IMG/VR virus record: IMGVR_UViG_3300021400_000072 | Reading direction: 5' to 3' (one strand) | Source of the DNA: a virus | DNA length: 15,061 nucleotides | Part shown: piece by piece, positions 1-15,061 of the stretch | How positions within the stretch are numbered: the first letter of the stretch is position 1 | Layout: every line of letters starts with the position of its first letter | The notes under the pieces: model-generated | Database searches by the model: none | What the model saw: only the letters and a program-made list of their open reading frames with translations | Told to the model about the DNA's origin: nothing | Made by a program: the position numbers and the translations under genes

Positions 1-61
1 CAAAAACAAATCAATGTATTATACGGAATTGATAAATGGTAATTAAATGAGGTGAATAAAC

Positions 62-1486
62 ATGGCAAATAATGATAATATTATTTATGCTAAATTTAAT
101 CATGGTCGTGAAATAACGACCGATTCACGCTCTCAGTATGCTTATGGGCAGGTGTTGAAAATAAGCGGACTTCACCTGCCCGCAAGTTTTGATGCAGACA
201 TTTCAAACAAAGGTGATAAGCAAGCAAAAGTTGTAATAGGAACAGATAATGAATTACCAATAGATGATGCGTACTTCTTATCAGGCAAAGACGTTATCGT
301 AATGATCAATGTGCATGCCGCAGATAAAGATGGGCGTACTAAATATATTGTCAGAATTCCTGTTGAAAAACGTCCTATTCGTGCAGACATTGAATTAGAA
401 CCTGTCGAACAGGACGTTGTTTCTACAGCTATTGCCACTTTAAATGAAGCTGTTGAACAAACATCGGCAAGTGCGGAAAGTGCCGAAAATAGTGCAAATC
501 GTGCTCAACAGTCAGCAATAAAAGCAGAAACATCAGCAACTAACGCATCTAATTCAGAAACATTGGCACAACAGTATATGGAACGTGCTGAAACTGCCGC
601 CGAAAACGCGGAACAGTCTGAAACAAAAGCAAAAGCTAGTGAAGATAACGCTAAAGCATCTGAGACACATGCTGAACAAATTGCAAATGATATAGAACAA
701 TTTACAGAGCGTGCGGAAACCGCTTCCCGTAATGCAGAATCTTCTGCTACTACTGTTACAGAAAAAGCTAGTGAAGCGTTGAATAGTGCGAATATTGCAT
801 CAGCTAAAGCTAATGAAGCATCAACTTCCGCAACAAACGCACAGAACTCTGCGGATAATGCACAACAATTTGCTACAGGTGCACAAGAATCCGCAAATTC
901 TGCATTAGCATCCGCAAATAAAGCGTTAGTAAATGCAGAGAAAACGCAAAGTGATAAAGAAATAGTTGAACTCGCTAAGTCTAATGTGCTATCTGCTGTA
1001 GGTGAAGCGCAGAATTATGCTGAGTCCGCGCAATCTGCAAATCAAGCTATTCAAAATATGAATGTACAAGCAACCACATTAGAATCTGATTCTGATGCTA
1101 CTGTTGAAAAGTCTGTTGATTCTGTGACTGGCACAGTCACTCTTACATATGGTATCCCTAAAGGAATCAAAGGCGAAAAGGGTGACACAGGAAATAAAGG
1201 CGATAAGGGCGATCCATTTGTTTACTCTGATTTTACTCCCGAACAGCTTGCTTCTCTTAAAGGTGAAAAAGGTGATAAGGGCGATAAAGGAGACCAAGGA
1301 ATTCAAGGTGAACAGGGAATTCAAGGTATTCAGGGTATAAAAGGAGATACTGGTAATTCTGGTGTATATATTGGGGATACCGAACCTACTGATCCGCAAA
1401 TAATAGTTTGGGTAGATACTTCAAAAAATGATGATACAAATAATACTGTGGGAGAAGCAATAGTAGGTAATGCTATAGTAGAATAA
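62..1486 (+). CDS. Tail fibre / baseplate-like structural protein: globular N-terminal domain, long Ala/Ser/Glu/Gln-rich low-complexity (coiled-coil-like) middle region, C-terminal collagen-like G-X-Y repeats (GDKGDTGNKGDKGDP ... GIQGEQGIQGIQGIKGDTG)
   Basis: 474-aa uninterrupted ORF; RBS gaggtg 7 nt upstream of ATG 62; stop TAA; collagen-like G-X-Y triplets visible in translation; architecture typical of phage fibre/receptor-binding proteins (inference). Confidence 0.6.
   Translation: MANNDNIIYAKFNHGREITTDSRSQYAYGQVLKISGLHLPASFDADISNKGDKQAKVVIGTDNELPIDDAYFLSGKDVIVMINVHAADKDGRTKYIVRIPVEKRPIRADIELEPVEQDVVSTAIATLNEAVEQTSASAESAENSANRAQQSAIKAETSATNASNSETLAQQYMERAETAAENAEQSETKAKASEDNAKASETHAEQIANDIEQFTERAETASRNAESSATTVTEKASEALNSANIASAKANEASTSATNAQNSADNAQQFATGAQESANSALASANKALVNAEKTQSDKEIVELAKSNVLSAVGEAQNYAESAQSANQAIQNMNVQATTLESDSDATVEKSVDSVTGTVTLTYGIPKGIKGEKGDTGNKGDKGDPFVYSDFTPEQLASLKGEKGDKGDKGDQGIQGEQGIQGIQGIKGDTGNSGVYIGDTEPTDPQIIVWVDTSKNDDTNNTVGEAIVGNAIVE
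1159..1370 (+). repeat. 9-bp periodic collagen-like (G-X-Y) coding repeats; a second block at 3049-3160
   Basis: ggtgataagggcgat / ggaattcaaggt units. Confidence 0.7.
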
Positions 1487-1501
1487 AAAGGAGATAATGA
1501 T

Positions 1502-2968
1502 ATGGCTTATATAAAAACTGTTTGGGAAAACGGTGACGTGATTACCAAAGAAAAATTAAATAATATAGAAGATGGAATCGCAAATGCTGGTGGCGGTGGA
1601 AGTCCAATGAAATCTACTACCCATGCAGAACTTTTGGCGATGCGTAACGCTGGGACGTTGACACCGGGAATGCAGTACCGTATCACAGACTATGTTTGTA
1701 CCACTACACAGGAAGAGTCAAGGGCGGTATCGCATCCCTTTGATATTATCGTTGTTGCGGACGATGCATCGACATTAAATGAAAATGCCCGTGCGTGCTT
1801 GCATGAGGGCGATACCTATTATACAGCCGAAAACCACTCAGCAAACCTTGAGGCGTGGGAGTTGAAATACTGTATCGACAACGACGGGGATCGTTTCGCG
1901 TGGGCAGATGCTACCAACGGCAAGGGCGTCATCTTTTGGATGAAAGATGAACGTGGCAACGAGTGCCCTTATGACTTTAAACAGATTCAGTTTAAACGGT
2001 ATAAAATCACAGAATGTACCGTGCAGAGTCTTGTTGGAATGTTAACTGCTCTTGAACACGGGAAGGCTATCACGGCAGTTGATGAGGCCAACCCGGTATG
2101 GGTCTATACATTCAGCGTTTATGATCCAGAGGCTGAGACACCGACTTATGAGGACGGGTCTGTTGCTGTGATGAATGAGGCTATGGGTTGTATAGTTTAT
2201 GGTAACGTCATTAAATGTTATCTAAACTACGCCGATATGACAGAGTATACTGGGCCGTATGTCAATTATTTGAACAATATTGTTTTCGACAACACCTTTG
2301 GGAAGCTTTGTTACAACAACGCCTTTGAGAACGGTTGCAATAGCAATACCTTTTCGAACAGTTTCACTAACAACACCTTTGGTGGCGAATGTAGTAGAAA
2401 CACCTTTGGGAAAAATTGCAATAGAAACACCTTTGGTAATTATTTCAGCGGCAACACCTTTGGGAGCAATTTCATCAGCAACACATTTGGGCACACTTGC
2501 AGTGGCAATACTTTTTCGGACAGTTGCAGTATGAATAGCCTCAGAAACGGTTGCGGTAGCAATACCTTTGGGAAAGGTTGCACTAACAACACCTTTGGCG
2601 GTTACTGCACTGATAACACCTTCGGGGAAAATTGCGCTAACAACACCTTCGGGGAAAATTGCGCTAACAACACCTTTGGGGACCGTTGTTACAGCAACAC
2701 CTTTGGGGAGTATTGTGGTGGCAACACCTTTGGGGAGTATTGTAGGGGCAACACCTTTGGGGAGTATTGCATATTCATTAATATACCGGCTGGAACCAAT
2801 GCATCACCTAAATGGTTTTATCATATCCTCTCTGGCACAAGAGGTACAAGTTCAGCCCCTCTTACAATCCCCGGTGAAGGTGGTAATAACTACGTAACAT
2901 ATGTTGGCTTAGACTCTAGCGGTGAACTTAAAACGTGGGTTCCCGCAGATTTAGTTACTTCACCGTAA
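1502..2968 (+). CDS. Structural (tail fibre/spike-like) protein with ~22 tandem nonapeptide repeats NTFGxxCxx (predicted beta-solenoid-like repeat region), globular N- and C-terminal parts
   Basis: 488-aa ORF; RBS aaaggagataatg; stop TAA; highly regular 27-nt DNA periodicity 2290-2770 producing NTFG(E/K/G)xC.. repeats. Confidence 0.55.
   Translation: MAYIKTVWENGDVITKEKLNNIEDGIANAGGGGSPMKSTTHAELLAMRNAGTLTPGMQYRITDYVCTTTQEESRAVSHPFDIIVVADDASTLNENARACLHEGDTYYTAENHSANLEAWELKYCIDNDGDRFAWADATNGKGVIFWMKDERGNECPYDFKQIQFKRYKITECTVQSLVGMLTALEHGKAITAVDEANPVWVYTFSVYDPEAETPTYEDGSVAVMNEAMGCIVYGNVIKCYLNYADMTEYTGPYVNYLNNIVFDNTFGKLCYNNAFENGCNSNTFSNSFTNNTFGGECSRNTFGKNCNRNTFGNYFSGNTFGSNFISNTFGHTCSGNTFSDSCSMNSLRNGCGSNTFGKGCTNNTFGGYCTDNTFGENCANNTFGENCANNTFGDRCYSNTFGEYCGGNTFGEYCRGNTFGEYCIFINIPAGTNASPKWFYHILSGTRGTSSAPLTIPGEGGNNYVTYVGLDSSGELKTWVPADLVTSP
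2290..2770 (+). repeat. Tandem 27-bp coding repeats (nonapeptide NTFGxxCxx) inside gene 1502..2968
   Basis: Regular periodicity of aacacctttgg-containing units; also explains the spurious overlapping ORFs in other frames. Confidence 0.8.
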
Positions 2969-2994
2969 TTTAAGAAAAAGTGAGGTGATTTAAC

Positions 2995-3399
2995 ATGAGT
3001 AAATTAAAAATAAAAGACAAAAACGGGAAATGGGTTGAAATTACTGGTATAAAGGGAGACAAGGGCGATACTGGTAAACAGGGTATCCAAGGTGAACGTG
3101 GAGAAAAAGGTGATAAAGGTGACACAGGTGCATCGGGTCGTGACGGTGTAGACGGCATCTCCCCGACCGTAACTATAACCCTCATCACAGGCGGTCACAG
3201 AATCACTATCACGGATAAGGACGGCACAAAGACGGCTGATGTGATGGACGGAACTACTCCAAGCCTTACCAACTATGTGCAGTTTACCGACCTTGCCACA
3301 ACATCCAGAGCAGGTGCAATGTCCGCACAGGATAAGAGCAGACTTGATGATGTGTATGCGGATTATTCAAGCGCACTTACAGCATTGGGGGTGATTTGA
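2995..3399 (+). CDS. Collagen-like (G-X-Y)n repeat protein, probable fibre component
   Basis: 134-aa ORF; RBS gtgaggtga; GIKGDKGDTGKQGIQGERGEKGDKGDTGASGRDGVDG collagen-like run; stop TGA immediately followed by next ATG (3401). Confidence 0.55.
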   Translation: MSKLKIKDKNGKWVEITGIKGDKGDTGKQGIQGERGEKGDKGDTGASGRDGVDGISPTVTITLITGGHRITITDKDGTKTADVMDGTTPSLTNYVQFTDLATTSRAGAMSAQDKSRLDDVYADYSSALTALGVI

Positions 3400-3400
3400 T

Positions 3401-4075
3401 ATGGCAACTCCATTAACAGATAGCATCAATGCCTTGACCACTTATGCTAATGATGTCACAGGGGCATCGGATACAACATTGTCGGATGCAGTGCATACAC
3501 TTGGGAGTGGGTATGGCGGTTCAGCAACTCTCATCACCAAAACCATCACCGCCAATGGCACATATTCCGCAAGTGATGATTCCGCAGATGGATATTCAGA
3601 GGTTACGGTAAATGTACCAAGCAGTGGATCATCTGCATGGACTAATGTTGCGGAAACGAGTTATTATGTTAGTACGACATCAACGACCACAGAAACGGTG
3701 GACACATGGGCAACAGGACATAGCGAGATATGGACAAGGTCTAAGTGGGTGTATGTTCGCATAAGGGACACGGCAGGAAAAAGAAATGACTATTTTTATG
3801 GAAGCGATCAATTTTTTATGATTCCTTCCACTACTTCGACATCAACAACGTCTGGTATTCGGTATTATATGAGATGTAATTCAGACGGAATTTATTTTGC
3901 TAGTTCAACATCTGGAACAGCTGGATTCGGAGTGTACGCTGATACGCTTTACTCAGACGGTAGAATAAGAATCCGTAAAAGATATAGCAGTAATGCTTCT
4001 TTTACCGTTGACGGCACATACAAAGTCGAAGTCTACCTTCTTGACCCGCCAACAGGCGCACCAATCTTTGAATAA
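3401..4075 (+). CDS. Ser/Thr-rich hypothetical protein, likely distal fibre/structural domain
   Basis: 224-aa ORF translationally coupled to upstream gene (TGATATG overlap-type junction); stop TAA. Confidence 0.45.
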   Translation: MATPLTDSINALTTYANDVTGASDTTLSDAVHTLGSGYGGSATLITKTITANGTYSASDDSADGYSEVTVNVPSSGSSAWTNVAETSYYVSTTSTTTETVDTWATGHSEIWTRSKWVYVRIRDTAGKRNDYFYGSDQFFMIPSTTSTSTTSGIRYYMRCNSDGIYFASSTSGTAGFGVYADTLYSDGRIRIRKRYSSNASFTVDGTYKVEVYLLDPPTGAPIFE

Positions 4076-4092
4076 CGAAAGGAGAATTATAA

Positions 4093-4334
4093 TGTATCAG
4101 TATTACATTACCGAAGTCCGCAAGACTATAACAGGCGAATTTGAGCATGACAACTATTGGGTCTACGATGAGGACGAGCAGACCGCAAGGCTCAAGGGCG
4201 AAGGAAAATTCCACGAAGTTCTGAGCCGTGCGGCAACGTCCACATTTGCAGAGCACGGAGCAATCCTGTTTACATCCACATGCTATCCCATCAAGCACGA
4301 ATGCTATACACATGGAGCAGAGCAGGAAGAATAA
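4093..4334 (+). CDS. Small hypothetical protein (80 aa), paralogue of 4528..4803
   Basis: RBS aaaggag 7 nt upstream of ATG 4093 (the ORF-track start at 3993 lies inside the upstream gene and lacks an RBS); MYQYYITEV...ARLKGEGKFHEVLS...FTS motif shared with paralogue; stop TAA. Confidence 0.5.
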
Positions 4335-4343
4335 GGAGACGCC

Positions 4344-4513
4344 ATGCTGACATACTGCTTTGAGACCACAGCATCAGCAGGTACGGAGATACATCAAACC
4401 TGTATGCCACATATTCTAATGGCACACTGACTATTGATACGGTATCCAACACGTCAGCAAGGCGATTTCGTTCGGGACAGACGTATAATTATACGTTGAT
4501 TAAGTGGACATAA
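4344..4513 (+). pseudogene. Possible frameshifted or decayed small gene between the two paralogues (ATG 4344 with good RBS runs only 28 codons; an overlapping start-less frame stays open from 4364 to TAA 4511)
   Basis: RBS aaggagacgcc + ATG 4344; frame 0 stops at TGA 4428; alternate frame open 4364-4513 without a start codon. Confidence 0.2.
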
Positions 4514-4527
4514 AGGAGGAAATAATT

Positions 4528-4803
4528 ATGACTCAATACTATATCATGGAACTTCAAAAATATGCGGACGGTTCTTACGGTGACATTAAACACATTGCGT
4601 ATGACGAAGACCCCACAAGAGCAAGACTTAAAGGTGAAAGTAAGTTTTATGAAATTTTATCGGCAGCCGCTGTAAGTGAATTGCCAGTACATGCCGCTAT
4701 CATGTTTACATCTGAGGGTGTACCTGTAATGAATCAGAGGTACGTACATGCGATTCCGCAGGAAGAGGTTGAGCCTAAAGAGGAAACACCTGAAGATGAA
4801 TAA
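4528..4803 (+). CDS. Small hypothetical protein (91 aa), paralogue of 4093..4334
   Basis: RBS aaaggagg 8 nt upstream of ATG 4528 (the ORF-track start at 4504 would place the RBS inside the ORF); MTQYYIMEL...ARLKGESKFYEILS...FTS shared with paralogue; stop TAA. Confidence 0.5.
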   Translation: MTQYYIMELQKYADGSYGDIKHIAYDEDPTRARLKGESKFYEILSAAAVSELPVHAAIMFTSEGVPVMNQRYVHAIPQEEVEPKEETPEDE

Positions 4804-4873
4804 GTAATTAAATAAAAAATTTTTGCTTATAATGGACAAATTTTATAAATTCATTTAATTTAAAATTTATATA

Positions 4874-4921
4874 TTGTTGGAGGGGAGAATAAAACTTCCT
4901 TCCAACAAATGTATACATTTT
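4874..4921 (+). promoter_or_regulatory. 13-bp stem hairpin (ttgttggagggga ... ttccttccaacaa, two G-U) followed 8 nt later by a T5 run; weak terminator or leader structure just upstream of the TAG-containing gene block. Extended -10-like tgcttataat at 4822-4831 upstream.
   Basis: Direct inspection. Confidence 0.35.
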
Positions 4922-4945
4922 TAGAGATAAAAGGAGAATGATAAA

Positions 4946-5443
4946 ATGGCCAATTTTAATCAAAATGGGATGAATGGTATAATACCTAATCAATATCCCT
5001 ATACTAACAATTTAATAATGAATACTCCTTACGATAATTATCTTGGGAGAAATAATGTAACTGTAAACGCAAATGGTCAAAATTATCCAAATCAATTTTT
5101 AAAATGCAGGCCAGTTGCATCTAAAGAATAGGCAAGAGCCGCTCAGATAGATTTAGATGGCTCTCTATGGGTTTTTACTGATGTTGGAAATTAGAAAATT
5201 TATACTAAACAAATAAATTATGATGGAACAGCAACTTTTAAAACCTATGCTTTAACTGCTGATGAAAATCCTTATAATTCTTCTGAATATGTTACAAAAG
5301 ATGAATTTAATAGTGTAATACAAAGTTTAATGGCGGCAATTCAGTCTCAACCCGTTACCCAAAAAGTTTAGACCGAATCCGCATAGAATAATAAAAATAC
5401 TGGACAAAGCAGTAATAATAATTTTATAGTTAAGAGGGTATAA
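4946..5443 (+). CDS. Hypothetical N/Q/Y-rich protein (165 aa) containing 4 in-frame TAG codons (5129, 5192, 5369, 5384) that would have to be read as sense
   Basis: RBS aaaggagaatg; frame stays open through four TAGs with no TAA/TGA until TAA 5441, in roughly 70% AT DNA; next gene's ATG 6 nt downstream. Confidence 0.5.
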
Positions 5444-5448
5444 TTATT

Positions 5449-5679
5449 ATGAATGTAAATCCGATTCAATTAATAAATATGATAAAAAACGGTCAAAATC
5501 CTCAACAGCTTATGATGAATATTTTAGGACAAAATAATCCTATTCTTAAAAATGCAATGAATCTAGCGCAAAACGGGAACACATCTGCTTTATAGATGAT
5601 TGCACGTAATTTAGCACAACAAAGAGGTTTGGATTTTGATACAGAATTTGCAAAATTTAAAAATTATTTAAATCAATAA
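5449..5679 (+). CDS. Small hypothetical protein (76 aa) with 1 in-frame TAG (5593)
   Basis: RBS aagagggta; ATG 5449; single in-frame TAG then continues to TAA 5677; followed 12 nt later by next gene with RBS. Confidence 0.45.
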
Positions 5680-5691
5680 TGGGAGATACAA

Positions 5692-6459
5692 ATGTTTAAT
5701 AATAATACTAATGGATATTCCTTATCTGATATTGCAGCCGCAACAGGCAATAATAATAATGGTTTTGGTTTTAATGGCGATGGAGCCTGGATCTTTTTCT
5801 TATTTATTTTAATGCTTGCGGGCGGTTGGAATAATAACGGTTTCGGTGGAAATGGACAGCCTGCTGTTATAGCTGATGTTCAACGTGGTTTTGATCAGAG
5901 TGCCCTTATGAATAGTTTAAACGGTGTGACTGCCGCAATAAATACTGGCTTTTCAAATGCGGAAGTATCTCGTTGTAATTCACAAGCGAATATCCTACAA
6001 ACATTAAACAATAATCAAGCAAATCTATCTACTCAATTAAATACAATAGCAATGAATCAACAGAACTGTTGTTGTTAGAATAGAGCGGGATTAGCTGATC
6101 TGAAGTATACTGTAGCTACAGAAGCATGTGCAGACCGCACAGCAGTTACAGATGCTTTAAGAGATGTAATTGCATCAAATACAGCAAATACACAGGCCAT
6201 TCTTGATAAACTTTGTCAACAATAGATTGAATCTCTCAAGGCTCAGAATCAACAGCTTCAGATGCAGGGTTATCTTGCTAATTTAGCAGCTTCTCAAAAT
6301 GCTCAAACTGGACAGATTCTTGCAGATAACGCGGCTCAGACAGCTACATTACGTCAGGCCTTAAATCCTACTCCTATCCCTGCATATGTTGTTGCAAATC
6401 CTAATGGATGCAACTGCGGAAACTGGAACGGATGTTGCGGTAACGGTTTTTATAACTGA
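5692..6459 (+). CDS. N/G/C-rich membrane-anchored protein (255 aa) with 2 in-frame TAGs (6076, 6223). N-terminus carries a Gly/Asn-rich segment followed by a hydrophobic helix (GFGFNGDGAWIFFLFILMLAGGW), resembling the tiny-TM, Gly-rich spore-associated peptides of Firmicutes. C-terminus is Cys-rich (NPNGCNCGNWNGCCGNGFYN).
   Basis: RBS gggagatacaa + ATG 5692; ORF-track pieces 5692..6078 and 6262..6459 are in the same frame and joined only by two TAGs; stop TGA 6457. Confidence 0.55.
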
Positions 6460-6474
6460 TAAGGAGGTTAATCC

Positions 6475-6930
6475 ATGGCTAGTTATGTAACAACTGCTGA
6501 TGCAACAGTAGCTTTAAATGGAACGATTCCCTTTAATAGTGTTTCTATTCCCTGTAACAAAGGTAATATTATTCCTATTGTTCCTGGAATTCTTAACTTA
6601 AATGGTAATACTTCTAATCGTTTTGCAAGATATGATATTACTCTCCAAGGAAATATTCAAATCCCTACAGGCGGAACAGTTACTCCTATAGCAATTGGAA
6701 TTACTCTTAATGGGGTAGTAATACCGTAGAGTGTTGCAATCGTAACACCTGCGGCCGCAGGAGAATATTGGCATGTAAATACTACAGCGTCTGTAACTGT
6801 TCCTTGTGGCTGTTGTTTAACCGTATCTGGAGCATATATAGACGGTACTGAAGATGACCCAGCTATAACTCCTACCCCTTCTATTTTAGTTAGACGTGGG
6901 GCTTCATTAACAGGAATCAGGACAGCATAA
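6475..6930 (+). CDS. Hypothetical protein (151 aa) with 1 in-frame TAG (6727)
   Basis: RBS aaggaggttaatcc + ATG 6475; frame continues past TAG 6727 to TAA 6928; antisense ORF 6657..7016 is therefore spurious. Confidence 0.5.
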
Positions 6931-6940
6931 GGAGGAAAAT

Positions 6941-7504
6941 ATGGGAACTGAAGCATTAAAAATGATGAAAGACCAACTAATGAGTTGTGTACAAAGTCAA
7001 CTTGGTGATATATCAAAGGCAGATGCCCATGAACTTGGTGAAGCTGTTGATATGATAAAAGATTTGTCTGAAGCGATATACTATTGTACTATTACTGATT
7101 CAATGGAAAAAGCAGAAGAAAAAGAAAAAACTTCTGTTAATAATATAAATTATTATACCACCCCATATCCAGATTATAGAAATATGGAACGCAATAATGG
7201 ATATATGTATTATTCTGGCGGGAATGGTGGTAATATGGGAGGTAATTCTAGCTCCAATGGCGGAACTACCTCTTATTATACTGAAATGATGAGAGATCCC
7301 CGTTAGGGAAGATCTCCAATAAGAAGAAGAATGTATATGGAAGGTAAAGAAATGCATAAAGATACAAGTTCTCAACTTCATGAACTAGAAGCATACCTTC
7401 AAGAACTTTCTTCAGACATAACAGAAATGATTAAAGACGCATCACCAGAAGAGAGAACTACATTACGTCAAAAAATGACCACATTAGCTAATAAAATTAA
7501 CTAA
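6941..7504 (+). CDS. Hypothetical protein (187 aa) with Gly/Asn/Tyr-rich low-complexity segment and 1 in-frame TAG (7304)
   Basis: RBS aaggaggaaaat + ATG 6941; frame open past TAG 7304 to TAA 7502. Confidence 0.5.
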
Positions 7505-7505
7505 T

Positions 7506-7820
7506 ATGTTTTTAATCAATAATGTTTATTGGAAACTCTCTTTTGTTGCTCCTAATTTTCCTTTATTACAAAGATTAAACGGAGAATTTTCAATAGGAGC
7601 ATGTGATAATCTTACTCGAACAATTTATATAAACGAAACGTTACAAGGAGATTTATTGCGGAAGGTACTTTGCCACGAAATAACACATGCTGCAATGTTT
7701 TCTTATAATGTTAATCTTTCTCTTGAGCAATAGGAATTGATAGCAGATTTAATTTCTACATATGGAGATGAGATTATTTATATAACAAATAAAATTTTTA
7801 ATAAATTAGGAAATATATAA
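7506..7820 (+). CDS. Small HExxH zinc-metallopeptidase-like protein (ImmA/IrrE-type motif VLCHEITHAAM) with 1 in-frame TAG (7731)
   Basis: ATG 7506 abuts upstream TAA (translational coupling); HEITH motif in translation; frame continues through TAG 7731 to TAA 7818; strong terminator follows. Confidence 0.45.
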
Positions 7821-7824
7821 ATTG

Positions 7825-7866
7825 ATAGCTGTCGGTTCTACTTTTAACCGACAGCTATTTTTTTTT
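7825..7866 (+). terminator. Rho-independent terminator (13-bp perfect stem atagctgtcggtt/aaccgacagctat, 7-nt loop, T9 tract)
   Basis: Direct inspection; lies right after the TAA of the HExxH gene. Confidence 0.85.
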
Positions 7867-7890
7867 AGAATTATAAAAAAGGGGAGATAA

Positions 7891-8400
7891 ATGAATCTAT
7901 TATAGACAATTGAAAAAATTATTCATCAAATTCGTCCTTTTGAAGGTATTAGTTCTTGTGTAATTTTTATTTTATTTATAATCGGCACAGTAATACAAAT
8001 TTCTCCTATAAAAATTAATCCTTGGGATTTTTTATTAGGGTGGATAGGAGAAAGATTTAATTCTGGAATTAATAAAAAAGTAGGGCAGTTAGAAAAGAAA
8101 ATAGATTAGCATATAGAAAGTAGTAAGAATAAAGATTTAAAATAGCAAAGATAGTATATTATTTCCTTTGTCGATGAAGGTGTTAATGGAAAACGACATA
8201 CAAAAGAATCTTTCTAGAATGCGATACGAGCTTGTGATGCATATGAGAAATATGTTCGTTAGAATGATATTGAAAATGGCGTTATCGTATCTTCTATTAG
8301 TGCCATTAGATTAAAATATGAACAACATTTAATTAATGCTGATTTTGCAACAGGCGAACATTATGTTGAAAATGCTAAATAGATGCAAAATGAAAACTGA
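7891..8400 (+). CDS. Membrane protein, holin-like: N-terminal hydrophobic helix, then coiled-coil/charged region. Contains 7 in-frame TAGs (7903, 8107, 8143, 8152, 8215, 8260, 8380).
   Basis: RBS aaaaggggagataa + ATG 7891; 169-codon frame with 7 TAG and zero TAA/TGA until TGA 8398; reads naturally if TAG is Gln (KIDQHIESS..KQQRQYI..FQNAIRACDAYEKYVRQND); flanked by terminators on both sides. Confidence 0.55.
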
Positions 8401-8470
8401 AATAAAAAATACCAAAACCTATTTTAGTTTCTGCATGTTGGTAGAGTGCGCGCCAAGCACCTTAATAACA

Positions 8471-8519
8471 CAAAAAGCCTCGATATGAGTCATATTCATA
8501 TCGAGGCTTTATTTTTTTA
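8471..8519. terminator. Bidirectional rho-independent terminator (15-bp perfect stem aaagcctcgatatga/tcatatcgaggcttt flanked by A5 and T7 runs) between convergent genes
   Basis: Direct inspection; separates + holin-like gene and - vWA gene. Confidence 0.85.
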
Positions 8520-10022
8520 TCTAATTACGGCATATCTTTCACTATTAATAGCTTCAAGCATTAAGTCGTAACCTGTCTTACCAGTAATAACTTGCTTGAA
8601 AATAGTAGGAGACATACCGCTTACAAACGATACATTAGGACCTGCATCCAGGATTGTATTCTGGCGGGCATCCACATTCCAATAGACCAGCTTAGGAAGC
8701 TGTAGGCCATAAGCTGCCCACTTCTGACGAATCTTCTCCATCTCTGTTGAAGCAGAACGCTTTGTCCAATGACTATCACTCCAATAACCAGTACCACTAT
8801 CAATTTCCATATCAGAAATAACTACAATGGTCTTAGGAATGTCACTCTGCTTAACACCTCTCTTAGTTGCTGTCTTTAGAAGTAAATCAAATACAGCTTC
8901 TAGGTTAGTATTATCACAAAGATTTGTCTTGTAGATACGGCGAGCCTTATCTACAAAATCAATACCTTCTGTCTTAATCAGCTGAGGATGTGAAGCAAAA
9001 CTAATATAGTAATTCTTAAAAGGACCACCAATACGTTCTGCGCAATACAAACCTAGACTGATTGCTACGTTAAGAGGAGCCGCCGCATCTTTACCAGTCA
9101 TAGAACCAGAAGTATCTACGACACACATCATGCTACAATCCTTACCATTAAGATAATCAGGAAGATTATCCCAATACTTATTAATCATAGCACGTTCAGT
9201 TTCACTAAGAGCCTCAAAGTTGTAAGACCATGTTGAAGCCTTAACTGCCTTAGCTACCACTTCATAAGGGTAAAGTACAGAAGCATTAACCTTTGTATTC
9301 TTATCTTTTGCAAAAGATTCATACTTCTTAGCGATAATATCACGTCTTGCAAAAGCATTACGATAAATAATACCTGCGCGAGAAGGAATCTTATCAAACT
9401 CAATCTTATCCCATTCGTTGGCGGACATCAGTCTTTCAAGAACATTAATCTTAACTCTTAGCTTTGAAAGCATCTGACGATACTGCTTAGAAGTAACTCC
9501 TAAATACTGTCTAATCTTCTTTGCTCTTGCAATTGTTTCCTTACTTGAAGCATTTTCAGAAGGAAGCCACTTAGCGATAAGGCTAATACCATTCTTCTTA
9601 CATGCCATATCCTCACGAAGCTGCTTTTCAATAAGAGCCATTACATTCTTTTCAACAGGAGTGTCGAAAAGTTCGAACAGGTCATCATATCTACCATATT
9701 CAGGAAGATATTCAATCAAGTTACGGGCGCGGGCAGGCTTGTTCTCTGCCAACCAGCGGAAGCATGTACGGAAGAATCTACGTTCACCCTGACCACCACG
9801 GCAGTCACGAATATAGAATAGACACTTCAGTGCAAGAACTGAATCCTCTTCAAAGGCGTTCTTGAAAAGAAGGATACAATCTTCGTCTGTACGCTTACGA
9901 TAAGCGGCACCCATAGCAAACAATGTATAAACGTCACTATTTAACTTTTTATAAGCGAGTGCTCCATTCTCTGTTCTCTTGTAATTGAAATCGTTTGAAA
10001 GCTGATTCATAAATGTATTCAT
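8517..10022 (-). CDS. vWA-domain protein with MIDAS motif (VVDTSGSM). Its N-terminal alpha-helical module resembles the DUF2828 family and the TROVE (Ro60-like) module (TENGALAY...LFAMGAAYRK).
   Basis: 501-aa uninterrupted ORF; DxSGS MIDAS signature near residue 300; N-terminal motif pattern similar to the Ro60 N-x-x-G-x-x-A-F...L-F/I-x-L-G motif; family assignment from memory, not searched. Confidence 0.7.
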   Translation of the reverse strand: MNTFMNQLSNDFNYKRTENGALAYKKLNSDVYTLFAMGAAYRKRTDEDCILLFKNAFEEDSVLALKCLFYIRDCRGGQGERRFFRTCFRWLAENKPARARNLIEYLPEYGRYDDLFELFDTPVEKNVMALIEKQLREDMACKKNGISLIAKWLPSENASSKETIARAKKIRQYLGVTSKQYRQMLSKLRVKINVLERLMSANEWDKIEFDKIPSRAGIIYRNAFARRDIIAKKYESFAKDKNTKVNASVLYPYEVVAKAVKASTWSYNFEALSETERAMINKYWDNLPDYLNGKDCSMMCVVDTSGSMTGKDAAAPLNVAISLGLYCAERIGGPFKNYYISFASHPQLIKTEGIDFVDKARRIYKTNLCDNTNLEAVFDLLLKTATKRGVKQSDIPKTIVVISDMEIDSGTGYWSDSHWTKRSASTEMEKIRQKWAAYGLQLPKLVYWNVDARQNTILDAGPNVSFVSGMSPTIFKQVITGKTGYDLMLEAINSERYAVIR

Positions 10023-10047
10023 AATCCTTTTATCTCCTTTACTTTTG

Positions 10048-10251
10048 TCAAAGTATGTCTTTATTTAAATTGGAAAATTTTCTTACTCTTTCTTCAAATG
10101 TCATATTTGGAGTAGCTATTGCAATTGAACGTGCTTTTAAATATCCTAATGCTGTACATCCTTTATGATTTTTAGCATATAAAATTGCACGCTTACATAG
10201 AATAAGACTCATTCCAGTTTTTTCTCTTAATATTTTTACTTTTTTTATCAT
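10048..10251 (-). CDS. Small hypothetical protein (67 aa); faint resemblance to a UBA-like / EF-Ts N-terminal fold (LREKTGMSLILCKRAI)
   Basis: ORF only; sits between the vWA gene and the tRNA array on the same strand. Confidence 0.3.
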   Translation of the reverse strand: MIKKVKILREKTGMSLILCKRAILYAKNHKGCTALGYLKARSIAIATPNMTFEERVRKFSNLNKDIL

Positions 10252-10352
10252 ATTTAAAAAATAAATTTTATTCTTTGCCTATCTATTTCTCTGCAAATAA
10301 GTAATTTTATTAAAAATAATTTTGTTTTCTTTTTCATAAAATACTCCTTTAA

Positions 10353-10424
10353 TACTCCCAGCGGGAATCGAACCCACATCGAAGGCTTAGAAGGCCTTTG
10401 CTTTATCCTTTAAACTATAGGAGT
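10353..10424 (-). tRNA. tRNA-Arg (anticodon TCT)
   Basis: Hand-folded cloverleaf: 7-bp acceptor (one G-U), T-loop TTCGATT, anticodon stem AAGGC/GCCTT, loop CTTCTAA. Confidence 0.7.
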
Positions 10425-10520
10425 ATAATAAGGCTCTTTGCTACTTCTTTTCCCAACCTTCTGAGTGATGGTACTTACACAGCGGTTCGCTTCAGATTTT
10501 CAGAATTACCTTATATTAAA

Positions 10521-10592
10521 TATCCCATACAAGAATCGAACTCGCATTTTTAGGGCCGTAACCTAACGGTTTATCCATTAGCCTAATGGGAT
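10521..10592 (-). tRNA. tRNA-Arg (anticodon ACG), slightly atypical (G37, one D-stem mismatch)
   Basis: Perfect 7-bp acceptor ATCCCAT/ATGGGAT; anticodon stem TTAGG/CCTAA, loop TTACGGC; T-loop TTCGATT. Confidence 0.55.
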
Positions 10593-10597
10593 ATAAT

Positions 10598-10667
10598 TGC
10601 GCCACTACGAATCGAACGTAAATCTCCCCCGTATGCAAGGGGGTATGTTACCATTACACCACGGCGC
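10598..10667 (-). tRNA. tRNA-like with 8-nt anticodon loop TTGCATAC (contains CAT; Met/Ile2-like with one extra nucleotide). Possible pseudogene or noncanonical tRNA.
   Basis: Acceptor GCGCCGT/GTGGCGC (two G-U pairs); anticodon stem CCCCC/GGGGG enclosing 8 nt; 4-bp T-stem; positions 8-9 are GG. Confidence 0.4.
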
Positions 10668-10772
10668 GAGCATTTATCATATTTTTTGTTTGTTTACGGT
10701 TAGCTACTCCGCACCCTAAACAACTTTTTTGATAAATGTTAATACAATACATTAATTAACTTTTGTACTAAA

Positions 10773-10845
10773 CAGGAGCGGAAGGATTCGAACCTTCATA
10801 ATCACGGTGTTGGAGACCGTTGCTGTACCATTGAGCCACGCCCCT
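10773..10845 (-). tRNA. tRNA-Trp (anticodon CCA)
   Basis: Perfect T-stem GAAGG/CCTTC with TTCGAAT loop; anticodon stem ACGGT/ACCGT, loop CTCCAAC; 7-bp acceptor with one G-U. Confidence 0.7.
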
Positions 10846-10852
10846 TTAGTTT

Positions 10853-11272
10853 TTAACGATACCCGTTAGAAAACCCAGGAAGATTACAATACTCACGAAT
10901 AAATTCTTCAGGAGAATTATTAAAAAGACCATCTAACTGTTCAAGAGAAAGATTAGTTTCTTTTACAATAGGATAAATCTCATACTGGAGATTTTCGCTC
11001 ATAAGTTCATTAAGAACATCGGTATATTCATCATCTGCTCCTGAAGTAGAATCTTCCATATATTCATCTAATTCATCTTCATCCCAACCTATTTCGTTGG
11101 CGGCAGCCGCTTCCAAATCATCCATAATAGAAGAATATTCTTCCATAATAGCATAAGACTCGTCAATAGCCATTTCTTCAACTTCTTCTTCAGTACCCTC
11201 TGCAACAAAATAGGATACCATTCCGTGCATTCCATTATACATCTGTTCACAAGCGATTACTGCATAAAGCAT
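10853..11272 (-). CDS. Highly acidic protein (139 aa, D/E-rich), possible DNA-mimic/anti-restriction-type protein (speculative)
   Basis: RBS aaaggaag 9 nt upstream; stop TAA; very high Asp/Glu content in translation. Confidence 0.5.
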   Translation of the reverse strand: MLYAVIACEQMYNGMHGMVSYFVAEGTEEEVEEMAIDESYAIMEEYSSIMDDLEAAAANEIGWDEDELDEYMEDSTSGADDEYTDVLNELMSENLQYEIYPIVKETNLSLEQLDGLFNNSPEEFIREYCNLPGFSNGYR

Positions 11273-11552
11273 AGTTTAAATCTTCCTTTCTTTTTTTAAT
11301 AATGCACACCACAAAATTGTACACAGGTTAAATACATGTGATGTGCTATAACCTGTTTTGCCTAGCGTTTCAGATGTGTTTTAGTCCTAATTTATTTAGG
11401 ACAATCACGCATAGTCCCATTCACATCAGGGGCTTTAGGTCTCACTGTATGTAGCCGGATTCACCCTTCCTATCCCCCACTCATACAGGATGGTTGATCG
11501 TTTTTATACCGCATCTCCATTCTACGGTCAACCGAGCATTTGACTCAGTTTA

Positions 11553-11635
11553 AGCCAGCAATAGGATTTGAACCTATATCGTTTTAGGCCTTACACTCCT
11601 TGGGGGAGCCGCTTTACCAATTAAGCTATGCTGAC
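11553..11635 (-). tRNA. Type II (long variable arm) tRNA-like, anticodon CAA (Leu) by position but with poor anticodon-stem pairing; possibly degenerate
   Basis: Good acceptor (GTCAGCA/TGCTGGC), D-arm GCTT/AAGC and T-arm ATAGG/CCTAT. The anticodon region folds best as a CTCC/GGAG stem with a 5-nt loop. The variable arm forms no clear hairpin. Confidence 0.4.
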
Positions 11636-11643
11636 ATTTTTAG

Positions 11644-11715
11644 CAGGCCCAGATGGAATCGAACCATCACATCGTGAGTCAAAGTCACGTGCGCTAGCCG
11701 TTACGCTATGGGCCC
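11644..11715 (-). tRNA. tRNA-Gln (anticodon TTG)
   Basis: Anticodon stem CGTGA/TCACG, loop CTTTGAC; T-arm GATGG/CCATC; acceptor GGGCCC/GGGCCT. Confidence 0.7.
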
Positions 11716-11734
11716 ATATACAAGAGACATTATT

Positions 11735-11806
11735 AGTAGACCGCGGGATTCGAACCCGCATATCAAAATTCGCAGTTTTGTATCTTATCCATTAGATTAA
11801 ATCCAT
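11735..11806 (-). tRNA. tRNA-like element with intact T-arm, anticodon arm (loop CTGCGAA, anticodon GCG) and D-arm, but a 5' acceptor strand that cannot pair with the 3' strand; probable pseudo-tRNA or tRNA mimic
   Basis: T-stem GCGGG/CCCGC, anticodon stem CAAAA/TTTTG, D-stem ATCT/AGAT all perfect; expected 5' strand GGTCTAC is absent (observed ATGGATT). Confidence 0.35.
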
Positions 11807-11884
11807 TAATTTTTTTTATTGCTGTGTGTCTCTTTATCAACTTTCTATATATATTATAATAAAAATTTTTATTTTTTTCAAATA

Positions 11885-11959
11885 AGCACAGAGTGGGATT
11901 TGAACCCACGAATAACGGTTTTGCAGACCGCTGCGGTAACCAGGCTGCGCCATCCGTGC
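11885..11959 (-). tRNA. tRNA-Cys (anticodon GCA)
   Basis: T-stem GTGGG/CCCAC; anticodon loop CTGCAAA; 7-bp acceptor with one G-U. Confidence 0.7.
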
Positions 11960-11963
11960 AAAA

Positions 11964-12003
11964 GAAAGGGATATGAAACGTATAAATTTCATACCCTTTT
12001 TTA
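11964..12003. terminator. Hairpin terminator (about 13-bp stem with one bulge, loop cgtataaa, T-runs on both sides) between - gene 12006..12194 and tRNA-Cys
   Basis: Direct inspection. Confidence 0.6.
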
Positions 12004-12005
12004 AA

Positions 12006-12194
12006 TTAATCGACCGATTTTACTTCAATATATTTAGGCTTGATTAAAACCTGTTTCTGTAATGCATGAGTTATCTGGAACATGCGGAAACGTGCTTCCC
12101 GCCTAGCTTCATCTCGTTCTTTTTTATTCTCAATATCATTAACAGGATTAAAAGATTCCAATGCATTAGTGCCTATTGTTTTCCACTTAGACAT
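12006..12194 (-). CDS. Small basic hypothetical protein (62 aa)
   Basis: ORF with RBS aaggagag upstream; followed (transcript sense) by a hairpin terminator. Confidence 0.4.
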   Translation of the reverse strand: MSKWKTIGTNALESFNPVNDIENKKERDEARREARFRMFQITHALQKQVLIKPKYIEVKSVD

Positions 12195-12208
12195 TAATAA
12201 ACTCTCCT

Positions 12209-12556
12209 TTAGTTAAGAAAATCCTTCAAAATTCTTTCAAATTCATTGCTGGTAATAGGAGTCGCTACAGGTCTCTTTTCTTTCTGCGAAGGTGACTCCA
12301 GAACAGCTTCTACTAAATCTACCAGCAAAGGATTTTCATTTTCATATGTTTTAACATATTTAAGAATTTCTTTATTAAGAGCCTGAATCTTTTCTTCAAG
12401 GTTTGCTTTTGCGATAGCCTTTTCTGCTTCAAATCTACGTTTTTCTTCTGCTTCTTTACGTTTCTCTTCTGCTTCTGTCTTCTTTTTGAGTTCAGCTTCA
12501 ATACATTCTTTTTCTGAATCAAAAATCTCATCCAGAACTTCACTATAAAATTTCAT
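12209..12556 (-). CDS. Lys/Glu-rich coiled-coil hypothetical protein (115 aa)
   Basis: RBS gagaggaaaaaagaATG; charged heptad-like EEKRKEAEEKRR repeats. Confidence 0.5.
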   Translation of the reverse strand: MKFYSEVLDEIFDSEKECIEAELKKKTEAEEKRKEAEEKRRFEAEKAIAKANLEEKIQALNKEILKYVKTYENENPLLVDLVEAVLESPSQKEKRPVATPITSNEFERILKDFLN

Positions 12557-12597
12557 TCTTTTTTCCTCTCTTTTTTAAAATATTTTTATTAACGAAA

Positions 12598-12671
12598 GGT
12601 GGCTAACGGGACTTGAACCCGTAACAGGCGGTACCACAAACCGCTGGACTACCAAATTGTCCTATAACCAC
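12598..12671 (-). tRNA. tRNA-His (anticodon GTG), discriminator C
   Basis: Anticodon stem GCGGT/ACCGC, loop TTGTGGT; T-stem ACGGG/CCCGT; discriminator C73 as expected for His. Confidence 0.7.
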
Positions 12672-12673
12672 AG

Positions 12674-12747
12674 CTGGAGTGGTGAGACTCGAACTCACGG
12701 CATCGTGATCCCAAATCACGCATTCTAGCCAACTGAATTACACCCCA
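12674..12747 (-). tRNA. tRNA-Pro (anticodon TGG)
   Basis: Anticodon stem CGTGA/TCACG, loop TTTGGGA; D-stem ATTC/GAAT; T-stem GTGAG/CTCAC; 2 nt from tRNA-His. Confidence 0.7.
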
Positions 12748-12806
12748 ATATACAAGACACATAAATAAGTATTGATCTACCCATTGATCTATTTTGTCTA
12801 TTCTGG

Positions 12807-12851
12807 CAACAAAAATCGGATTTGAACCGATAACATATACTAAACGTATAA
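12807..12851 (-). tRNA. tRNA 3'-half remnant (acceptor 3' strand + T-arm) followed by a short hairpin; no matching 5' half
   Basis: T-stem ATCGG/CCGAT with ATTTGAA loop; no complementary acceptor strand downstream; flanked by attgctgtgtgtgtc motif. Confidence 0.3.
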
Positions 12852-12880
12852 ATTGCTGTGTGTGTCTTATTATTAAATTA

Positions 12881-13114
12881 TTAACCTAACATAGCAAAAT
12901 CTATAAATCTTTTTACATCATCTGCATTATAACAAACCAATTCCATCTCAGGAATATTTGAATCTTCAAACATCTTAGCAAAAGCAATATATTGAGTAAG
13001 ACGACTCTTTAGATTTAATCTATCGCCTTCTTCTGTTACTAATTCAACTTTTCCTGTACACTTATCAACTGTTTCAAAAAACTTTTTAATATCATTAATA
13101 TGATATAACTTCAT
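12881..13114 (-). CDS. Small hypothetical protein (77 aa)
   Basis: RBS aaaaggagaataaATG; stop TAA. Confidence 0.45.
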   Translation of the reverse strand: MKLYHINDIKKFFETVDKCTGKVELVTEEGDRLNLKSRLTQYIAFAKMFEDSNIPEMELVCYNADDVKRFIDFAMLG

Positions 13115-13235
13115 TTATTCTCCTTTTATATAATCTCTATAAGTACAATATTCTTCAAACGTTCCTTTGAAGCCATTTTCAACAGCCTTAGAATATTCTT
13201 CATTTAGAACTTTTGAATAACTTATAGATTCCTAA

Positions 13236-13541
13236 TTAAACTACATAACCGATTGCTAACTCATCTGTATACTCTCTTTCTCTTGCGGTCATTGCAAGAA
13301 AACGTTTAATGTCAGAATGGCTCCACCAGTGTCCGCCATGTCTACCTTTTTCTTCTCCAAACGCCGGTCTACGCTTAGAAACTTTAGGTTTACAAAGAGA
13401 ACATGAACAATGAATTTTACCTTTACTATACTGATGAAGGTGAGGATACCATTCACTACCATCTCTTTCTTTACAAATTTTCTGCTTTCTGATTGCCTTT
13501 GTCCAATCATTATGTCTCTTTTCTGCAAGTGTTCTACACAT
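13236..13541 (-). CDS. Cys/His-rich small protein (101 aa), probable zinc-binding; embedded in tRNA array
   Basis: Internal ATG (13539-13541) has RBS aaggag 8 nt upstream; the longer ORF-track start (13616) would overlap tRNA-Ser; CSCSLC ... HGGHWWSH motifs. Confidence 0.45.
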   Translation of the reverse strand: MCRTLAEKRHNDWTKAIRKQKICKERDGSEWYPHLHQYSKGKIHCSCSLCKPKVSKRRPAFGEEKGRHGGHWWSHSDIKRFLAMTAREREYTDELAIGYVV

Positions 13542-13574
13542 GATAAACTCCTTTGAAACTAGGTTAACAGAAAG

Positions 13575-13659
13575 CGGTGCGAGAGGGATTCGAACCCCCA
13601 GCCCAATTAAGAGCAACGGTTTTCAAGACCGCACCTCCTCCCCACTAAGGTACCGCACC
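13575..13659 (-). tRNA. tRNA-Ser (anticodon TGA), type II
   Basis: 85 nt; anticodon stem + loop CTTGAAA; long variable arm; T-loop TTCGAAT. Confidence 0.65.
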
Positions 13660-13842
13660 ATATCAAGGCTTAAAAAGTTTCATTTTCTCTTTTTTCAGAG
13701 GTCAATTCCTATTAAGAATAAGAAATAGAAAACTTTCAAATAAAAGAAACTTGTCTATTTTACGACCAAAATTCTCCTAAGAATCATGTTAAATCTTGTA
13801 ATTTTAAACCCATTAAAAATAAAATTGCCGTATAAGCCTTAG

Positions 13843-13930
13843 CGCGGATGAGTGGATTCGAACCACCGGACCCAAATGTAGGGTCAATACCTTAGCAGGG
13901 TACCGCATTAAACCTCTCTGCCACATCCGC
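13843..13930 (-). tRNA. tRNA-Ser (anticodon GCT), type II
   Basis: 88 nt; perfect acceptor GCGGATG/CATCCGC; variable-arm hairpin GACCC/GGGTC; anticodon loop CTGCTAA. Confidence 0.7.
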
Positions 13931-13939
13931 AAATTGGGA

Positions 13940-14012
13940 TAGCCCGCCGGAGAATCGAACTCCGATTTCTGGTTTTAGAGACCAGCGTCTTAAACCGTTT
14001 GACCACCGGGCC
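13940..14012 (-). tRNA. Amber suppressor tRNA (anticodon CTA, decodes UAG); type I, amino-acid identity not determinable by eye
   Basis: Perfect 5-bp anticodon stem CTGGT/ACCAG with 7-nt loop CTCTAAA (U33, anticodon CUA, A37); perfect T-stem CGGAG/CTCCG with TTCGATT loop; acceptor 6/7 bp. Confidence 0.7.
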
Positions 14013-14137
14013 ATACCAAGACAGATTAAAAATTGCTTTAATTAGATTACAAGTCCAATGCAAAAATTAAAATAGATTGCTGTTTCTGTCTTTCATCTTA
14101 TAAATATATTATATAATAATTTTTTTAAAAAATCAAA

Positions 14138-14211
14138 TGCATGATATAGGATTTGAACCTATGCCCCTTTCGGTGTAAACGAAATGCTCATCCCAGCTGA
14201 GCTAATCATGC
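14138..14211 (-). tRNA. tRNA-Val (anticodon TAC)
   Basis: Perfect acceptor GCATGAT/ATCATGC; anticodon stem TTTCG/CGAAA, loop TTTACAC; D-stem GCTC/GAGC. Confidence 0.75.
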
Positions 14212-14379
14212 ATATTGGCGGGAAACTCCCGCCTAATCCGACTTTTGAGTTTCACAGGTATCGGGGAGGAACCAGGGATTAAATCCAGCCCACCTTAATA
14301 TTTAGTTTCCCATCTCCTCGGGGTAACTAACAAACCTGAGGGTCTTCCATATCGCACGTGCATATTGATATAGAATAAA

Positions 14380-14455
14380 TGGACCGTGTGGGAATTGAAC
14401 CCACCTGATTTTCTGTGTGCAAGACAGATGACCACCCCGTGCAGTCCCACAGCCC
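14380..14455 (-). tRNA. tRNA-Ala (anticodon TGC)
   Basis: Anticodon stem TCTGT/ACAGA, loop CTTGCAC; T-stem GTGGG/CCCAC; acceptor GGGCTGT/ACGGTCC with two G-U; 7-nt variable region. Confidence 0.55.
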
Positions 14456-14681
14456 AGTACTAAGAGGCTTGATTACCCTCTTTACAGCAGTTTGATCCTG
14501 CTTGCCGATGACGTTATAGGTCCGCCGCCCGCACATTTATTTGCTAAAACACGGTTTCCAGGGTATCTTTGTATAATCACATTACCGCAAAGAGGTATAT
14601 ACCTTTATCATATTATAGACGCGTTTCTATAATATTCTCCCAAATTTTTTATTGTACATAGATGGTAAAGAGACAATAAAA

Positions 14682-14755
14682 TACTACGAAGTGGACTCGA
14701 ACCACTGACGACTTCCTTATCAGAGAAGCATTCTAACCTACTGAATTATCGTAGT
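14682..14755 (-). tRNA. tRNA-Ile (anticodon GAT)
   Basis: Perfect acceptor ACTACGA/TCGTAGT; T-stem AGTGG/CCACT; anticodon loop CTGATAA. Confidence 0.75.
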
Positions 14756-14969
14756 AAATAAGGGTTAAAAGGAAAGGAAAATGCATTTTTACTTCGTAAT
14801 AACCTTTCTCAGTTAACCATCTAATTTTTATGCCTGTCTAGCCTTATACTAGAATATTACATATGCGATAAGTTGTTCTGTTGCATCGCTATTTTGAACT
14901 ATCCCTGTCTCCTTATCAAAATTAGACACCTTTACTATATTTCAAGGCTTTTTGCGGCGTCCCGCTTAG

Positions 14970-15053
14970 TCCTGGGAGAGGGAATCGAACCCACTCGGTG
15001 CCGAAGCCATGGGATTTACAGTCCCACCCGTCTCCTTAGCGGTCTACCCCAGG
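14970..15053 (-). tRNA. tRNA-Tyr (anticodon GTA), type II
   Basis: 84 nt; anticodon stem TGGGA/TCCCA, loop CTGTAAA; long variable arm; T-stem has one mismatch. Confidence 0.6.
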
Positions 15054-15061
15054 ATAAAAGT

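Follow-up and report, generated by a model that had tools for sequence, protein, structure and literature searches.

A TAG-free distal-tail island adjoins TAG-rich late genes in a phage that most likely decodes UAG as glutamate

INTRODUCTION

In phages whose genetic code differs from that of their host, only reassignment of TAG to glutamine and of TGA to tryptophan has been seen (Borges et al., bioRxiv 10.1101/2021.08.26.457843). The code 15 phages, among them the crAss-like, Lak, Garnet/Amethyst/Topaz, and phAss-1 phages (Borges et al.; Peters et al., PMC9523058; Babkin et al., PMC10607447), encode their own tRNA(CUA) and infect standard-code hosts. Their late and structural genes contain in-frame TAG, their early genes and tRNA region do not, and TAG content differs strongly among genes and among close relatives. 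Contiguous blocks with or without a reassigned stop have been described as multiple genetic codes (Mgcod, bioRxiv 10.1101/2022.06.29.495998) and are usually read as temporal, with early genes in the standard code and late genes recoded. In ciliates (peritrich code 30 and phyllopharyngean UAG; PMC11687900, PMC10553269), a mutated tRNA-Glu-type suppressor reads UAG as glutamate; there, the assignment of UAG (and UAA) to glutamate is eukaryotic nuclear and genome-wide, and release factors are changed.

Here, we analyze a 15,061-nt stretch (the window) from the contig of a tailed phage of about 143 kb (IMG/VR record IMGVR_UViG_3300021400_000072). The record names of the source metagenome suggest sheep rumen, and the probable host is a Clostridia-class Firmicute. 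The phage resembles the code 15 phages in all of the respects listed above. It differs from them in that its suppressor has a tRNA-Glu body, its TAGs occupy glutamate rather than glutamine columns, and its most TAG-biased genes are not lysis genes. It shares contiguous blocks with or without TAG with the Mgcod systems, but its TAG-free block is embedded in a late operon of uniform orientation, and the block edges coincide with recombination breakpoints relative to TAG-free relatives. Tailed phages are mosaic and exchange tail-fiber and host-range modules. The collinear homology with sharp breakpoints found here, the differing fiber modules of close sisters, and the small paralogs at module edges (g80 and g92) fit this pattern; in this case, however, the donor and recipient pools would also differ in genetic-code usage. 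In contrast to the ciliates, a virus would impose the glutamate reading within a standard-code bacterial cell and on only part of its genome.

RESULTS

The six plus-strand open reading frames (ORFs) at 62 to 4803 (474, 488, 134, 224, 80, and 92 amino acids [aa]; about 1,490 codons) contain no in-frame TAG, together with 46 CAA/CAG and 106 GAA/GAG codons. The seven ORFs at 4946 to 8400 stay open only when TAG is translated, and they hold 17 TAGs in 1,107 codons (4+1+2+1+1+1+7). A preliminary description had reported a sharp switch in TAG usage at this point, with 17 TAGs in about 1,090 downstream codons; our recount bears out both the switch and the count (Fisher test for all codons, P = 4.7e-7; for Gln codons, P = 2.2e-4; for Glu codons, P = 1.7e-8). 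Zero TAG is trivial by definition in any standard ORF, and the telling part is the contrast with co-oriented neighbors on both sides. Several lines of evidence show that the readthrough ORFs are real genes: neighbors are separated by only 2 to 70 nt, PHROG matches span the TAGs, orthologs on 25 to 80 other contigs remain conserved 3' of the TAGs, the public gene calls of the source contig also translate through TAG, and the phage encodes a tRNA(CUA). Three of the 17 TAGs (5369, 5384, and 8380) fall in variable C-terminal tails and could represent leaky ends.

The TAG-free genes encode lysin and fiber proteins, all on the plus strand. The window opens with the 3' end (1 to 42) of g250, a CW_7-repeat lysin of 250 aa (Pfam CW_7, 1e-11; PHROG endolysin families) that also lacks TAG. 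It is followed by g474 (62 to 1486), a collagen-like tail fiber protein (PHROG tail-fiber families and Pfam Collagen) with 29 Gln codons and a GC3 of 0.21; g488 (1502 to 2968), a putative receptor-binding protein rich in NTFG repeats with a GC3 of 0.47; g134 (2995 to 3399), a small collagen-like fiber protein; g224 (3401 to 4075), a fiber-module protein; and the small paralogs g80 (4092 to 4334) and g92 (4525 to 4803). Homologs of the fiber genes and of g92 occur in relatives without TAG: g474 is 81 to 87% identical in L171, L262, and L264, g488 is 67 to 70% identical in L262 and L264 with equally high GC3, g134 and g224 are 96% and 78% identical in L262, and g92, for which L262 and L264 show 80% identity, is directly followed there by a g169 homolog. 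The high GC3 of 1502 to 4334 is an old property of this block, seen in the relatives as well, and so is no proof of very recent import.

A spacer with a hairpin at about 4877 to 4909 forms the junction (4804 to 4945) to a six-gene, plus-strand cassette. The cassette comprises g165 (4946 to 5443; TAG at 5129, 5192, 5369, and 5384), g76 (5449 to 5679; TAG at 5593), g255 (5692 to 6459; phrog_16490; TAG at 6076 and 6223), g151 (6475 to 6930; phrog_20016; TAG at 6727), g187 (6941 to 7504; TAG at 7304), and g104 (7506 to 7820; phrog_1233; TAG at 7731). g255 has one transmembrane (TM) helix and a Cys-rich coiled coil, and the g255-g151 pair is common across standard-code Clostridia phages. g104 is a small HExxH zincin-like protein with sub-threshold matches to DUF6782, SprT, and M78. 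None of the cassette genes could be assigned a lysis function. An intrinsic-terminator-like hairpin on the plus strand (7824 to 7859; 14-bp stem and T run) ends the cassette, and homology to L186-type genomes stops at 7799 to 7820 (blastn).

The final gene of the late operon is g169 (7891 to 8400, plus strand; phrog_37604), which is all-alpha with an N-terminal TM helix and has seven TAGs (7903, 8107, 8143, 8152, 8215, 8260, and 8380). A bidirectional terminator (8474 to 8510) separates it from a convergent, TAG-free minus-strand gene for a DUF2828/DUF7788 (Ro/TROVE-like, vWA) protein (8517 to 10022). A minus-strand tRNA array (10352 to 15053) with interspersed small TAG-free ORFs follows, with 17 tRNAs in the window and at least 37 on the contig.

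Per-gene TAG counts, which the preliminary description had proposed as a check, covered about 58 kb of the 143-kb source contig and showed that TAG is distributed block-wise. A 14.8-kb island (window −10,037 to 4,803) contains a single TAG and lies between TAG-rich flanks, with all three segments on one strand. The ratio of TAG to GAA+GAG codons was 63 to 191 at −19,503 to −10,058, 1 to 244 in the island, and 17 to 48 in the cassette together with g169 (Fisher test, P = 2e-19 and 7e-12). The island reads g806, a giant adhesin, g196, the CW_7 lysin, four fiber genes, g80, and g92. In the TAG-rich flanking genes, TAG accounts for about 25% of the Glu-type codons, in tail genes as much as in the cassette; the tail genes directly upstream of the island have 18, 20, 14, and 6 TAGs, and in this genome proteins of 955, 691, and 835 aa are encoded with 14 to 20. 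An r1t-type holin has no TAG and sits within a 6.8-kb TAG-free block.

Over the island, relatives that lack TAG altogether (sense TAG is zero in L171-L177, L262, and L264) align collinearly at about 82% nucleotide identity. L262 is collinear over 32 to 4800 (81.9%) and then jumps to its g169 homolog (65%), the cassette being absent. By blastn, TAG-free relatives are collinear up to 4800, and cassette-bearing recoded relatives are homologous from about 4815 to 5090 onward; across this joint, identity to the TAG-free relatives falls from 80 to 96% to 54 to 64%, the latter being the range of their g169 homologs. L262 and L264 shun TAG even as a stop (0 of 44 stop codons), and some of the relatives without TAG may not be genuine standard-code phages; in L047 and L050, which share this architecture, TAG serves as a stop. 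The left breakpoint lies at the border of a 273-aa gene and g806. Toward its 3' end, the 273-aa gene already shows homology to TAG-free relatives and has two TAGs there, so the left joint is not cleanly placed.

At 65 to 75% nucleotide identity, the cassette and the TAG-rich genes upstream of the island match heavily recoded L186/L190-type genomes, which have several TAG sites in common with this phage. Heavily recoded relatives thus share the cassette, which here is inserted between g92 and g169. In relatives that share it, L186-type genomes among them, the cassette is the TAG-poor part and the giant structural genes are TAG-rich; proteins of 1,100 to 1,700 aa in relatives bear 22 to 31 TAGs. 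In a sister phage (L003/L179), the cassette is 93% identical in nucleotides, and the tail island is different (g806, 68%) yet also TAG-free. L188/L189 and L185 have large TAG-free genes upstream of the cassette.

The amber suppressor tRNA (13940 to 14012, minus strand; anticodon CUA; Rfam RF00005, 55.6 bits, which sets the register) has the body of a Firmicutes tRNA-Glu, with G1.U72, U11-A24, a 4-nt variable loop, and A73; CCA is not encoded. Its 5'-half motif is specific to tRNA-Glu (116/116 versus 0/27 tRNA-Gln; 120 Firmicutes loci), its nearest tRNAs are Clostridia tRNA-Glu(CUC) (77 to 78%), and its annotated blastn relatives are exclusively tRNA-Glu. With a tRNA-Glu derivative of this kind, UAG is most likely decoded as glutamate.

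The alignment columns that hold TAG point the same way. Sense-codon orthologs have E at TAG 5129 in 15 of 15 cases, and E fills 11 of 11 at each of 5593, 7304, and 7731; the two g255 columns have profiles of E in 57 of 70 and of E 45 and K 23. One g169 TAG corresponds to E in 111 of 115 standard-code homologs, and the g169 homologs of TAG-free relatives have E at three TAG columns. In g104 homologs of L182, L187, and L190, TAG is the HExxH glutamate itself, and TAG also occurs in the resolvase acidic motifs MEEV and DDEADA. Across 45 cassette columns, the majority residue is E in 26 and Q in 4 (log-likelihood, E −89, D −200, Q −204), and 152 independent further columns gave −419 for E and −585 for Q. 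Of the E-conserved columns, 61% contain TAG and 12% contain sense Q; of the Q-conserved columns, 10% contain TAG, and 18% already contain sense E. Where TAG is used, GAG is depleted (P = 0.02) and CAG is not (P = 0.73).

DISCUSSION

We conclude, with a probability of roughly 0.65, that the TAG-free island is a module from a TAG-free pool that was recombined into a backbone reading UAG as glutamate, with 4803/4946 as its right-hand joint. The phage's own tRNA(CUA) makes UAG a sense codon. This tRNA probably derives from tRNA-Glu by a single anticodon change, CUC to CUA; host GluRS would charge it with glutamate, with no GatCAB amidation. In long-recoded genes, TAG has largely replaced GAG. The island would belong to a family of distal-tail and host-range modules circulating among phages without any TAG, and it most likely arrived by recombination, so recently that TAG has not yet built up in it, although direction and recency are indirect readings of the pattern. 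The sister phage would represent a separate exchange, and the right joint appears to fall at the border of a cassette (4946 to 7820) that moves independently and has long been resident in recoded genomes. The closest donor-type sequence sampled is only about 82% identical, and recency rests on missing TAG accumulation rather than on a near-identical donor. The preliminary suggestion of a fiber module imported from a standard-code genome therefore holds for TAG-free ancestry, given collinearity with completely TAG-free relatives and TAG-rich genes on both sides, and falls short in extent: the unit is a 14.8-kb distal-tail, lysin, and fiber island, and GC3 does not show very recent import.

Were TAG a true stop, the ORFs at 4946 to 8400 would be pseudogenes or fragments, and the standard code does split the region into short ORFs; this reading is already refuted by ortholog conservation across and past the TAGs in dozens of genomes, and PHROG matches that bridge the TAGs, close gene spacing, and the tRNA(CUA) also oppose it. 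The preliminary description compared TAG with CAA/CAG on the premise that it encodes glutamine. Such an ordinary code 15, of the kind known from crAss-like, Lak, and phAss-1 phages, would make the TAG/Glu alignments tolerated E-to-Q replacements. It has in its favor that TAG to Gln is the sole amber reassignment reported for phages, that a distant relative (L031) has a Gln-like CUA tRNA, and that a minority of conserved Gln columns hold TAG (4 of 45, and 8 strong columns of 152). In E. coli, moreover, GlnRS tends to charge tRNAs with a CUA anticodon. We nevertheless regard it as very improbable, since E beats Q by 115 and 165 nats in the two independent column sets, motif glutamates are written as TAG, and both the tRNA body and the depleted codon are those of glutamate. 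Glutamine may be inserted at some TAGs alongside glutamate.

The boundary could alternatively be functional. Distal-tail, lysin, and fiber genes might be vertically inherited and kept TAG-free because they are intolerant of incomplete suppression (e.g., as very long or stoichiometry-critical proteins), with TAG building up only in genes for which the phage can afford, or benefits from, reduced or later translation. The TAG-free islands of both sister phages, each adjoining the TAG-rich cassette, could reflect such selection, as could the large TAG-free genes of L188/L189 and L185; g169 gained seven TAGs despite being syntenic with TAG-free homologs, and gene-family-specific bias is documented in other phages (Borges et al., bioRxiv 10.1101/2021.08.26.457843). 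However, the island is flanked by co-oriented TAG-rich tail genes within one operon, and the many TAGs in long proteins of this genome and its relatives indicate that neither length nor tail function bars TAG. The closest island relatives also lie in genomes without TAG or cassette, and identity drops sharply at the joint. Selection is thus a possible but considerably less probable explanation. A further reading, which is the first alternative of the preliminary description (small late, membrane, or lysis genes) and follows Borges et al., holds that recoding targets lysis or membrane genes to time lysis and that the TAG-rich block is a lysis or late-regulatory cassette. g169 and g255 each have a TM helix, the g169 homolog of Solobacterium phage SMO_1P is the last late gene, directly 3' of the endolysin, and the g255-g151 pair of Butyrivibrio phage Ceridwen comes after the lysis genes. 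This reading is very improbable and largely refuted already: the r1t-type holin and CW_7 lysin have no TAG, tail genes match the cassette in TAG richness, the cassette is TAG-poor in L186-type relatives, and its genes lack any detected lysis function.

We found no published case of TAG-to-Glu recoding in phages in the literature, and a glutamate reading is unexpected, as all such phages have so far been assumed to use glutamine. If the island was recombined in as we propose, donor and recipient differ in code usage, and TAG content would therefore serve as an internal tracer of the time that a module has spent in a recoded genome.

Results

The preliminary description had set a TAG-free tail-fibre block against a TAG-dense block immediately downstream, and gene-by-gene counts bear this out. 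Under the standard code, the plus strand carries six intact open reading frames at 62-4803 and only fragments at 4946-8400. When TAG is read through, the fragments resolve into seven tightly packed genes with gaps of 2 to 70 nt: a six-gene cassette (g165, g76, g255, g151, g187, and g104, named by product length in amino acids; 4946-7820) and the following gene, g169 (7891-8400). These contain 4, 1, 2, 1, 1, 1, and 7 in-frame TAGs, respectively, or 17 in 1,107 codons, versus none in about 1,490 codons of the six upstream genes (P = 4.7e-7 over all codons, 2.2e-4 over Gln codons, and 1.7e-8 over Glu codons). That these are genuine genes is shown by PHROG matches extending across their TAGs, by conservation among orthologs in dozens of contigs that runs past them, by the gene calls deposited for the source contig, which likewise treat TAG as sense, and by a tRNA(CUA) encoded in the window. 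In the ~58 kb surveyed, every called gene terminates in TAA or TGA, and none that is plausible requires a TAG stop. The phage is a stop-codon-recoded, amber-suppressing one, which combines in-frame TAG, a tRNA(CUA), and, over that stretch, the absence of any terminator role for TAG.

The window is part of the 87-kb scaffold_493 of ENA ERZ28612966, and the same sequence is contained in a 143,040-bp contig (ENA ERZ1756080 NODE_31222; byte-identical over the 8 kb checked), about 58 kb of which is covered by our TAG survey. Record names suggest that the sample was sheep rumen. Megablast of the window against GenBank phages gave zero matches, and the top GenBank phage relative of the DUF2828 protein was only 40% identical; thus, there is no annotated complete relative among GenBank phages. 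The genes at 62-4075 encode collagen-like and repeat-rich tail-fibre proteins, and upstream of the fibre genes lie genes for a CW_7 lysin, a 196-aa protein, a 2,051-aa PblB-like adhesin, and the tail protein g806. Imperfect 9-residue repeats (NTFGxxCxx) form an extended series in the product of g488 (1502-2968) and give many internal blastn self-matches; the protein belongs to a very large family (2,978 database proteins at E<=1e-10). Two small paralogs, g80 (4092-4334) and g92 (4525-4803), share the start MxQYYIxE and ~45-50% identity; copies recur at module edges in five relatives (L047, L050, L175, L262, and L264), and a role as fibre chaperones or as recombination linkers is possible. Searches of Pfam and PHROG left every cassette gene without an assignable function: g165, g76, g187, and also g224 had none assigned, and g255, g151, and g169 matched only function-unknown PHROG families. 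The g255 and g169 products have one transmembrane helix each, and that of g104 has an HExxH motif. An AlphaFold model of g169 (pLDDT 63.5) matched only uncharacterised phage proteins in a Foldseek search of BFVD. A tape-measure protein was not found via its ortholog in the relative L171. The DUF2828/Ro-like gene and the tRNA array lie downstream, convergent to the late genes. In L269, a 178-kb relative, the DUF2828 gene (17184-19552) is interrupted by a 294-aa open reading frame with faint LAGLIDADG matches, leaving parts of 147 and 357 aa, which suggests insertion of a homing endonuclease, intron, or intein.

To the left of the window (negative coordinates), TAG use falls into blocks. The minus-strand genes at -26,442 to -19,666, which include the r1t holin, RNA-repair genes, and a major vault protein (MVP)-like gene, have 0 TAG versus 190 GAA+GAG. 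The plus-strand 955-, 691-, 244-, 835-, 98-, and 273-aa genes at -19,503 to -10,058, among them tail proteins by PHROG and related to genes of the heavily recoded relatives L186 and L190, have 63 TAG versus 191 GAA+GAG (24.8%). From -10,037 to 4,803, again on the plus strand, the genes from g806 to g92 have 1 versus 244 (0.4%), and the plus-strand cassette with g169 (4,946 to 8,400) has 17 versus 48 (26.2%). Plausible genes in the DUF2828 and tRNA region contain no TAG, and past the tRNA array TAG appears again in some genes. Therefore, the TAG-free stretch is an island of distal-tail, lysin, and fibre genes in a co-oriented, otherwise recoded late operon, and the phage's own contig settles the polarity of the contrast. 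The left edge of the island is the border between the 273-aa gene and g806, where a TAG faces a Glu conserved in TAG-free relatives. In the leftmost block, the RNA-repair-like set (metallophosphatase, P-loop kinase, and RNA ligase; L267:998-6349, window about -25,600 to -20,270) and the adjoining gene for an 833-aa protein with an MVP_shoulder Pfam match are all TAG-free and lie beside the r1t holin.

The tRNA(CUA) lies on the minus strand at 13940-14012, inside the window's 17-tRNA array, and was detected by ARAGORN and by Rfam (RF00005; 55.6 bits). In the Rfam register (14012-13940) it has G1.U72, A73, and a 4-nt variable loop; the tRNA-Gln-like ARAGORN register (U1-A72) was dropped in favor of this one. 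This suppressor carries the marks of Firmicutes tRNA-Glu, namely, the acceptor/D-arm sequence GGCCCG.UGGUCAA.CGGUU.AAGAC, U11-A24, and the 4-nt variable loop. Among 573 tRNAs in 120 Firmicutes loci, its 5'-half motif occurred in tRNA-Glu in 116 of 116 cases (103 UUC and 13 CUC) and in 0 of 27 tRNA-Gln; the loci were chosen by the motif, a bias that affects the denominator and leaves the isotype outcome intact. The closest bacterial tRNAs are Clostridia tRNA-Glu(CUC) at 77-78%, compared with 62% for the top tRNA-Gln, and its annotated phage relatives are tRNA-Glu only. Relative to tRNA-Glu, the suppressor differs at anticodon base 36 (C to A) and has G.U instead of G-C at pair 1-72. The same tRNA is present in sister genomes, and the exact Glu-type pattern was found on only four IMG/VR contigs; no suppressor was seen in the loci examined from L186-type genomes.

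Other unusual tRNAs were observed. ARAGORN predicted four-base anticodons in the window (gcat, 10596-10669, minus strand) and further along the array (tttg, L268:4860-4931); these may be artefacts of the prediction, tRNAs with unusual anticodon loops, or frameshift-suppressor-like tRNAs. A second tRNA-Trp(CCA) (11553-11635, minus strand) is 83 nt long versus 73 nt for the copy at 10773-10845 and may have an insertion or intron in its variable region. The sister phage L007 encodes a tRNA with anticodon UCA (2186-2257), which would read TGA; it occupies the same array position as the window tRNA-Arg(GCG) (11734-11807, minus strand), is 76% identical to it, and may be an opal suppressor derived from an Arg tRNA. 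Distant relatives have other CUA tRNAs: a 70-nt, Gln-like one (L031:7267-7336) and a 95-nt one with a long extra arm or intron (L039:4535-4629). Because TAG columns in L031 are Q/N/S-like, not E-like, related phages may decode TAG differently.

Code 15, in which TAG is glutamine and which the preliminary description had assumed, did not fit the alignments: in IMG/VR ortholog alignments, TAG stood mostly opposite Glu, not Gln. Across 115 more distant g169 homologs (three checked at the DNA level were standard-code), three TAG columns had E in 111/115, E in 93/115, and E 55 / K 38; the others had K 88 / E 16, Q 59 / N 24, and D 41 / Q 23 / E 15. Recoded members are shown with Q at these positions in the public database, an artefact that results from code-15 translation. 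A Codetta-style analysis of 80 g255-anchored loci yielded 45 reliably aligned cassette TAG columns, in which the majority residue was E in 26 and Q in 4 (strongly conserved columns, E 20 and Q 4), with log-likelihoods of -89 for E, -200 for D, and -204 for Q. An independent set of 152 columns from large non-cassette genes of recoded relatives gave -419 for E, -551 for D, and -585 for Q. Of the E-conserved columns, 61% contained TAG, compared with 10% of Q-conserved ones and 0-2% of those conserved for D, K, or N. Since 18% of Q-conserved columns already have E from a sense codon, the few TAG-on-Q sites would be ordinary Q-to-E changes if TAG is Glu; were TAG Gln, E-to-Q changes would have to yield TAG five times as often as CAA/CAG. 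TAG also falls on invariant carboxylates, namely, the HExxH glutamate of g104 (E in 15/15; TAG in three genomes) and that of VATEACADR in g255 (E in 71/71; TAG in two genomes). In the Holliday-junction resolvase of relatives (phrog_827, 2e-18), the MEEVRP glutamates are TAG-TAG, TAG-E, or E-TAG in 9/11 genomes. Codon usage differs accordingly between the island (GAA 188 / GAG 56 / TAG 1) and the cassette with g169 (GAA 44 / GAG 4 / TAG 17); GAG is depleted in the latter (P = 0.02), whereas CAG is not (P = 0.73).

Tandem TAG-TAG at MEEV occurs in the resolvase genes of L186 (8552-9040, minus strand) and its equivalents in L192, L194, L197, L198, and L218, and the 7-11 TAGs per ~162 codons in these genes are the top TAG density seen. 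The TAG-dense 162-aa open reading frames adjoining the cassette in relatives were considered as g169 homologs and rejected, as they are these resolvases.

The two sides of the island's right edge have different relatives. The TAG-free phage L262 is collinear with 32-4800 at 81.9% nucleotide identity and then proceeds directly to a TAG-free g169 homolog (65%); thus, in the window phage 3.1 kb of cassette DNA is inserted between g92 and g169 and ends with a terminator at 7824-7859. Alignment with L186 is limited to 5090-7799; together with the left edge at the 273-aa/g806 border, these sharp breakpoints are those of an exchanged module. Identity drops from 80-96% to 54-64% across the right joint. 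The relatives of the window tail genes (L171-L177, L262, L264, L047, and L050) have no sense TAG. L262 and L264 end none of 44 genes in TAG and may be at a TAG-unassigned stage or carry a suppressor elsewhere, and in L047 and L050 TAG serves as a stop. A nested recent import was considered for 1502-4334, given its high GC3, which the sister phage L003 lacks, and was rejected, since L262 and L264 have the same block with the same GC3. In the heavily recoded L190, a 478-aa gene with GC3 0.49 and no TAG (13700-15136, minus strand) lies among genes with 13-19 TAGs and looks like another small, compositionally distinct TAG-free insertion.

In the closest sisters (L003, L006, and L007), too, the cassette is TAG-rich and the fibre genes have no TAG. 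Recoded genomes with the cassette at 72-75% nucleotide identity show the opposite, a TAG-poor cassette flanked by giant genes with 22-31 TAGs; across the clade, therefore, TAG density is uneven and not tied to cassette function. A cassette-specific TAG enrichment was dropped on this account and because the phage's own upstream tail genes are TAG-rich.

Discussion

A far-reaching interpretation, to which we assign a probability of roughly one-half, is that a clade of large Clostridia-infecting phages, apparently of rumen and gut, reads UAG as glutamate by means of a phage tRNA-Glu(CUA) that the host GluRS charges, and that this is a code variant uncatalogued for any virus or bacterium. The amino acid assignment draws on statistical and comparative evidence. 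On general enzyme knowledge, the host GluRS would charge the suppressor with Glu, and GatCAB would not amidate it. Borges et al. (bioRxiv 10.1101/2021.08.26.457843) describe TAG-to-Gln and TGA-to-Trp as the only changes seen in phages whose code differs from that of the host. Our literature search, outside of which most subscription journals lay, found no report of TAG-to-Glu in phages.

The simplest reading of the island is that the distal-tail/host-range module was replaced by recombination with a version from a TAG-free pool. Replacement would be recent, with GAG-to-TAG drift having so far produced only one TAG, and the island would have brought the second, CW_7-type lysin: the backbone has its own holin and GH25/CHAP endolysin elsewhere, and the CW_7 lysin holds the same position in TAG-free temperate relatives as in the island. 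The cassette of L003 is 93% identical to that of the window phage, but its g806 is only 68% identical and its differing island is also TAG-free, which suggests that islands have been exchanged repeatedly. The earlier proposal of a fibre module from a standard-code genome is supported in a wider version, covering the whole block from g806 to g92; its TAG-free relatives may be genuine standard-code phages or phages that avoid TAG.

Selection against TAG in this set of genes is an alternative that we consider unlikely; neither gene length nor tail function is a bar to TAG in this phage or its relatives. The other earlier proposal, recoding aimed at lysis genes as a lysis timer, does not fit, because the r1t holin and CW_7 lysin have no TAG while tail genes and the cassette reach ~25%; the lysis-gene counts cover the holin and CW_7 lysin, the GH25/CHAP endolysin lying only in part on the locus examined. 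The phage differs here from the lysis-biased recoding of Borges et al., in which lysis genes (holin, endolysin, spanin, and transmembrane lysis regulators) are most enriched. Module replacement remains our preferred explanation of the island.

Code 15 (TAG as Gln) is what pipelines apply to TAG-recoded phages, and a public protein collection has applied it to the present contig. If UAG is glutamate in this clade, databases give the wrong amino acid at hundreds of positions, motif carboxylates included, and annotation and structure prediction are distorted. Promiscuity of GlnRS and TrpRS has been used to rationalise the Gln and Trp routes of phage stop-codon takeover; a Glu route would make takeover wider than these, with a testable link to host GluRS and GatCAB. 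In hosts without GlnRS, should these phages have such hosts, an amber suppressor would have Glu as its accessible identity. Synthetic biology could also make use of a natural amber suppressor that inserts Glu and works in Firmicutes. More generally, blocks of code usage can be recombination scars between recoded and non-recoded phages and not expression programmes, which cautions against reading every such block as regulation. If UAG is indeed Glu, the TAG content of each module would act as a molecular clock of its time under the altered code, and TAG density would become a tool for dating module exchange.

Follow-up and report, generated by a model that had tools for sequence, protein, structure and literature searches.

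A phage lineage in which the amber codon TAG appears to be read as glutamate

Introduction

Two kinds of stop-codon recoding are currently described in phages, TAG to Gln and TGA to Trp, and this restriction has itself served to argue that no synthetases other than GlnRS and TrpRS can be hijacked. A block of seven phage genes raises the question of whether these two cases are the whole repertoire: each gene stays open across at least one TAG codon, and an earlier note on this DNA suggested that the codon is read as glutamine. Here we ask whether TAG is a sense codon in the block and, if so, which amino acid it specifies. The window referred to throughout is the whole stretch of DNA analysed, 15,061 nucleotides of IMG/VR record IMGVR_UViG_3300021400_000072. 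Comparison of codons and tRNAs makes it very likely that this phage lineage uses TAG as a sense codon for glutamate, by way of a phage-encoded tRNA-Glu-type CUA tRNA, and that TAA and TGA remain stops.

Amber codons are read through in a seven-gene block

Seven plus-strand genes between positions 4946 and 8400, all starting with ATG, carry 17 in-frame TAG codons (4, 1, 2, 1, 1, 1 and 7 in genes 1 to 7). The earlier note had placed these open reading frames at the same coordinates and in the same frames, with one to seven TAGs each, including four in 4946-5443 and seven in the 169 codons of 7891-8400, and our recount returns the same values. Its statement that no TAA or TGA occurs before the true stop also stands: there are none in 1107 codons, and the genes terminate with TAA (five) or TGA (two), whereas the two off-frames of the block, about 2200 codons in total, contain 125 TAA and 62 TGA (8.4% per codon). 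By a hand estimate, the odds of about 1100 in-frame codons without TAA or TGA are roughly 1e-42.

Under code 11, in-frame pieces of at least 50 amino acids account for 1794 of the 3455 nt of the block (52%); with TAG as sense, 3342 nt (97%) lie within the seven genes. The code-11 fragments at 5692-6078 and 6262-6459 are a single frame cut by TAG, as had been proposed. TAG terminates none of the gene-sized ORFs of the window, which all finish with TAA or TGA, again in line with the earlier reading, and the gene-sized ORFs of two relatives (L222 and L225) end likewise. Profile searches with the TAG-translated proteins gave PHROG matches that continue across the TAGs of block genes, database proteins are full length where public DNA copies carry TAG, and the TAG sites of the block are conserved in relatives. 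Two details need amendment. The block is low in GC as described, at an AT content of 67% rather than about 70% (62% for the whole window), and the ribosome-binding site reported before every gene is not evident at gene 6, whose ATG at 7506 lies one base past the gene 5 stop without a clear Shine-Dalgarno sequence. Read-through of TAG in the block is thus confirmed, and the sequence comparisons support reassignment of amber to sense in this part of the phage.

The genes of the block and their amber positions

Gene 1 (4946..5443, plus strand, 165 codons; TAG at 5129, 5192, 5369 and 5384) encodes an Asn/Gln-rich protein with the motif KCRPV[SA]SK[E/D/*][E/*]ARA, in which an asterisk marks TAG; across 24 orthologous loci the TAG at amino acid 62 aligns with GAA in 14, GAG in 4 and TAG in 6. 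Gene 2 (5449..5679, plus strand, 76 codons; TAG at 5593) has the motif SAL[E/*]MIARNLA, and its TAG column in orthologues reads GAA 12, GAG 1 and TAG 11. Gene 3 (5692..6459, plus strand, 255 codons; TAG at 6076 and 6223) encodes a protein with one hydrophobic segment and Cys-rich motifs, which matches phrog_16490 over residues 14-250 (E = 5e-30) with both TAGs inside the match. It has 199 relatives in IMG/VR; the column at amino acid 129 contains GAA 36, GAG 29, GAT 7, GAC 3 and CAG 1, and a 99%-identical relative (L002) has E at the TAG position of the window.

Gene 4 (6475..6930, plus strand, 151 codons; TAG at 6727) belongs to phrog_20016 and is strongly conserved, with 2315 homologues and at least 82% identity over the 120 closest clusters. 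Its AF2 model (pTM 0.63) matches the BclA C-terminal domain, BxpB/ExsFA, trimeric lectins and phage tail-fibre receptor-binding domains in a Foldseek search of the PDB (E about 1e-4, TM about 0.5). The predicted fold is a TNF/C1q-like beta jelly roll similar to the C-terminal domain of BclA, and the protein is probably a fibre-tip or receptor-binding protein. Among the 119 closest cluster representatives, the TAG site is E in 86 and 'Q' in 33; in the five 'Q' entries for which the DNA was checked, the codon was TAG every time.

Gene 5 (6941..7504, plus strand, 187 codons; TAG at 7304) carries the motif RDPR[E/*]GRSP, and its TAG column holds TAG 9, GAA 9 and GAG 5. Gene 6 (7506..7820, plus strand, 104 codons; TAG at 7731) encodes a small HExxH metallopeptidase-like protein that matches phrog_1233 and, weakly, Pfam DUF6782, SprT-like and M78 families; HEITH is invariant in the family, and the column of its TAG (amino acid 76) reads TAG 10, GAA 10 and GAG 3. 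Gene 7 (7891..8400, plus strand, 169 codons; TAG at 7903, 8107, 8143, 8152, 8215, 8260 and 8380) has the highest TAG density of the block, at 4.1% of codons. Its product, predicted to have a hydrophobic helix at the N-terminus and a helical domain after it, matches phrog_37604 over residues 27-152 (E = 1e-23; 136 homologues), and its AF2 model (pLDDT 62) is too poor for a fold search.

A terminator-like hairpin on the plus strand at 7824..7859, with a 14-bp stem followed by the T-run TTTTTTTT, lies between genes 6 and 7. A second, bidirectional terminator-like hairpin at 8474..8510, with 17-bp and 15-bp stems and T-rich sequence on either side, separates gene 7 from a convergent TROVE-like gene. 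Genes 1-6 apparently form one operon and gene 7 a separate unit; the block has no excess of promoter-like sites over shuffled sequence.

Amber codons align with glutamate codons

We addressed the identity of the inserted amino acid by a likelihood test over 225 TAG columns in 27 gene families drawn from some 80 related contigs, with about 15-20 kb read per relative genome. As the columns come from related sequences and are not fully independent, the bootstrap was done by family; cluster 13, an antisense artefact, was left out of the final likelihood. TAG alternates with GAA/GAG in 27 families. The log-likelihood at TAG columns is -571.7 for E, -675.7 for D and -678.6 for Q, so that Glu exceeds Gln by 107 nats (95% bootstrap range 37-189), and Glu is best in 1999 of 2000 bootstraps. 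The same alignments provide an internal control: Gln codons of the window align with Q in 66% and Glu codons with E in 74%, and the TAGs of the window align with E in 59% and with Q in about 1%.

Several further comparisons point the same way. TAG occurs in 44 of 179 conserved E columns and in 5 of 95 conserved Q columns (Fisher p = 3e-5), about a five-fold difference in per-column rate, and the codon of the closest non-TAG neighbour at 75% identity or more is GAA in 20 cases, GAG in 5, CAA in 3 and CAG in 2. The share of GAG among GAR codons is 8% in the block versus 19-27% elsewhere, and CAG is not depleted. TAG also falls on catalytic residues: in the gene 6 orthologues of L004, L009 and L012 it encodes the Glu of HExxH itself, and it stands at the residue aligned with RuvC E66 in 8 of 16 resolvases of relatives. 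These RuvC-like genes lie outside the window; they score 22.1 against a Pfam cut-off of 22.2 and match the PDB profile 1HJR with E = 1.3e-5.

The method can separate Glu from Gln, since the same pipeline returns Gln for an unrelated recoded portal family, in 1993 of 2000 bootstraps and as published (neighbour codons CAG 14, CAA 8, GAA 2). A BLAST search of annotated phages for the suppressor of the control phage gave no match. Code 15 was used to translate the close database homologues of gene 7, which leaves its protein-level residue counts unable to split E from Q, and codon-level alignments were therefore used instead. The same contamination affects the counts for both TAGs of K*QR*Y, for which only five homologues are available at the DNA level, too few to tell the two residues apart. 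The earlier argument that sequence contexts read naturally with Gln does not hold up: CQQ*IESLK has Glu or Lys in orthologues, and such contexts carry no weight. On this evidence, the amino acid at TAG appears to be glutamate, not glutamine.

A CUA suppressor tRNA with a tRNA-Glu body

A suppressor tRNA gene with anticodon CUA lies in the same window at 13940..14012 on the minus strand, 5.5 kb downstream of the block (ARAGORN; 55.6 bits with the Rfam tRNA model). It is part of a minus-strand array of 17 tRNA genes at 10352..15053, interspersed with small TAG-free ORFs; in a close relative (L084) the array reaches 28 tRNAs and includes Glu(UUC) and Glu(CUC). The 77-nt ARAGORN reading with eight acceptor pairs was replaced by a 73-nt canonical cloverleaf on the basis of Rfam and covariation; single-sequence MFE folds of the tRNAs gave no cloverleaves and were not used. 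We found five sequence variants of the suppressor on at least seven contigs, with compensatory changes in 12 of 20 pairs, which, as judged from these sequences, shows selection on the gene as a tRNA.

The suppressor has G1.U72, U8, the D-stem G10-U11-C12, a 4-nt variable loop and A73, and its anticodon loop is C32-U-CUA-A37-A38. The D-arm motif GGUCAANCGGUU(N)AAGAC with U11-A24 is found in tRNA-Glu in 113 of the 113 cellular tRNAs that share it. BLAST matches annotated tRNA-Glu, and the nearest isotype is Glu, with Gln outside the eight nearest; the phage's own tRNA-Gln was typed correctly and matches tRNA-Gln. The combination of G1.U72 and A73 occurs in 6 of 112 cellular tRNA-Glu, five of them CUC isoacceptors, and the anticodon differs from that of tRNA-Glu(CUC) by C36A only (CUC to CUA), which departs from the YUC required of tRNA-Glu and makes the suppressor a derivative that no longer reads Glu codons. 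We class the body of the suppressor as Bacillota tRNA-Glu(CUC). U11-A24 and G1.U72 are invariant in all five variants, and the C32-A38 pair of the suppressor is rare among cellular Bacillota tRNA-Glu (5 of 112). The determinants of E. coli GluRS include U35, A37, U11-A24 and the absence of nucleotide 47 (PMC9976931), and the suppressor shares each of these.

Some candidate relationships were set aside. The suppressor is only about 63% identical to the phage tRNA-Glu(UUC) or tRNA-Glu(CUC) and is not a recent copy of either. Exact D-arm matches in L081-L083 are chance occurrences in coding DNA, several anticodon-arm matches lie in coding DNA or unrelated suppressors, and two 'CUA' tRNAs at bacterial loci are mis-registered tRNA-Arg(UCU).

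Alternative readings of the amber codon

A first alternative is ambiguous decoding, in which competition between GluRS and GlnRS, or partial transamidation, would place a mixture of Glu and Gln on the suppressor, so that each TAG site would be a statistical Glu/Gln position. About 10% of TAG columns are Gln-like, and the invariant G1.U72 corresponds neither to the tRNA-Glu norm (G1-C72) nor to the tRNA-Gln norm (U1-A72); in E. coli, tRNA-Glu amber suppressors used in the laboratory led to some Gln incorporation. Among the 58 strongly conserved columns with TAG, five are Gln, and in gene 2, one small family, the likelihood slightly prefers Q over E. Such a minority is nevertheless expected if TAG encodes Glu, since CAG to TAG is a single transition and Q to E is a conservative change, and TAG at the catalytic Glu in half of the nuclease family argues for a mostly Glu product. 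We regard a mixture as unlikely.

The second alternative is that TAG encodes Gln, the standard phage code 15 and the reading of the earlier note, with the CUA tRNA charged by GlnRS or charged with Glu and then amidated by GatCAB. Code 15 is the sole amber reassignment reported for phages, public gene callers already give these genes Gln at TAG, and a few TAGs sit at invariant Gln (for example, a neighbouring pair in gene 2 of L009 and a single site in gene 5). CUA anticodons attract GlnRS, and in E. coli both U35 and CUA favour this enzyme. Against this stand the likelihood difference, the five-fold excess of TAG in conserved Glu columns and the catalytic glutamates encoded by TAG, together with a Glu-type tRNA body that lacks the U1-A72 used by the amidotransferase. 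The control family, moreover, displays the genuine TAG-to-Gln signal that these genes do not. Taken together, these observations contradict the earlier assignment and make glutamine quite improbable.

A third reading keeps TAG as a stop, in decaying or fragmented genes or with only low-level programmed read-through; code 11 does break the frames, and host RF1 should recognise UAG. The open frames, the profile matches that span TAGs, the strong conservation of proteins such as that of gene 4, the TAG sites common to relatives and the absence of TAG as a terminator all speak against it, as does the existence of a dedicated, covarying CUA tRNA, and read-through of low efficiency would serve no purpose in a 169-codon gene with seven TAGs. 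This reading is very improbable. Pyrrolysine, the ARAGORN label 'tRNA-Pyl', rests on the CUA anticodon and can be dismissed, as the tRNA fits the general model and has an ordinary GG-containing D-loop (AAACGGTTTAA), a TTCGATT T-loop and a 5-bp anticodon stem, which are not features of tRNA-Pyl, no pyl genes were found in the window or in the loci read from relatives, and TAG aligns with Glu, not Lys.

Proposed mechanism and genome context

Our preferred reading, TAG as glutamate, suggests the following model. Host glutamyl-tRNA synthetase would charge the suppressor tRNA with glutamate, and the charged tRNA would outcompete release factor 1 at UAG, so that full translation of TAG-containing genes would have to await the phage tRNA; TAA and TGA would keep their stop function. 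Charging by GluRS is an assumption, because C36, a strong determinant for the E. coli enzyme, is altered in the suppressor.

The source is a large tailed phage with relatives on contigs of 130-178 kb; a megablast search with the whole window as query gave no match among 50,697 phage genomes. TAGs in this window are limited to the seven-gene module, and the genes at 62-4803 and those on the minus strand have no in-frame TAG. The adjoining tail-fibre genes are TAG-free, higher in GC and not found in a relative of 97% identity, which makes recent acquisition from a standard-code source probable. Relatives have about 10 TAGs per 1000 codons, a density that is the same on both strands and gives no support to a simple early/late split by strand across the clade. 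We consider it likely that a clade of phages of about 130-180 kb, probably from gut or rumen Bacillota, reads TAG as Glu with TAA and TGA as stops, using a tRNA-Glu(CUC)-derived suppressor in which G1.U72 and C32-A38 would be adaptations for charging and UAG reading. Such a code is uncatalogued for any virus or prokaryote.

If this is true, the lineage breaks the Gln/Trp rule and adds a third route, through GluRS, and its tRNA would be a natural, evolved, Glu-inserting amber suppressor of interest for suppressor tRNA engineering. There are also consequences for annotation. Public protein sets carry Q at these TAGs, as in the 33 gene 4 representatives, which corrupts catalytic motifs such as HExxH and misleads annotation and proteomic searches; code-15 gene callers would systematically put Q for E in thousands of database proteins.

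Comparison with known systems

Our search of open-access papers and bioRxiv found no earlier report of TAG read as Glu in phages. Borges et al. found that phages differing from their host code show only TAG to Gln and TGA to Trp (10.1101/2021.08.26.457843). Like the code 15 gut phages, which include crAss-like, Lak, Agate and phAss-1 phages (10.1101/2021.08.26.457843; PMC9523058; PMC8346664; PMC10607447), the phage described here is low in GC and tailed, has TAG in many genes and never as a stop, keeps some genes TAG-free, carries its tRNA(CUA) within a phage tRNA array and presumably infects a standard-code host. In those phages, however, the residue aligned with TAG is Gln (75-85% in Lak), which proteomics has confirmed, whereas here alignment gives Glu, and the phAss-1 suppressor is typed Gln, whereas the suppressor here has a tRNA-Glu body.

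A parallel for the tRNA is the engineered human tRNA-GluV13 (CUA), which inserts Glu and needs C32-A38 for efficient UAG reading (PMC12204705); the phage tRNA likewise combines a tRNA-Glu body, a CUA anticodon and C32-A38. Unlike the phage tRNA, which is known from its sequence, tRNA-GluV13 is eukaryotic, man-made and therapeutic, and bacterial GluRS determinants differ. Phages with TGA to Trp (code 4) and the phages of Absconditabacteria with code 25 also recode one stop with a phage-borne suppressor tRNA, but their codon and amino acid differ from the TAG and Glu seen here. To our knowledge, the Peritrich ciliate nuclear code (NCBI table 30, TAA/TAG = Glu) is the sole catalogued code in which TAG is Glu. 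It is eukaryotic and nuclear, recodes TAA as well as TAG and has no virus involved, whereas TAA is the main stop here. E. coli supE is a tRNA-Gln with a CUA anticodon, an amber suppressor through a single anticodon change, and one such change would similarly yield the UAG reader of the phage. Suppressors of the supE type only partly suppress nonsense mutations, which are themselves rare; in the present case TAG accounts for about 1-1.5% of codons, in genes that are conserved and across a whole clade, which is a true reassignment.

Read-through of TAG in the block

The seven plus-strand genes between 4946 and 8400 (genes 1-7: 4946-5443, 5449-5679, 5692-6459, 6475-6930, 6941-7504, 7506-7820 and 7891-8400) stay open across 4, 1, 2, 1, 1, 1 and 7 in-frame TAG codons, exactly the 17 counted in an earlier note that proposed amber reassignment here. 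None has an internal TAA or TGA and every terminator is TAA or TGA; the two off-frames of the same DNA hold 125 TAA and 62 TGA codons, and the chance that neither occurs in about 1100 in-frame codons was calculated by hand as roughly 1e-42. The comparison of genetic codes and the profile search suggested in that note agree with its reading: in-frame pieces of at least 50 amino acids cover 52% of 4946-8400 under code 11, in which TAG is a stop, against 97% covered by the seven genes with TAG as sense, and PHROG matches cross TAG codons in gene 3 (residues 14-250), gene 4 (1-118) and gene 7 (27-152). That TAG is a sense codon in the block is thus confirmed with very little room for doubt. The public gene calls made on these contigs cover the whole length of the genes but cannot be translated with the standard table.

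Across the clade TAG makes up about 10 in every 1000 codons and is found in some two-thirds of genes, on both strands; in-frame TAG is absent from the window's minus-strand genes and from the upstream genes at 62-4803 (+), which belong to collagen-repeat tail fibres and have 42% GC, against 33% in the block. More distant relatives (L022 onward) carry 0-3 TAGs in these genes, mostly 0 or 1 and usually near the C-termini, where they are probably real stops.

The amino acid inserted at TAG

To identify the residue, 80 related IMG/VR loci were gathered via gene 3 and their orthologues aligned codon by codon. The window's TAG sites correspond to GAA or GAG in relatives and hardly ever to CAA or CAG, as seen at residue 62 of gene 1 (GAA 14, GAG 4, TAG 6), residue 49 of gene 2 (GAA 12, GAG 1, TAG 11), residue 129 of gene 3 (GAA 36, GAG 29, GAT 7, GAC 3, CAG 1), residue 122 of gene 5 (TAG 9, GAA 9, GAG 5) and residue 76 of gene 6 (TAG 10, GAA 10, GAG 3). 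The motifs at several sites are unambiguous: RDPR[E/TAG]GRSP, SAL[E/TAG]MIARNLA, CCC[E/D/TAG]NRA and [E/TAG]Q[E/TAG][E/TAG]L, in the last of which the Q position is never TAG. These alignments also provide an internal control: opposite the window's Gln codons Q makes up 66%, opposite its Glu codons E makes up 74%, and opposite its TAGs E makes up 59% and Q about 1%. Glu was the best residue for the window's TAG sites in 1860 of 2000 bootstraps, and Gln in 0.

Extending the test to every ORF family of the loci (27 families, 225 TAG columns) gave log-likelihoods of -571.7 for E, -675.7 for D and -678.6 for Q, with Glu best in 1999 of 2000 bootstraps over families and E favoured by all families with at least 10 TAG columns. 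Among conserved columns, those for Glu contain TAG in 44 of 179 cases and those for Gln in 5 of 95; for all others the count is 9 of about 2560. The nearest relative with another codon at the site (75% identity or more) has GAA in 20 cases, GAG in 5, CAA in 3 and CAG in 2. Codon usage in the block shows the pattern expected if TAG took the place of GAG, since GAG is depleted (4 GAG to 44 GAA, against 26:70 and 16:70 elsewhere) but CAG is not (15:44).

Catalytic sites offer a functional view of the same question. In the gene 6 orthologues of L004, L009 and L012 the Glu of an invariant HExxH motif is TAG. Relatives also encode a RuvC-like resolvase, whose profile aligns with E. coli RuvC (1HJR, E = 1.3e-5) with the equivalents of D7, E66 and D138/D141 in register, and the E66 equivalent is TAG in 8 of 16 of these proteins. 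RuvC loses its activity on E66Q substitution, and in zincins the Glu of HExxH serves as the general base; with Gln at these TAG sites the enzymes would be dead.

At residue 85 of gene 4, where the TAG lies in the context NGVVIP[TAG]SVAIVTPAAAGEYWH, close homologues in the database have 86 E and 33 Q; all five of the 'Q' entries checked at the DNA level proved to be TAG, which indicates that the clade is being annotated with code 15 (TAG read as Gln). The pipeline itself does recover Gln where it applies. L206 is an unrelated contig that encodes a CUA tRNA itself (2532-2605) and has a portal gene with 10 TAGs; the identical procedure on 80 relatives of this portal gave log-likelihoods of -81.1 for Q, -102.3 for K and -105.0 for E, Q being best in 1993 of 2000 bootstraps, and neighbour codons of CAG 14, CAA 8 and GAA 2. 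The published code 15 is thus recovered in that family, and the window's clade differs from it. L206 and L227-L306, which served as the control, form an unrelated family of phage contigs of roughly 50-130 kb whose portal genes have up to 10 in-frame TAGs aligning with Gln. The Gln assignment suggested in the earlier note is not borne out by the TAG columns, and the residue at TAG is most probably Glu, a reading in which we place considerable confidence.

The suppressor tRNA

ARAGORN predicts 17 minus-strand tRNA genes at 10352-15053, one of them, at 13940-14012 (-), with the anticodon CUA (73 nt, 55.6 bits to the Rfam tRNA model). This suppressor is found on at least seven contigs, and in five sequence variants compensatory changes preserve the cloverleaf, with 97% of cells paired and both sides changed in 12 of 20 pairs, values reached by none of 500 shuffles. 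No variation occurs in the anticodon loop (CUCUAAA), in the D-arm, in the pair U11-A24 or in G1.U72.

Its best matches among annotated phage genomes are tRNA-Glu; the window's tRNA-Gln(UUG) matches tRNA-Gln in the same comparison. The D-arm motif retrieved 120 bacterial loci, nearly all Bacillota, and the tRNAs detected there were Glu in 113 of 113 cases (88 UUC, 24 CUC, 1 ambiguous). Compared with 560 tRNAs of these loci, the suppressor comes closest to the Glu isotype (best 0.78, median 0.70), and Gln is absent from the top eight. The closest cellular tRNAs are tRNA-Glu(CUC) from uncultured Clostridia of the gut and rumen; their anticodon loop reads CUCUCAC against CUCUAAA in the suppressor, and C36->A gives the amber anticodon. 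Determinants of E. coli GluRS include U35, A37, U11-A24 and a 4-nt variable loop (PMC9976931), all present in the suppressor; U1-A72, the pair that amidotransferases use, is absent from it (PMC9976931). The combination of G1.U72 and A73 occurs in 6 of 112 cellular tRNA-Glu. The suppressor has C32-A38, as do just 5 of the 112; in an engineered human tRNA-Glu(CUA) C32-A38 is required for UAG reading and Glu is still inserted (PMC12204705). Judged by its sequence, the suppressor is a derivative of tRNA-Glu.

L151, a Bacillota MAG, and four other bacterial loci have a tRNA-Glu(CUC) with G1.U72, A73 and A38, as in the suppressor, which suggests that this minority type is the kind of tRNA from which it was derived. 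Comparison with the phage's tRNA-Glu(UUC) and tRNA-Glu(CUC) shows that the suppressor was not recently copied from either; the close relative L084 has a full array of 28 tRNAs including both.

Other RNA genes of the array

The tRNA at 10596-10669 (-) has an anticodon stem of CCCCC/GGGGG closing a loop of 8 nucleotides, UUGCAUAC; ARAGORN is undecided between Cys and Met ('gcat'), Rfam scores it at 43.5 bits, and its core recurs in L001, L002, L205 and L222. In a phage that recodes, such a large anticodon loop could point to unusual decoding. Besides an ordinary 73-nt tRNA-Trp(CCA) at 10773-10845 there is an 83-nt 'tRNA-Trp(CCA)' at 11553-11635 (-) with C for U at position 33, a variable arm of about 19 nt and 46.6 bits in Rfam. 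In the related contig L308 the tRNA array includes a tmRNA gene (3426-3735; tag peptide GNYSYAMAA) that lies within a few hundred bases of the Glu-type CUA suppressor.

Modules around the block

Samples in which these phages are present include the ENA assemblies ERZ12302819 and ERZ12302853 and the IMG metagenomes 3300021399 and 3300021400, and IMGVR_UViG_3300021400_001206, IMGVR_UViG_3300021256_000064 and ENA NODE_39_length_177934 are complete genomes of the clade. Near-identical DNA exists in ENA assemblies (L205, 93%; L222, 97%), and the L222 alignment starts only at position 4514, indicating that the tail-fibre module has been exchanged; relatives have other fibre genes at that site, including one for a protein of about 1500 amino acids with 22-31 TAGs in five of eight copies. 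The window's four tail-fibre-like genes at 62-4075 (+), which contain collagen triple-helix repeats, lack TAG and have 42% GC, are absent from L222, and L001, L222 and L225 have different ones in their place; the window's four look like a host-range module that was swapped in recently from a source using the standard code. Between them and the block lie paralogous small ORFs at 3993-4334 and 4504-4803 (+), which share the motif YYI.E..K...G....D..W.YDED...ARLKGE.KF.E.LS.AA.S and have no family match.

Gene 4, which is both abundant and conserved, is predicted to adopt a TNF/C1q-like jelly roll resembling the C-terminal domain of BclA and the receptor-binding domains of phages, a modelled fold that would fit a fibre-associated structural module. 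A division into one transcription unit of genes 1-6 and another of the TAG-dense gene 7 is suggested by terminator-like hairpins at 7824-7859 and 8474-8510. Just 3' of the recoded block the relative L225 has two Mtd_N-domain genes (12347-13809), Mtd_N being the major tropism determinant type of diversity-generating retroelements. A 501-aa TROVE/Ro-like protein (8517-10022, -; DUF2828 and DUF7788/vWA), matching phrog_850 'RNA-binding protein' at E = 1e-123, directly adjoins the tRNA array; in L222 (12043-14411) its gene is interrupted by a LAGLIDADG endonuclease ORF with 6 TAGs.

Relation to known amber recoding

Phage amber recoding in the searchable literature has always been assigned to Gln; the Lak study occasionally aligned TAG with E and inferred Q, and for one huge phage the assignment went no further than 'TAG to X'. 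We found no report of TAG as Glu in phages in that literature (open-access papers and bioRxiv).

Follow-up and report, generated by a model that had tools for sequence, protein, structure and literature searches.

The gene at positions 7891-8400 is a genuine phage gene whose reading frame continues across seven in-frame TAG codons. It lies in the 15,061-nt window, that is, the whole stretch of viral DNA analysed here (IMG/VR record IMGVR_UViG_3300021400_000072). We lean towards regarding it as a late gene whose product, a single-pass membrane protein of PHROG 37604, acts as a holin partner or lysis regulator and is not a canonical stand-alone holin. This assignment is made by analogy, because relatives place the gene in the lysis cassette, either beside a small holin or after the endolysin.

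Reading frame of the recoded gene

The coding sequence and its signals are as follows.
7891-8400, + strand: coding sequence of the target gene, from the ATG at 7891 to the TGA at 8398-8400, 169 sense codons; single-pass membrane protein, PHROG 37604
7881-7886, + strand: Shine-Dalgarno-like GGGGAG, 4 nt 5′ of the ATG, read directly from the sequence
7903-7905, 8107-8109, 8143-8145, 8152-8154, 8215-8217, 8260-8262 and 8380-8382 (span 7903-8382), + strand: the seven in-frame TAG codons of the target, read from the sequence

The TAGs occupy codons 5, 73, 85, 88, 109, 124 and 164, in agreement with the seven TAGs in 169 codons counted in an earlier sequence-only reading of this DNA. That reading carried the gene to position 8519, a stretch that comprises the coding sequence, the 3′ untranslated region and a terminator. 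Full-length standard-code homologues align with the target in frame across every TAG, and dN/dS against recoded relatives is 0.11-0.37. Because homology crosses all the TAGs and dN/dS lies in this range, the reading frame is real. The gene thus combines the marks of a recoded late gene, namely in-frame stops spanned by homology and a matching tRNA-CUA encoded by the phage. A lambda-like dual-start antiholin motif was ruled out, as the protein has only one Met and lacks a charged extension.

Amino acid assigned to TAG

13940-14012, - strand: phage suppressor tRNA with anticodon CUA, found by ARAGORN (Rfam tRNA model, 55.6 bits), with a tRNA-Glu-type body

This tRNA is located in a standard-code tRNA array on the opposite strand, and the genes most similar to it encode tRNA-Glu in Firmicutes and Streptomyces phages. 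Comparison with the tRNA-Glu(CUC/UUC) and tRNA-Gln that the phage itself encodes rejected the idea that the suppressor was copied from one of them. Of the 28 alignment columns with a TAG, 18 had Glu as the majority residue and four had Gln, and GAA was the commonest partner codon. At the TAG columns of the target, standard-code relatives have mostly Glu (codons 5, 73 and 109), Asp or Glu (124), Lys (85) or Gln (88); these are variable, surface-type acidic positions and not conserved residues. Two of the three TAG columns in the HNH gene of L106 are Glu/Asp and the third is Gln/Lys. The TAG in a 196-aa tail protein and two apparent TAGs in the DUF2828 gene of L018 were uninformative on the meaning of the codon.

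Both the Glu-type body of the tRNA-CUA and the predominance of Glu codons opposite TAG in relatives make glutamate, and not glutamine, the probable reading of TAG. The glutamine of genetic code 15, on which the sequence-only reading relied, agrees neither with the majority of the columns nor with the body of the tRNA. Such a code could arise if the Firmicutes host charges the tRNA with its glutamyl-tRNA synthetase. We found no report of TAG = Glu for phages, the published cases that we found giving TAG → Gln only; Borges et al. report only TAG → Gln and TGA → Trp (bioRxiv 10.1101/2021.08.26.457843).

Distribution of TAG codons

4946-7820, + strand: six genes upstream of the target, function unassigned, absent at the matching position in standard-code relatives

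The target had been described as the most heavily recoded gene, and in raw density this holds: it carries 4.1 TAGs per 100 codons, the highest value in the window (the next gene has 2.4), and it also ranks first when all 29 genes called in about 35 kb of the parent contig are compared. With 2.3% of the codons, it accounts for 7 of the 19 in-frame TAGs, and TAG is significantly enriched in it relative to CAA/CAG (Fisher, p = 4e-6). Counted against Glu codons, the description fails. The share of TAG is 7/20 in the target and 10/45 in the six upstream genes (Fisher, p = 0.22), and TAG/(TAG+GAA+GAG) is 0.35 in the target versus 0.33-0.50 in its neighbours C11, C12, C8 and C9. The enrichment statistic thus depends on the amino acid assigned to TAG, and because the Glu-codon count puts the target level with its neighbours, the case for specific selection of TAG in this gene is weakened. 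The recoded unit is the whole seven-gene block at 4946-8400, the sole TAG-containing block seen, in which the target has the most TAGs. This block differs sharply from the 22 TAG-free genes that surround it (p = 1e-13), and the - strand genes, the tail-fibre genes and the endolysin gene contain no TAG.

It is possible, though on balance somewhat improbable, that the TAG richness of the target is only a by-product, the block having drifted to TAG as a Glu codon, the target being rich in Glu, and lysis being timed in some other way. The parity with the neighbouring genes and the variable acidic positions of the TAGs fit this explanation. So does the L018 homologue, which has only three TAGs and is not the top gene there. 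The six TAGs retained between the window and L010 are likewise about what drift would produce, roughly 0.26 by our estimate from dS = 0.66; TAG retention between lineages was dropped as a sign of selection, being not significant by this estimate. Against the explanation, seven TAGs starting at codon 5 impose dependence on the suppressor whatever their origin, the border between the block and the surrounding genes is sharp, and lysis genes are biased to recoded stops in two other phage lineages (bioRxiv 10.1101/2021.08.26.457843). In addition, a conserved terminator placed just before the target makes a second barrier.

Gene order, terminators and endolysin

7824-7866, + strand: upstream intrinsic terminator, a 14-bp stem followed by nine T, separating the target from the gene before it
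8474-8518, no strand assigned: downstream terminator, a 17-bp stem and seven T, common to the target and the convergent gene 8517-10022
1-42, + strand: end of the endolysin gene, the last 13 codons and the stop, the remainder lying just upstream of the window

The target is the last gene of the + strand block, the next gene (8517-10022) converging on it from the - strand, and it lies between two strong terminators; both points had been made in the sequence-only reading. The hairpin at 7824-7859 has a folding energy of -21.4 kcal/mol (z = -7.5) and that at 8474-8510 has -24.5 kcal/mol (z = -11.0). The upstream hairpin is kept in L010 and L018 with differing stems, the stem changes being compensatory. 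A promoter-like pair of elements, TTAACC and TAGAAT separated by 16 nt (7844-7871, 9/12 match), overlaps this hairpin, and such sites upstream of the target showed no excess over shuffled sequence.

The end of the endolysin at 1-42 was recognized from an identical peptide with synonymous differences in the DNA, and on parent contig L025 the gene spans 9229-9981. This endolysin has 250 aa, a CW_7 repeat and no TAG, is 59% identical to a CHAP/CW_7 lysin and matches PHROG endolysin families. A search for an adjacent endolysin gene beyond the edge of the window had been suggested; the gene was indeed found just outside the window, but it is not adjacent to the target, since its end at position 42 lies 7.8 kb upstream of the target, with tail-fibre genes between them.

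The genome has at least 87 kb, of which about 35 kb were examined. Over the ~35 kb that start with the tail genes and finish with the late block, the only membrane proteins among real genes are the target and one 255-aa cysteine-rich protein, and when every ORF in about 35 kb was scanned for hydropathy, no further small membrane protein came up among the real genes. A small multi-helix neighbour in the same orientation (the 92-aa protein C4, r1t PF16945, LL-H-like or 2-/3-helix) is found in most relatives and is absent in the window and the recoded relatives. In particular, C4 was not found in the recoded lineage by tblastn and a pattern scan.

Membrane helix, topology and fold

7945-8004, + strand, codons about 19-38: transmembrane helix (GISSCVIFILFIIGTVIQIS), from hydropathy and the AlphaFold2 helix at 20-37

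Hydropathy supports the proposed N-terminal hydrophobic helix, giving one segment with its peak at residues 19-37 (score 2.38, Kyte-Doolittle, 19-residue window). By the same kind of analysis, 117 of the 125 members of PHROG 37604 compared here have exactly one membrane segment. Averaged over the 125 members, the N-terminal flank of the helix has 0.78 K+R and 1.72 D+E, and the C-terminal flank 1.94 K+R and 0.50 D+E; K+R is richer at the C flank in 91 members and at the N flank in 10. From these charge counts and hydropathy, the predicted topology is N-out/C-in, with the short acidic N-terminal tail outside and the helical domain in the cytoplasm.

An AlphaFold2 model based on 125 sequences is all helical with a pLDDT of 89.4, and was used in place of a model from 24 close sequences, for which the pLDDT was 60. 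It contains a long helix at 44-98, followed by helices at 105-124, 132-149 and 155-167. The C-terminal ~130 residues are thus modelled as a conserved helical domain, in which a long stalk helix leads to a small helical bundle. The stalk helix carries an indel of 7 residues, or one heptad, and conserved polar residues in the tail of the target are R87, Y118, N129 and Y143. The tail had been described as a charged coiled coil. Its helical nature is supported by the model, but it appears to be a conserved folded domain and not merely a charged coiled coil, and residues 61-169 have 17 K+R versus 16 D+E.

Family membership

The target matches phrog_37604 with E = 1.2e-23 (residues 27-152 against profile positions 41-167 of 168), and all of the 125 diverse relatives match it as well, the best with E = 6e-59. 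At E ≤ 1e-3, this uncharacterised family comprises 1,357 cluster representatives. Its members are found in genomes of Lachnospiraceae, Clostridiales, Oscillospiraceae and Bacilli, and the family is almost confined to Firmicutes. Searching 50,697 GenBank phage records with the target by tblastn gave seven matches, all in Firmicutes or uncultured gut phages and none in mycobacteriophages. The window as a whole had no megablast match among GenBank phages.

Holin identity, which had been proposed for the target, did not find support from family models: Pfam, PHROGs (both E ≤ 1) and NCBIfam (E ≤ 0.01) gave no holin, antiholin, XhlA or spanin match. Neither Pfam nor NCBIfam assigned a domain, the Pfam, NCBIfam and PHROG scans gave no named function, and no source names the protein. 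The 125 relatives also lacked holin profile matches (Pfam E ≤ 0.01, PHROGs E ≤ 0.001), except for two weak matches to XhlA (PF10779, E = 0.0019, below the family cut-off); the target itself has none, and the Pfam scan of the relatives otherwise gave coiled-coil noise. A sequence profile search of the PDB yielded nothing under E = 0.028, Foldseek of the model against the PDB had no match, and matches in BFVD were uncharacterised members of the same family.

Lysis-cassette neighbourhoods in relatives

In dozens of relatives, the homologue of the target adjoins endolysin and holin-like genes. Its usual place is directly upstream of a gene for a small holin with one to three helices, often overlapping it, or directly 3′ of the endolysin gene, and the family of the partner holin differs between phages. 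For example, the order is small 3-helix gene, GH25 endolysin, homologue in Solobacterium phage SMO_1P; homologue, M15 endolysin, LL-H-like holin in Faecalibacterium phage Pioen; and homologue, multi-helix protein, endolysin, holin in Clostridium phage Saumur. At 10 viral loci, the homologue is followed after a gap of 3-12 nt by C4, which has two to three helices (phrog_20258). When loci were collected through C4, 38 of 70 had the homologue, and many of the other loci end just past C4. The order in 28 of these 38 is C4, a ~1-kb gene, homologue, and the ~1-kb gene was a GH25/LysM endolysin in all eight cases scanned. Diverse members of the family have similar surroundings: in one, the homologue overlaps a Pfam r1t-type holin (PF16945) by 4 bp; in another, it precedes a 67-aa 2-helix protein and an M15 endolysin; and in two further members it overlaps 3-helix proteins. 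The gene that comes after the homologue in L019, L022 and L023 is a small helix-turn-helix-like gene and not a holin, and in L124 the homologue has no membrane-protein neighbour.

These results divide the proposal that the gene resembles a lysis-cassette holin. The genetic link to lysis is supported, as it is seen in the cassettes of the relatives; the identity as a holin is not supported, because holin-family matches are absent and a separate holin usually adjoins the homologue. The target has general features of holins in that it is small (169 aa), has at least one membrane helix (one at 19-38) and contains no enzymatic domain. The short, highly charged and poorly conserved tail of a holin is replaced in the target by the conserved helical ~130 residues.

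We regard it as unlikely that the target is itself a hole-forming holin with a single helix and a long soluble tail, of the LL-H type or class III. Its holin-like build and association with lysis cassettes are compatible with this, and long-tailed single-helix holins do exist, for example the annotated holin of Saumur (198 aa, phrog_6918). It also counts in favour that the usual partner holin was not found in the recoded lineage and that the target is, besides the cysteine-rich protein, the only membrane protein of the late region; this absence applies to about 35 kb of a genome exceeding 87 kb. On the other side, in addition to the lack of a family match, nearly all relatives with a clear cassette have a separate small holin-like neighbour, drawn from at least four families, and the tail with its conserved R87, Y118, N129 and Y143 is a folded domain, not a short charged extension.

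A non-lysis accessory membrane protein, expressed as an independent unit at the end of the late operon and serving, for example, in superinfection exclusion, is very improbable: the gene does have its own flanking terminators and a promoter-like site over the upstream hairpin, a homologue lies close to the integrase gene in temperate relatives and the conserved globular domain is unassigned in function, but in many phages it closely adjoins or overlaps same-strand genes for holins and endolysins, the endolysin linkage is kept though the relative position shifts between phages, the TAG at codon 5 bars synthesis in a lysogen without suppressor activity, and the promoter-like site scores 9/12 and is no commoner than in shuffled sequence.

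Comparison with known systems

The reading as a holin partner or lysis regulator was compared with characterized lysis proteins. XhlA of Bacillus subtilis PBSX (gene order xhlA-xhlB-xlyA) is a membrane protein that is needed together with the holin (PMC5589764). Many PHROG 37604 relatives similarly lie directly upstream of holin and endolysin genes, although the two proteins have no sequence relationship and the target does not match PF10779. XhlA is about half the size of the target, with its membrane helix at the C-terminus.

LysF1b and LysF1a of F1-cluster mycobacteriophages are both required for efficient and timely lysis (PMC13056207). LysF1b resembles the target in its single N-terminal helix, from which a long helical tail reaches into the cytoplasm in the predicted N-out/C-in arrangement (PMC13056207), and it is found beside a small 2-helix holin-like protein, as are PHROG 37604 genes in relatives. 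It differs in its length of 124 aa, its highly charged tail and the position of its gene downstream of the partner (PMC13056207), whereas the tail of the target is modelled as a conserved folded bundle; homology between the two was not detectable (tblastn, 50,697 phage records).

LL-H-type holins and the class III holin T of T4 also have one helix and a long soluble domain and are found in lysis cassettes, but the target matches none of their models. Holin T is oriented N-in/C-out and has its domain in the periplasm (PMC13056207), and the charge pattern of the target predicts the reverse. Like the target, an Rz-like i-spanin has a long helical stretch after its N-terminal membrane helix, and in crAss-like phages a spanin family is among the genes preferentially recoded with TAG (bioRxiv 10.1101/2021.08.26.457843). 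However, i-spanins are N-in/C-out and work in bacteria that have an outer membrane, while the family of the target is found almost only in Firmicutes with the reverse predicted topology, and a gene for a lipoprotein partner is absent.

With respect to recoding, Borges et al. found that lysis genes are preferentially stop-recoded, in TAG-recoded crAss-like phages (amidase and spanin) and in TGA-recoded Agate phages, and proposed that recoding blocks the premature synthesis of lysis proteins (bioRxiv 10.1101/2021.08.26.457843). The present phage is similar in its suppressor tRNA, its stop-free early and standard-code genes and its lysis-associated transmembrane protein rich in recoded stops. It differs in being a rumen Firmicutes phage with another protein family, an endolysin that is not recoded, a recoding confined to one seven-gene block and a TAG that seemingly means Glu. 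The work of Borges et al. reportedly appeared later in Nat Microbiol (2022).

Possible mechanism

As a holin partner or lysis regulator, the membrane-anchored protein may work with or control a hole-forming protein, as XhlA/XhlB in PBSX or LysF1b/LysF1a in mycobacteriophages. Since a partner holin is not seen in about 35 kb, the protein may instead act alone. The product can be made only while the phage tRNA-CUA is active; because the first TAG is codon 5, translation without suppression would give only a 4-residue peptide. With seven TAGs, the yield should climb steeply with the efficiency of suppression, and the conserved upstream terminator would set the target apart from the genes before it. 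The translational lysis timer put forward in the sequence-only reading is plausible, and its general form has already been published by Borges et al. (bioRxiv 10.1101/2021.08.26.457843).

A more inclusive scheme joins these points. In it, the lineage reads TAG as Glu by means of a tRNA-Glu-derived suppressor, which would be new for phages, and PHROG 37604 is a new, widespread single-pass N-out/C-in holin partner or trigger, the cytoplasmic domain of which controls the holes; here the lineage would have lost the partner, leaving the protein to act by itself behind a terminator and seven ambers, so that lysis is a steep function of the suppressor level. As a whole we consider this scheme doubtful.

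Implications

PHROG 37604, a large family lacking annotation, accompanies holins and endolysins in phages of gut and oral Firmicutes, and the culturable phages that carry it (SMO_1P, Pioen, Roos, Saumur and Amboise) make a role in lysis directly testable. A Glu-type suppressor, if confirmed, would widen the range of phage genetic codes and alter the translation and annotation of such genomes. With the rumen Firmicutes phage described here (≥87 kb), the independent phage lineages in which recoded stops are most numerous in a membrane protein of the lysis cassette would number three, and the gene bears in this way on the proposal, already published, that recoding protects the phage from lysis that comes too early.

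The recoded gene and its locus

The membrane-protein gene, described in the sequence-only reading as having seven TAGs in 169 codons, was recovered as an open reading frame running from ATG 7891 to TGA 8398-8400 when TAG is counted as sense, with the ribosome-binding motif GGGGAG 4 bases before the ATG. The in-frame TAGs are codons 5, 73, 85, 88, 109, 124 and 164. The reading frame is real: the alignment with more than 130 full-length homologues (163-176 aa) spans all seven, ordinary sense codons occupy these places in standard-code relatives, and comparison with three recoded relatives gives dN/dS of 0.11-0.37. Some standard-code relatives use TAG as the stop of the homologue gene. An 87,363-bp sheep-rumen contig includes a stretch identical to the window. 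In approximately 35 kb of this parent contig 29 genes were called; the target makes up 2.3% of their codons and has 7 of their 19 in-frame TAGs. Its TAG density is higher than that of all other genes in the window, so the earlier observation is confirmed on this count.

Features of the locus
Directly upstream of the window, ending at window 42: endolysin gene, no TAG
1-4800: end of the endolysin gene, tail-fibre genes and small gene C1
1502-2968, + strand: 488-aa tail-fibre-region protein with a long run of short NTFG-ending repeats (e.g. CxxNTFGxx), no family match
4092-4334 and 4504-4803, + strand: two paralogous small genes sharing the N-terminal motif (M)xQYYI
4946-7820: six genes of unassigned function between C1 and the target, TAG in all six
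5692-6459: 255-aa protein rich in Asn, Gly and Cys, one hydrophobic segment, phrog_16490
6475-6930: 151-aa protein, phrog_20016
7506-7820: 104-aa protein with a HEITH metallopeptidase-like motif, weak SprT/M78/DUF6782 matches
7891-8400, + strand: target
8517-10022, - strand: 501-aa protein (DUF2828/DUF7788) containing a von Willebrand A-like domain, no TAG
10352-15053, - strand: tRNA array, continuing into L105 1-9000
13940-14012, - strand: tRNA with anticodon CUA, inside the array

In standard-code relatives the order is C1, directly the homologue of the target, C4 (a small membrane protein) and an integrase gene. In this phage the conserved six-gene block is inserted before the target and only a terminator lies 3′ of it, an arrangement shared with L008/L106, L010 and L018, three diverged relatives that are likewise recoded. 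The real genes of the approximately 35 kb examined included neither a C4-like gene nor any other small membrane protein. The search for an endolysin outside the window succeeded immediately upstream; the 250-aa protein encoded there carries a CW_7 repeat, shares 59% identity with a CHAP/CW_7 lysin and has matches among PHROG endolysin families. In the standard-code locus L023, the genes for the 255-aa and 151-aa proteins are also present, downstream of the homologue. The second (M)xQYYI paralogue starts MTQYYIMELQKYADGSYGD and, in standard-code relatives, always lies directly before the homologue.

The mosaic boundary is sharp. The tail-fibre/endolysin-end side (1-4800) has a GC content of 0.40-0.47, no in-frame TAG and 82-94% DNA identity to standard-code relatives, whereas the seven-gene side (4946-8400) has a GC content of 0.27-0.39, TAG in all genes, and is 65-71% identical to or absent from those relatives. 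This contrast indicates that code use differs between closely related large phages.

The hairpins flanking the target (-21.4 kcal/mol, z = -7.5, and -24.5 kcal/mol, z = -11.0, versus shuffles) agree with the two strong terminators proposed earlier, and the next gene converges from the - strand, leaving the target last in its + strand block. The hairpin that separates the target from the gene before it is a functional element, because it is kept in L010 and L018 despite different stem sequences. Transcription of the target needs either read-through of this hairpin or a promoter overlapping it.

The converging DUF2828/DUF7788 gene adjoins the tRNA array; its family, phrog_850, is labelled 'RNA-binding protein' in PHROGs, and in the recoded relative L106 (178 kb) the gene, at 12991-15359, is interrupted by a LAGLIDADG endonuclease gene.

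The suppressor tRNA and the meaning of TAG

This very long array has 17 tRNAs within the window, a count that rises to 31 over the extended locus, and the surrounding genes are without TAG. It includes two tRNA-Trp genes, one of 83 nt, and two tRNAs to which ARAGORN assigned four-base anticodons, 'gcat' (10596-10669) and 'tttg' (L105 1101-1172). Among GenBank phages, the closest matches of tRNA-CUA are the tRNA-Glu genes of Lactobacillus prophage Lj928, Enterococcus phage EfsSzw-1 and Streptomyces phage pSt2308. It agrees with them in the D-arm and the 4-nt variable loop, and nearly throughout the anticodon arm. Derivation from the phage's own tRNA-Gln or tRNA-Glu was rejected for lack of resemblance.

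For the seven recoded genes, codons from four recoded lineages were tallied together with those of standard-code homologues; TAG was opposite a sense codon in 28 alignment columns. The majority residue was Glu in 18 columns, Gln in 4, Lys and Met in 2 each, and Thr and Asp in 1 each. The commonest facing codon was GAA (18 columns; CAA, 6), which is two mutational steps from TAG. Given the 48 Glu and 59 Gln codons in these genes, Glu in 18 of the 22 Glu-or-Gln columns is significant (p = 4e-4). At the three TAGs of the HNH endonuclease gene of L106, homologues have Glu/Asp at two and Gln/Lys at the third; some of the Gln in database homologues may be code-15 translations of TAG. The tRNA-Glu-type body and the predominance of Glu and GAA in the TAG columns lead us to conclude that TAG is probably decoded as Glu, not Gln, in this lineage. 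Borges et al. (bioRxiv 10.1101/2021.08.26.457843) state that the sole reassignments they observed in phages were TAG to Gln and TGA to Trp, and our literature search turned up no phage in which TAG is reported to encode Glu.

The HNH gene and a PD-(D/E)XK-like gene with two TAGs (L106 2124-2705 and 7171-7542) sit within an otherwise TAG-free tRNA region, a situation reminiscent of the homing endonuclease that Borges et al. describe as recoded.

TAG use in the target and in the block

The seven-gene block has 17 TAGs versus 2 in the 22 surrounding genes (p = 1e-13); non-random TAG use is clearly a property of the block. TAG/(TAG + Gln codons) was 0.54 for the target and 0.16 for the other six genes (Fisher p 0.007; in relatives, p = 0.01 for L010 and 0.06 for L018), whereas TAG/(TAG + Glu codons) was 7/20 and 10/45 (Fisher p 0.22), four neighbour genes having shares of 0.33-0.50. 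Therefore, the description of the target as the most heavily recoded gene is correct for the absolute number and the Gln-based test but not for the Glu-based share, and the case for selection piling TAGs specifically into the target is weak. That its TAG load is incidental is a possibility to be kept in mind, and competes with the timer concept, a hypothesis of Borges et al., and not with the identity of the gene. Since the target has the most TAGs and the first of them at codon 5, its synthesis is predicted to be the most suppression-dependent.

Protein family and fold

The target matched nothing in Pfam, NCBIfam or any named PHROG family, and phrog_37604 (function unassigned) was its sole match in the PHROG scan. 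A profile search of 1.84 billion representatives gave 1,357 relatives at E <= 1e-3, nearly all of 140-175 aa; all 125 sampled relatives matched phrog_37604 and none matched curated holin families. Members occur in bacterial genomes of Lachnospiraceae, Clostridiales, Oscillospiraceae and Bacilli, and in Solobacterium, Faecalibacterium, Enterocloster and Clostridium innocuum phages.

Hydropathy showed a single strong hydrophobic segment at residues 19-38, as expected for the N-terminal helix noticed earlier. The AlphaFold2 model (125 sequences) is confident (pLDDT 89.4) and has a short N-terminal helix, the membrane helix (20-37), a long 55-residue helix (44-98) and three further helices (105-124, 132-149 and 155-167). 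Conservation is found in the bundle and in the stretch directly after the membrane helix (PIKINPWD..LGWIGERFN), and R87, F93, Y118, N129 and Y143 are invariant or nearly so family-wide. The long helix lacks one heptad compared with most relatives, which fits a coiled-coil stalk. Family-wide, the membrane helix is flanked by acidic residues before and basic residues after it, a pattern that under the positive-inside rule predicts a cytoplasmic location for the large domain.

Gene neighbourhoods and a proposed function in lysis

Gene neighbourhoods are the chief evidence on the function of PHROG 37604.

Order of genes in cultured phages
Solobacterium phage SMO_1P: 97-aa three-helix protein (C4 family), GH25 endolysin, homologue
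Faecalibacterium phage Pioen: homologue, M15 endolysin, LL-H-like single-helix protein
Clostridium phage Saumur: homologue, 126-aa multi-helix protein, endolysin, annotated holin

C4 (92 aa, 2-3 helices, phrog_20258) follows the homologue by 3-12 nt in ten viral loci that are close relatives of this phage. A search with C4 gave 70 viral loci, 38 of them with the homologue; many of the others stop within approximately 1.3 kb of C4. The order C4, a gene of approximately 1 kb, homologue was found in 28 of the 38, and all eight middle genes scanned encode GH25/LysM endolysins. Among distant members, the homologue overlaps a Pfam r1t-type holin by 4 bp, precedes a 67-aa two-helix protein and an M15 endolysin, is overlapped by three-helix proteins, or has an LL-H-like holin as partner. 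The exceptions are L019, L022 and L023, with a small regulator-like gene after the homologue, and L124, without a membrane-protein neighbour. PHROG 37604 is thus a conserved companion of holins from several unrelated families, which favours a role as holin partner or regulator over that of the holin proper.

C4 itself, labelled 'unknown function' as phrog_20258, is marked in L004, L011-L017, L020 and L021 by 2-3 hydrophobic segments and the conserved tail TGIIxxRGxNxxxDL. It takes the holin's place ahead of GH25 endolysins in 28 or more viral loci and looks like an unannotated holin family.

The earlier interpretation as a holin-like lysis protein is partly supported: the linkage to lysis cassettes stands, and holin-family profiles gave no match. 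That the target is the holin itself is rather unlikely; the lack of any other candidate nearby in this phage speaks for it, and the constant pairing of the family with separate holins and the folded, conserved tail speak against it. An accessory membrane protein unrelated to lysis is very improbable given these neighbourhoods.

Two systems studied by experiment have a comparable layout. The layout of PHROG 37604 with a holin and an endolysin resembles that of PBSX, in which XhlA, the holin XhlB and the endolysin XlyA are all three required (PMC5589764). Its position beside a small holin resembles that of mycobacteriophage LysF1b, which combines a single N-terminal helix with N-out/C-in topology and a cytoplasmic tail that is helical, beside the two-helix LysF1a; both shape lysis timing (PMC13056207). 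No sequence relationship of the target to XhlA or LysF1b was detectable.

The best explanation, which we consider somewhat probable, is that the target, anchored in the membrane, is a partner of a holin or a regulator of lysis. Its synthesis would be confined to the period of active phage suppressor tRNA, with the upstream terminator as an additional barrier. The target would then be a further example of the timer concept of Borges et al., in a lineage and a protein family that are both new, the principle not being new, and the probable Glu-type decoding of TAG is potentially more novel than the lysis-gene finding.

What the first reader, a model, noticed from the sequence alone, without database searches (positions are those of the whole stretch)
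8517..10424. vWA/MIDAS protein with DUF2828- and TROVE/Ro60-like N-terminus sits directly beside the tRNA and tRNA-like array
The 501-aa protein combines an alpha-helical N-terminal module, whose first conserved motif resembles the Ro60 TROVE signature, with a C-terminal vWA domain carrying DxSGS. In bacteria and mycobacteriophages, Ro60 orthologues are encoded next to tRNA-mimicking Y RNAs (YrlA), often inside tRNA clusters. Here the protein is on the same strand as, and about 330 nt from, an array that contains several aberrant tRNA-like elements. A Ro60/Y-RNA-like RNP, or an RNA quality-control factor for the suppressor system, is a testable hypothesis.
Basis: partly seen in the sequence, partly recalled or inferred. 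Interest (0 to 1): 0.55.

Follow-up and report, generated by a model that had tools for sequence, protein, structure and literature searches.

The report
Ro60-like phage protein ending a tRNA array
The gene encodes a divergent, phage-type relative of the Ro60 RNA-binding ring protein, placed as the last gene of a tRNA gene array. Its family is already annotated and has been partly studied, but its RNA partner and mechanism remain unknown.

Summary
ORF 8517-10022 (-) encodes a 501-aa DUF2828 + DUF7788/vWA protein with a complete MIDAS motif. It lies 329 nt downstream of, and on the same strand as, a 17-gene tRNA array.

No sequence test recovers TROVE for the N-terminal half. Fold comparison does: Ro60/Rsr structures are the best PDB matches for the whole protein and for the N-terminal domain modelled alone.

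The family is large. It is already called "Ro-like RNA binding protein" (phrog_850). It includes Bas63 gp130, which a preprint reports as a counter to the Ppl defence system.

- **tRNA linkage:** across about 125 loci, 63% have a same-strand tRNA within 2 kb, and 97% of nearby tRNAs are co-oriented.
- **Neighbours:** RlaP nucleotidyltransferase, phosphoesterase and RNA ligase genes recur beside the gene.
- **Y RNA:** no YrlA-type RNA is detectable, although a positive control scored.
- **ROOL RNA:** a ROOL RNA lies in the same array in this phage's own contig, just outside the window, and in 9-10 related loci.

The Ro60-like reading is supported. A Y-RNA partner and a suppressor-specific role are not. 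This is a new member of a known kind, of moderate interest.

The parts
8517..10022 (-). Ro60-like protein gene, 501 aa plus a TAA stop; DUF2828 + DUF7788/vWA family, phrog_850
   Evidence: ORF list and translation. Pfam and PHROG matches. Ro60 is the best PDB fold match. The exact protein is found on an 87-kb metagenome scaffold.
9147..10022 (-). N-terminal all-helical domain (aa 1-292), TROVE-like by fold only
8520..9134 (-). C-terminal vWA-type domain (aa 297-501, DUF7788) with a MIDAS motif; D303-T-S-G-S307 is encoded at 9102-9116
   Evidence: Pfam DUF7788 E 5e-36; VWA_2 sub-threshold. D303, S305, S307, T372 and D404 are invariant in alignment A2. hhalign to the Ro60 vWA gives E 2e-4.
8474..8510 (.). 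Bidirectional intrinsic terminator, 7 nt after the stop codon; it closes the minus-strand tRNA/Ro-like unit against the convergent plus-strand late genes
   Evidence: The terminator scan finds a 15-17 bp stem with T-runs on both strands. The sequence was read directly.
10048..10251 (-). Small ORF (67 aa) between the last tRNA and the Ro-like gene; function unknown
   Evidence: ORF list. Only a weak EF-Ts_N match, E 0.021 and below cut-off. No PHROG match. Conserved in L003, L004 and L005 but replaced in L001/L002.
10352..15053 (-). tRNA array of 17 genes, including an amber suppressor CTA at 13937-14013, interspersed with small ORFs; the array continues beyond the window edge
   Evidence: ARAGORN and Rfam. 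The window's own contig, L129, shows 25 tRNAs in the 10 kb upstream of the gene.
11853..11881 (-). Best sigma-70-type promoter upstream of the gene on the same strand (TTGAAA-17-TATAAT); inferred start of the transcript that ends with the Ro-like gene
   Evidence: The promoter scan scores 11 of 12. The element recurs in relatives and lies directly upstream of the Ro-like gene in L014, L024, L026 and L033.
14108..14136 (-). Second copy of the same promoter-like element (TTGATT-17-TATAAT), just after tRNA-Val
   Evidence: The promoter scan scores 10 of 12. Copies are found in many related loci.

Best explanation
**What it is.** The ORF encodes a divergent Ro60-like protein. It has a helical, TROVE-like N-terminal domain followed by a MIDAS-bearing vWA domain. 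It belongs to the large phage family DUF2828/DUF7788 (phrog_850).

**How it is expressed (inferred).**
- It is the last cistron of a standard-code, minus-strand unit made mostly of tRNA genes.
- That unit appears to be driven by sigma-70-type promoters and closed by a strong terminator.
- In the phage's own contig, a ROOL RNA lies further upstream in the same array.

**What it most likely does (inferred).**
- It binds structured, misfolded or nicked RNAs. Candidates are phage tRNA precursors and damaged tRNAs.
- It acts as a chaperone or scaffold that passes them to processing, repair or decay enzymes.
- This would preserve translation capacity during infection and blunt host defences.

**Shown versus inferred.**
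- Shown here: family membership, fold similarity, MIDAS conservation, gene order and the recurrent neighbourhoods.
- Inferred: RNA binding, the identity of the RNA ligands, co-transcription with the tRNAs and the physiological role.
For: **Family**
- Pfam DUF2828 and DUF7788 both score above their cut-offs; phrog_850 'RNA-binding protein' matches at E 1e-123.
- The family has 6290 50%-identity cluster representatives at E<=1e-3.
- tblastn finds it in 704 phage records across many host genera.

**Fold**
- Foldseek: the top 10 PDB hits are all Ro60/Rsr/phage Ro60, aligned full length, E 9e-7 to 1.5e-3.

**tRNA linkage**
- 64 of 102 evaluable loci have a same-strand tRNA within 2 kb.
- 1034 of 1063 nearby tRNAs are on the same strand as the gene.
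- tRNA density is 0.85-1.2 per kb upstream and 0.13-0.4 per kb downstream.
- 29 of 43 lineages, defined at 60% protein identity, show the association.
- Independent GenBank lineages show the same layout: A511, PEf771, Felixounavirus and Campylobacter F375.

**RNA-repair neighbours**
- In L034 the gene order is Ro-like, then RlaP (PF10127, above cut-off), then Metallophos, then RNA ligase.
- RNA ligase lies within 10 kb in 14 loci, phosphoesterases in 15 + 15 loci, and an RlaP-like nucleotidyltransferase in 26 loci. All are co-oriented with the gene.

**Transcription signals**
- Promoters lie at 11881 and 14136; the terminator is at 8474-8510.

**Literature**
- Bas63 gp130 is 31% identical (E 4e-69) with the same architecture. 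It counters Ppl and improves T7 plaquing (PMC11482910).
- The Ro60 homologue of Thermus phage phiLo binds Y-like RNAs and host PNPase (PMC12135203).
- The bacterial rsr-yrlA-rtcBA repair operon is induced by damaged tRNAs (PMC7790460, listed).
- ROT/TROVE proteins and RlaP are described as parts of phage RNA repair (PMC7824862).
Against: - No DUF2828 member has been shown to bind RNA.
- Bas63 gp130 works when moved into T7, which carries no tRNA genes. Its authors propose that its target Ppl degrades DNA. A phage-encoded RNA partner is therefore not required for that activity.
- 38 of 102 loci have no tRNA within 2 kb, and some actinophage-like lineages have none within 10 kb.
- The window itself has no ligase, RlaP or phosphoesterase next to the gene.
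- Shared placement in an early accessory region could explain part of the synteny.
Confidence: 0.55

Rival explanations
1. It is a true Ro/Y-RNA-type particle. The protein has a dedicated non-coding RNA partner encoded in the same array. The partner could be a tRNA-like gene or the ROOL RNA. As with Deinococcus Rsr and Thermus phage Ro60, that RNA would tether the protein to a host exonuclease such as PNPase.
For: - TROVE-type Ro60 genes in bacteria and phages sit next to their Y RNAs (PMC4201824; PMC12135203). The ScottMcG control shows this.
- The array contains aberrant tRNA-like genes.
- A ROOL RNA lies in the same co-oriented array:
  - in the window's own contig;
  - in 9 related loci above the Rfam gathering score;
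  - in A511 below it.
- L030 has a YrlA-like hit of 31 bits between two tRNAs.
- The Bas63 authors made the same suggestion.
Against: - There is no YrlA in the window: best 20.4 bits, at a tRNA junction.
- There is none at the gathering score in six diverged loci.
- No window tRNA has an extended terminal stem.
- ROOL was found in only 10 of the 44 loci that have at least 5 upstream tRNAs. It lies 1-9 kb from the gene, not adjacent.
- ROOL is already known to accompany tRNA islands, so the co-occurrence may be indirect.
- gp130 is active in T7, which lacks any such RNA.
Confidence: 0.2
2. It is a protein-directed anti-defence factor. The MIDAS/vWA domain binds and inhibits a host defence protein such as Ppl. 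The helical domain is only a scaffold, and RNA plays no part.
For: - Bas63 gp130 neutralises Ppl when expressed alone from a plasmid or from T7.
- MIDAS vWA domains are classic protein-ligand modules, and vWA-only proteins fill the fold hit lists below Ro60.
- The MIDAS residues are invariant across the family.
- LeBron gp53, annotated Ro-like, is toxic when overexpressed.
Against: - This does not explain the co-oriented linkage to tRNA arrays in many lineages.
- It does not explain the recurrent RlaP, phosphoesterase and RNA ligase neighbours.
- The whole-protein fold match is specifically to Ro60, not to generic vWA proteins.
Confidence: 0.15
3. The adjacency has no functional meaning. Both the tRNA genes and this gene are accessory early-region cargo that accumulates in the same hypervariable part of large phage genomes.
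For: - The array is full of mobile or variable cassettes such as HNH endonucleases and indels between close relatives.
- Spacing between the gene and the nearest tRNA ranges from 46 nt to several kb.
- Some lineages lack nearby tRNAs.
Against: - The arrangement recurs in Herelleviridae, Felixounavirus, Eucampyvirinae and gut-phage clades whose proteins share only about 30% identity.
- In Campylobacter phage F375 (132 kb), the three tRNAs found in the 21-kb locus lie 247 nt upstream of the gene.
- 97% of nearby tRNAs are co-oriented, and there is a strong upstream/downstream asymmetry.
Confidence: 0.1

Closest known systems
Bas63 (Escherichia phage JohannRWettstein, Felixounavirus) gp130
   Same: - Full-length homologue: 31% identity, E 4e-69.
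- Same Pfam architecture, DUF2828 + DUF7788.
- It sits directly beside a co-oriented tRNA array.
- Its authors noted structural similarity to Ro60 and reported that it counters the Ppl defence.
   Different: - In Bas63 the gene lies upstream of the array by about 165 nt. Here it lies downstream by 329 nt.
- The host and phage lineage differ.
- Anti-Ppl activity has not been tested for this protein.
'Ro-like RNA binding protein' of cluster L mycobacteriophages (Samty gp54; LeBron gp53)
   Same: - Samty gp54 is in the same family: about 37% identity, and DUF2828 + DUF7788 by Pfam.
- It already carries the Ro-like annotation.
   Different: - Only one tRNA lies nearby in Samty, 1.2 kb upstream.
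- These are temperate siphoviruses.
- LeBron gp53 is moderately toxic on overexpression, and LeBron also encodes an RNA ligase and a polynucleotide kinase elsewhere in its genome. I did not test directly whether gp53 belongs to the family.
Canonical Ro60/Rsr (TROVE PF05731 + PF25045 vWA), including mycobacteriophage Bxz1-type Ro and Thermus phage phiLo Ro60 (PDB 9KOP, 9L5Y)
   Same: - Same two-domain order: a helical domain followed by a MIDAS vWA domain.
- Best structural match for the whole protein and for the N-domain.
- Genomic association with tRNA-like RNAs, tRNAs and RNA repair genes.
   Different: - Different Pfam families in both halves.
- No sequence-profile link for the N-domain.
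- The N-domain is about 290 aa here, against about 360 aa.
- No YrlA-type RNA is adjacent here, whereas one is detected next to the TROVE-type phage gene.
- TROVE-type genes in phages are almost all in actinophages (358 records). This family spans many host phyla (704 records).
Phage RNA-repair modules (RNA ligase + RlaP nucleotidyltransferase + end-healing phosphoesterase or kinase; ROT/TROVE as a platform)
   Same: Homologues of this gene are followed by RlaP, Metallophos and RNA ligase genes in the same orientation. This matches the module described for jumbo phages (PMC7824862).
   Different: - The window carries none of these enzymes next to the gene.
- The RlaP-like gene found between the array and the Ro-like gene in the closest relatives is absent here.

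Membership tests
Pfam DUF2828 (PF11443) / DUF7788 (PF25043) family; PHROG 850 | Scores above the curated cut-offs for both Pfam models, and a full-length match to phrog_850 | tested here: met
   DUF2828 scores 94.9 bits (cut-off 29). DUF7788 scores 124.4 bits (cut-off 27.1). phrog_850 matches at E 1e-123 over residues 1-498.
vWA domain with MIDAS | DxSxS motif plus the downstream Thr and Asp metal ligands | tested here: met
   D303-T-S305-G-S307, T372 and D404 are present and invariant in 21 sequences reaching down to 30% identity. The generic Pfam VWA_2 model is only sub-threshold at 20.8 against 27.
Ro60 / TROVE (PF05731) | Sequence membership in the TROVE family | tested here: not met
   - No TROVE hit at E<=1.
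- The family profile finds no Ro60 chain in the PDB at E<=10.
- hhalign of the N-domains gives P 0.18, equal to the reversed control.
- Full-length hhalign (E 1.3e-4, probability 54%) is carried by the vWA half.
Ro60 / TROVE | Ro60 fold: a helical-repeat N-domain followed by a vWA domain | tested here: met
   - Foldseek: the top 10 PDB hits are all Ro60/Rsr/phage Ro60.
- These are predicted models with pLDDT 74 and 85.
Ro60 / TROVE | Closed ring with a central cavity that threads single-stranded RNA ends, and a basic outer surface for a Y RNA stem | not testable with these tools
   Model coordinates could not be inspected. TM-scores to Ro60 are only 0.36-0.47 with large rmsd, so ring geometry is unresolved.
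Ro60-Y RNA system | A YrlA/Y RNA gene next to the protein gene | tested here: not met
   - Window: best YrlA 20.4 bits, E 0.63, across a tRNA junction.
- None at the gathering score in six other loci.
- Positive control ScottMcG: 36.1 bits, E 1.8e-5.
- No extended stems flank the window tRNAs.
- One possible exception is L030, at 31.2 bits.
Canonical Ro60 C-terminal domain (PF25045) | A match to the Ro60-type vWA model carried by TROVE proteins | tested here: not met
   All 120 listed TROVE homologues carry PF05731 + PF25045. The window protein matches PF25043 instead and shows no PF25045 hit at E<=1.
Anti-Ppl counter-defence (Bas63 gp130 type) | Neutralises the Ppl defence system | not testable with these tools
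   Only homology is shown: 31% identity, E 4e-69. The activity is reported for gp130 in PMC11482910.

The most novel reading that the evidence does not exclude
The DUF2828 Ro-like protein may be the missing protein partner, chaperone, or assembly or turnover factor of ROOL. By extension the same could hold for other large tRNA-island RNAs.

- ROOL is a nanocage-forming phage RNA for which the literature says no protein partner has been identified.
- The proposed arrangement would be a phage counterpart of the Ro60-Y RNA particle.
- The tRNA array, the ROOL RNA, the Ro-like protein and, in some phages, RlaP, phosphoesterase and RNA ligase would then form one RNA-maintenance or counter-defence module.
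Probability: 0.1. Interest if true: 0.85.

Novelty: new member of a known kind. Interest (0 to 1): 0.45.

Why it matters
Phage tRNA arrays are increasingly seen as counter-measures to host tRNA-cleaving defences. What maintains them is unknown.

- A widespread Ro60-like protein is tied to these arrays and, in some phages, to RNA ligase, RlaP and phosphoesterase genes. This points to a conserved phage RNA-maintenance module.
- The module would parallel the bacterial rsr-yrlA-rtcBA operon.
- The family has one functional data point, anti-Ppl activity, and no mechanism.
- ROOL RNA shares the same co-oriented arrays. That gives a concrete and cheap experiment for two orphan problems at once: the ligand of this protein, and any protein partner for ROOL.

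Tried and rejected
**Sequence routes to TROVE**
- Pfam at E<=1, phmmer and family-profile searches of PDB sequences, and three hhalign runs were tried.
- Only the vWA half aligns (E 2e-4 to 1.3e-4).
- The N-domain alone is indistinguishable from a reversed control.

**Other protein and DNA searches**
- NCBIfam gives no hit.
- Megablast of the gene against phage records gives no hit.

**Y RNA search**
- Rfam over the whole window and over 10000-13600 at E<=10 gives only junction artefacts.
- The gathering-score scan of six diverged loci found tRNA and tmRNA matches and no YrlA.
- A first positive control at the gathering score failed. It succeeded in E-value mode.

**Candidate Y-like features in the window**
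- Extended acceptor-like stems around each window tRNA: none convincing.
- The 94-nt spacer at 10426-10519 is absent in close relatives, so it is not a conserved element.
- The 260-nt region 11292-11553 folds somewhat better than shuffles (z -2.5) but matches no family and is a variable cassette.

**Other leads that did not hold**
- ORF67 as an EF-Ts-like factor: E 0.021 and no PHROG match, so too weak.
- Reverse test from ROOL to Ro-like genes in GenBank phages: blastn is too insensitive.
  - The one locus fetched, Aerococcus phage AVP, has 7 tRNAs and no Ro-like gene within 12 kb.
  - Its ROOL could not be confirmed.

**Neighbourhood of close relatives**
- No RNA-repair genes lie next to the gene.
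Full report
**1. What is there**

- The minus-strand ORF 8517-10022 encodes a 501-aa protein that is intact in the standard code and ends in TAA.
- Pfam places it in DUF2828 (PF11443, E 6e-27) and DUF7788 (PF25043, E 5e-36, aa 299-480). The generic VWA_2 model is only sub-threshold.
- PHROGs places it full length in phrog_850, 'RNA-binding protein', at E 1e-123.
- The MIDAS residues D303-x-S305-x-S307, T372 and D404 are invariant in an alignment reaching down to 30% identity.
- The start codon lies 329 nt downstream of tRNA-Arg(TCT) at 10352-10425. This is the first of 17 co-oriented tRNA genes that run to the window edge.
- A 15-17 bp bidirectional terminator at 8474-8510 follows the stop codon.
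- The two best sigma-70-type promoter matches on this strand lie inside the array, at 11881 and 14136.
- I infer from this that the gene is the last cistron of a mixed tRNA-mRNA early unit. It abuts convergent late genes.

**2. Is it Ro60-like?**

Sequence tests say no for the N-terminal half.
- Pfam TROVE gives no hit at E<=1.
- Neither the single sequence nor a family profile finds a Ro60 chain in the PDB at E<=10.
- Profile-profile comparison used verified Ro60/Rsr sequences and 115 TROVE homologues. It aligns only the vWA halves (E 2e-4).
- A lax full-length alignment (E 1.3e-4, probability 54%) is carried by that half.
- The N-domains alone give P 0.18, identical to a reversed-sequence control.

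Fold tests say yes.
- A full-length AF2 model (pLDDT 74) has Ro60, Rsr and Thermus phage Ro60 as its ten best Foldseek matches. All are full-length alignments.
- The N-terminal 292 residues, modelled alone with a deeper alignment, gave pLDDT 85 and pTM 0.75.

Canonical Ro60 proteins carry PF05731 + PF25045. This family carries PF11443 + PF25043. It is therefore a parallel, very divergent architecture. It is Ro60-like by fold but not a TROVE family member by sequence.

**3. How common and how known**

- The family has 6290 50%-identity cluster representatives at E<=1e-3.
- It occurs in 704 GenBank phage records. Hosts include Escherichia, Salmonella, Vibrio, Listeria, Staphylococcus, Campylobacter, Enterococcus, Bacillus and Mycobacterium.
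- TROVE-type Ro genes occur in 358 records, almost all actinophages.
- Mycobacteriophage members are already annotated 'Ro-like RNA binding protein'.
- Bas63 gp130 is a full-length homologue: 31% identity, E 4e-69, same Pfam architecture, directly beside a tRNA array.
- A 2024 preprint makes three points about gp130 (PMC11482910):
  - it resembles Ro60 structurally;
  - it counters the Ppl defence, even when moved into T7;
  - some neighbouring 'tRNA' genes might be Y RNAs.
- LeBron gp53, annotated Ro-like, is toxic on overexpression. LeBron also encodes an RNA ligase and a polynucleotide kinase (PMC13148394).

**4. The tRNA association is real**

- I fetched about 125 loci and scanned them with ARAGORN.
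- 64 of 102 evaluable loci have a same-strand tRNA within 2 kb.
- 1034 of 1063 nearby tRNAs are co-oriented with the gene.
- tRNA density is 0.85-1.2 per kb in the 2 kb upstream and 0.13-0.4 per kb downstream.
- 29 of 43 lineages, defined at 60% protein identity, show the association.

| Phage | Arrangement (all tRNAs same strand as the gene) |
|---|---|
| Listeria A511 | 17 tRNAs upstream, nearest 582 nt |
| Enterococcus PEf771 | 17 tRNAs plus a tmRNA upstream |
| Felixounavirus Mushroom | 24 tRNAs starting about 170 nt downstream |
| Felixounavirus Bas63 | 25 tRNAs starting about 170 nt downstream |
| Campylobacter F375 (132 kb) | 3 tRNAs, 247 nt upstream |

- The association is not universal. 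Several actinophage-like loci have no tRNA within 10 kb.
- It does not depend on suppressor tRNAs.

**5. Other neighbours**

- I clustered the ORFs within 3.5 kb of the gene across lineages. The most widely shared neighbour is an RNA ligase (phrog_968, E 3e-51).
- It is followed by metallophosphoesterases and an RlaP-like nucleotidyltransferase. The rest are homing endonucleases.
- Within 10 kb and co-oriented with the gene:
  - RNA ligase occurs in 14 loci;
  - the two phosphoesterase families occur in 15 loci each;
  - the nucleotidyltransferase occurs in 26 loci.
- In L034 the order is Ro-like, RlaP (PF10127, above cut-off), Metallophos, a small ORF, then RNA ligase.
- In the window's closest relatives the RlaP-like gene sits between the array and the Ro-like gene. 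It is absent from the window and from L003.
- This matches the RNA-repair module described for phages and bacteria (PMC7824862). It also parallels the rsr-yrlA-rtcBA operon.

**6. Y RNA test**

- Rfam finds only tRNAs in the window. The best YrlA score is 20.4 bits (gathering score 69, E 0.63), and it straddles the His/Pro tRNA junction.
- Six diverged loci have no YrlA at the gathering score.
- An equal-sized scan of a TROVE-type mycobacteriophage (ScottMcG) finds YrlA at 36.1 bits, E 1.8e-5. The hit is intergenic, about 190 nt upstream of its Ro gene. The negative result is therefore informative.
- No window tRNA has a Y-like extended terminal stem.
- One relative, L030, has a 31-bit YrlA-like hit between two tRNAs.

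**7. An unexpected companion: ROOL RNA**

- The sensitive scans revealed ROOL RNA (RF03087) inside the same co-oriented arrays.
  - A511 scores 87.5 bits, below the gathering score of 99.1. The hit lies about 940 nt upstream of gp57.
  - Nine IMG/VR loci score 275-339 bits.
- The window's own 87-kb contig contains the window exactly. It carries a full-length ROOL at L129:3033-3579.
  - That position is about 1.4-1.9 kb beyond the window's right edge, on the same strand and inside the array.
  - The nhmmer profile gives E 4e-92.
  - The sequence is 93% identical to the Rfam-validated L004 copy.
- By a sequence profile, which gives a lower bound, ROOL is present in 10 of the 44 loci that have at least 5 upstream tRNAs.
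- ROOL and GOLLD are known to lie near phage tRNA islands and to form RNA-only nanocages. [quoted passage not shown]
- The co-occurrence may simply reflect a shared preference for tRNA arrays. I treat a Ro-like/ROOL partnership as a low-probability hypothesis that would matter a great deal if true.

**8. Verdict**

- The Ro60-like reading is supported at fold level and by genomic context.
- The Y-RNA partner and the suppressor-specific role are not supported.
- The most likely function is an RNA-binding chaperone or scaffold for tRNA-module RNAs, with a counter-defence outcome. This is inferred, at confidence about 0.55.
- The family and the idea are already in annotation and in a preprint, so this is a new member of a known kind.
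- The breadth of the tRNA-array, RNA-repair and ROOL context is the part I did not find described in the literature I searched.

Noticed in passing
L129:3033-3579, the window's own contig. This is about 1.4-1.9 kb beyond the window's right edge, at window-equivalent coordinates of roughly 16444-16990 on the minus strand. Also L004 4-600, L016 3928-4538, L028 3915-4519, L100 484-1079, L094 1965-2561, L009 7591-8200, L008 7467-8061, L010 6551-7189, L036 7563-8166 and L040 (A511) 8507-9058.: ROOL RNA (RF03087) lies inside the same co-oriented tRNA array, upstream of the Ro-like gene. Nine loci score 275-339 bits in Rfam. A511 scores 87.5 bits, below the gathering score. The window's own copy is 93% identical to a validated one. 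The literature reports no known protein partner for ROOL.
   Followed up: partly
window 7891-8397 (+); suppressor tRNA at 13937-14013 (-): A plus-strand ORF with seven in-frame TAG codons and no other stop until TGA. With TAG read as Gln it matches phrog_37604 at E 1e-23 across several TAG positions. Together with the CTA-anticodon tRNA, this indicates TAG recoding of late genes. The Ro-like gene and the array ORFs contain no TAG.
   Followed up: partly
L034 11570-15251; L013 5697-9517; L001 1208-2023: An RNA-repair cassette lies directly downstream of the Ro-like gene in relatives: RlaP nucleotidyltransferase, Metallophos phosphoesterase and RNA ligase. In the closest relatives (L001, L002, L004, L005) an RlaP-like gene sits between the array and the Ro-like gene. 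It has been lost in the window and in L003.
   Followed up: yes
window 10596-10669 (-): A tRNA with an 8-nt anticodon loop (TTGCATAC), which ARAGORN reads as the 4-base anticodon GCAT. It scores 43.5 bits in Rfam. It is conserved in L001 and L002, while the homologous L004 gene is called Ala-TGC. It could be a quadruplet decoder or an altered-loop tRNA.
   Followed up: no
window 11292-11635 (-): An 83-nt Trp(CCA)-like gene with a long extra arm and C33, followed by a 260-nt GC-richer non-coding stretch. That stretch folds somewhat better than shuffles (z -2.5). It is 96% identical in L001 and L002, more conserved than its flanks. It is missing from L003 and L004, so it behaves as a cassette. 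No Rfam family matches it.
   Followed up: partly
window 11853-11881 and 14108-14136 (-); also L014 9905-9956 and many other loci: A repeated, near-consensus sigma-70-type promoter (TTGAxx-17-TATAAT) follows the 3' end of tRNA-Cys and of tRNA-Val. Copies at 82-92% identity recur several times per locus in diverged relatives, including just upstream of the Ro-like gene.
   Followed up: partly
L030 2126-2197 (+): A YrlA-like hit of 31.2 bits (E 0.008) lies between tRNA-Gly and tRNA-Leu in a relative whose Ro-like protein is 51% identical. ARAGORN does not call it a tRNA. It is the only candidate Y-like RNA seen next to a DUF2828-type gene.
   Followed up: no
window 10048-10251 (-): A 67-aa ORF lies between the last tRNA and the Ro-like gene. 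It has a weak, sub-threshold match to the EF-Ts N-terminal domain (E 0.021). Sinorhizobium phage phiM7 annotates a 66-aa 'EF-Ts-like' ORF in its tRNA region, but the two are barely similar (E 0.039).
   Followed up: partly
window, upstream of tRNA-Pro (12748-12772) and tRNA-Gln (11716-11740), and downstream of tRNA-Arg-GCG: A short spacer motif, AUGUCUCUUGUAUAU or a close variant, recurs immediately 5' of several tRNAs. It may be a processing or spacer signal.
   Followed up: no
L041 (Salmonella phage Mushroom, NC_041923) 11543-15603: The record annotates its tRNAs on the strand opposite to the one ARAGORN and Rfam find. By those tools they are co-oriented with the Ro-like gene.
   Followed up: yes

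Follow-up and report, generated by a model that had tools for sequence, protein, structure and literature searches.

A conserved tRNA gene with an eight-nucleotide anticodon loop and a putative initiator-like acceptor end in a TAG-recoded phage lineage

Natural tRNAs with eight-nucleotide anticodon loops are known from yeast mitochondria and a few phages, and frameshift-suppressor mutants of this kind are classical. To our knowledge, such natural tRNAs are very rare and their function is known in almost no case. We know of no natural counterpart of the engineered initiator qtRNA-fMet-ATGG, of no natural AUGN start codon, and of no report that the odd-loop phage tRNAs described earlier have initiator-type acceptor stems or occur as pairs sharing a UU-NNNN-AC loop frame. 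The engineered tRNA is the E. coli initiator with a base inserted 5' of CAU, and in E. coli it initiates at a four-base start codon placed at residue 1 (DeBenedictis, Soll & Esvelt 2022, PMC9094753). For the yeast mitochondrial tRNAThr1, the cognate four-base strings are found in-frame in essential genes, implying triplet reading (PMC3113583).

Here we analysed a window of 15,061 nt (the whole stretch of DNA in IMG/VR virus record IMGVR_UViG_3300021400_000072). It contains a 72-nt tRNA gene with a cloverleaf fold at 10668..10597 on the minus strand, as called by Rfam and ARAGORN. A preliminary description made from the sequence had placed a tRNA gene with a CAT-containing 8-nt loop at 10598-10667. 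The gene and its loop were confirmed, and the extent is corrected to 10597-10668 on the minus strand. The perfect CCCCC/GGGGG stem around the 8-nt loop was exact (CCCCC at 10643..10639, UUGCAUAC at 10638..10631 and GGGGG at 10630..10626, minus strand). The features of the gene are as follows.

10669..10706, minus strand: conserved 5' leader (..ACAAAAAAUAUGAUAAAUGCU), directly upstream, near-identical in all relatives
10597..10668, minus strand: whole tRNA gene, 72 nt, no encoded CCA, CGCGCCGUGGUGUAAUGGUAACAUACCCCCUUGCAUACGGGGGAGAUUUACGUUCGAUUCGUAGUGGCGCAA (Rfam, ARAGORN and family covariance model)
10662..10668, minus strand: acceptor stem 5' strand, C1 G2 C3 G4 C5 C6 G7, with C1 (10668) unpaired against A72 (Infernal; 'c a' in the ARAGORN drawing)
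10645..10661, minus strand: U8 G9 and D arm (stem GUGU/ACAU, loop AAUGGUA)
10639..10643, minus strand: anticodon stem 5' strand, CCCCC (27-31)
10631..10638, minus strand: anticodon loop, 8 nt, UUGCAUAC
10633..10636, minus strand: invariant core GCAU (CAU with an extra G before it), constant in all eight distinct homologues
10626..10630, minus strand: anticodon stem 3' strand, GGGGG (39-43), with compensatory changes at 28-42 and 29-41 in relatives
10605..10625, minus strand: variable loop AGAU and T arm (UUACG / UUCGAUU / CGUAG), invariant among homologues except G65/A65
10597..10604, minus strand: acceptor stem 3' strand, U66 G67 G68 C69 G70 C71 A72, and discriminator A73 (10597)

On the minus strand the gene reads CGCGCCG-UG-GUGU-AAUGGUA-ACAU-A-CCCCC-UUGCAUAC-GGGGG-AGAU-UUACG-UUCGAUU-CGUAG-UGGCGCA-A. 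The Rfam model RF00005 scores 10597-10668 (minus strand) at 43.5 bits (E=1.4e-6 in the window), above its gathering score of 29 but the lowest Rfam score within the tRNA array. U8, A14, G18G19, A21, U54U55C56 and A58 are all present. In place of a standard 7-nt loop with U33 and the anticodon at 34-36, the loop in the window has 8 nt; the RF00005 alignment puts four residues opposite the three-column anticodon region, equal to one extra loop base. The RNAfold minimum-energy structure and the RNAalifold consensus of eight homologues are both cloverleaves with an 8-nt anticodon loop. The possibility raised earlier of a 7-nt loop closed by an alternative stem thus found no support for the window tRNA, for which Rfam, ARAGORN, RNAfold and RNAalifold all give 8 nt; it does apply to one type of relative (L006) in the ARAGORN fold. 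Scoring of the conserved leader (10669..10706) found no sigma-70 consensus site. The 3' neighbour is a tRNA Arg-ACG (10521-10592), separated from the 8-nt-loop tRNA by only 3-4 nt, and this tight packing implies co-processing with the array.

The acceptor end depends on the start position. Infernal and ARAGORN both place the 5' end at C10668. This register gives U8, G9, a 4-bp D stem, a 4-nt variable loop, a 5-bp T stem (U49.G65) and the T loop UUCGAUU, with the canonical tertiary bases A14, A15:U48, G18G19, A21 and U54-A58. The sole irregularity outside the anticodon loop is then the C1xA72 mismatch, followed by G2-C71, C3-G70, G4-C69 and discriminator A73. The GG at positions 8-9 and the 4-bp T stem reported as atypical in the preliminary description result from a start at 10667. 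RNAalifold alone favours pairing of U8 with N65 (G2..U8 with 65..71), as in that earlier register, and the G65/A65 polymorphism (U49.G to U49-A) fits both, so covariation cannot separate a start at 10667 from one at 10668. We adopted the 10668 register because it leaves the universal tertiary bases and the 2-nt connector intact, because both tRNA-specific predictors chose it, and because a sister tRNA in the same genome has a like mismatch in an unambiguous register. Arg-GCG, a clear elongator of the same array, also has a 1-72 mismatch.

Bacterial tRNAfMet (E. coli/B. subtilis CGCGGGG...CUCAUAA...CCCCGCAACCA) and its phage copies (L123-L130) have the same C1xA72, G2-C71, C3-G70, G4-C69, A73 and G12-C23, and they share with the window tRNA a CAU followed by A37 and a G+C-rich anticodon stem adjoining the loop. 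The window tRNA differs in its 8-nt loop (G before CAU), in U11-A24 and in the CCC/GGG orientation of its anticodon stem, and its body is otherwise unrelated. With qtRNA-fMet-ATGG it has in common an initiator-type acceptor and one base 5' of CAU (NCAU), but the engineered tRNA is man-made on an intact E. coli tRNAfMet body and carries an inserted C (AUGG) where the phage tRNA has G (AUGC). The classical +1 suppressors (sufD Gly-CCCC, sufA6/SufB2 Pro, sufJ Thr and sufG) resemble it in the 8-nt loop with a single-base insertion beside the anticodon. They are laboratory elongator mutants, obtained by selection for frameshift suppression, whose 1-72 ends are paired; the phage gene is natural and conserved, its end is initiator-like and its cognate quadruplet is not avoided. 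Yeast mitochondrial tRNAThr1(UAG), with the 8-nt loop UUUUAGGU (PMC3113583), is like it in having a natural conserved 8-nt loop and in-frame cognate four-base strings; it differs as an organellar elongator with a demonstrated CUN to Thr reassignment, none being evident in the phage. The odd-loop phage tRNAs (Atkins et al. 2016, PMC5009743) and nuclease-evading phage tRNAs (PMC10264068) also belong to large phage arrays and have deviant anticodon loops, but the latter keep 7-nt loops (PMC10264068). In the searchable literature we found no description of such a conserved 8-nt-loop tRNA with an initiator-type acceptor. The new elements are the selection-backed conservation of the expanded loop, its combination with an acceptor stem of initiator type, and the presence in a TAG-recoded phage of a second gene built alike.

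The source phage, about 90-180 kb in size, is TAG-recoded and comes from metagenomes of gut or rumen. ARAGORN finds 17 minus-strand tRNAs in the right third of the window, and the full array in the source contig has 31. With TAG open, plus-strand ORFs tile 4931-8400, and the public gene calls of the source contig contain 18 in-frame TAGs. The phage genes have strong AGGAG-type ribosome-binding sites. A DUF2828/TROVE-like (Ro-like) protein is encoded beside the array, and the nearest cultured relatives of this protein are from Bacillus phages, at ~40% identity. The host is probably a member of Bacillota. It had been stated that the window has no canonical tRNA-Met; this is correct by ARAGORN, but the source contig carries a Met-CAU tRNA 5.4 kb past the right end of the window. 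Other tRNA genes relevant to the 8-nt-loop tRNA are listed below.

13937-14013: CUA-anticodon (amber-suppressor) tRNA (ARAGORN)
11553-11635: third odd gene, a type-II (long-variable-arm) tRNA with a 5-nt loop in the window and a loop of 5-6 nt that differs among relatives (CCCAA, CGCAA, CUGCAA)
L119, 5170-5243: the Met-CAU tRNA 5.4 kb past the window, with the 7-nt loop CUCAUAC, U1xU72, G2-C71, C3-G70, G4-C69 and A73
L119, 1101-1172: second 8-nt-loop tRNA with loop UUUUUGAC, A1xA72 and core UUUG

A copy of the second 8-nt-loop tRNA is found in a 142-kb relative (L133, CGCGGGG...CCCCGCAA). It has the same loop as the L119 copy, and the two differ by a compensatory G5-C68/A5-U68 change. The acceptor and T arms of this second tRNA are identical to those of canonical initiator tRNAs of other phages (CGCGAGG..A11-U24..CAAGG-CUCAUAA-CCUUG..CCUCGCAA). 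A degenerate copy with a T-stem deletion is present in L041. Both 8-nt-loop tRNAs have the loop frame UU-NNNN-AC and the acceptor end xGCG...CGCAA. On the predicted folds, non-canonical anticodon loops are a recurrent, conserved feature of this phage lineage.

Homologues were sought by exact and degenerate pattern scans of viral and metagenome contigs. The 8-nt-loop tRNA was found in three IMG/VR contigs and seven metagenome contigs, and an identical gene is present in two long ENA contigs, one of which (ERZ28612966 scaffold_493, 87 kb) contains the window. The eight distinct sequences belong to one phage lineage and come from independent projects (IMG/VR, JGI, ENA and NCBI records); the phage genomes carrying them are 84-96% identical at the DNA level (4-16% different). 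A DNA search of INPHARED gave no close cultured relative, only generic tRNA-Trp/Arg matches. The 3'-half pattern had 42 matches in representative genomes of 185,579 bacterial and archaeal species, none of them a tRNA, with no host copy or prophage among them. Further viral-contig scans with T-arm patterns gave nothing beyond the three contigs already found. A family covariance model was built from the homologues and run on 43 related loci. It scored the eight homologues at 94 bits or more and all other tRNAs at 45 bits or less, with no diverged copies between 45 and 94 bits in these loci. A close relative, L005, is without the gene, which is therefore dispensable or accessory.

Aligned to the canonical structure, 98% of the pair cells in the homologues are canonical. 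Both double stem substitutions are compensatory (C29-G41 to U-A in L076 and C28-G42 to U-A in L049), and five one-sided stem changes are all switches between Watson-Crick and wobble pairs in which pairing is kept. Acceptor-stem variants include C6 to U (U.G) and G7 to A (A-U). In L058, C1 is changed to A and the 1x72 mismatch persists as AxA (in the Infernal/ARAGORN register). In the D stem, G10.U25 becomes G-C and U13-A22 becomes U.G. The T arm (except G65/A65), the variable loop, U8, A14, G18, G19 and A21 are invariant. Divergence reaches 14 of 72 positions in the 8-nt-loop tRNA and 20 of 74 in the Arg tRNAs next to it, with folds kept in both. Because this divergence is in the same range as that of bona fide Arg tRNAs and pairing is kept, the gene appears to be under selection for tRNA shape. 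These patterns argue strongly for a genuine tRNA gene that is very probably selected as a folded tRNA, and we conclude that it appears not to be a recent pseudogene.

Four anticodon-arm types were found among the homologues: CCCCC-UUGCAUAC-GGGGG, CCUCC-UUGCAUAC-GGAGG, CUCCC-AAGCAUAA-GGGAG and CCUCC-GUGCAUGA-GGUGG. The 8-nt loop is found in the window and in five of eight distinct homologues, and L049 has A at the U33 position. Across the loop variants in the relatives (UUGCAUAC, AAGCAUAA and GUGCAUGA), GCAU is constant and all four flanking positions vary (U/A/G, U/A, A/G and C/A). A constant GCAU with variable flanks is the pattern of an anticodon, and the neighbouring Arg tRNAs show the same. 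The general form is N-N-G-C-A-U-R-N on a 5-bp stem. Substitutions are concentrated in the anticodon arm, where 8 of 18 columns vary vs 10 of 54 elsewhere. The fourth arm type (L006, L051 and L054) has a U.U mismatch in the 8-nt register. A perfect shifted helix, ACCUC/GAGGU, around the 7-nt loop CGUGCAU results from four of its five arm substitutions, and ARAGORN calls this tRNA 'Ala tgc'. As full cloverleaves the 8-nt and shifted folds differ little in energy (-15.7 vs -15.2 kcal/mol). Formation of the shifted helix would move CAU out of the anticodon position in this sub-lineage. A repeat element beside the tRNA in L006 has no Rfam annotation.

An acceptor mismatch of the C1xA72 type weakens EF-Tu use. 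C1-A72 is also the major formylation determinant, with A73, G2-C71, C3-G70 and G4-C69 as minor ones (PMC9976931; PMC1635315). The CGCG...CGCAA acceptor end of the window tRNA equals these published determinants in the Infernal/ARAGORN register, on which the match depends. Under this register only, the predicted acceptor end is shown to be that of a bacterial initiator tRNAfMet. The likeness, as read from the sequence, is confined to the acceptor end, and we do not class the 8-nt-loop tRNA as a tRNAfMet. The initiator hallmark A11-U24, a D-stem pair present in 100% of tRNAfMet genes (PMC1635315), is missing, with U11-A24 in all eight homologues. The initiator signature R29G30G31/Y39C40Y41 is missing as well; the tRNA has C29C30C31/G39G40G41 with inverted G-C pairs, and U29-A41 in L076. 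With both hallmarks missing, entry via the IF3/P-site checkpoints is uncertain. Canonical phage tRNAfMet is among the best non-family matches of the family model (~42 bits), and its alignment has a gap exactly at the extra G (uUGCAUaa vs CU-CAUAA).

For E. coli MetRS, the CAU anticodon alone suffices for recognition (PMC9976931); CAU is present in the loop here but is displaced by the extra 5' G. We consider methionine identity slightly more probable than not, and an initiator-type role a candidate that falls a little short of probable. Several other identities were considered and rejected. Cys identity (GCA) does not fit A73, the phage's own canonical tRNA-Cys having U73. The tRNA-Ile2 acceptor type has G3/A3 with C70/U70, or C4-G69 and C5-G68 (PMC1635315), contrary to C3-G70 and G4-C69 here. 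A tRNA-Sec-like 8/5 architecture has the wrong D arm. A Y-RNA-like partner of the neighbouring Ro-like protein was set aside, as the RNA has no Ro-binding helix and no Rfam match to such an RNA.

If AUGC were decoded efficiently in elongation, any in-frame AUG with a C after it would be hazardous, with frameshifts at dozens of sites. In-frame AUG-C is not depleted: it accounts for 13 of 98 Met codons (13.3%) vs 11.9% expected in 5,744 called codons of the source contig, for 10 of 64 (15.6%) vs 13% expected in the window, and for 34 of 286 vs 13-14% expected when pooled over relatives. In-frame CAA-A, the cognate of the sister tRNA, follows 51 of 125 CAA codons vs 35.6% expected (5,744 called codons). 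A search of ~48 kb of the source contig, the window included, gave neither +1 ORF pairs with an ATGC junction nor an SD-spaced AUGC or CAAA start followed by a long +1 ORF. The only SD-ATGC/CAAA match in related loci (L120, 'GAGGctttgATGCAAAac') runs antisense within the DUF2828 gene and lacks conservation in the window, and was rejected as spurious. A wider scan, for SD sites that have no canonical start, was too noisy to be informative.

The architecture is that of a quadruplet tRNA in having one extra loop nucleotide (UU-GCAU-AC), and the preliminary description had accordingly pointed to +1 frameshift suppressors; the architecture of an N+CAU four-base anticodon stands, and an elongator suppressor is disfavoured by the initiator-like acceptor end, the tolerated AUG-C and the lack of a +1 junction. 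The genome neither uses nor avoids AUGC in the way expected for an efficient quadruplet decoder. Since AUG-C is not avoided, efficient quadruplet decoding by an elongator is unlikely. The same argument from non-avoidance was used by Su et al. for the triplet-reading yeast tRNAThr1 (PMC3113583), and the phage tRNA resembles that type in its conserved 8-nt loop and tolerated in-frame cognate four-base strings. General frameshift suppression in elongation by the 8-nt-loop tRNA is thus predicted to be unlikely, and rare, site-specific frameshift use may occur.

The explanation that we prefer, and hold tentatively as a whole with its P-site mechanism included, is a functional Met/fMet-type initiator-like tRNA variant. 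MetRS would charge it via the CAU triplet, and Met-tRNA formyltransferase would formylate it via the acceptor determinants. Its place of action would be the ribosomal P site, in the role of an alternative initiator-type tRNA and not of an EF-Tu-delivered elongator. The extra G between U33 and C34 might be tolerated while CAU reads AUG, with a loop unlike that of the host initiator, or it might give four-base complementarity to AUGC. Because the engineered initiator with a base 5' of CAU starts at a four-base codon, this architecture is competent in principle. A bolder form, in which the GCAU tRNA and its UUUG sister are natural four-base-anticodon initiators that start at AUGC/CAAA or other non-standard sites, or set the frame +1 from AUG, is improbable. 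If true, nature would have its own version of the engineered qtRNA-fMet, and TAG recoding an initiation-level counterpart, with reading frames open only in the infected cell.

The main rival is a non-decoding tRNA-like RNA, which could be a decoy or competitive inhibitor of a host enzyme directed against tRNA or initiator tRNA (an anticodon nuclease or acetyltransferase toxin), an EF-Tu-evading aminoacyl donor or a regulatory ligand. The array has at least three tRNA-like genes without a 7-nt loop (the window tRNA, the UUUUUGAC tRNA and the type-II tRNA), the anticodon arm changes fast (8/18 vs 10/54 variable columns), the L006-type arm re-registers to another loop, U33 is replaced by A in L049, and a Ro/TROVE-like DUF2828 protein is encoded beside the array. 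Phage tRNAs are also reported to counter tRNA-targeting defences through anticodon-loop changes, but those known anti-defence tRNAs still decode and have 7-nt loops (PMC10264068). Moreover, this reading names no defence target, it is exactly GCAU that is invariant, with a purine 3' of it like an anticodon and position 37, and the loop-flank variation is also seen in the neighbouring bona fide Arg tRNAs. We regard it as rather unlikely. A further reading is a pseudogene, a former Met/fMet tRNA inactivated by a 1-nt insertion and kept only as a processing spacer in the array. Its non-canonical loop, its lowest Rfam score of the array (43.5 bits), its absence from L005 and the degenerate L041 copy of the second odd tRNA speak for this. 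However, all stem substitutions but one keep pairing across 4-16% DNA difference, and the exception makes an alternative perfect helix; the tertiary-interaction bases and the GCAU core are invariant, and loop length 8 is kept in three independent arm variants. The decaying Met tRNA proposed earlier does not agree with a loop kept through two compensatory stem changes across relatives, and a pseudogene is quite improbable.

An elongator +1 suppressor, delivered by EF-Tu and reading AUGC as a four-base codon with Met inserted at programmed sites, would account directly for the 8-nt loop and its four-base core complementary to AUGC. The suppressors sufD, sufG, sufJ and SufB2 arise by single-base anticodon-loop insertion (PMC9094753; PMC4238358), and the UUUG core of the second 8-nt-loop tRNA is a sufG-type anticodon. 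On the other side, neither AUG-C nor CAA-A is depleted in-frame, EF-Tu is disfavoured by the 1x72 mismatch, no ATGC-joined +1 ORF pairs were found in ~48 kb of the contig, and Atkins et al. 2016 (PMC5009743) note that odd-sized loops in phage tRNAs are 'not known to mediate frameshifting'; we consider an elongator suppressor very improbable. That a normal CAU tRNA acquired an indel during sequencing or assembly has nothing in its favour beyond being possible a priori, and this reading is refuted. Identical or co-varying 8-nt loops recur in independent assemblies from IMG/VR, JGI, ENA and NCBI records, the extra base lies outside any homopolymer run, and none of the relatives has a normal 7-nt CAU tRNA at the same position.

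The initiator-like reading bears on natural four-base start codons and frame-setting initiators. The 8-nt-loop tRNAs bear further on expanded loops as an escape from nucleases or toxins that target initiator tRNA, and on tRNA-shaped phage decoys. There is also a lesson for annotation: genes called 'tRNA-???' in a phage array should not be dismissed out of hand. ARAGORN reports the gene described here at 10596-10669 (minus strand) as 'tRNA-??? anticodon (gcat)'.

A second tRNA gene with an 8-nt anticodon loop was found on the same contig, about 6.4 kb past the right end of the window, and it recurs in two related phages. The features discussed here are as follows.

L119 (same contig) 1101-1172; L133 (142-kb relative) 1596-1667; L041 (related phage) 13173-13237: second 8-nt-loop tRNA
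L119 5170-5243; L120 (related phage) 4733-4807: Met-CAU tRNA with a 7-nt loop
Window 11553-11635 (-); relatives L007 2644-2727, L051 9876-9958 and L058 4783-4865: long-variable-arm tRNA-like gene
Window 10352-15053 (-): tRNA array
Window 13937-14013 (-): CUA-anticodon tRNA (amber suppressor), labeled 'Pyl' by ARAGORN
Relatives L005 870-1035 and L006 4345-4578: inverted-repeat element (aaggtaac...gttacct)
Window 8517-10022 (-); L120 12991-15359: DUF2828/DUF7788/vWA protein (TROVE/Ro60-like)

The second tRNA has the loop UUUUUGAC and a 1x72 mismatch. Both its acceptor arm and its T arm match those of canonical phage tRNAfMet genes exactly. The L133 version reads CGCGGGG..CCCCGCAA. A compensatory change separates the two intact copies; the copy in L041 is degenerate. 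The loop frame UU-NNNN-AC is common to this tRNA and the window's own 8-nt-loop tRNA. Another 8-nt-loop tRNA (loop CUUGUUAA, ARAGORN 'tgtt') was noted at 4623-4694 of L031, a more distant phage with DUF2828.

The only Met-CAU tRNA with a 7-nt loop on the contig is initiator-like, since its acceptor carries a U1xU72 mismatch followed by G2-C71, C3-G70 and G4-C69, with A73. Among the 31 tRNAs of the array, none was clearly an elongator Met tRNA. A 1-72 mismatch (AxC) is also present in the Arg-GCG tRNA at window 11735-11806.

The long-variable-arm gene has the anticodon arm GCUCC-CCCAA-GGAGU with a 5-nt loop in the window; ARAGORN forced it into a 'Trp CCA' tRNA with a 4-bp stem. In relatives the loop is CGCAA or CUGCAA, and the stem change in L058 is compensatory. 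This gene may have to do with tRNAs that have 4-bp stems or with the decoding of UGN.

Many tRNAs of the window array have U(-1) on one side and A73-U74 on the other, which accounts for the 8-bp acceptor stems of ARAGORN and the one-base shift relative to Rfam coordinates. CCA is encoded by no array tRNA, with the possible exception of the suppressor tRNA (3' flank tcc). TAG recoding is in use by this phage: window 4931-8400 (+) is tiled by ORFs once TAG is taken as sense, and 18 TAGs lie in frame within the publicly available gene calls for the contig.

The inverted-repeat element, found between tRNAs in some relatives and duplicated in L006, is unannotated, had no match in Rfam and looks structured. 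In its place, a 95-nt spacer separates two Arg tRNAs at window 10426-10519. The DUF2828/DUF7788/vWA gene, annotated in mycobacteriophages as 'Ro-like RNA binding protein', adjoins the tRNA array in every relative and is interrupted in L120 by a LAGLIDADG homing-endonuclease ORF.

The window ORF at 1502-2968 contains 27-nt tandem repeats ('cctttgggga...caacac', window 2461-2740 (+)). The tail-fibre-like ORFs 62-1486 and 2995-3399 carry collagen-like GXY repeats, at window 1160-1290 and 3050-3130 (+).

Follow-up and report, generated by a model that had tools for sequence, protein, structure and literature searches.

General features of the locus

The window analyzed here is a 15,061-nucleotide stretch of the IMG/VR virus record IMGVR_UViG_3300021400_000072. 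Its source contig has 87 kb, of which about 21 kb were examined. The phage origin assumed in the earlier note agrees with the tail-fibre PHROG matches and with the occurrence of relatives on 100–240 kb viral contigs. A megablast search of the window against deposited phages returned no match. The only host hint comes from distant matches in Clostridia MAGs (prophage-like relatives, 28–43% identity), which are too weak to name the host. The window contains tail-fibre genes, seven adjacent + strand genes that carry TAG codons in frame, and a − strand tRNA array:

62–4803: tail-fibre genes
4946–5443, + strand: g4946, 165 aa, TAGs at 5129, 5192, 5369 and 5384
5449–5679, + strand: g5449, 76 aa, TAG at 5593
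5692–6459, + strand: g5692, 255 aa, phrog_16490, one predicted TM segment, TAGs at 6076 and 6223
6475–6930, + strand: g6475, 151 aa, phrog_20016, TAG at 6727
6941–7504, + strand: g6941, 187 aa, TAG at 7304 within the conserved motif RDxR-E-GRSP
7506–7820, + strand: g7506, 104 aa, HExxH, weak SprT/DUF6782-like match, phrog_1233, TAG at 7731
7891–8400, + strand: g7891, 169 aa, phrog_37604, N-terminal TM segment, TAGs at 7903, 8107, 8143, 8152, 8215, 8260 and 8380
10352–15053, − strand: 17 tRNA genes in an array, with small ORFs between them
13842–13930, − strand: tRNA-Ser(GCU), starting 9 nt downstream of tRNA(CUA)
13940–14012, − strand: putative amber-suppressor tRNA(CUA) with a tRNA-Glu-type body, as predicted by ARAGORN, Rfam RF00005, covariation, an identity-feature table and a leave-one-out classifier
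14137–14212, − strand: tRNA-Val(UAC), on the other flank of tRNA(CUA)

TAG is a sense codon in seven adjacent genes

The 17 in-frame TAGs that the earlier note had placed about 6 kb from the tRNA were reproduced. They are distributed over the seven genes between 4946 and 8400 as 4, 1, 2, 1, 1, 1 and 7, at 5.6–8.9 kb from tRNA(CUA). The frames of these genes close up solely when TAG is read through. PHROG and homologue alignments span the TAGs, the frames are conserved in hundreds of homologues, and TAG positions are common to several strains. None of the 20 genes in the window terminates with TAG (TAA 16, TGA 4). The window thus shows the hallmarks of an alternative-code phage, namely in-frame TAG in conserved genes, no TAG terminator and a phage-encoded cognate suppressor. 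TAG is a sense codon in the conserved genes of the window, and the interrupted frames are real genes, as the earlier note had assumed.

The TAG codons are unevenly distributed. No TAG occurs in the 1491 codons of the tail-fibre genes or in the 1062 codons of the protein genes of the tRNA-array module; in other members of the clade, large tail/baseplate-like genes are densely recoded, with 13–31 TAGs each. No holin or endolysin family was found among the seven TAG genes, whose PHROGs are of unknown function, with one weak HExxH metallopeptidase-like match. The description of the window as carrying TAG-rich lysis and late genes is therefore not borne out, since its TAG genes have no assigned function and its clearly late tail-fibre genes are free of TAG. 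Suppressor-gated timing of lysis, to which that description was linked, is a hypothesis of Borges et al.

Structure and conservation of the tRNA(CUA) gene

ARAGORN predicted a tRNA with the anticodon cta at 13937–14013 (−), and Rfam RF00005 matched 13940–14012 (−) over the full model with 55.6 bits (E 6.7e-10; gathering score 29). The two tools thus bear out the tRNA fold and the CUA anticodon read earlier from the letters. The perfect 5-bp anticodon stem (CUGGU/ACCAG) and the loop CUCUAAA, giving U33, C34-U35-A36 and A37, are also as first described, and the anticodon corresponds to a + strand TAG at 13976–13978. The T loop is UUCGAUU, G18G19 is present and the variable region has 4 nt (AAAU). 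The gene folds as a type I elongator cloverleaf according to RF00005, with one acceptor-stem mismatch. The acceptor stem, taken in the canonical register (that of Rfam), reads G1.U72, G2-C71, C3-G70, C4-G69, C5-G68, G6-C67 and the mismatch G7.G66, followed by A73. The ARAGORN and Rfam registers differ by 1 base at the 5′ end. The 8-position acceptor register of ARAGORN, with an extra U(-1)-A73 pair, was set aside; this pair is missing from the L045 allele and is therefore read as probably coincidental.

Five divergent alleles of tRNA(CUA) from related phages keep the cloverleaf, with 96.9% of cells paired compared with 32–44% in slid controls. Among these alleles 12 of 20 pairs have changed on both sides, and 0 of 500 shuffles performed equally well. 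The alleles share one anticodon loop, and their stems show covariation. The slot between tRNA-Ser(GCU) and tRNA-Val(UAC) is syntenic in L040, L042, L043, L045 and L046. Judged from these comparisons, tRNA(CUA) is a genuine, canonical and conserved phage tRNA that is kept by compensatory change.

The thermodynamic MFE of the bare sequence (−26.9 kcal/mol) is not the cloverleaf (−24.0 kcal/mol); a non-cloverleaf MFE is common for tRNA sequences without modifications. The 3′ CCA is not encoded; the gene is separated from tRNA-Ser by the 3′ trailer UCCCAAUUU. When the tRNA array was scanned with Rfam at permissive settings, tRNAs were the only matches, and no theta/HDV-like ribozyme adjoins the suppressor. 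The G7.G66 mismatch, the unencoded CCA and the deviating MFE would fit a decayed or silent tRNA copy, with the TAGs as true stops in fragmented genes or pseudogenes, or with TAG readthrough by another factor. This explanation is, however, practically negligible in view of the invariant loop and co-varying stems, a slot that is syntenic in all strains, frames that run through the TAGs in hundreds of homologues, TAG positions common to several strains, and the correlation of tRNA type with TAG meaning across the family described below. The remainder of the 87-kb source contig may hold a further suppressor, an aaRS or a release factor.

Amino acids aligned with the TAG sites

When the TAG sites of the window were compared with related loci in a likelihood test restricted to the longest non-overlapping ORFs, Glu was the best-fitting residue (logL E −27.4, K −41.6, Q −46.5). 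An all-frames version of the test, which gave an E/Q tie, was dropped because antisense frames make spurious TAG-with-CAA/CAG pairs. These pairs arise from the antisense of the Leu codons CTA, TTG and CTG, and disappear after the restriction to the longest ORFs. For column statistics, close database relatives were left out. Of the 12 usable TAG sites, 7 have E as their majority residue and 2 have Q. As controls in these alignments, E forms the majority at 31/38 true E sites, while at true Q sites the majority is Q in 34/43 and E in 2/43. The "Q" printed in the closest database proteins was rejected as support for Gln, as the DNA there is TAG translated by convention (7/7 and 2/2 sites checked).

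Several individual columns are strongly Glu. The TAG within the RDxR-E-GRSP motif of g6941 falls in a column where 124 of 150 representatives have E and 2 have Q. The two columns of g5692 have E 110/120 and 107/120, and aa62 of g4946 has E 97/120, the leftover "Q" being partly TAG translated by convention. In g7891, aa109 (E 111/120) and aa5 (E 93/120) are Glu columns, and the others are mixed: aa73 has E 55 and K 38, aa85 has K 88, aa88 has Q 64, with genuine Gln codons in distant homologues, and aa124 has D 43, Q 26 and E 15. At the single TAG sites of three genes the relatives carry GAA, in six relatives for g5449 (some strains 98.7% identical), in eleven same-clade loci for g6475, and in L016 and L030 for g7506. 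Overall, the alignment of in-frame TAGs with Gln in homologues that marks Gln-type suppressors was not found here, and Glu predominates.

Codon exchanges among close relatives point to the same residue. Near-identical strains, 99–100% identical elsewhere, differ solely by TAG versus GAG or GAA, as at both sites of g5692. The same-clade codon events comprise 23 between TAG and a Glu codon and 7 between TAG and a Gln codon, and ordinary Glu-Gln replacement accounts for 1 of 540 non-synonymous same-clade events. At E-type TAG sites CAA or CAG never occurs within the clade. In addition, the TAG block is poor in GAG (GAA 44, GAG 4, TAG 17) relative to the tail-fibre block (GAA 76, GAG 30).

Two related clades differ in the residue aligned with TAG

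The family survey covered 129 related loci, of which 37 belong to the clade of the window and 58 to a sister clade that served as a positive control for Gln in the same pipeline. In the clade of the window, 418 distinct TAG sites were counted, and the majority residue is E at 198, K at 48, D at 26 and Q at 26; among the 81 TAG columns that are ≥80% conserved, 67 are E, 10 are Q and none is Lys. The sister clade has 534 TAG sites (Q 211, Lys 44) and 110 conserved columns (Q 81, E 6). A minority Gln signal is seen in the clade of the window, in 10/81 conserved columns, in 7/30 same-clade codon events and at aa88 of g7891.

Every Glu-type tRNA(CUA) falls within the Glu clade, and every Gln-type one within the Gln clade. 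In the sister clade, tRNA(CUA) carries G73, its U1.U72 is mismatched and its D loop has 7–8 nt. This agreement between tRNA(CUA) type and TAG meaning across the family is the best available evidence for this tRNA as the probable decoder, and it supports the decoding role that the earlier note had assigned to it. The two clades (the sister clade including L023–L027 and L090–L138, for example) share a gene block with g6941, g5692 and TROVE-like families, a tRNA array adjoining the TROVE-like gene, and many in-frame TAGs. They differ in that TAG of the sister clade aligns with Gln, in 81 of its 110 conserved columns, and its tRNA(CUA) carries G73.

A different amino acid, either Lys, one anticodon change away from CUU, or pyrrolysine, is extremely improbable. 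Lys is second-best in some tests, with the second-highest logL, the K-majority column at aa85 of g7891 and 48/418 sites in the clade. For the window, Glu nevertheless leads Lys by 14 log units, Lys is found in 0/81 conserved columns, and the Gln clade has the same Lys background (44/534). The "tRNA-Pyl" printed by ARAGORN is merely its default name for CUA and was set aside. In tRNA-Pyl the anticodon stem has 6 bp and the variable loop 3 nt, the D loop is small and lacks G18G19, and the acceptor and D stems are one base apart. In the tRNA(CUA) of the window the anticodon stem has 5 bp and the variable region 4 nt, G18G19 is present, and two bases (U8, G9) separate the acceptor and D stems; no pyl genes were seen in the part of the source contig examined (about 21 of its 87 kb).

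Features of the tRNA body

An identity-feature table was used to compare tRNA(CUA) with the 11 tRNA-Glu and 14 tRNA-Gln of the family, together with an anticodon-free isotype classifier (canonical-position PSSM, leave-one-out). Anticodon-masked Glu/Gln covariance models were dropped because in half of the sequences MAFFT set the gap of the variable loop within the T stem. The classifier assigned tRNA(CUA) to Glu (19.9 bits), followed by Ile (15.1) and Arg (12.8), with Gln outside the top 4. It is crude (71% overall, recovering 10/11 Glu and 11/14 Gln), and the margin for tRNA(CUA) is about 5 bits. Pairwise similarity was uninformative, as the best non-CUA match is tRNA-Glu(CUC) (53/72) with Cys, Arg and Asp near.

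The identity set of GluRS and the rules for GlnRS were taken from Giege & Eriani 2023 (PMC9976931). The D stem of tRNA(CUA) has 3 bp (G10-C25, U11-A24, C12-G23) and a non-Watson-Crick A13.A22, corresponding to the "augmented D helix" read by GluRS. The 13:22 pair is also A.A in the tRNA-Glu of L031 and L032, and is U13.G22 in E. coli; the GUC/GAC D stem is also present in one tRNA-Gln of the close strain L045. Nucleotide 47 is absent, as in Glu-type tRNAs, a weak discriminator that is common in the tRNA-Gln of the family. The acceptor top (G1.U72, G2-C71, C3-G70, A73) is identical to that of tRNA-Glu(UUC) in L001 and L032 and to that of 0/14 tRNA-Gln, and it is unlike the G1-C72 and U2-A71 of E. 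coli. The anticodon-loop set of GluRS (U34, U35, C36, A37) is incomplete: U35 and A37 are present and C34 fits CUC isoacceptors, but position 36 is A, so that by its anticodon tRNA(CUA) is a suppressor rather than a tRNA-Glu. For GluRS of E. coli, C36 is among the strong determinants (PMC9976931). In the GlnRS set (G73, G2-C71, G3-C70), G2-C71 alone fits, as tRNA(CUA) has A73 and C3-G70; G73 is found in 14/14 tRNA-Gln of the family.

Conversion of Glu to Gln by GatCAB needs U1-A72, and a long D loop acts as an antideterminant (Nakamura et al. 2010, PMC2811023). The first pair of tRNA(CUA) is G1.U72, and its D loop between positions 13 and 22 has 9 nt, compared with 7–8 nt in the tRNA-Gln and 8–11 nt in the tRNA-Glu of the family, so that neither the U1-A72 pair nor a D loop without supernumerary base is found.

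These features bear on two alternatives that involve Gln. The conventional code 15 would have tRNA(CUA) glutaminylated and TAG read as Gln, with the Glu-aligned sites explained as GAG-to-TAG mutations in which Glu-to-Gln replacement is tolerated. TAG is Gln in every earlier phage study, and the Lak-phage paper explained its own occasional TAG/E columns in the same way, as tolerated Glu-to-Gln replacements. Most amber suppressors are glutaminylated in E. coli, the U35 and the weak 1:72 pair of tRNA(CUA) are compatible with GlnRS, and TAG interchanges with CAA or CAG at some sites (the 7 events above), in addition to the ten conserved Gln columns. We nevertheless consider this reading quite improbable. 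The same pipeline that gives 67/81 conserved Glu columns here gives Gln for the sister clade, genuine Gln sites are Glu-majority in merely 2/43, and Glu-Gln exchange is as rare as 1/540 against 23 TAG/Glu-codon events. The absence of CAA/CAG from E-type sites within the clade, and A73 and C3-G70 against the G73 of all 14 family tRNA-Gln, also argue against it.

Ambiguous decoding, in which a Glu-charged suppressor is partly converted by GatCAB or mischarged by GlnRS so that TAG yields a Glu/Gln mix and is placed where either is tolerated, is unlikely. It would fit the observation that TAG/Glu and TAG/Gln codon exchanges are both far commoner than ordinary Glu-Gln exchange, and that conservation is lower at TAG sites than at ordinary Glu sites (E-majority 7/12 versus 31/38). 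The hosts of the family may also be Clostridia, and the indirect Gln pathway is used by many Clostridia. G1.U72 is a weak first pair and not the antideterminant G1-C72 (PMC9976931). On the other side, TAG occupies motif positions at which Glu is strongly conserved, tRNA(CUA) has the long D loop that acts as a GatCAB antideterminant and no U1-A72, and CAG-to-TAG is a single transition, which could by itself account for the excess of Gln-to-TAG if TAG is Glu.

Proposed reading and its implications

Taken together, the alignments and the tRNA features suggest, with a probability of about 0.8, that 13940–14012 (−) is a functional phage amber suppressor that decodes the in-frame UAGs and inserts most probably Glu, and that TAG is Glu in this clade rather than following code 15. 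Glu was missing from the candidate identities Gln, Trp, Lys and Tyr listed in the earlier note. In the proposed mechanism, tRNA(CUA) would be a tRNA-Glu(CUC)-like body with A in place of C at position 36. It would keep the features read by GluRS (3-bp D stem, 13.22 mismatch, no nucleotide 47, U35, A37) and would lack those needed by GlnRS (G73, G3-C70) and by GatCAB (U1-A72, short D loop). Since the GluRS features are kept and the others are missing, the host GluRS would be expected to charge it with Glu, which would stay unconverted. This assumes a host or phage GluRS that tolerates A36. CCA would be added after trimming of the 9-nt trailer before tRNA-Ser.

It is also likely that UAG = Glu is a natural code undescribed in viruses or bacteria, which evolved in a sizeable and apparently rumen-associated clade of large phages beside a UAG = Gln sister clade, with the meaning set by the tRNA-Glu or tRNA-Gln body of tRNA(CUA). 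The phage stop recoding described so far comprises TAG = Gln and TGA = Trp (or Gly). If true, GluRS would be a third synthetase system recruitable by phages, besides GlnRS and TrpRS. The two sister clades would form a natural pair in which one codon has two meanings, suited to the study of codon reassignment and of the Glu/Gln choice by tRNA bodies. Databases and virus gene callers that assume code 15 would mistranslate every TAG of the clade as Gln. An annotated Q where the phage most likely has E was seen at 9/9 checked sites, and the scale of this error would extend to thousands of homologues (7,892 matches for one gene). Natural Glu-inserting amber suppressors are also possible parts for synthetic biology.

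Comparison with known systems

No report of TAG/UAG read as Glu in phages or bacteria was found in the literature. The recodings observed by Borges et al. are TAG to Gln and TGA to Trp alone, and the host GlnRS and TrpRS were argued to be uniquely easy to hijack. Some phage suppressors were predicted by Kienbeck et al. to carry Trp, Ile or Tyr besides Gln, and none Glu. Code 15 phages (crAss-like phages, Lak phages, phAss-1 and the Firmicutes-infecting recoded clades of Borges et al.) resemble the phage studied here in being large phages with a probably standard-code host. They have in-frame TAG in conserved genes, avoid TAG as a terminator and carry a tRNA(CUA) in a tRNA array; the suppressor-carrying module is free of TAG and structural genes are densely recoded, here in the relatives. 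They differ in that their TAG aligns with Gln and their suppressors are predicted to be Gln, whereas here Glu and a Glu-type body are found. Suppressors of the supE type (tRNA-Gln with CUA) share the loop CUCUAAA and UAG decoding with tRNA(CUA), whose body, discriminator and D arm are not Gln-like.

Two further systems combine UAG with Glu. Engineered E. coli tRNA-Glu(CUA) amber suppressors were reportedly made by Kleina, Normanly, Miller and co-workers in 1990, and are said to be weak and to insert some Gln too. They share with the phage tRNA a tRNA-Glu body with a CUA anticodon and Glu insertion at UAG in bacteria, as proposed here, but they are laboratory constructs and tRNA(CUA) is a natural, conserved phage gene. 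In the peritrich ciliate nuclear code (NCBI table 30), TAA and TAG are both Glu. There, as proposed for the clade of the window, a stop codon has been reassigned to Glu by a tRNA-Glu-derived suppressor. The ciliate code operates in a eukaryotic nuclear genome and covers TAA and TAG genome-wide, whereas in this bacterial virus TAG alone would be reassigned and TAA and TGA serve as stops.

TAG codons in the window

An 87,363-bp ENA metagenome contig (L041) includes a stretch 100% identical to the window, and dozens of the window's relatives are found on IMG/VR contigs of 100–240 kb. No close relative of the window was found among deposited phages.

Gene blocks of the window
62-4803, + strand: tail-fibre-like genes with collagen repeats and PHROG tail-fibre matches; 0 TAG in 1491 codons
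4946-8400, + strand: seven small TAG-bearing genes; 17 in-frame TAG
8517-13541, - strand: TROVE/vWA-like protein and small ORFs between tRNAs; 0 TAG in 1062 codons

The 17 in-frame TAGs described in the earlier note were reproduced, all within 4946-8400 (+), at positions 5129, 5192, 5369, 5384, 5593, 6076, 6223, 6727, 7304, 7731, 7903, 8107, 8143, 8152, 8215, 8260 and 8380. Because no window gene ends in TAG (TAA 16 and TGA 4 among 20 genes) and the alignments of PHROG profiles and hundreds of homologues run unbroken across the TAGs, TAG is a sense codon in the window. A TM segment is present in two of the seven TAG-gene proteins, and an HExxH motif in one. The earlier description of TAG-rich lysis and late genes is not supported in the window: no holin or endolysin families were identified among the TAG genes, and the late tail-fibre genes carry no TAG.

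The tail-fibre block has a GC content of 0.40–0.48, versus 0.27–0.39 in the TAG block. Its GAG share is high and it lacks TAG, while the tail genes of other members of the clade contain 23–31 TAGs. This module may have been acquired recently, from a relative that uses the standard code or has few TAGs. Downstream of the collagen-repeat tail-fibre protein (62-1486), a 488-aa protein (1502-2968, +) carries short NTFG..C repeats in tandem, about 17 in all, and had no match in Pfam or PHROG. Two paralogous small genes (4092-4334 and 4528-4803, +; MYQYYITEV... and MTQYYIMEL...) lie between the tail-fibre and TAG blocks.

The amber suppressor tRNA

ARAGORN called 17 tRNA genes on the - strand of the window (10352-15053), including one with anticodon cta at 13937-14013 (-); its 'tRNA-Pyl' label is simply ARAGORN's name for CUA and was set aside. 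Independently of ARAGORN, the Rfam tRNA model matches 13940-14012 (-) end to end (55.6 bits, E 6.7e-10). The sequence reads GGCCCGG UG GUCA AACGGUUUA AGAC G CUGGU CUCUAAA ACCAG AAAU CGGAG UUCGAUU CUCCG GCGGGCU A. It contains the canonical features previously claimed, namely an anticodon stem of 5 perfect pairs and, in the loop CUCUAAA, U33, C34-U35-A36 and A37. The acceptor stem begins with G1.U72 and has a G7.G66 mismatch at its base, CCA is not encoded, and tRNA-Ser(GCU) begins 9 nt downstream. ARAGORN draws an additional U(-1)-A73 pair, which cannot form in the allele of the related locus L045, so the canonical register was adopted. For the bare sequence, the MFE fold (-26.9 kcal/mol) differs from the cloverleaf (-24.0), as is usual for tRNAs.

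The tRNA(CUA) is a genuine gene under selection, because its slot is constant, its helices are kept by paired changes and its anticodon loop is invariant. The order tRNA-Ser(GCU), tRNA(CUA), tRNA-Val(UAC) is unchanged in all close strains. Five distinct alleles from related phages keep all helices (96.9% of cells paired) and share an identical anticodon loop, with both-sided changes in 12 of the 20 pairs. None of 500 shuffles was as good, and pairing with slid partners reached 32–44%. The tRNA described in the earlier note is confirmed, and the data support its proposed role as a cognate suppressor.

Amino acid assigned to TAG in the window

Related loci have TAG, GAA or GAG opposite the window TAGs, and CAA/CAG are rare. 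A likelihood test with the substitution profile taken from the same alignments gave logL values of -27.4 for E, -41.6 for K and -46.5 for Q; a version run with antisense frames as well was rejected as misleading. Columns were counted over 120–150 homologues per gene from large protein databases.

Residues in homologues at TAG columns
g7891 aa109: E 111/120
g5692 aa129: E 110/120
g5692 aa178: E 107/120
g4946 aa62: E 97/120
g7891 aa5: E 93/120
g6941 aa122, within the conserved motif RDxR-E-GRSP: E 124/150, Q 2

At each of these sites, the nearest database relatives carry 'Q'. The underlying DNA is TAG, translated with table 15 by the gene caller (7/7 and 2/2 sites checked), and these residues were rejected as support for Gln. 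Database proteins of the window's clade (P0001, P0122; loci L040, L041 and L042) are table-15 translations displaying each TAG as Q. If TAG means Glu, database entries of this clade are systematically wrong and searches give a false impression of Gln. After removal of close relatives, 12 usable sites remained, with E as the majority residue at 7, Q at 2 and one site each for K, G and D (logL E -22.8 vs Q -27.9). As a control in the same alignments, true window Glu sites were E-majority in 31/38 cases; true Gln sites were Q-majority in 34/43 and E-majority in 2/43.

Strains whose g5692 proteins are otherwise 99–100% identical differ solely by TAG versus GAG/GAA at two sites. Within the window's clade, 23 exchanges of TAG were with Glu codons and 7 with Gln codons; among 540 non-synonymous events, 1 was an ordinary Glu-Gln replacement. 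The minority Gln-type sites are explicable if TAG means Glu, since CAG-to-TAG is a single transition. Plain Gln offers no comparable explanation for the 23 Glu-type events. It is very improbable here, and mixed Glu/Gln decoding is unlikely. We consider that TAG is predominantly Glu in the window, rather than the expected Gln, with a probability of about 0.8. GAG is depleted in the TAG block (GAA 44, GAG 4, TAG 17), compared with GAA 76/GAG 30 and GAA 84/GAG 19 in the neighbouring blocks.

Family-wide comparison

A further 80 loci carrying the g6941 family were added, and the TAG meaning was inferred separately for each of 129 loci. The result was bimodal, with loci close to the window (among them L073, L078 and L068) all favouring Glu and distant loci (such as L098 and L100) all favouring Gln.

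TAG meaning in single loci and clades
L073: 84 sites, E 40, Q 8, delta-logL +56
L078: E 26, Q 1, delta-logL +50
L068: delta-logL +44
L098: E 8, Q 29, delta-logL -57
L100: delta-logL -57
Window's clade, de-duplicated: 37 loci, 418 distinct TAG sites; majority E 198, K 48, D 26, Q 26; 81 columns ≥80% conserved, 67 E and 10 Q
Sister clade, de-duplicated: 58 loci, 534 distinct TAG sites; majority Q 211, K 44, E 44; 110 columns ≥80% conserved, 81 Q and 6 E

One pipeline thus recovers the textbook Gln in the sister clade and gives another answer for the window's clade. In members of the window's clade such as L062, L064, L073 and L078, recoding is dense in large tail/baseplate-like proteins (13–31 TAGs each), and reciprocal X/E columns are visible by eye.

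Identity elements of the suppressor

All tRNAs of the loci were set on canonical numbering, and 11 tRNA-Glu were compared with 14 tRNA-Gln.

Features of family tRNA-Glu and tRNA-Gln
D stem: Glu, 3 bp (G10-C25/U11-A24/C12-G23) with 13:22 mismatch; Gln, varied, often 4 bp
D loop: Glu, 8-11 nt; Gln, 7-8 nt in 13/14
Discriminator: Glu, mostly A73; Gln, always G73

In the window tRNA(CUA), the D stem is of the Glu type with A13.A22, the D loop is 9 nt long and the discriminator is A73. At the acceptor top, G1.U72, G2-C71 and C3-G70 are those of tRNA-Glu(UUC) in loci L001 and L032 and match 0 of 14 tRNA-Gln; the slot alleles of L045 and L008 have C1-G72 and G2.U71, the commonest tRNA-Glu pattern. 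An anticodon-free PSSM classifier (leave-one-out recovery: Glu 10/11, Gln 11/14) scored the window tRNA(CUA) as Glu (19.9 bits), then Ile (15.1), with Gln not in the top four. In the Gln clade, the suppressors carry G73 and short D loops, and their U1.U72 is mismatched. Glu-type tRNA(CUA) all occur in the Glu clade and Gln-type all in the Gln clade; the TAG meaning of L008 is a tie, with 8 sites only.

GluRS reads U11-A24, the 13-22(-46) element, the absence of nucleotide 47, U35 and A37, and GlnRS depends on the acceptor stem including the discriminator (Giege & Eriani 2023, PMC9976931). Bacterial GatCAB requires U1-A72 and rejects the extra D-loop base of tRNA-Glu (Nakamura et al. 2010, PMC2811023). 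Because its features map onto these rules, the window tRNA(CUA) resembles a tRNA-Glu(CUC) in which A has replaced C36. It is predicted to be charged with Glu and to escape amidation. The obvious weak point of this prediction is A36, as C36 is a strong GluRS determinant in E. coli (Giege & Eriani 2023, PMC9976931).

Other tRNAs and array genes

In the tRNA at 10596-10669 (-), the anticodon stem is CCCCC/GGGGG (5 bp) and the loop, UUGCAUAC, has 8 nt. ARAGORN reports it as '?(Cys|Met)(gcat)' and Rfam as tRNA (43.5 bits). L002, L003 and L040-L046 share this conserved tRNA, which may decode four bases (quadruplet) or may just be unusual. The 83-nt 'tRNA-Trp(CCA)' (11553-11635, -) has C33 in place of U33; its anticodon stem is 4 bp long and its variable region 16 nt. 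Together with tRNA-Gln(UUG) it forms an insertion in some strains only (window, L045). In L006, a canonical AT-rich tRNA(UCA) (2186-2257), possibly an opal suppressor, adjoins tRNA-Gln instead.

A 501-aa DUF2828/DUF7788/vWA protein (8517-10022, -) is TROVE-like and matches PHROG 850 'RNA-binding protein'; among the relatives that a search with this protein retrieved, its gene stands at the head of the tRNA array. In L042 (12825-15193) a LAGLIDADG endonuclease ORF, possibly an intron or intein, interrupts this gene.

Distant g7891 homologues occur in the standard-code temperate phages L048 and L049, next to the integrase and just after the tail genes, and in Lachnospiraceae, Oscillospiraceae and 'Clostridiales' MAGs (L050-L058; Clostridia, distant), a hint that the wider family infects Bacillota.

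Comparison with known systems

Phage-encoded amber suppressors and TAG recoding are well known, with TAG read as Gln only in the literature searched, and suppressor control of timing is a literature hypothesis (Borges et al.). Among 180 suppressors, Kienbeck et al. predicted the isotypes Gln, Trp, Ile and Tyr but never Glu; the window suppressor has a Glu-type body. The Lak paper noted occasional TAG/E columns and interpreted them as Gln. In the literature searched, no phage or bacterium is reported to read UAG as Glu. To our knowledge, the peritrich ciliate nuclear code is the only UAG-to-Glu code. The present case is best classed as a Glu-type amber suppressor, together with a code in which TAG stands for Glu, in a large-phage clade whose sister clade has TAG as Gln.
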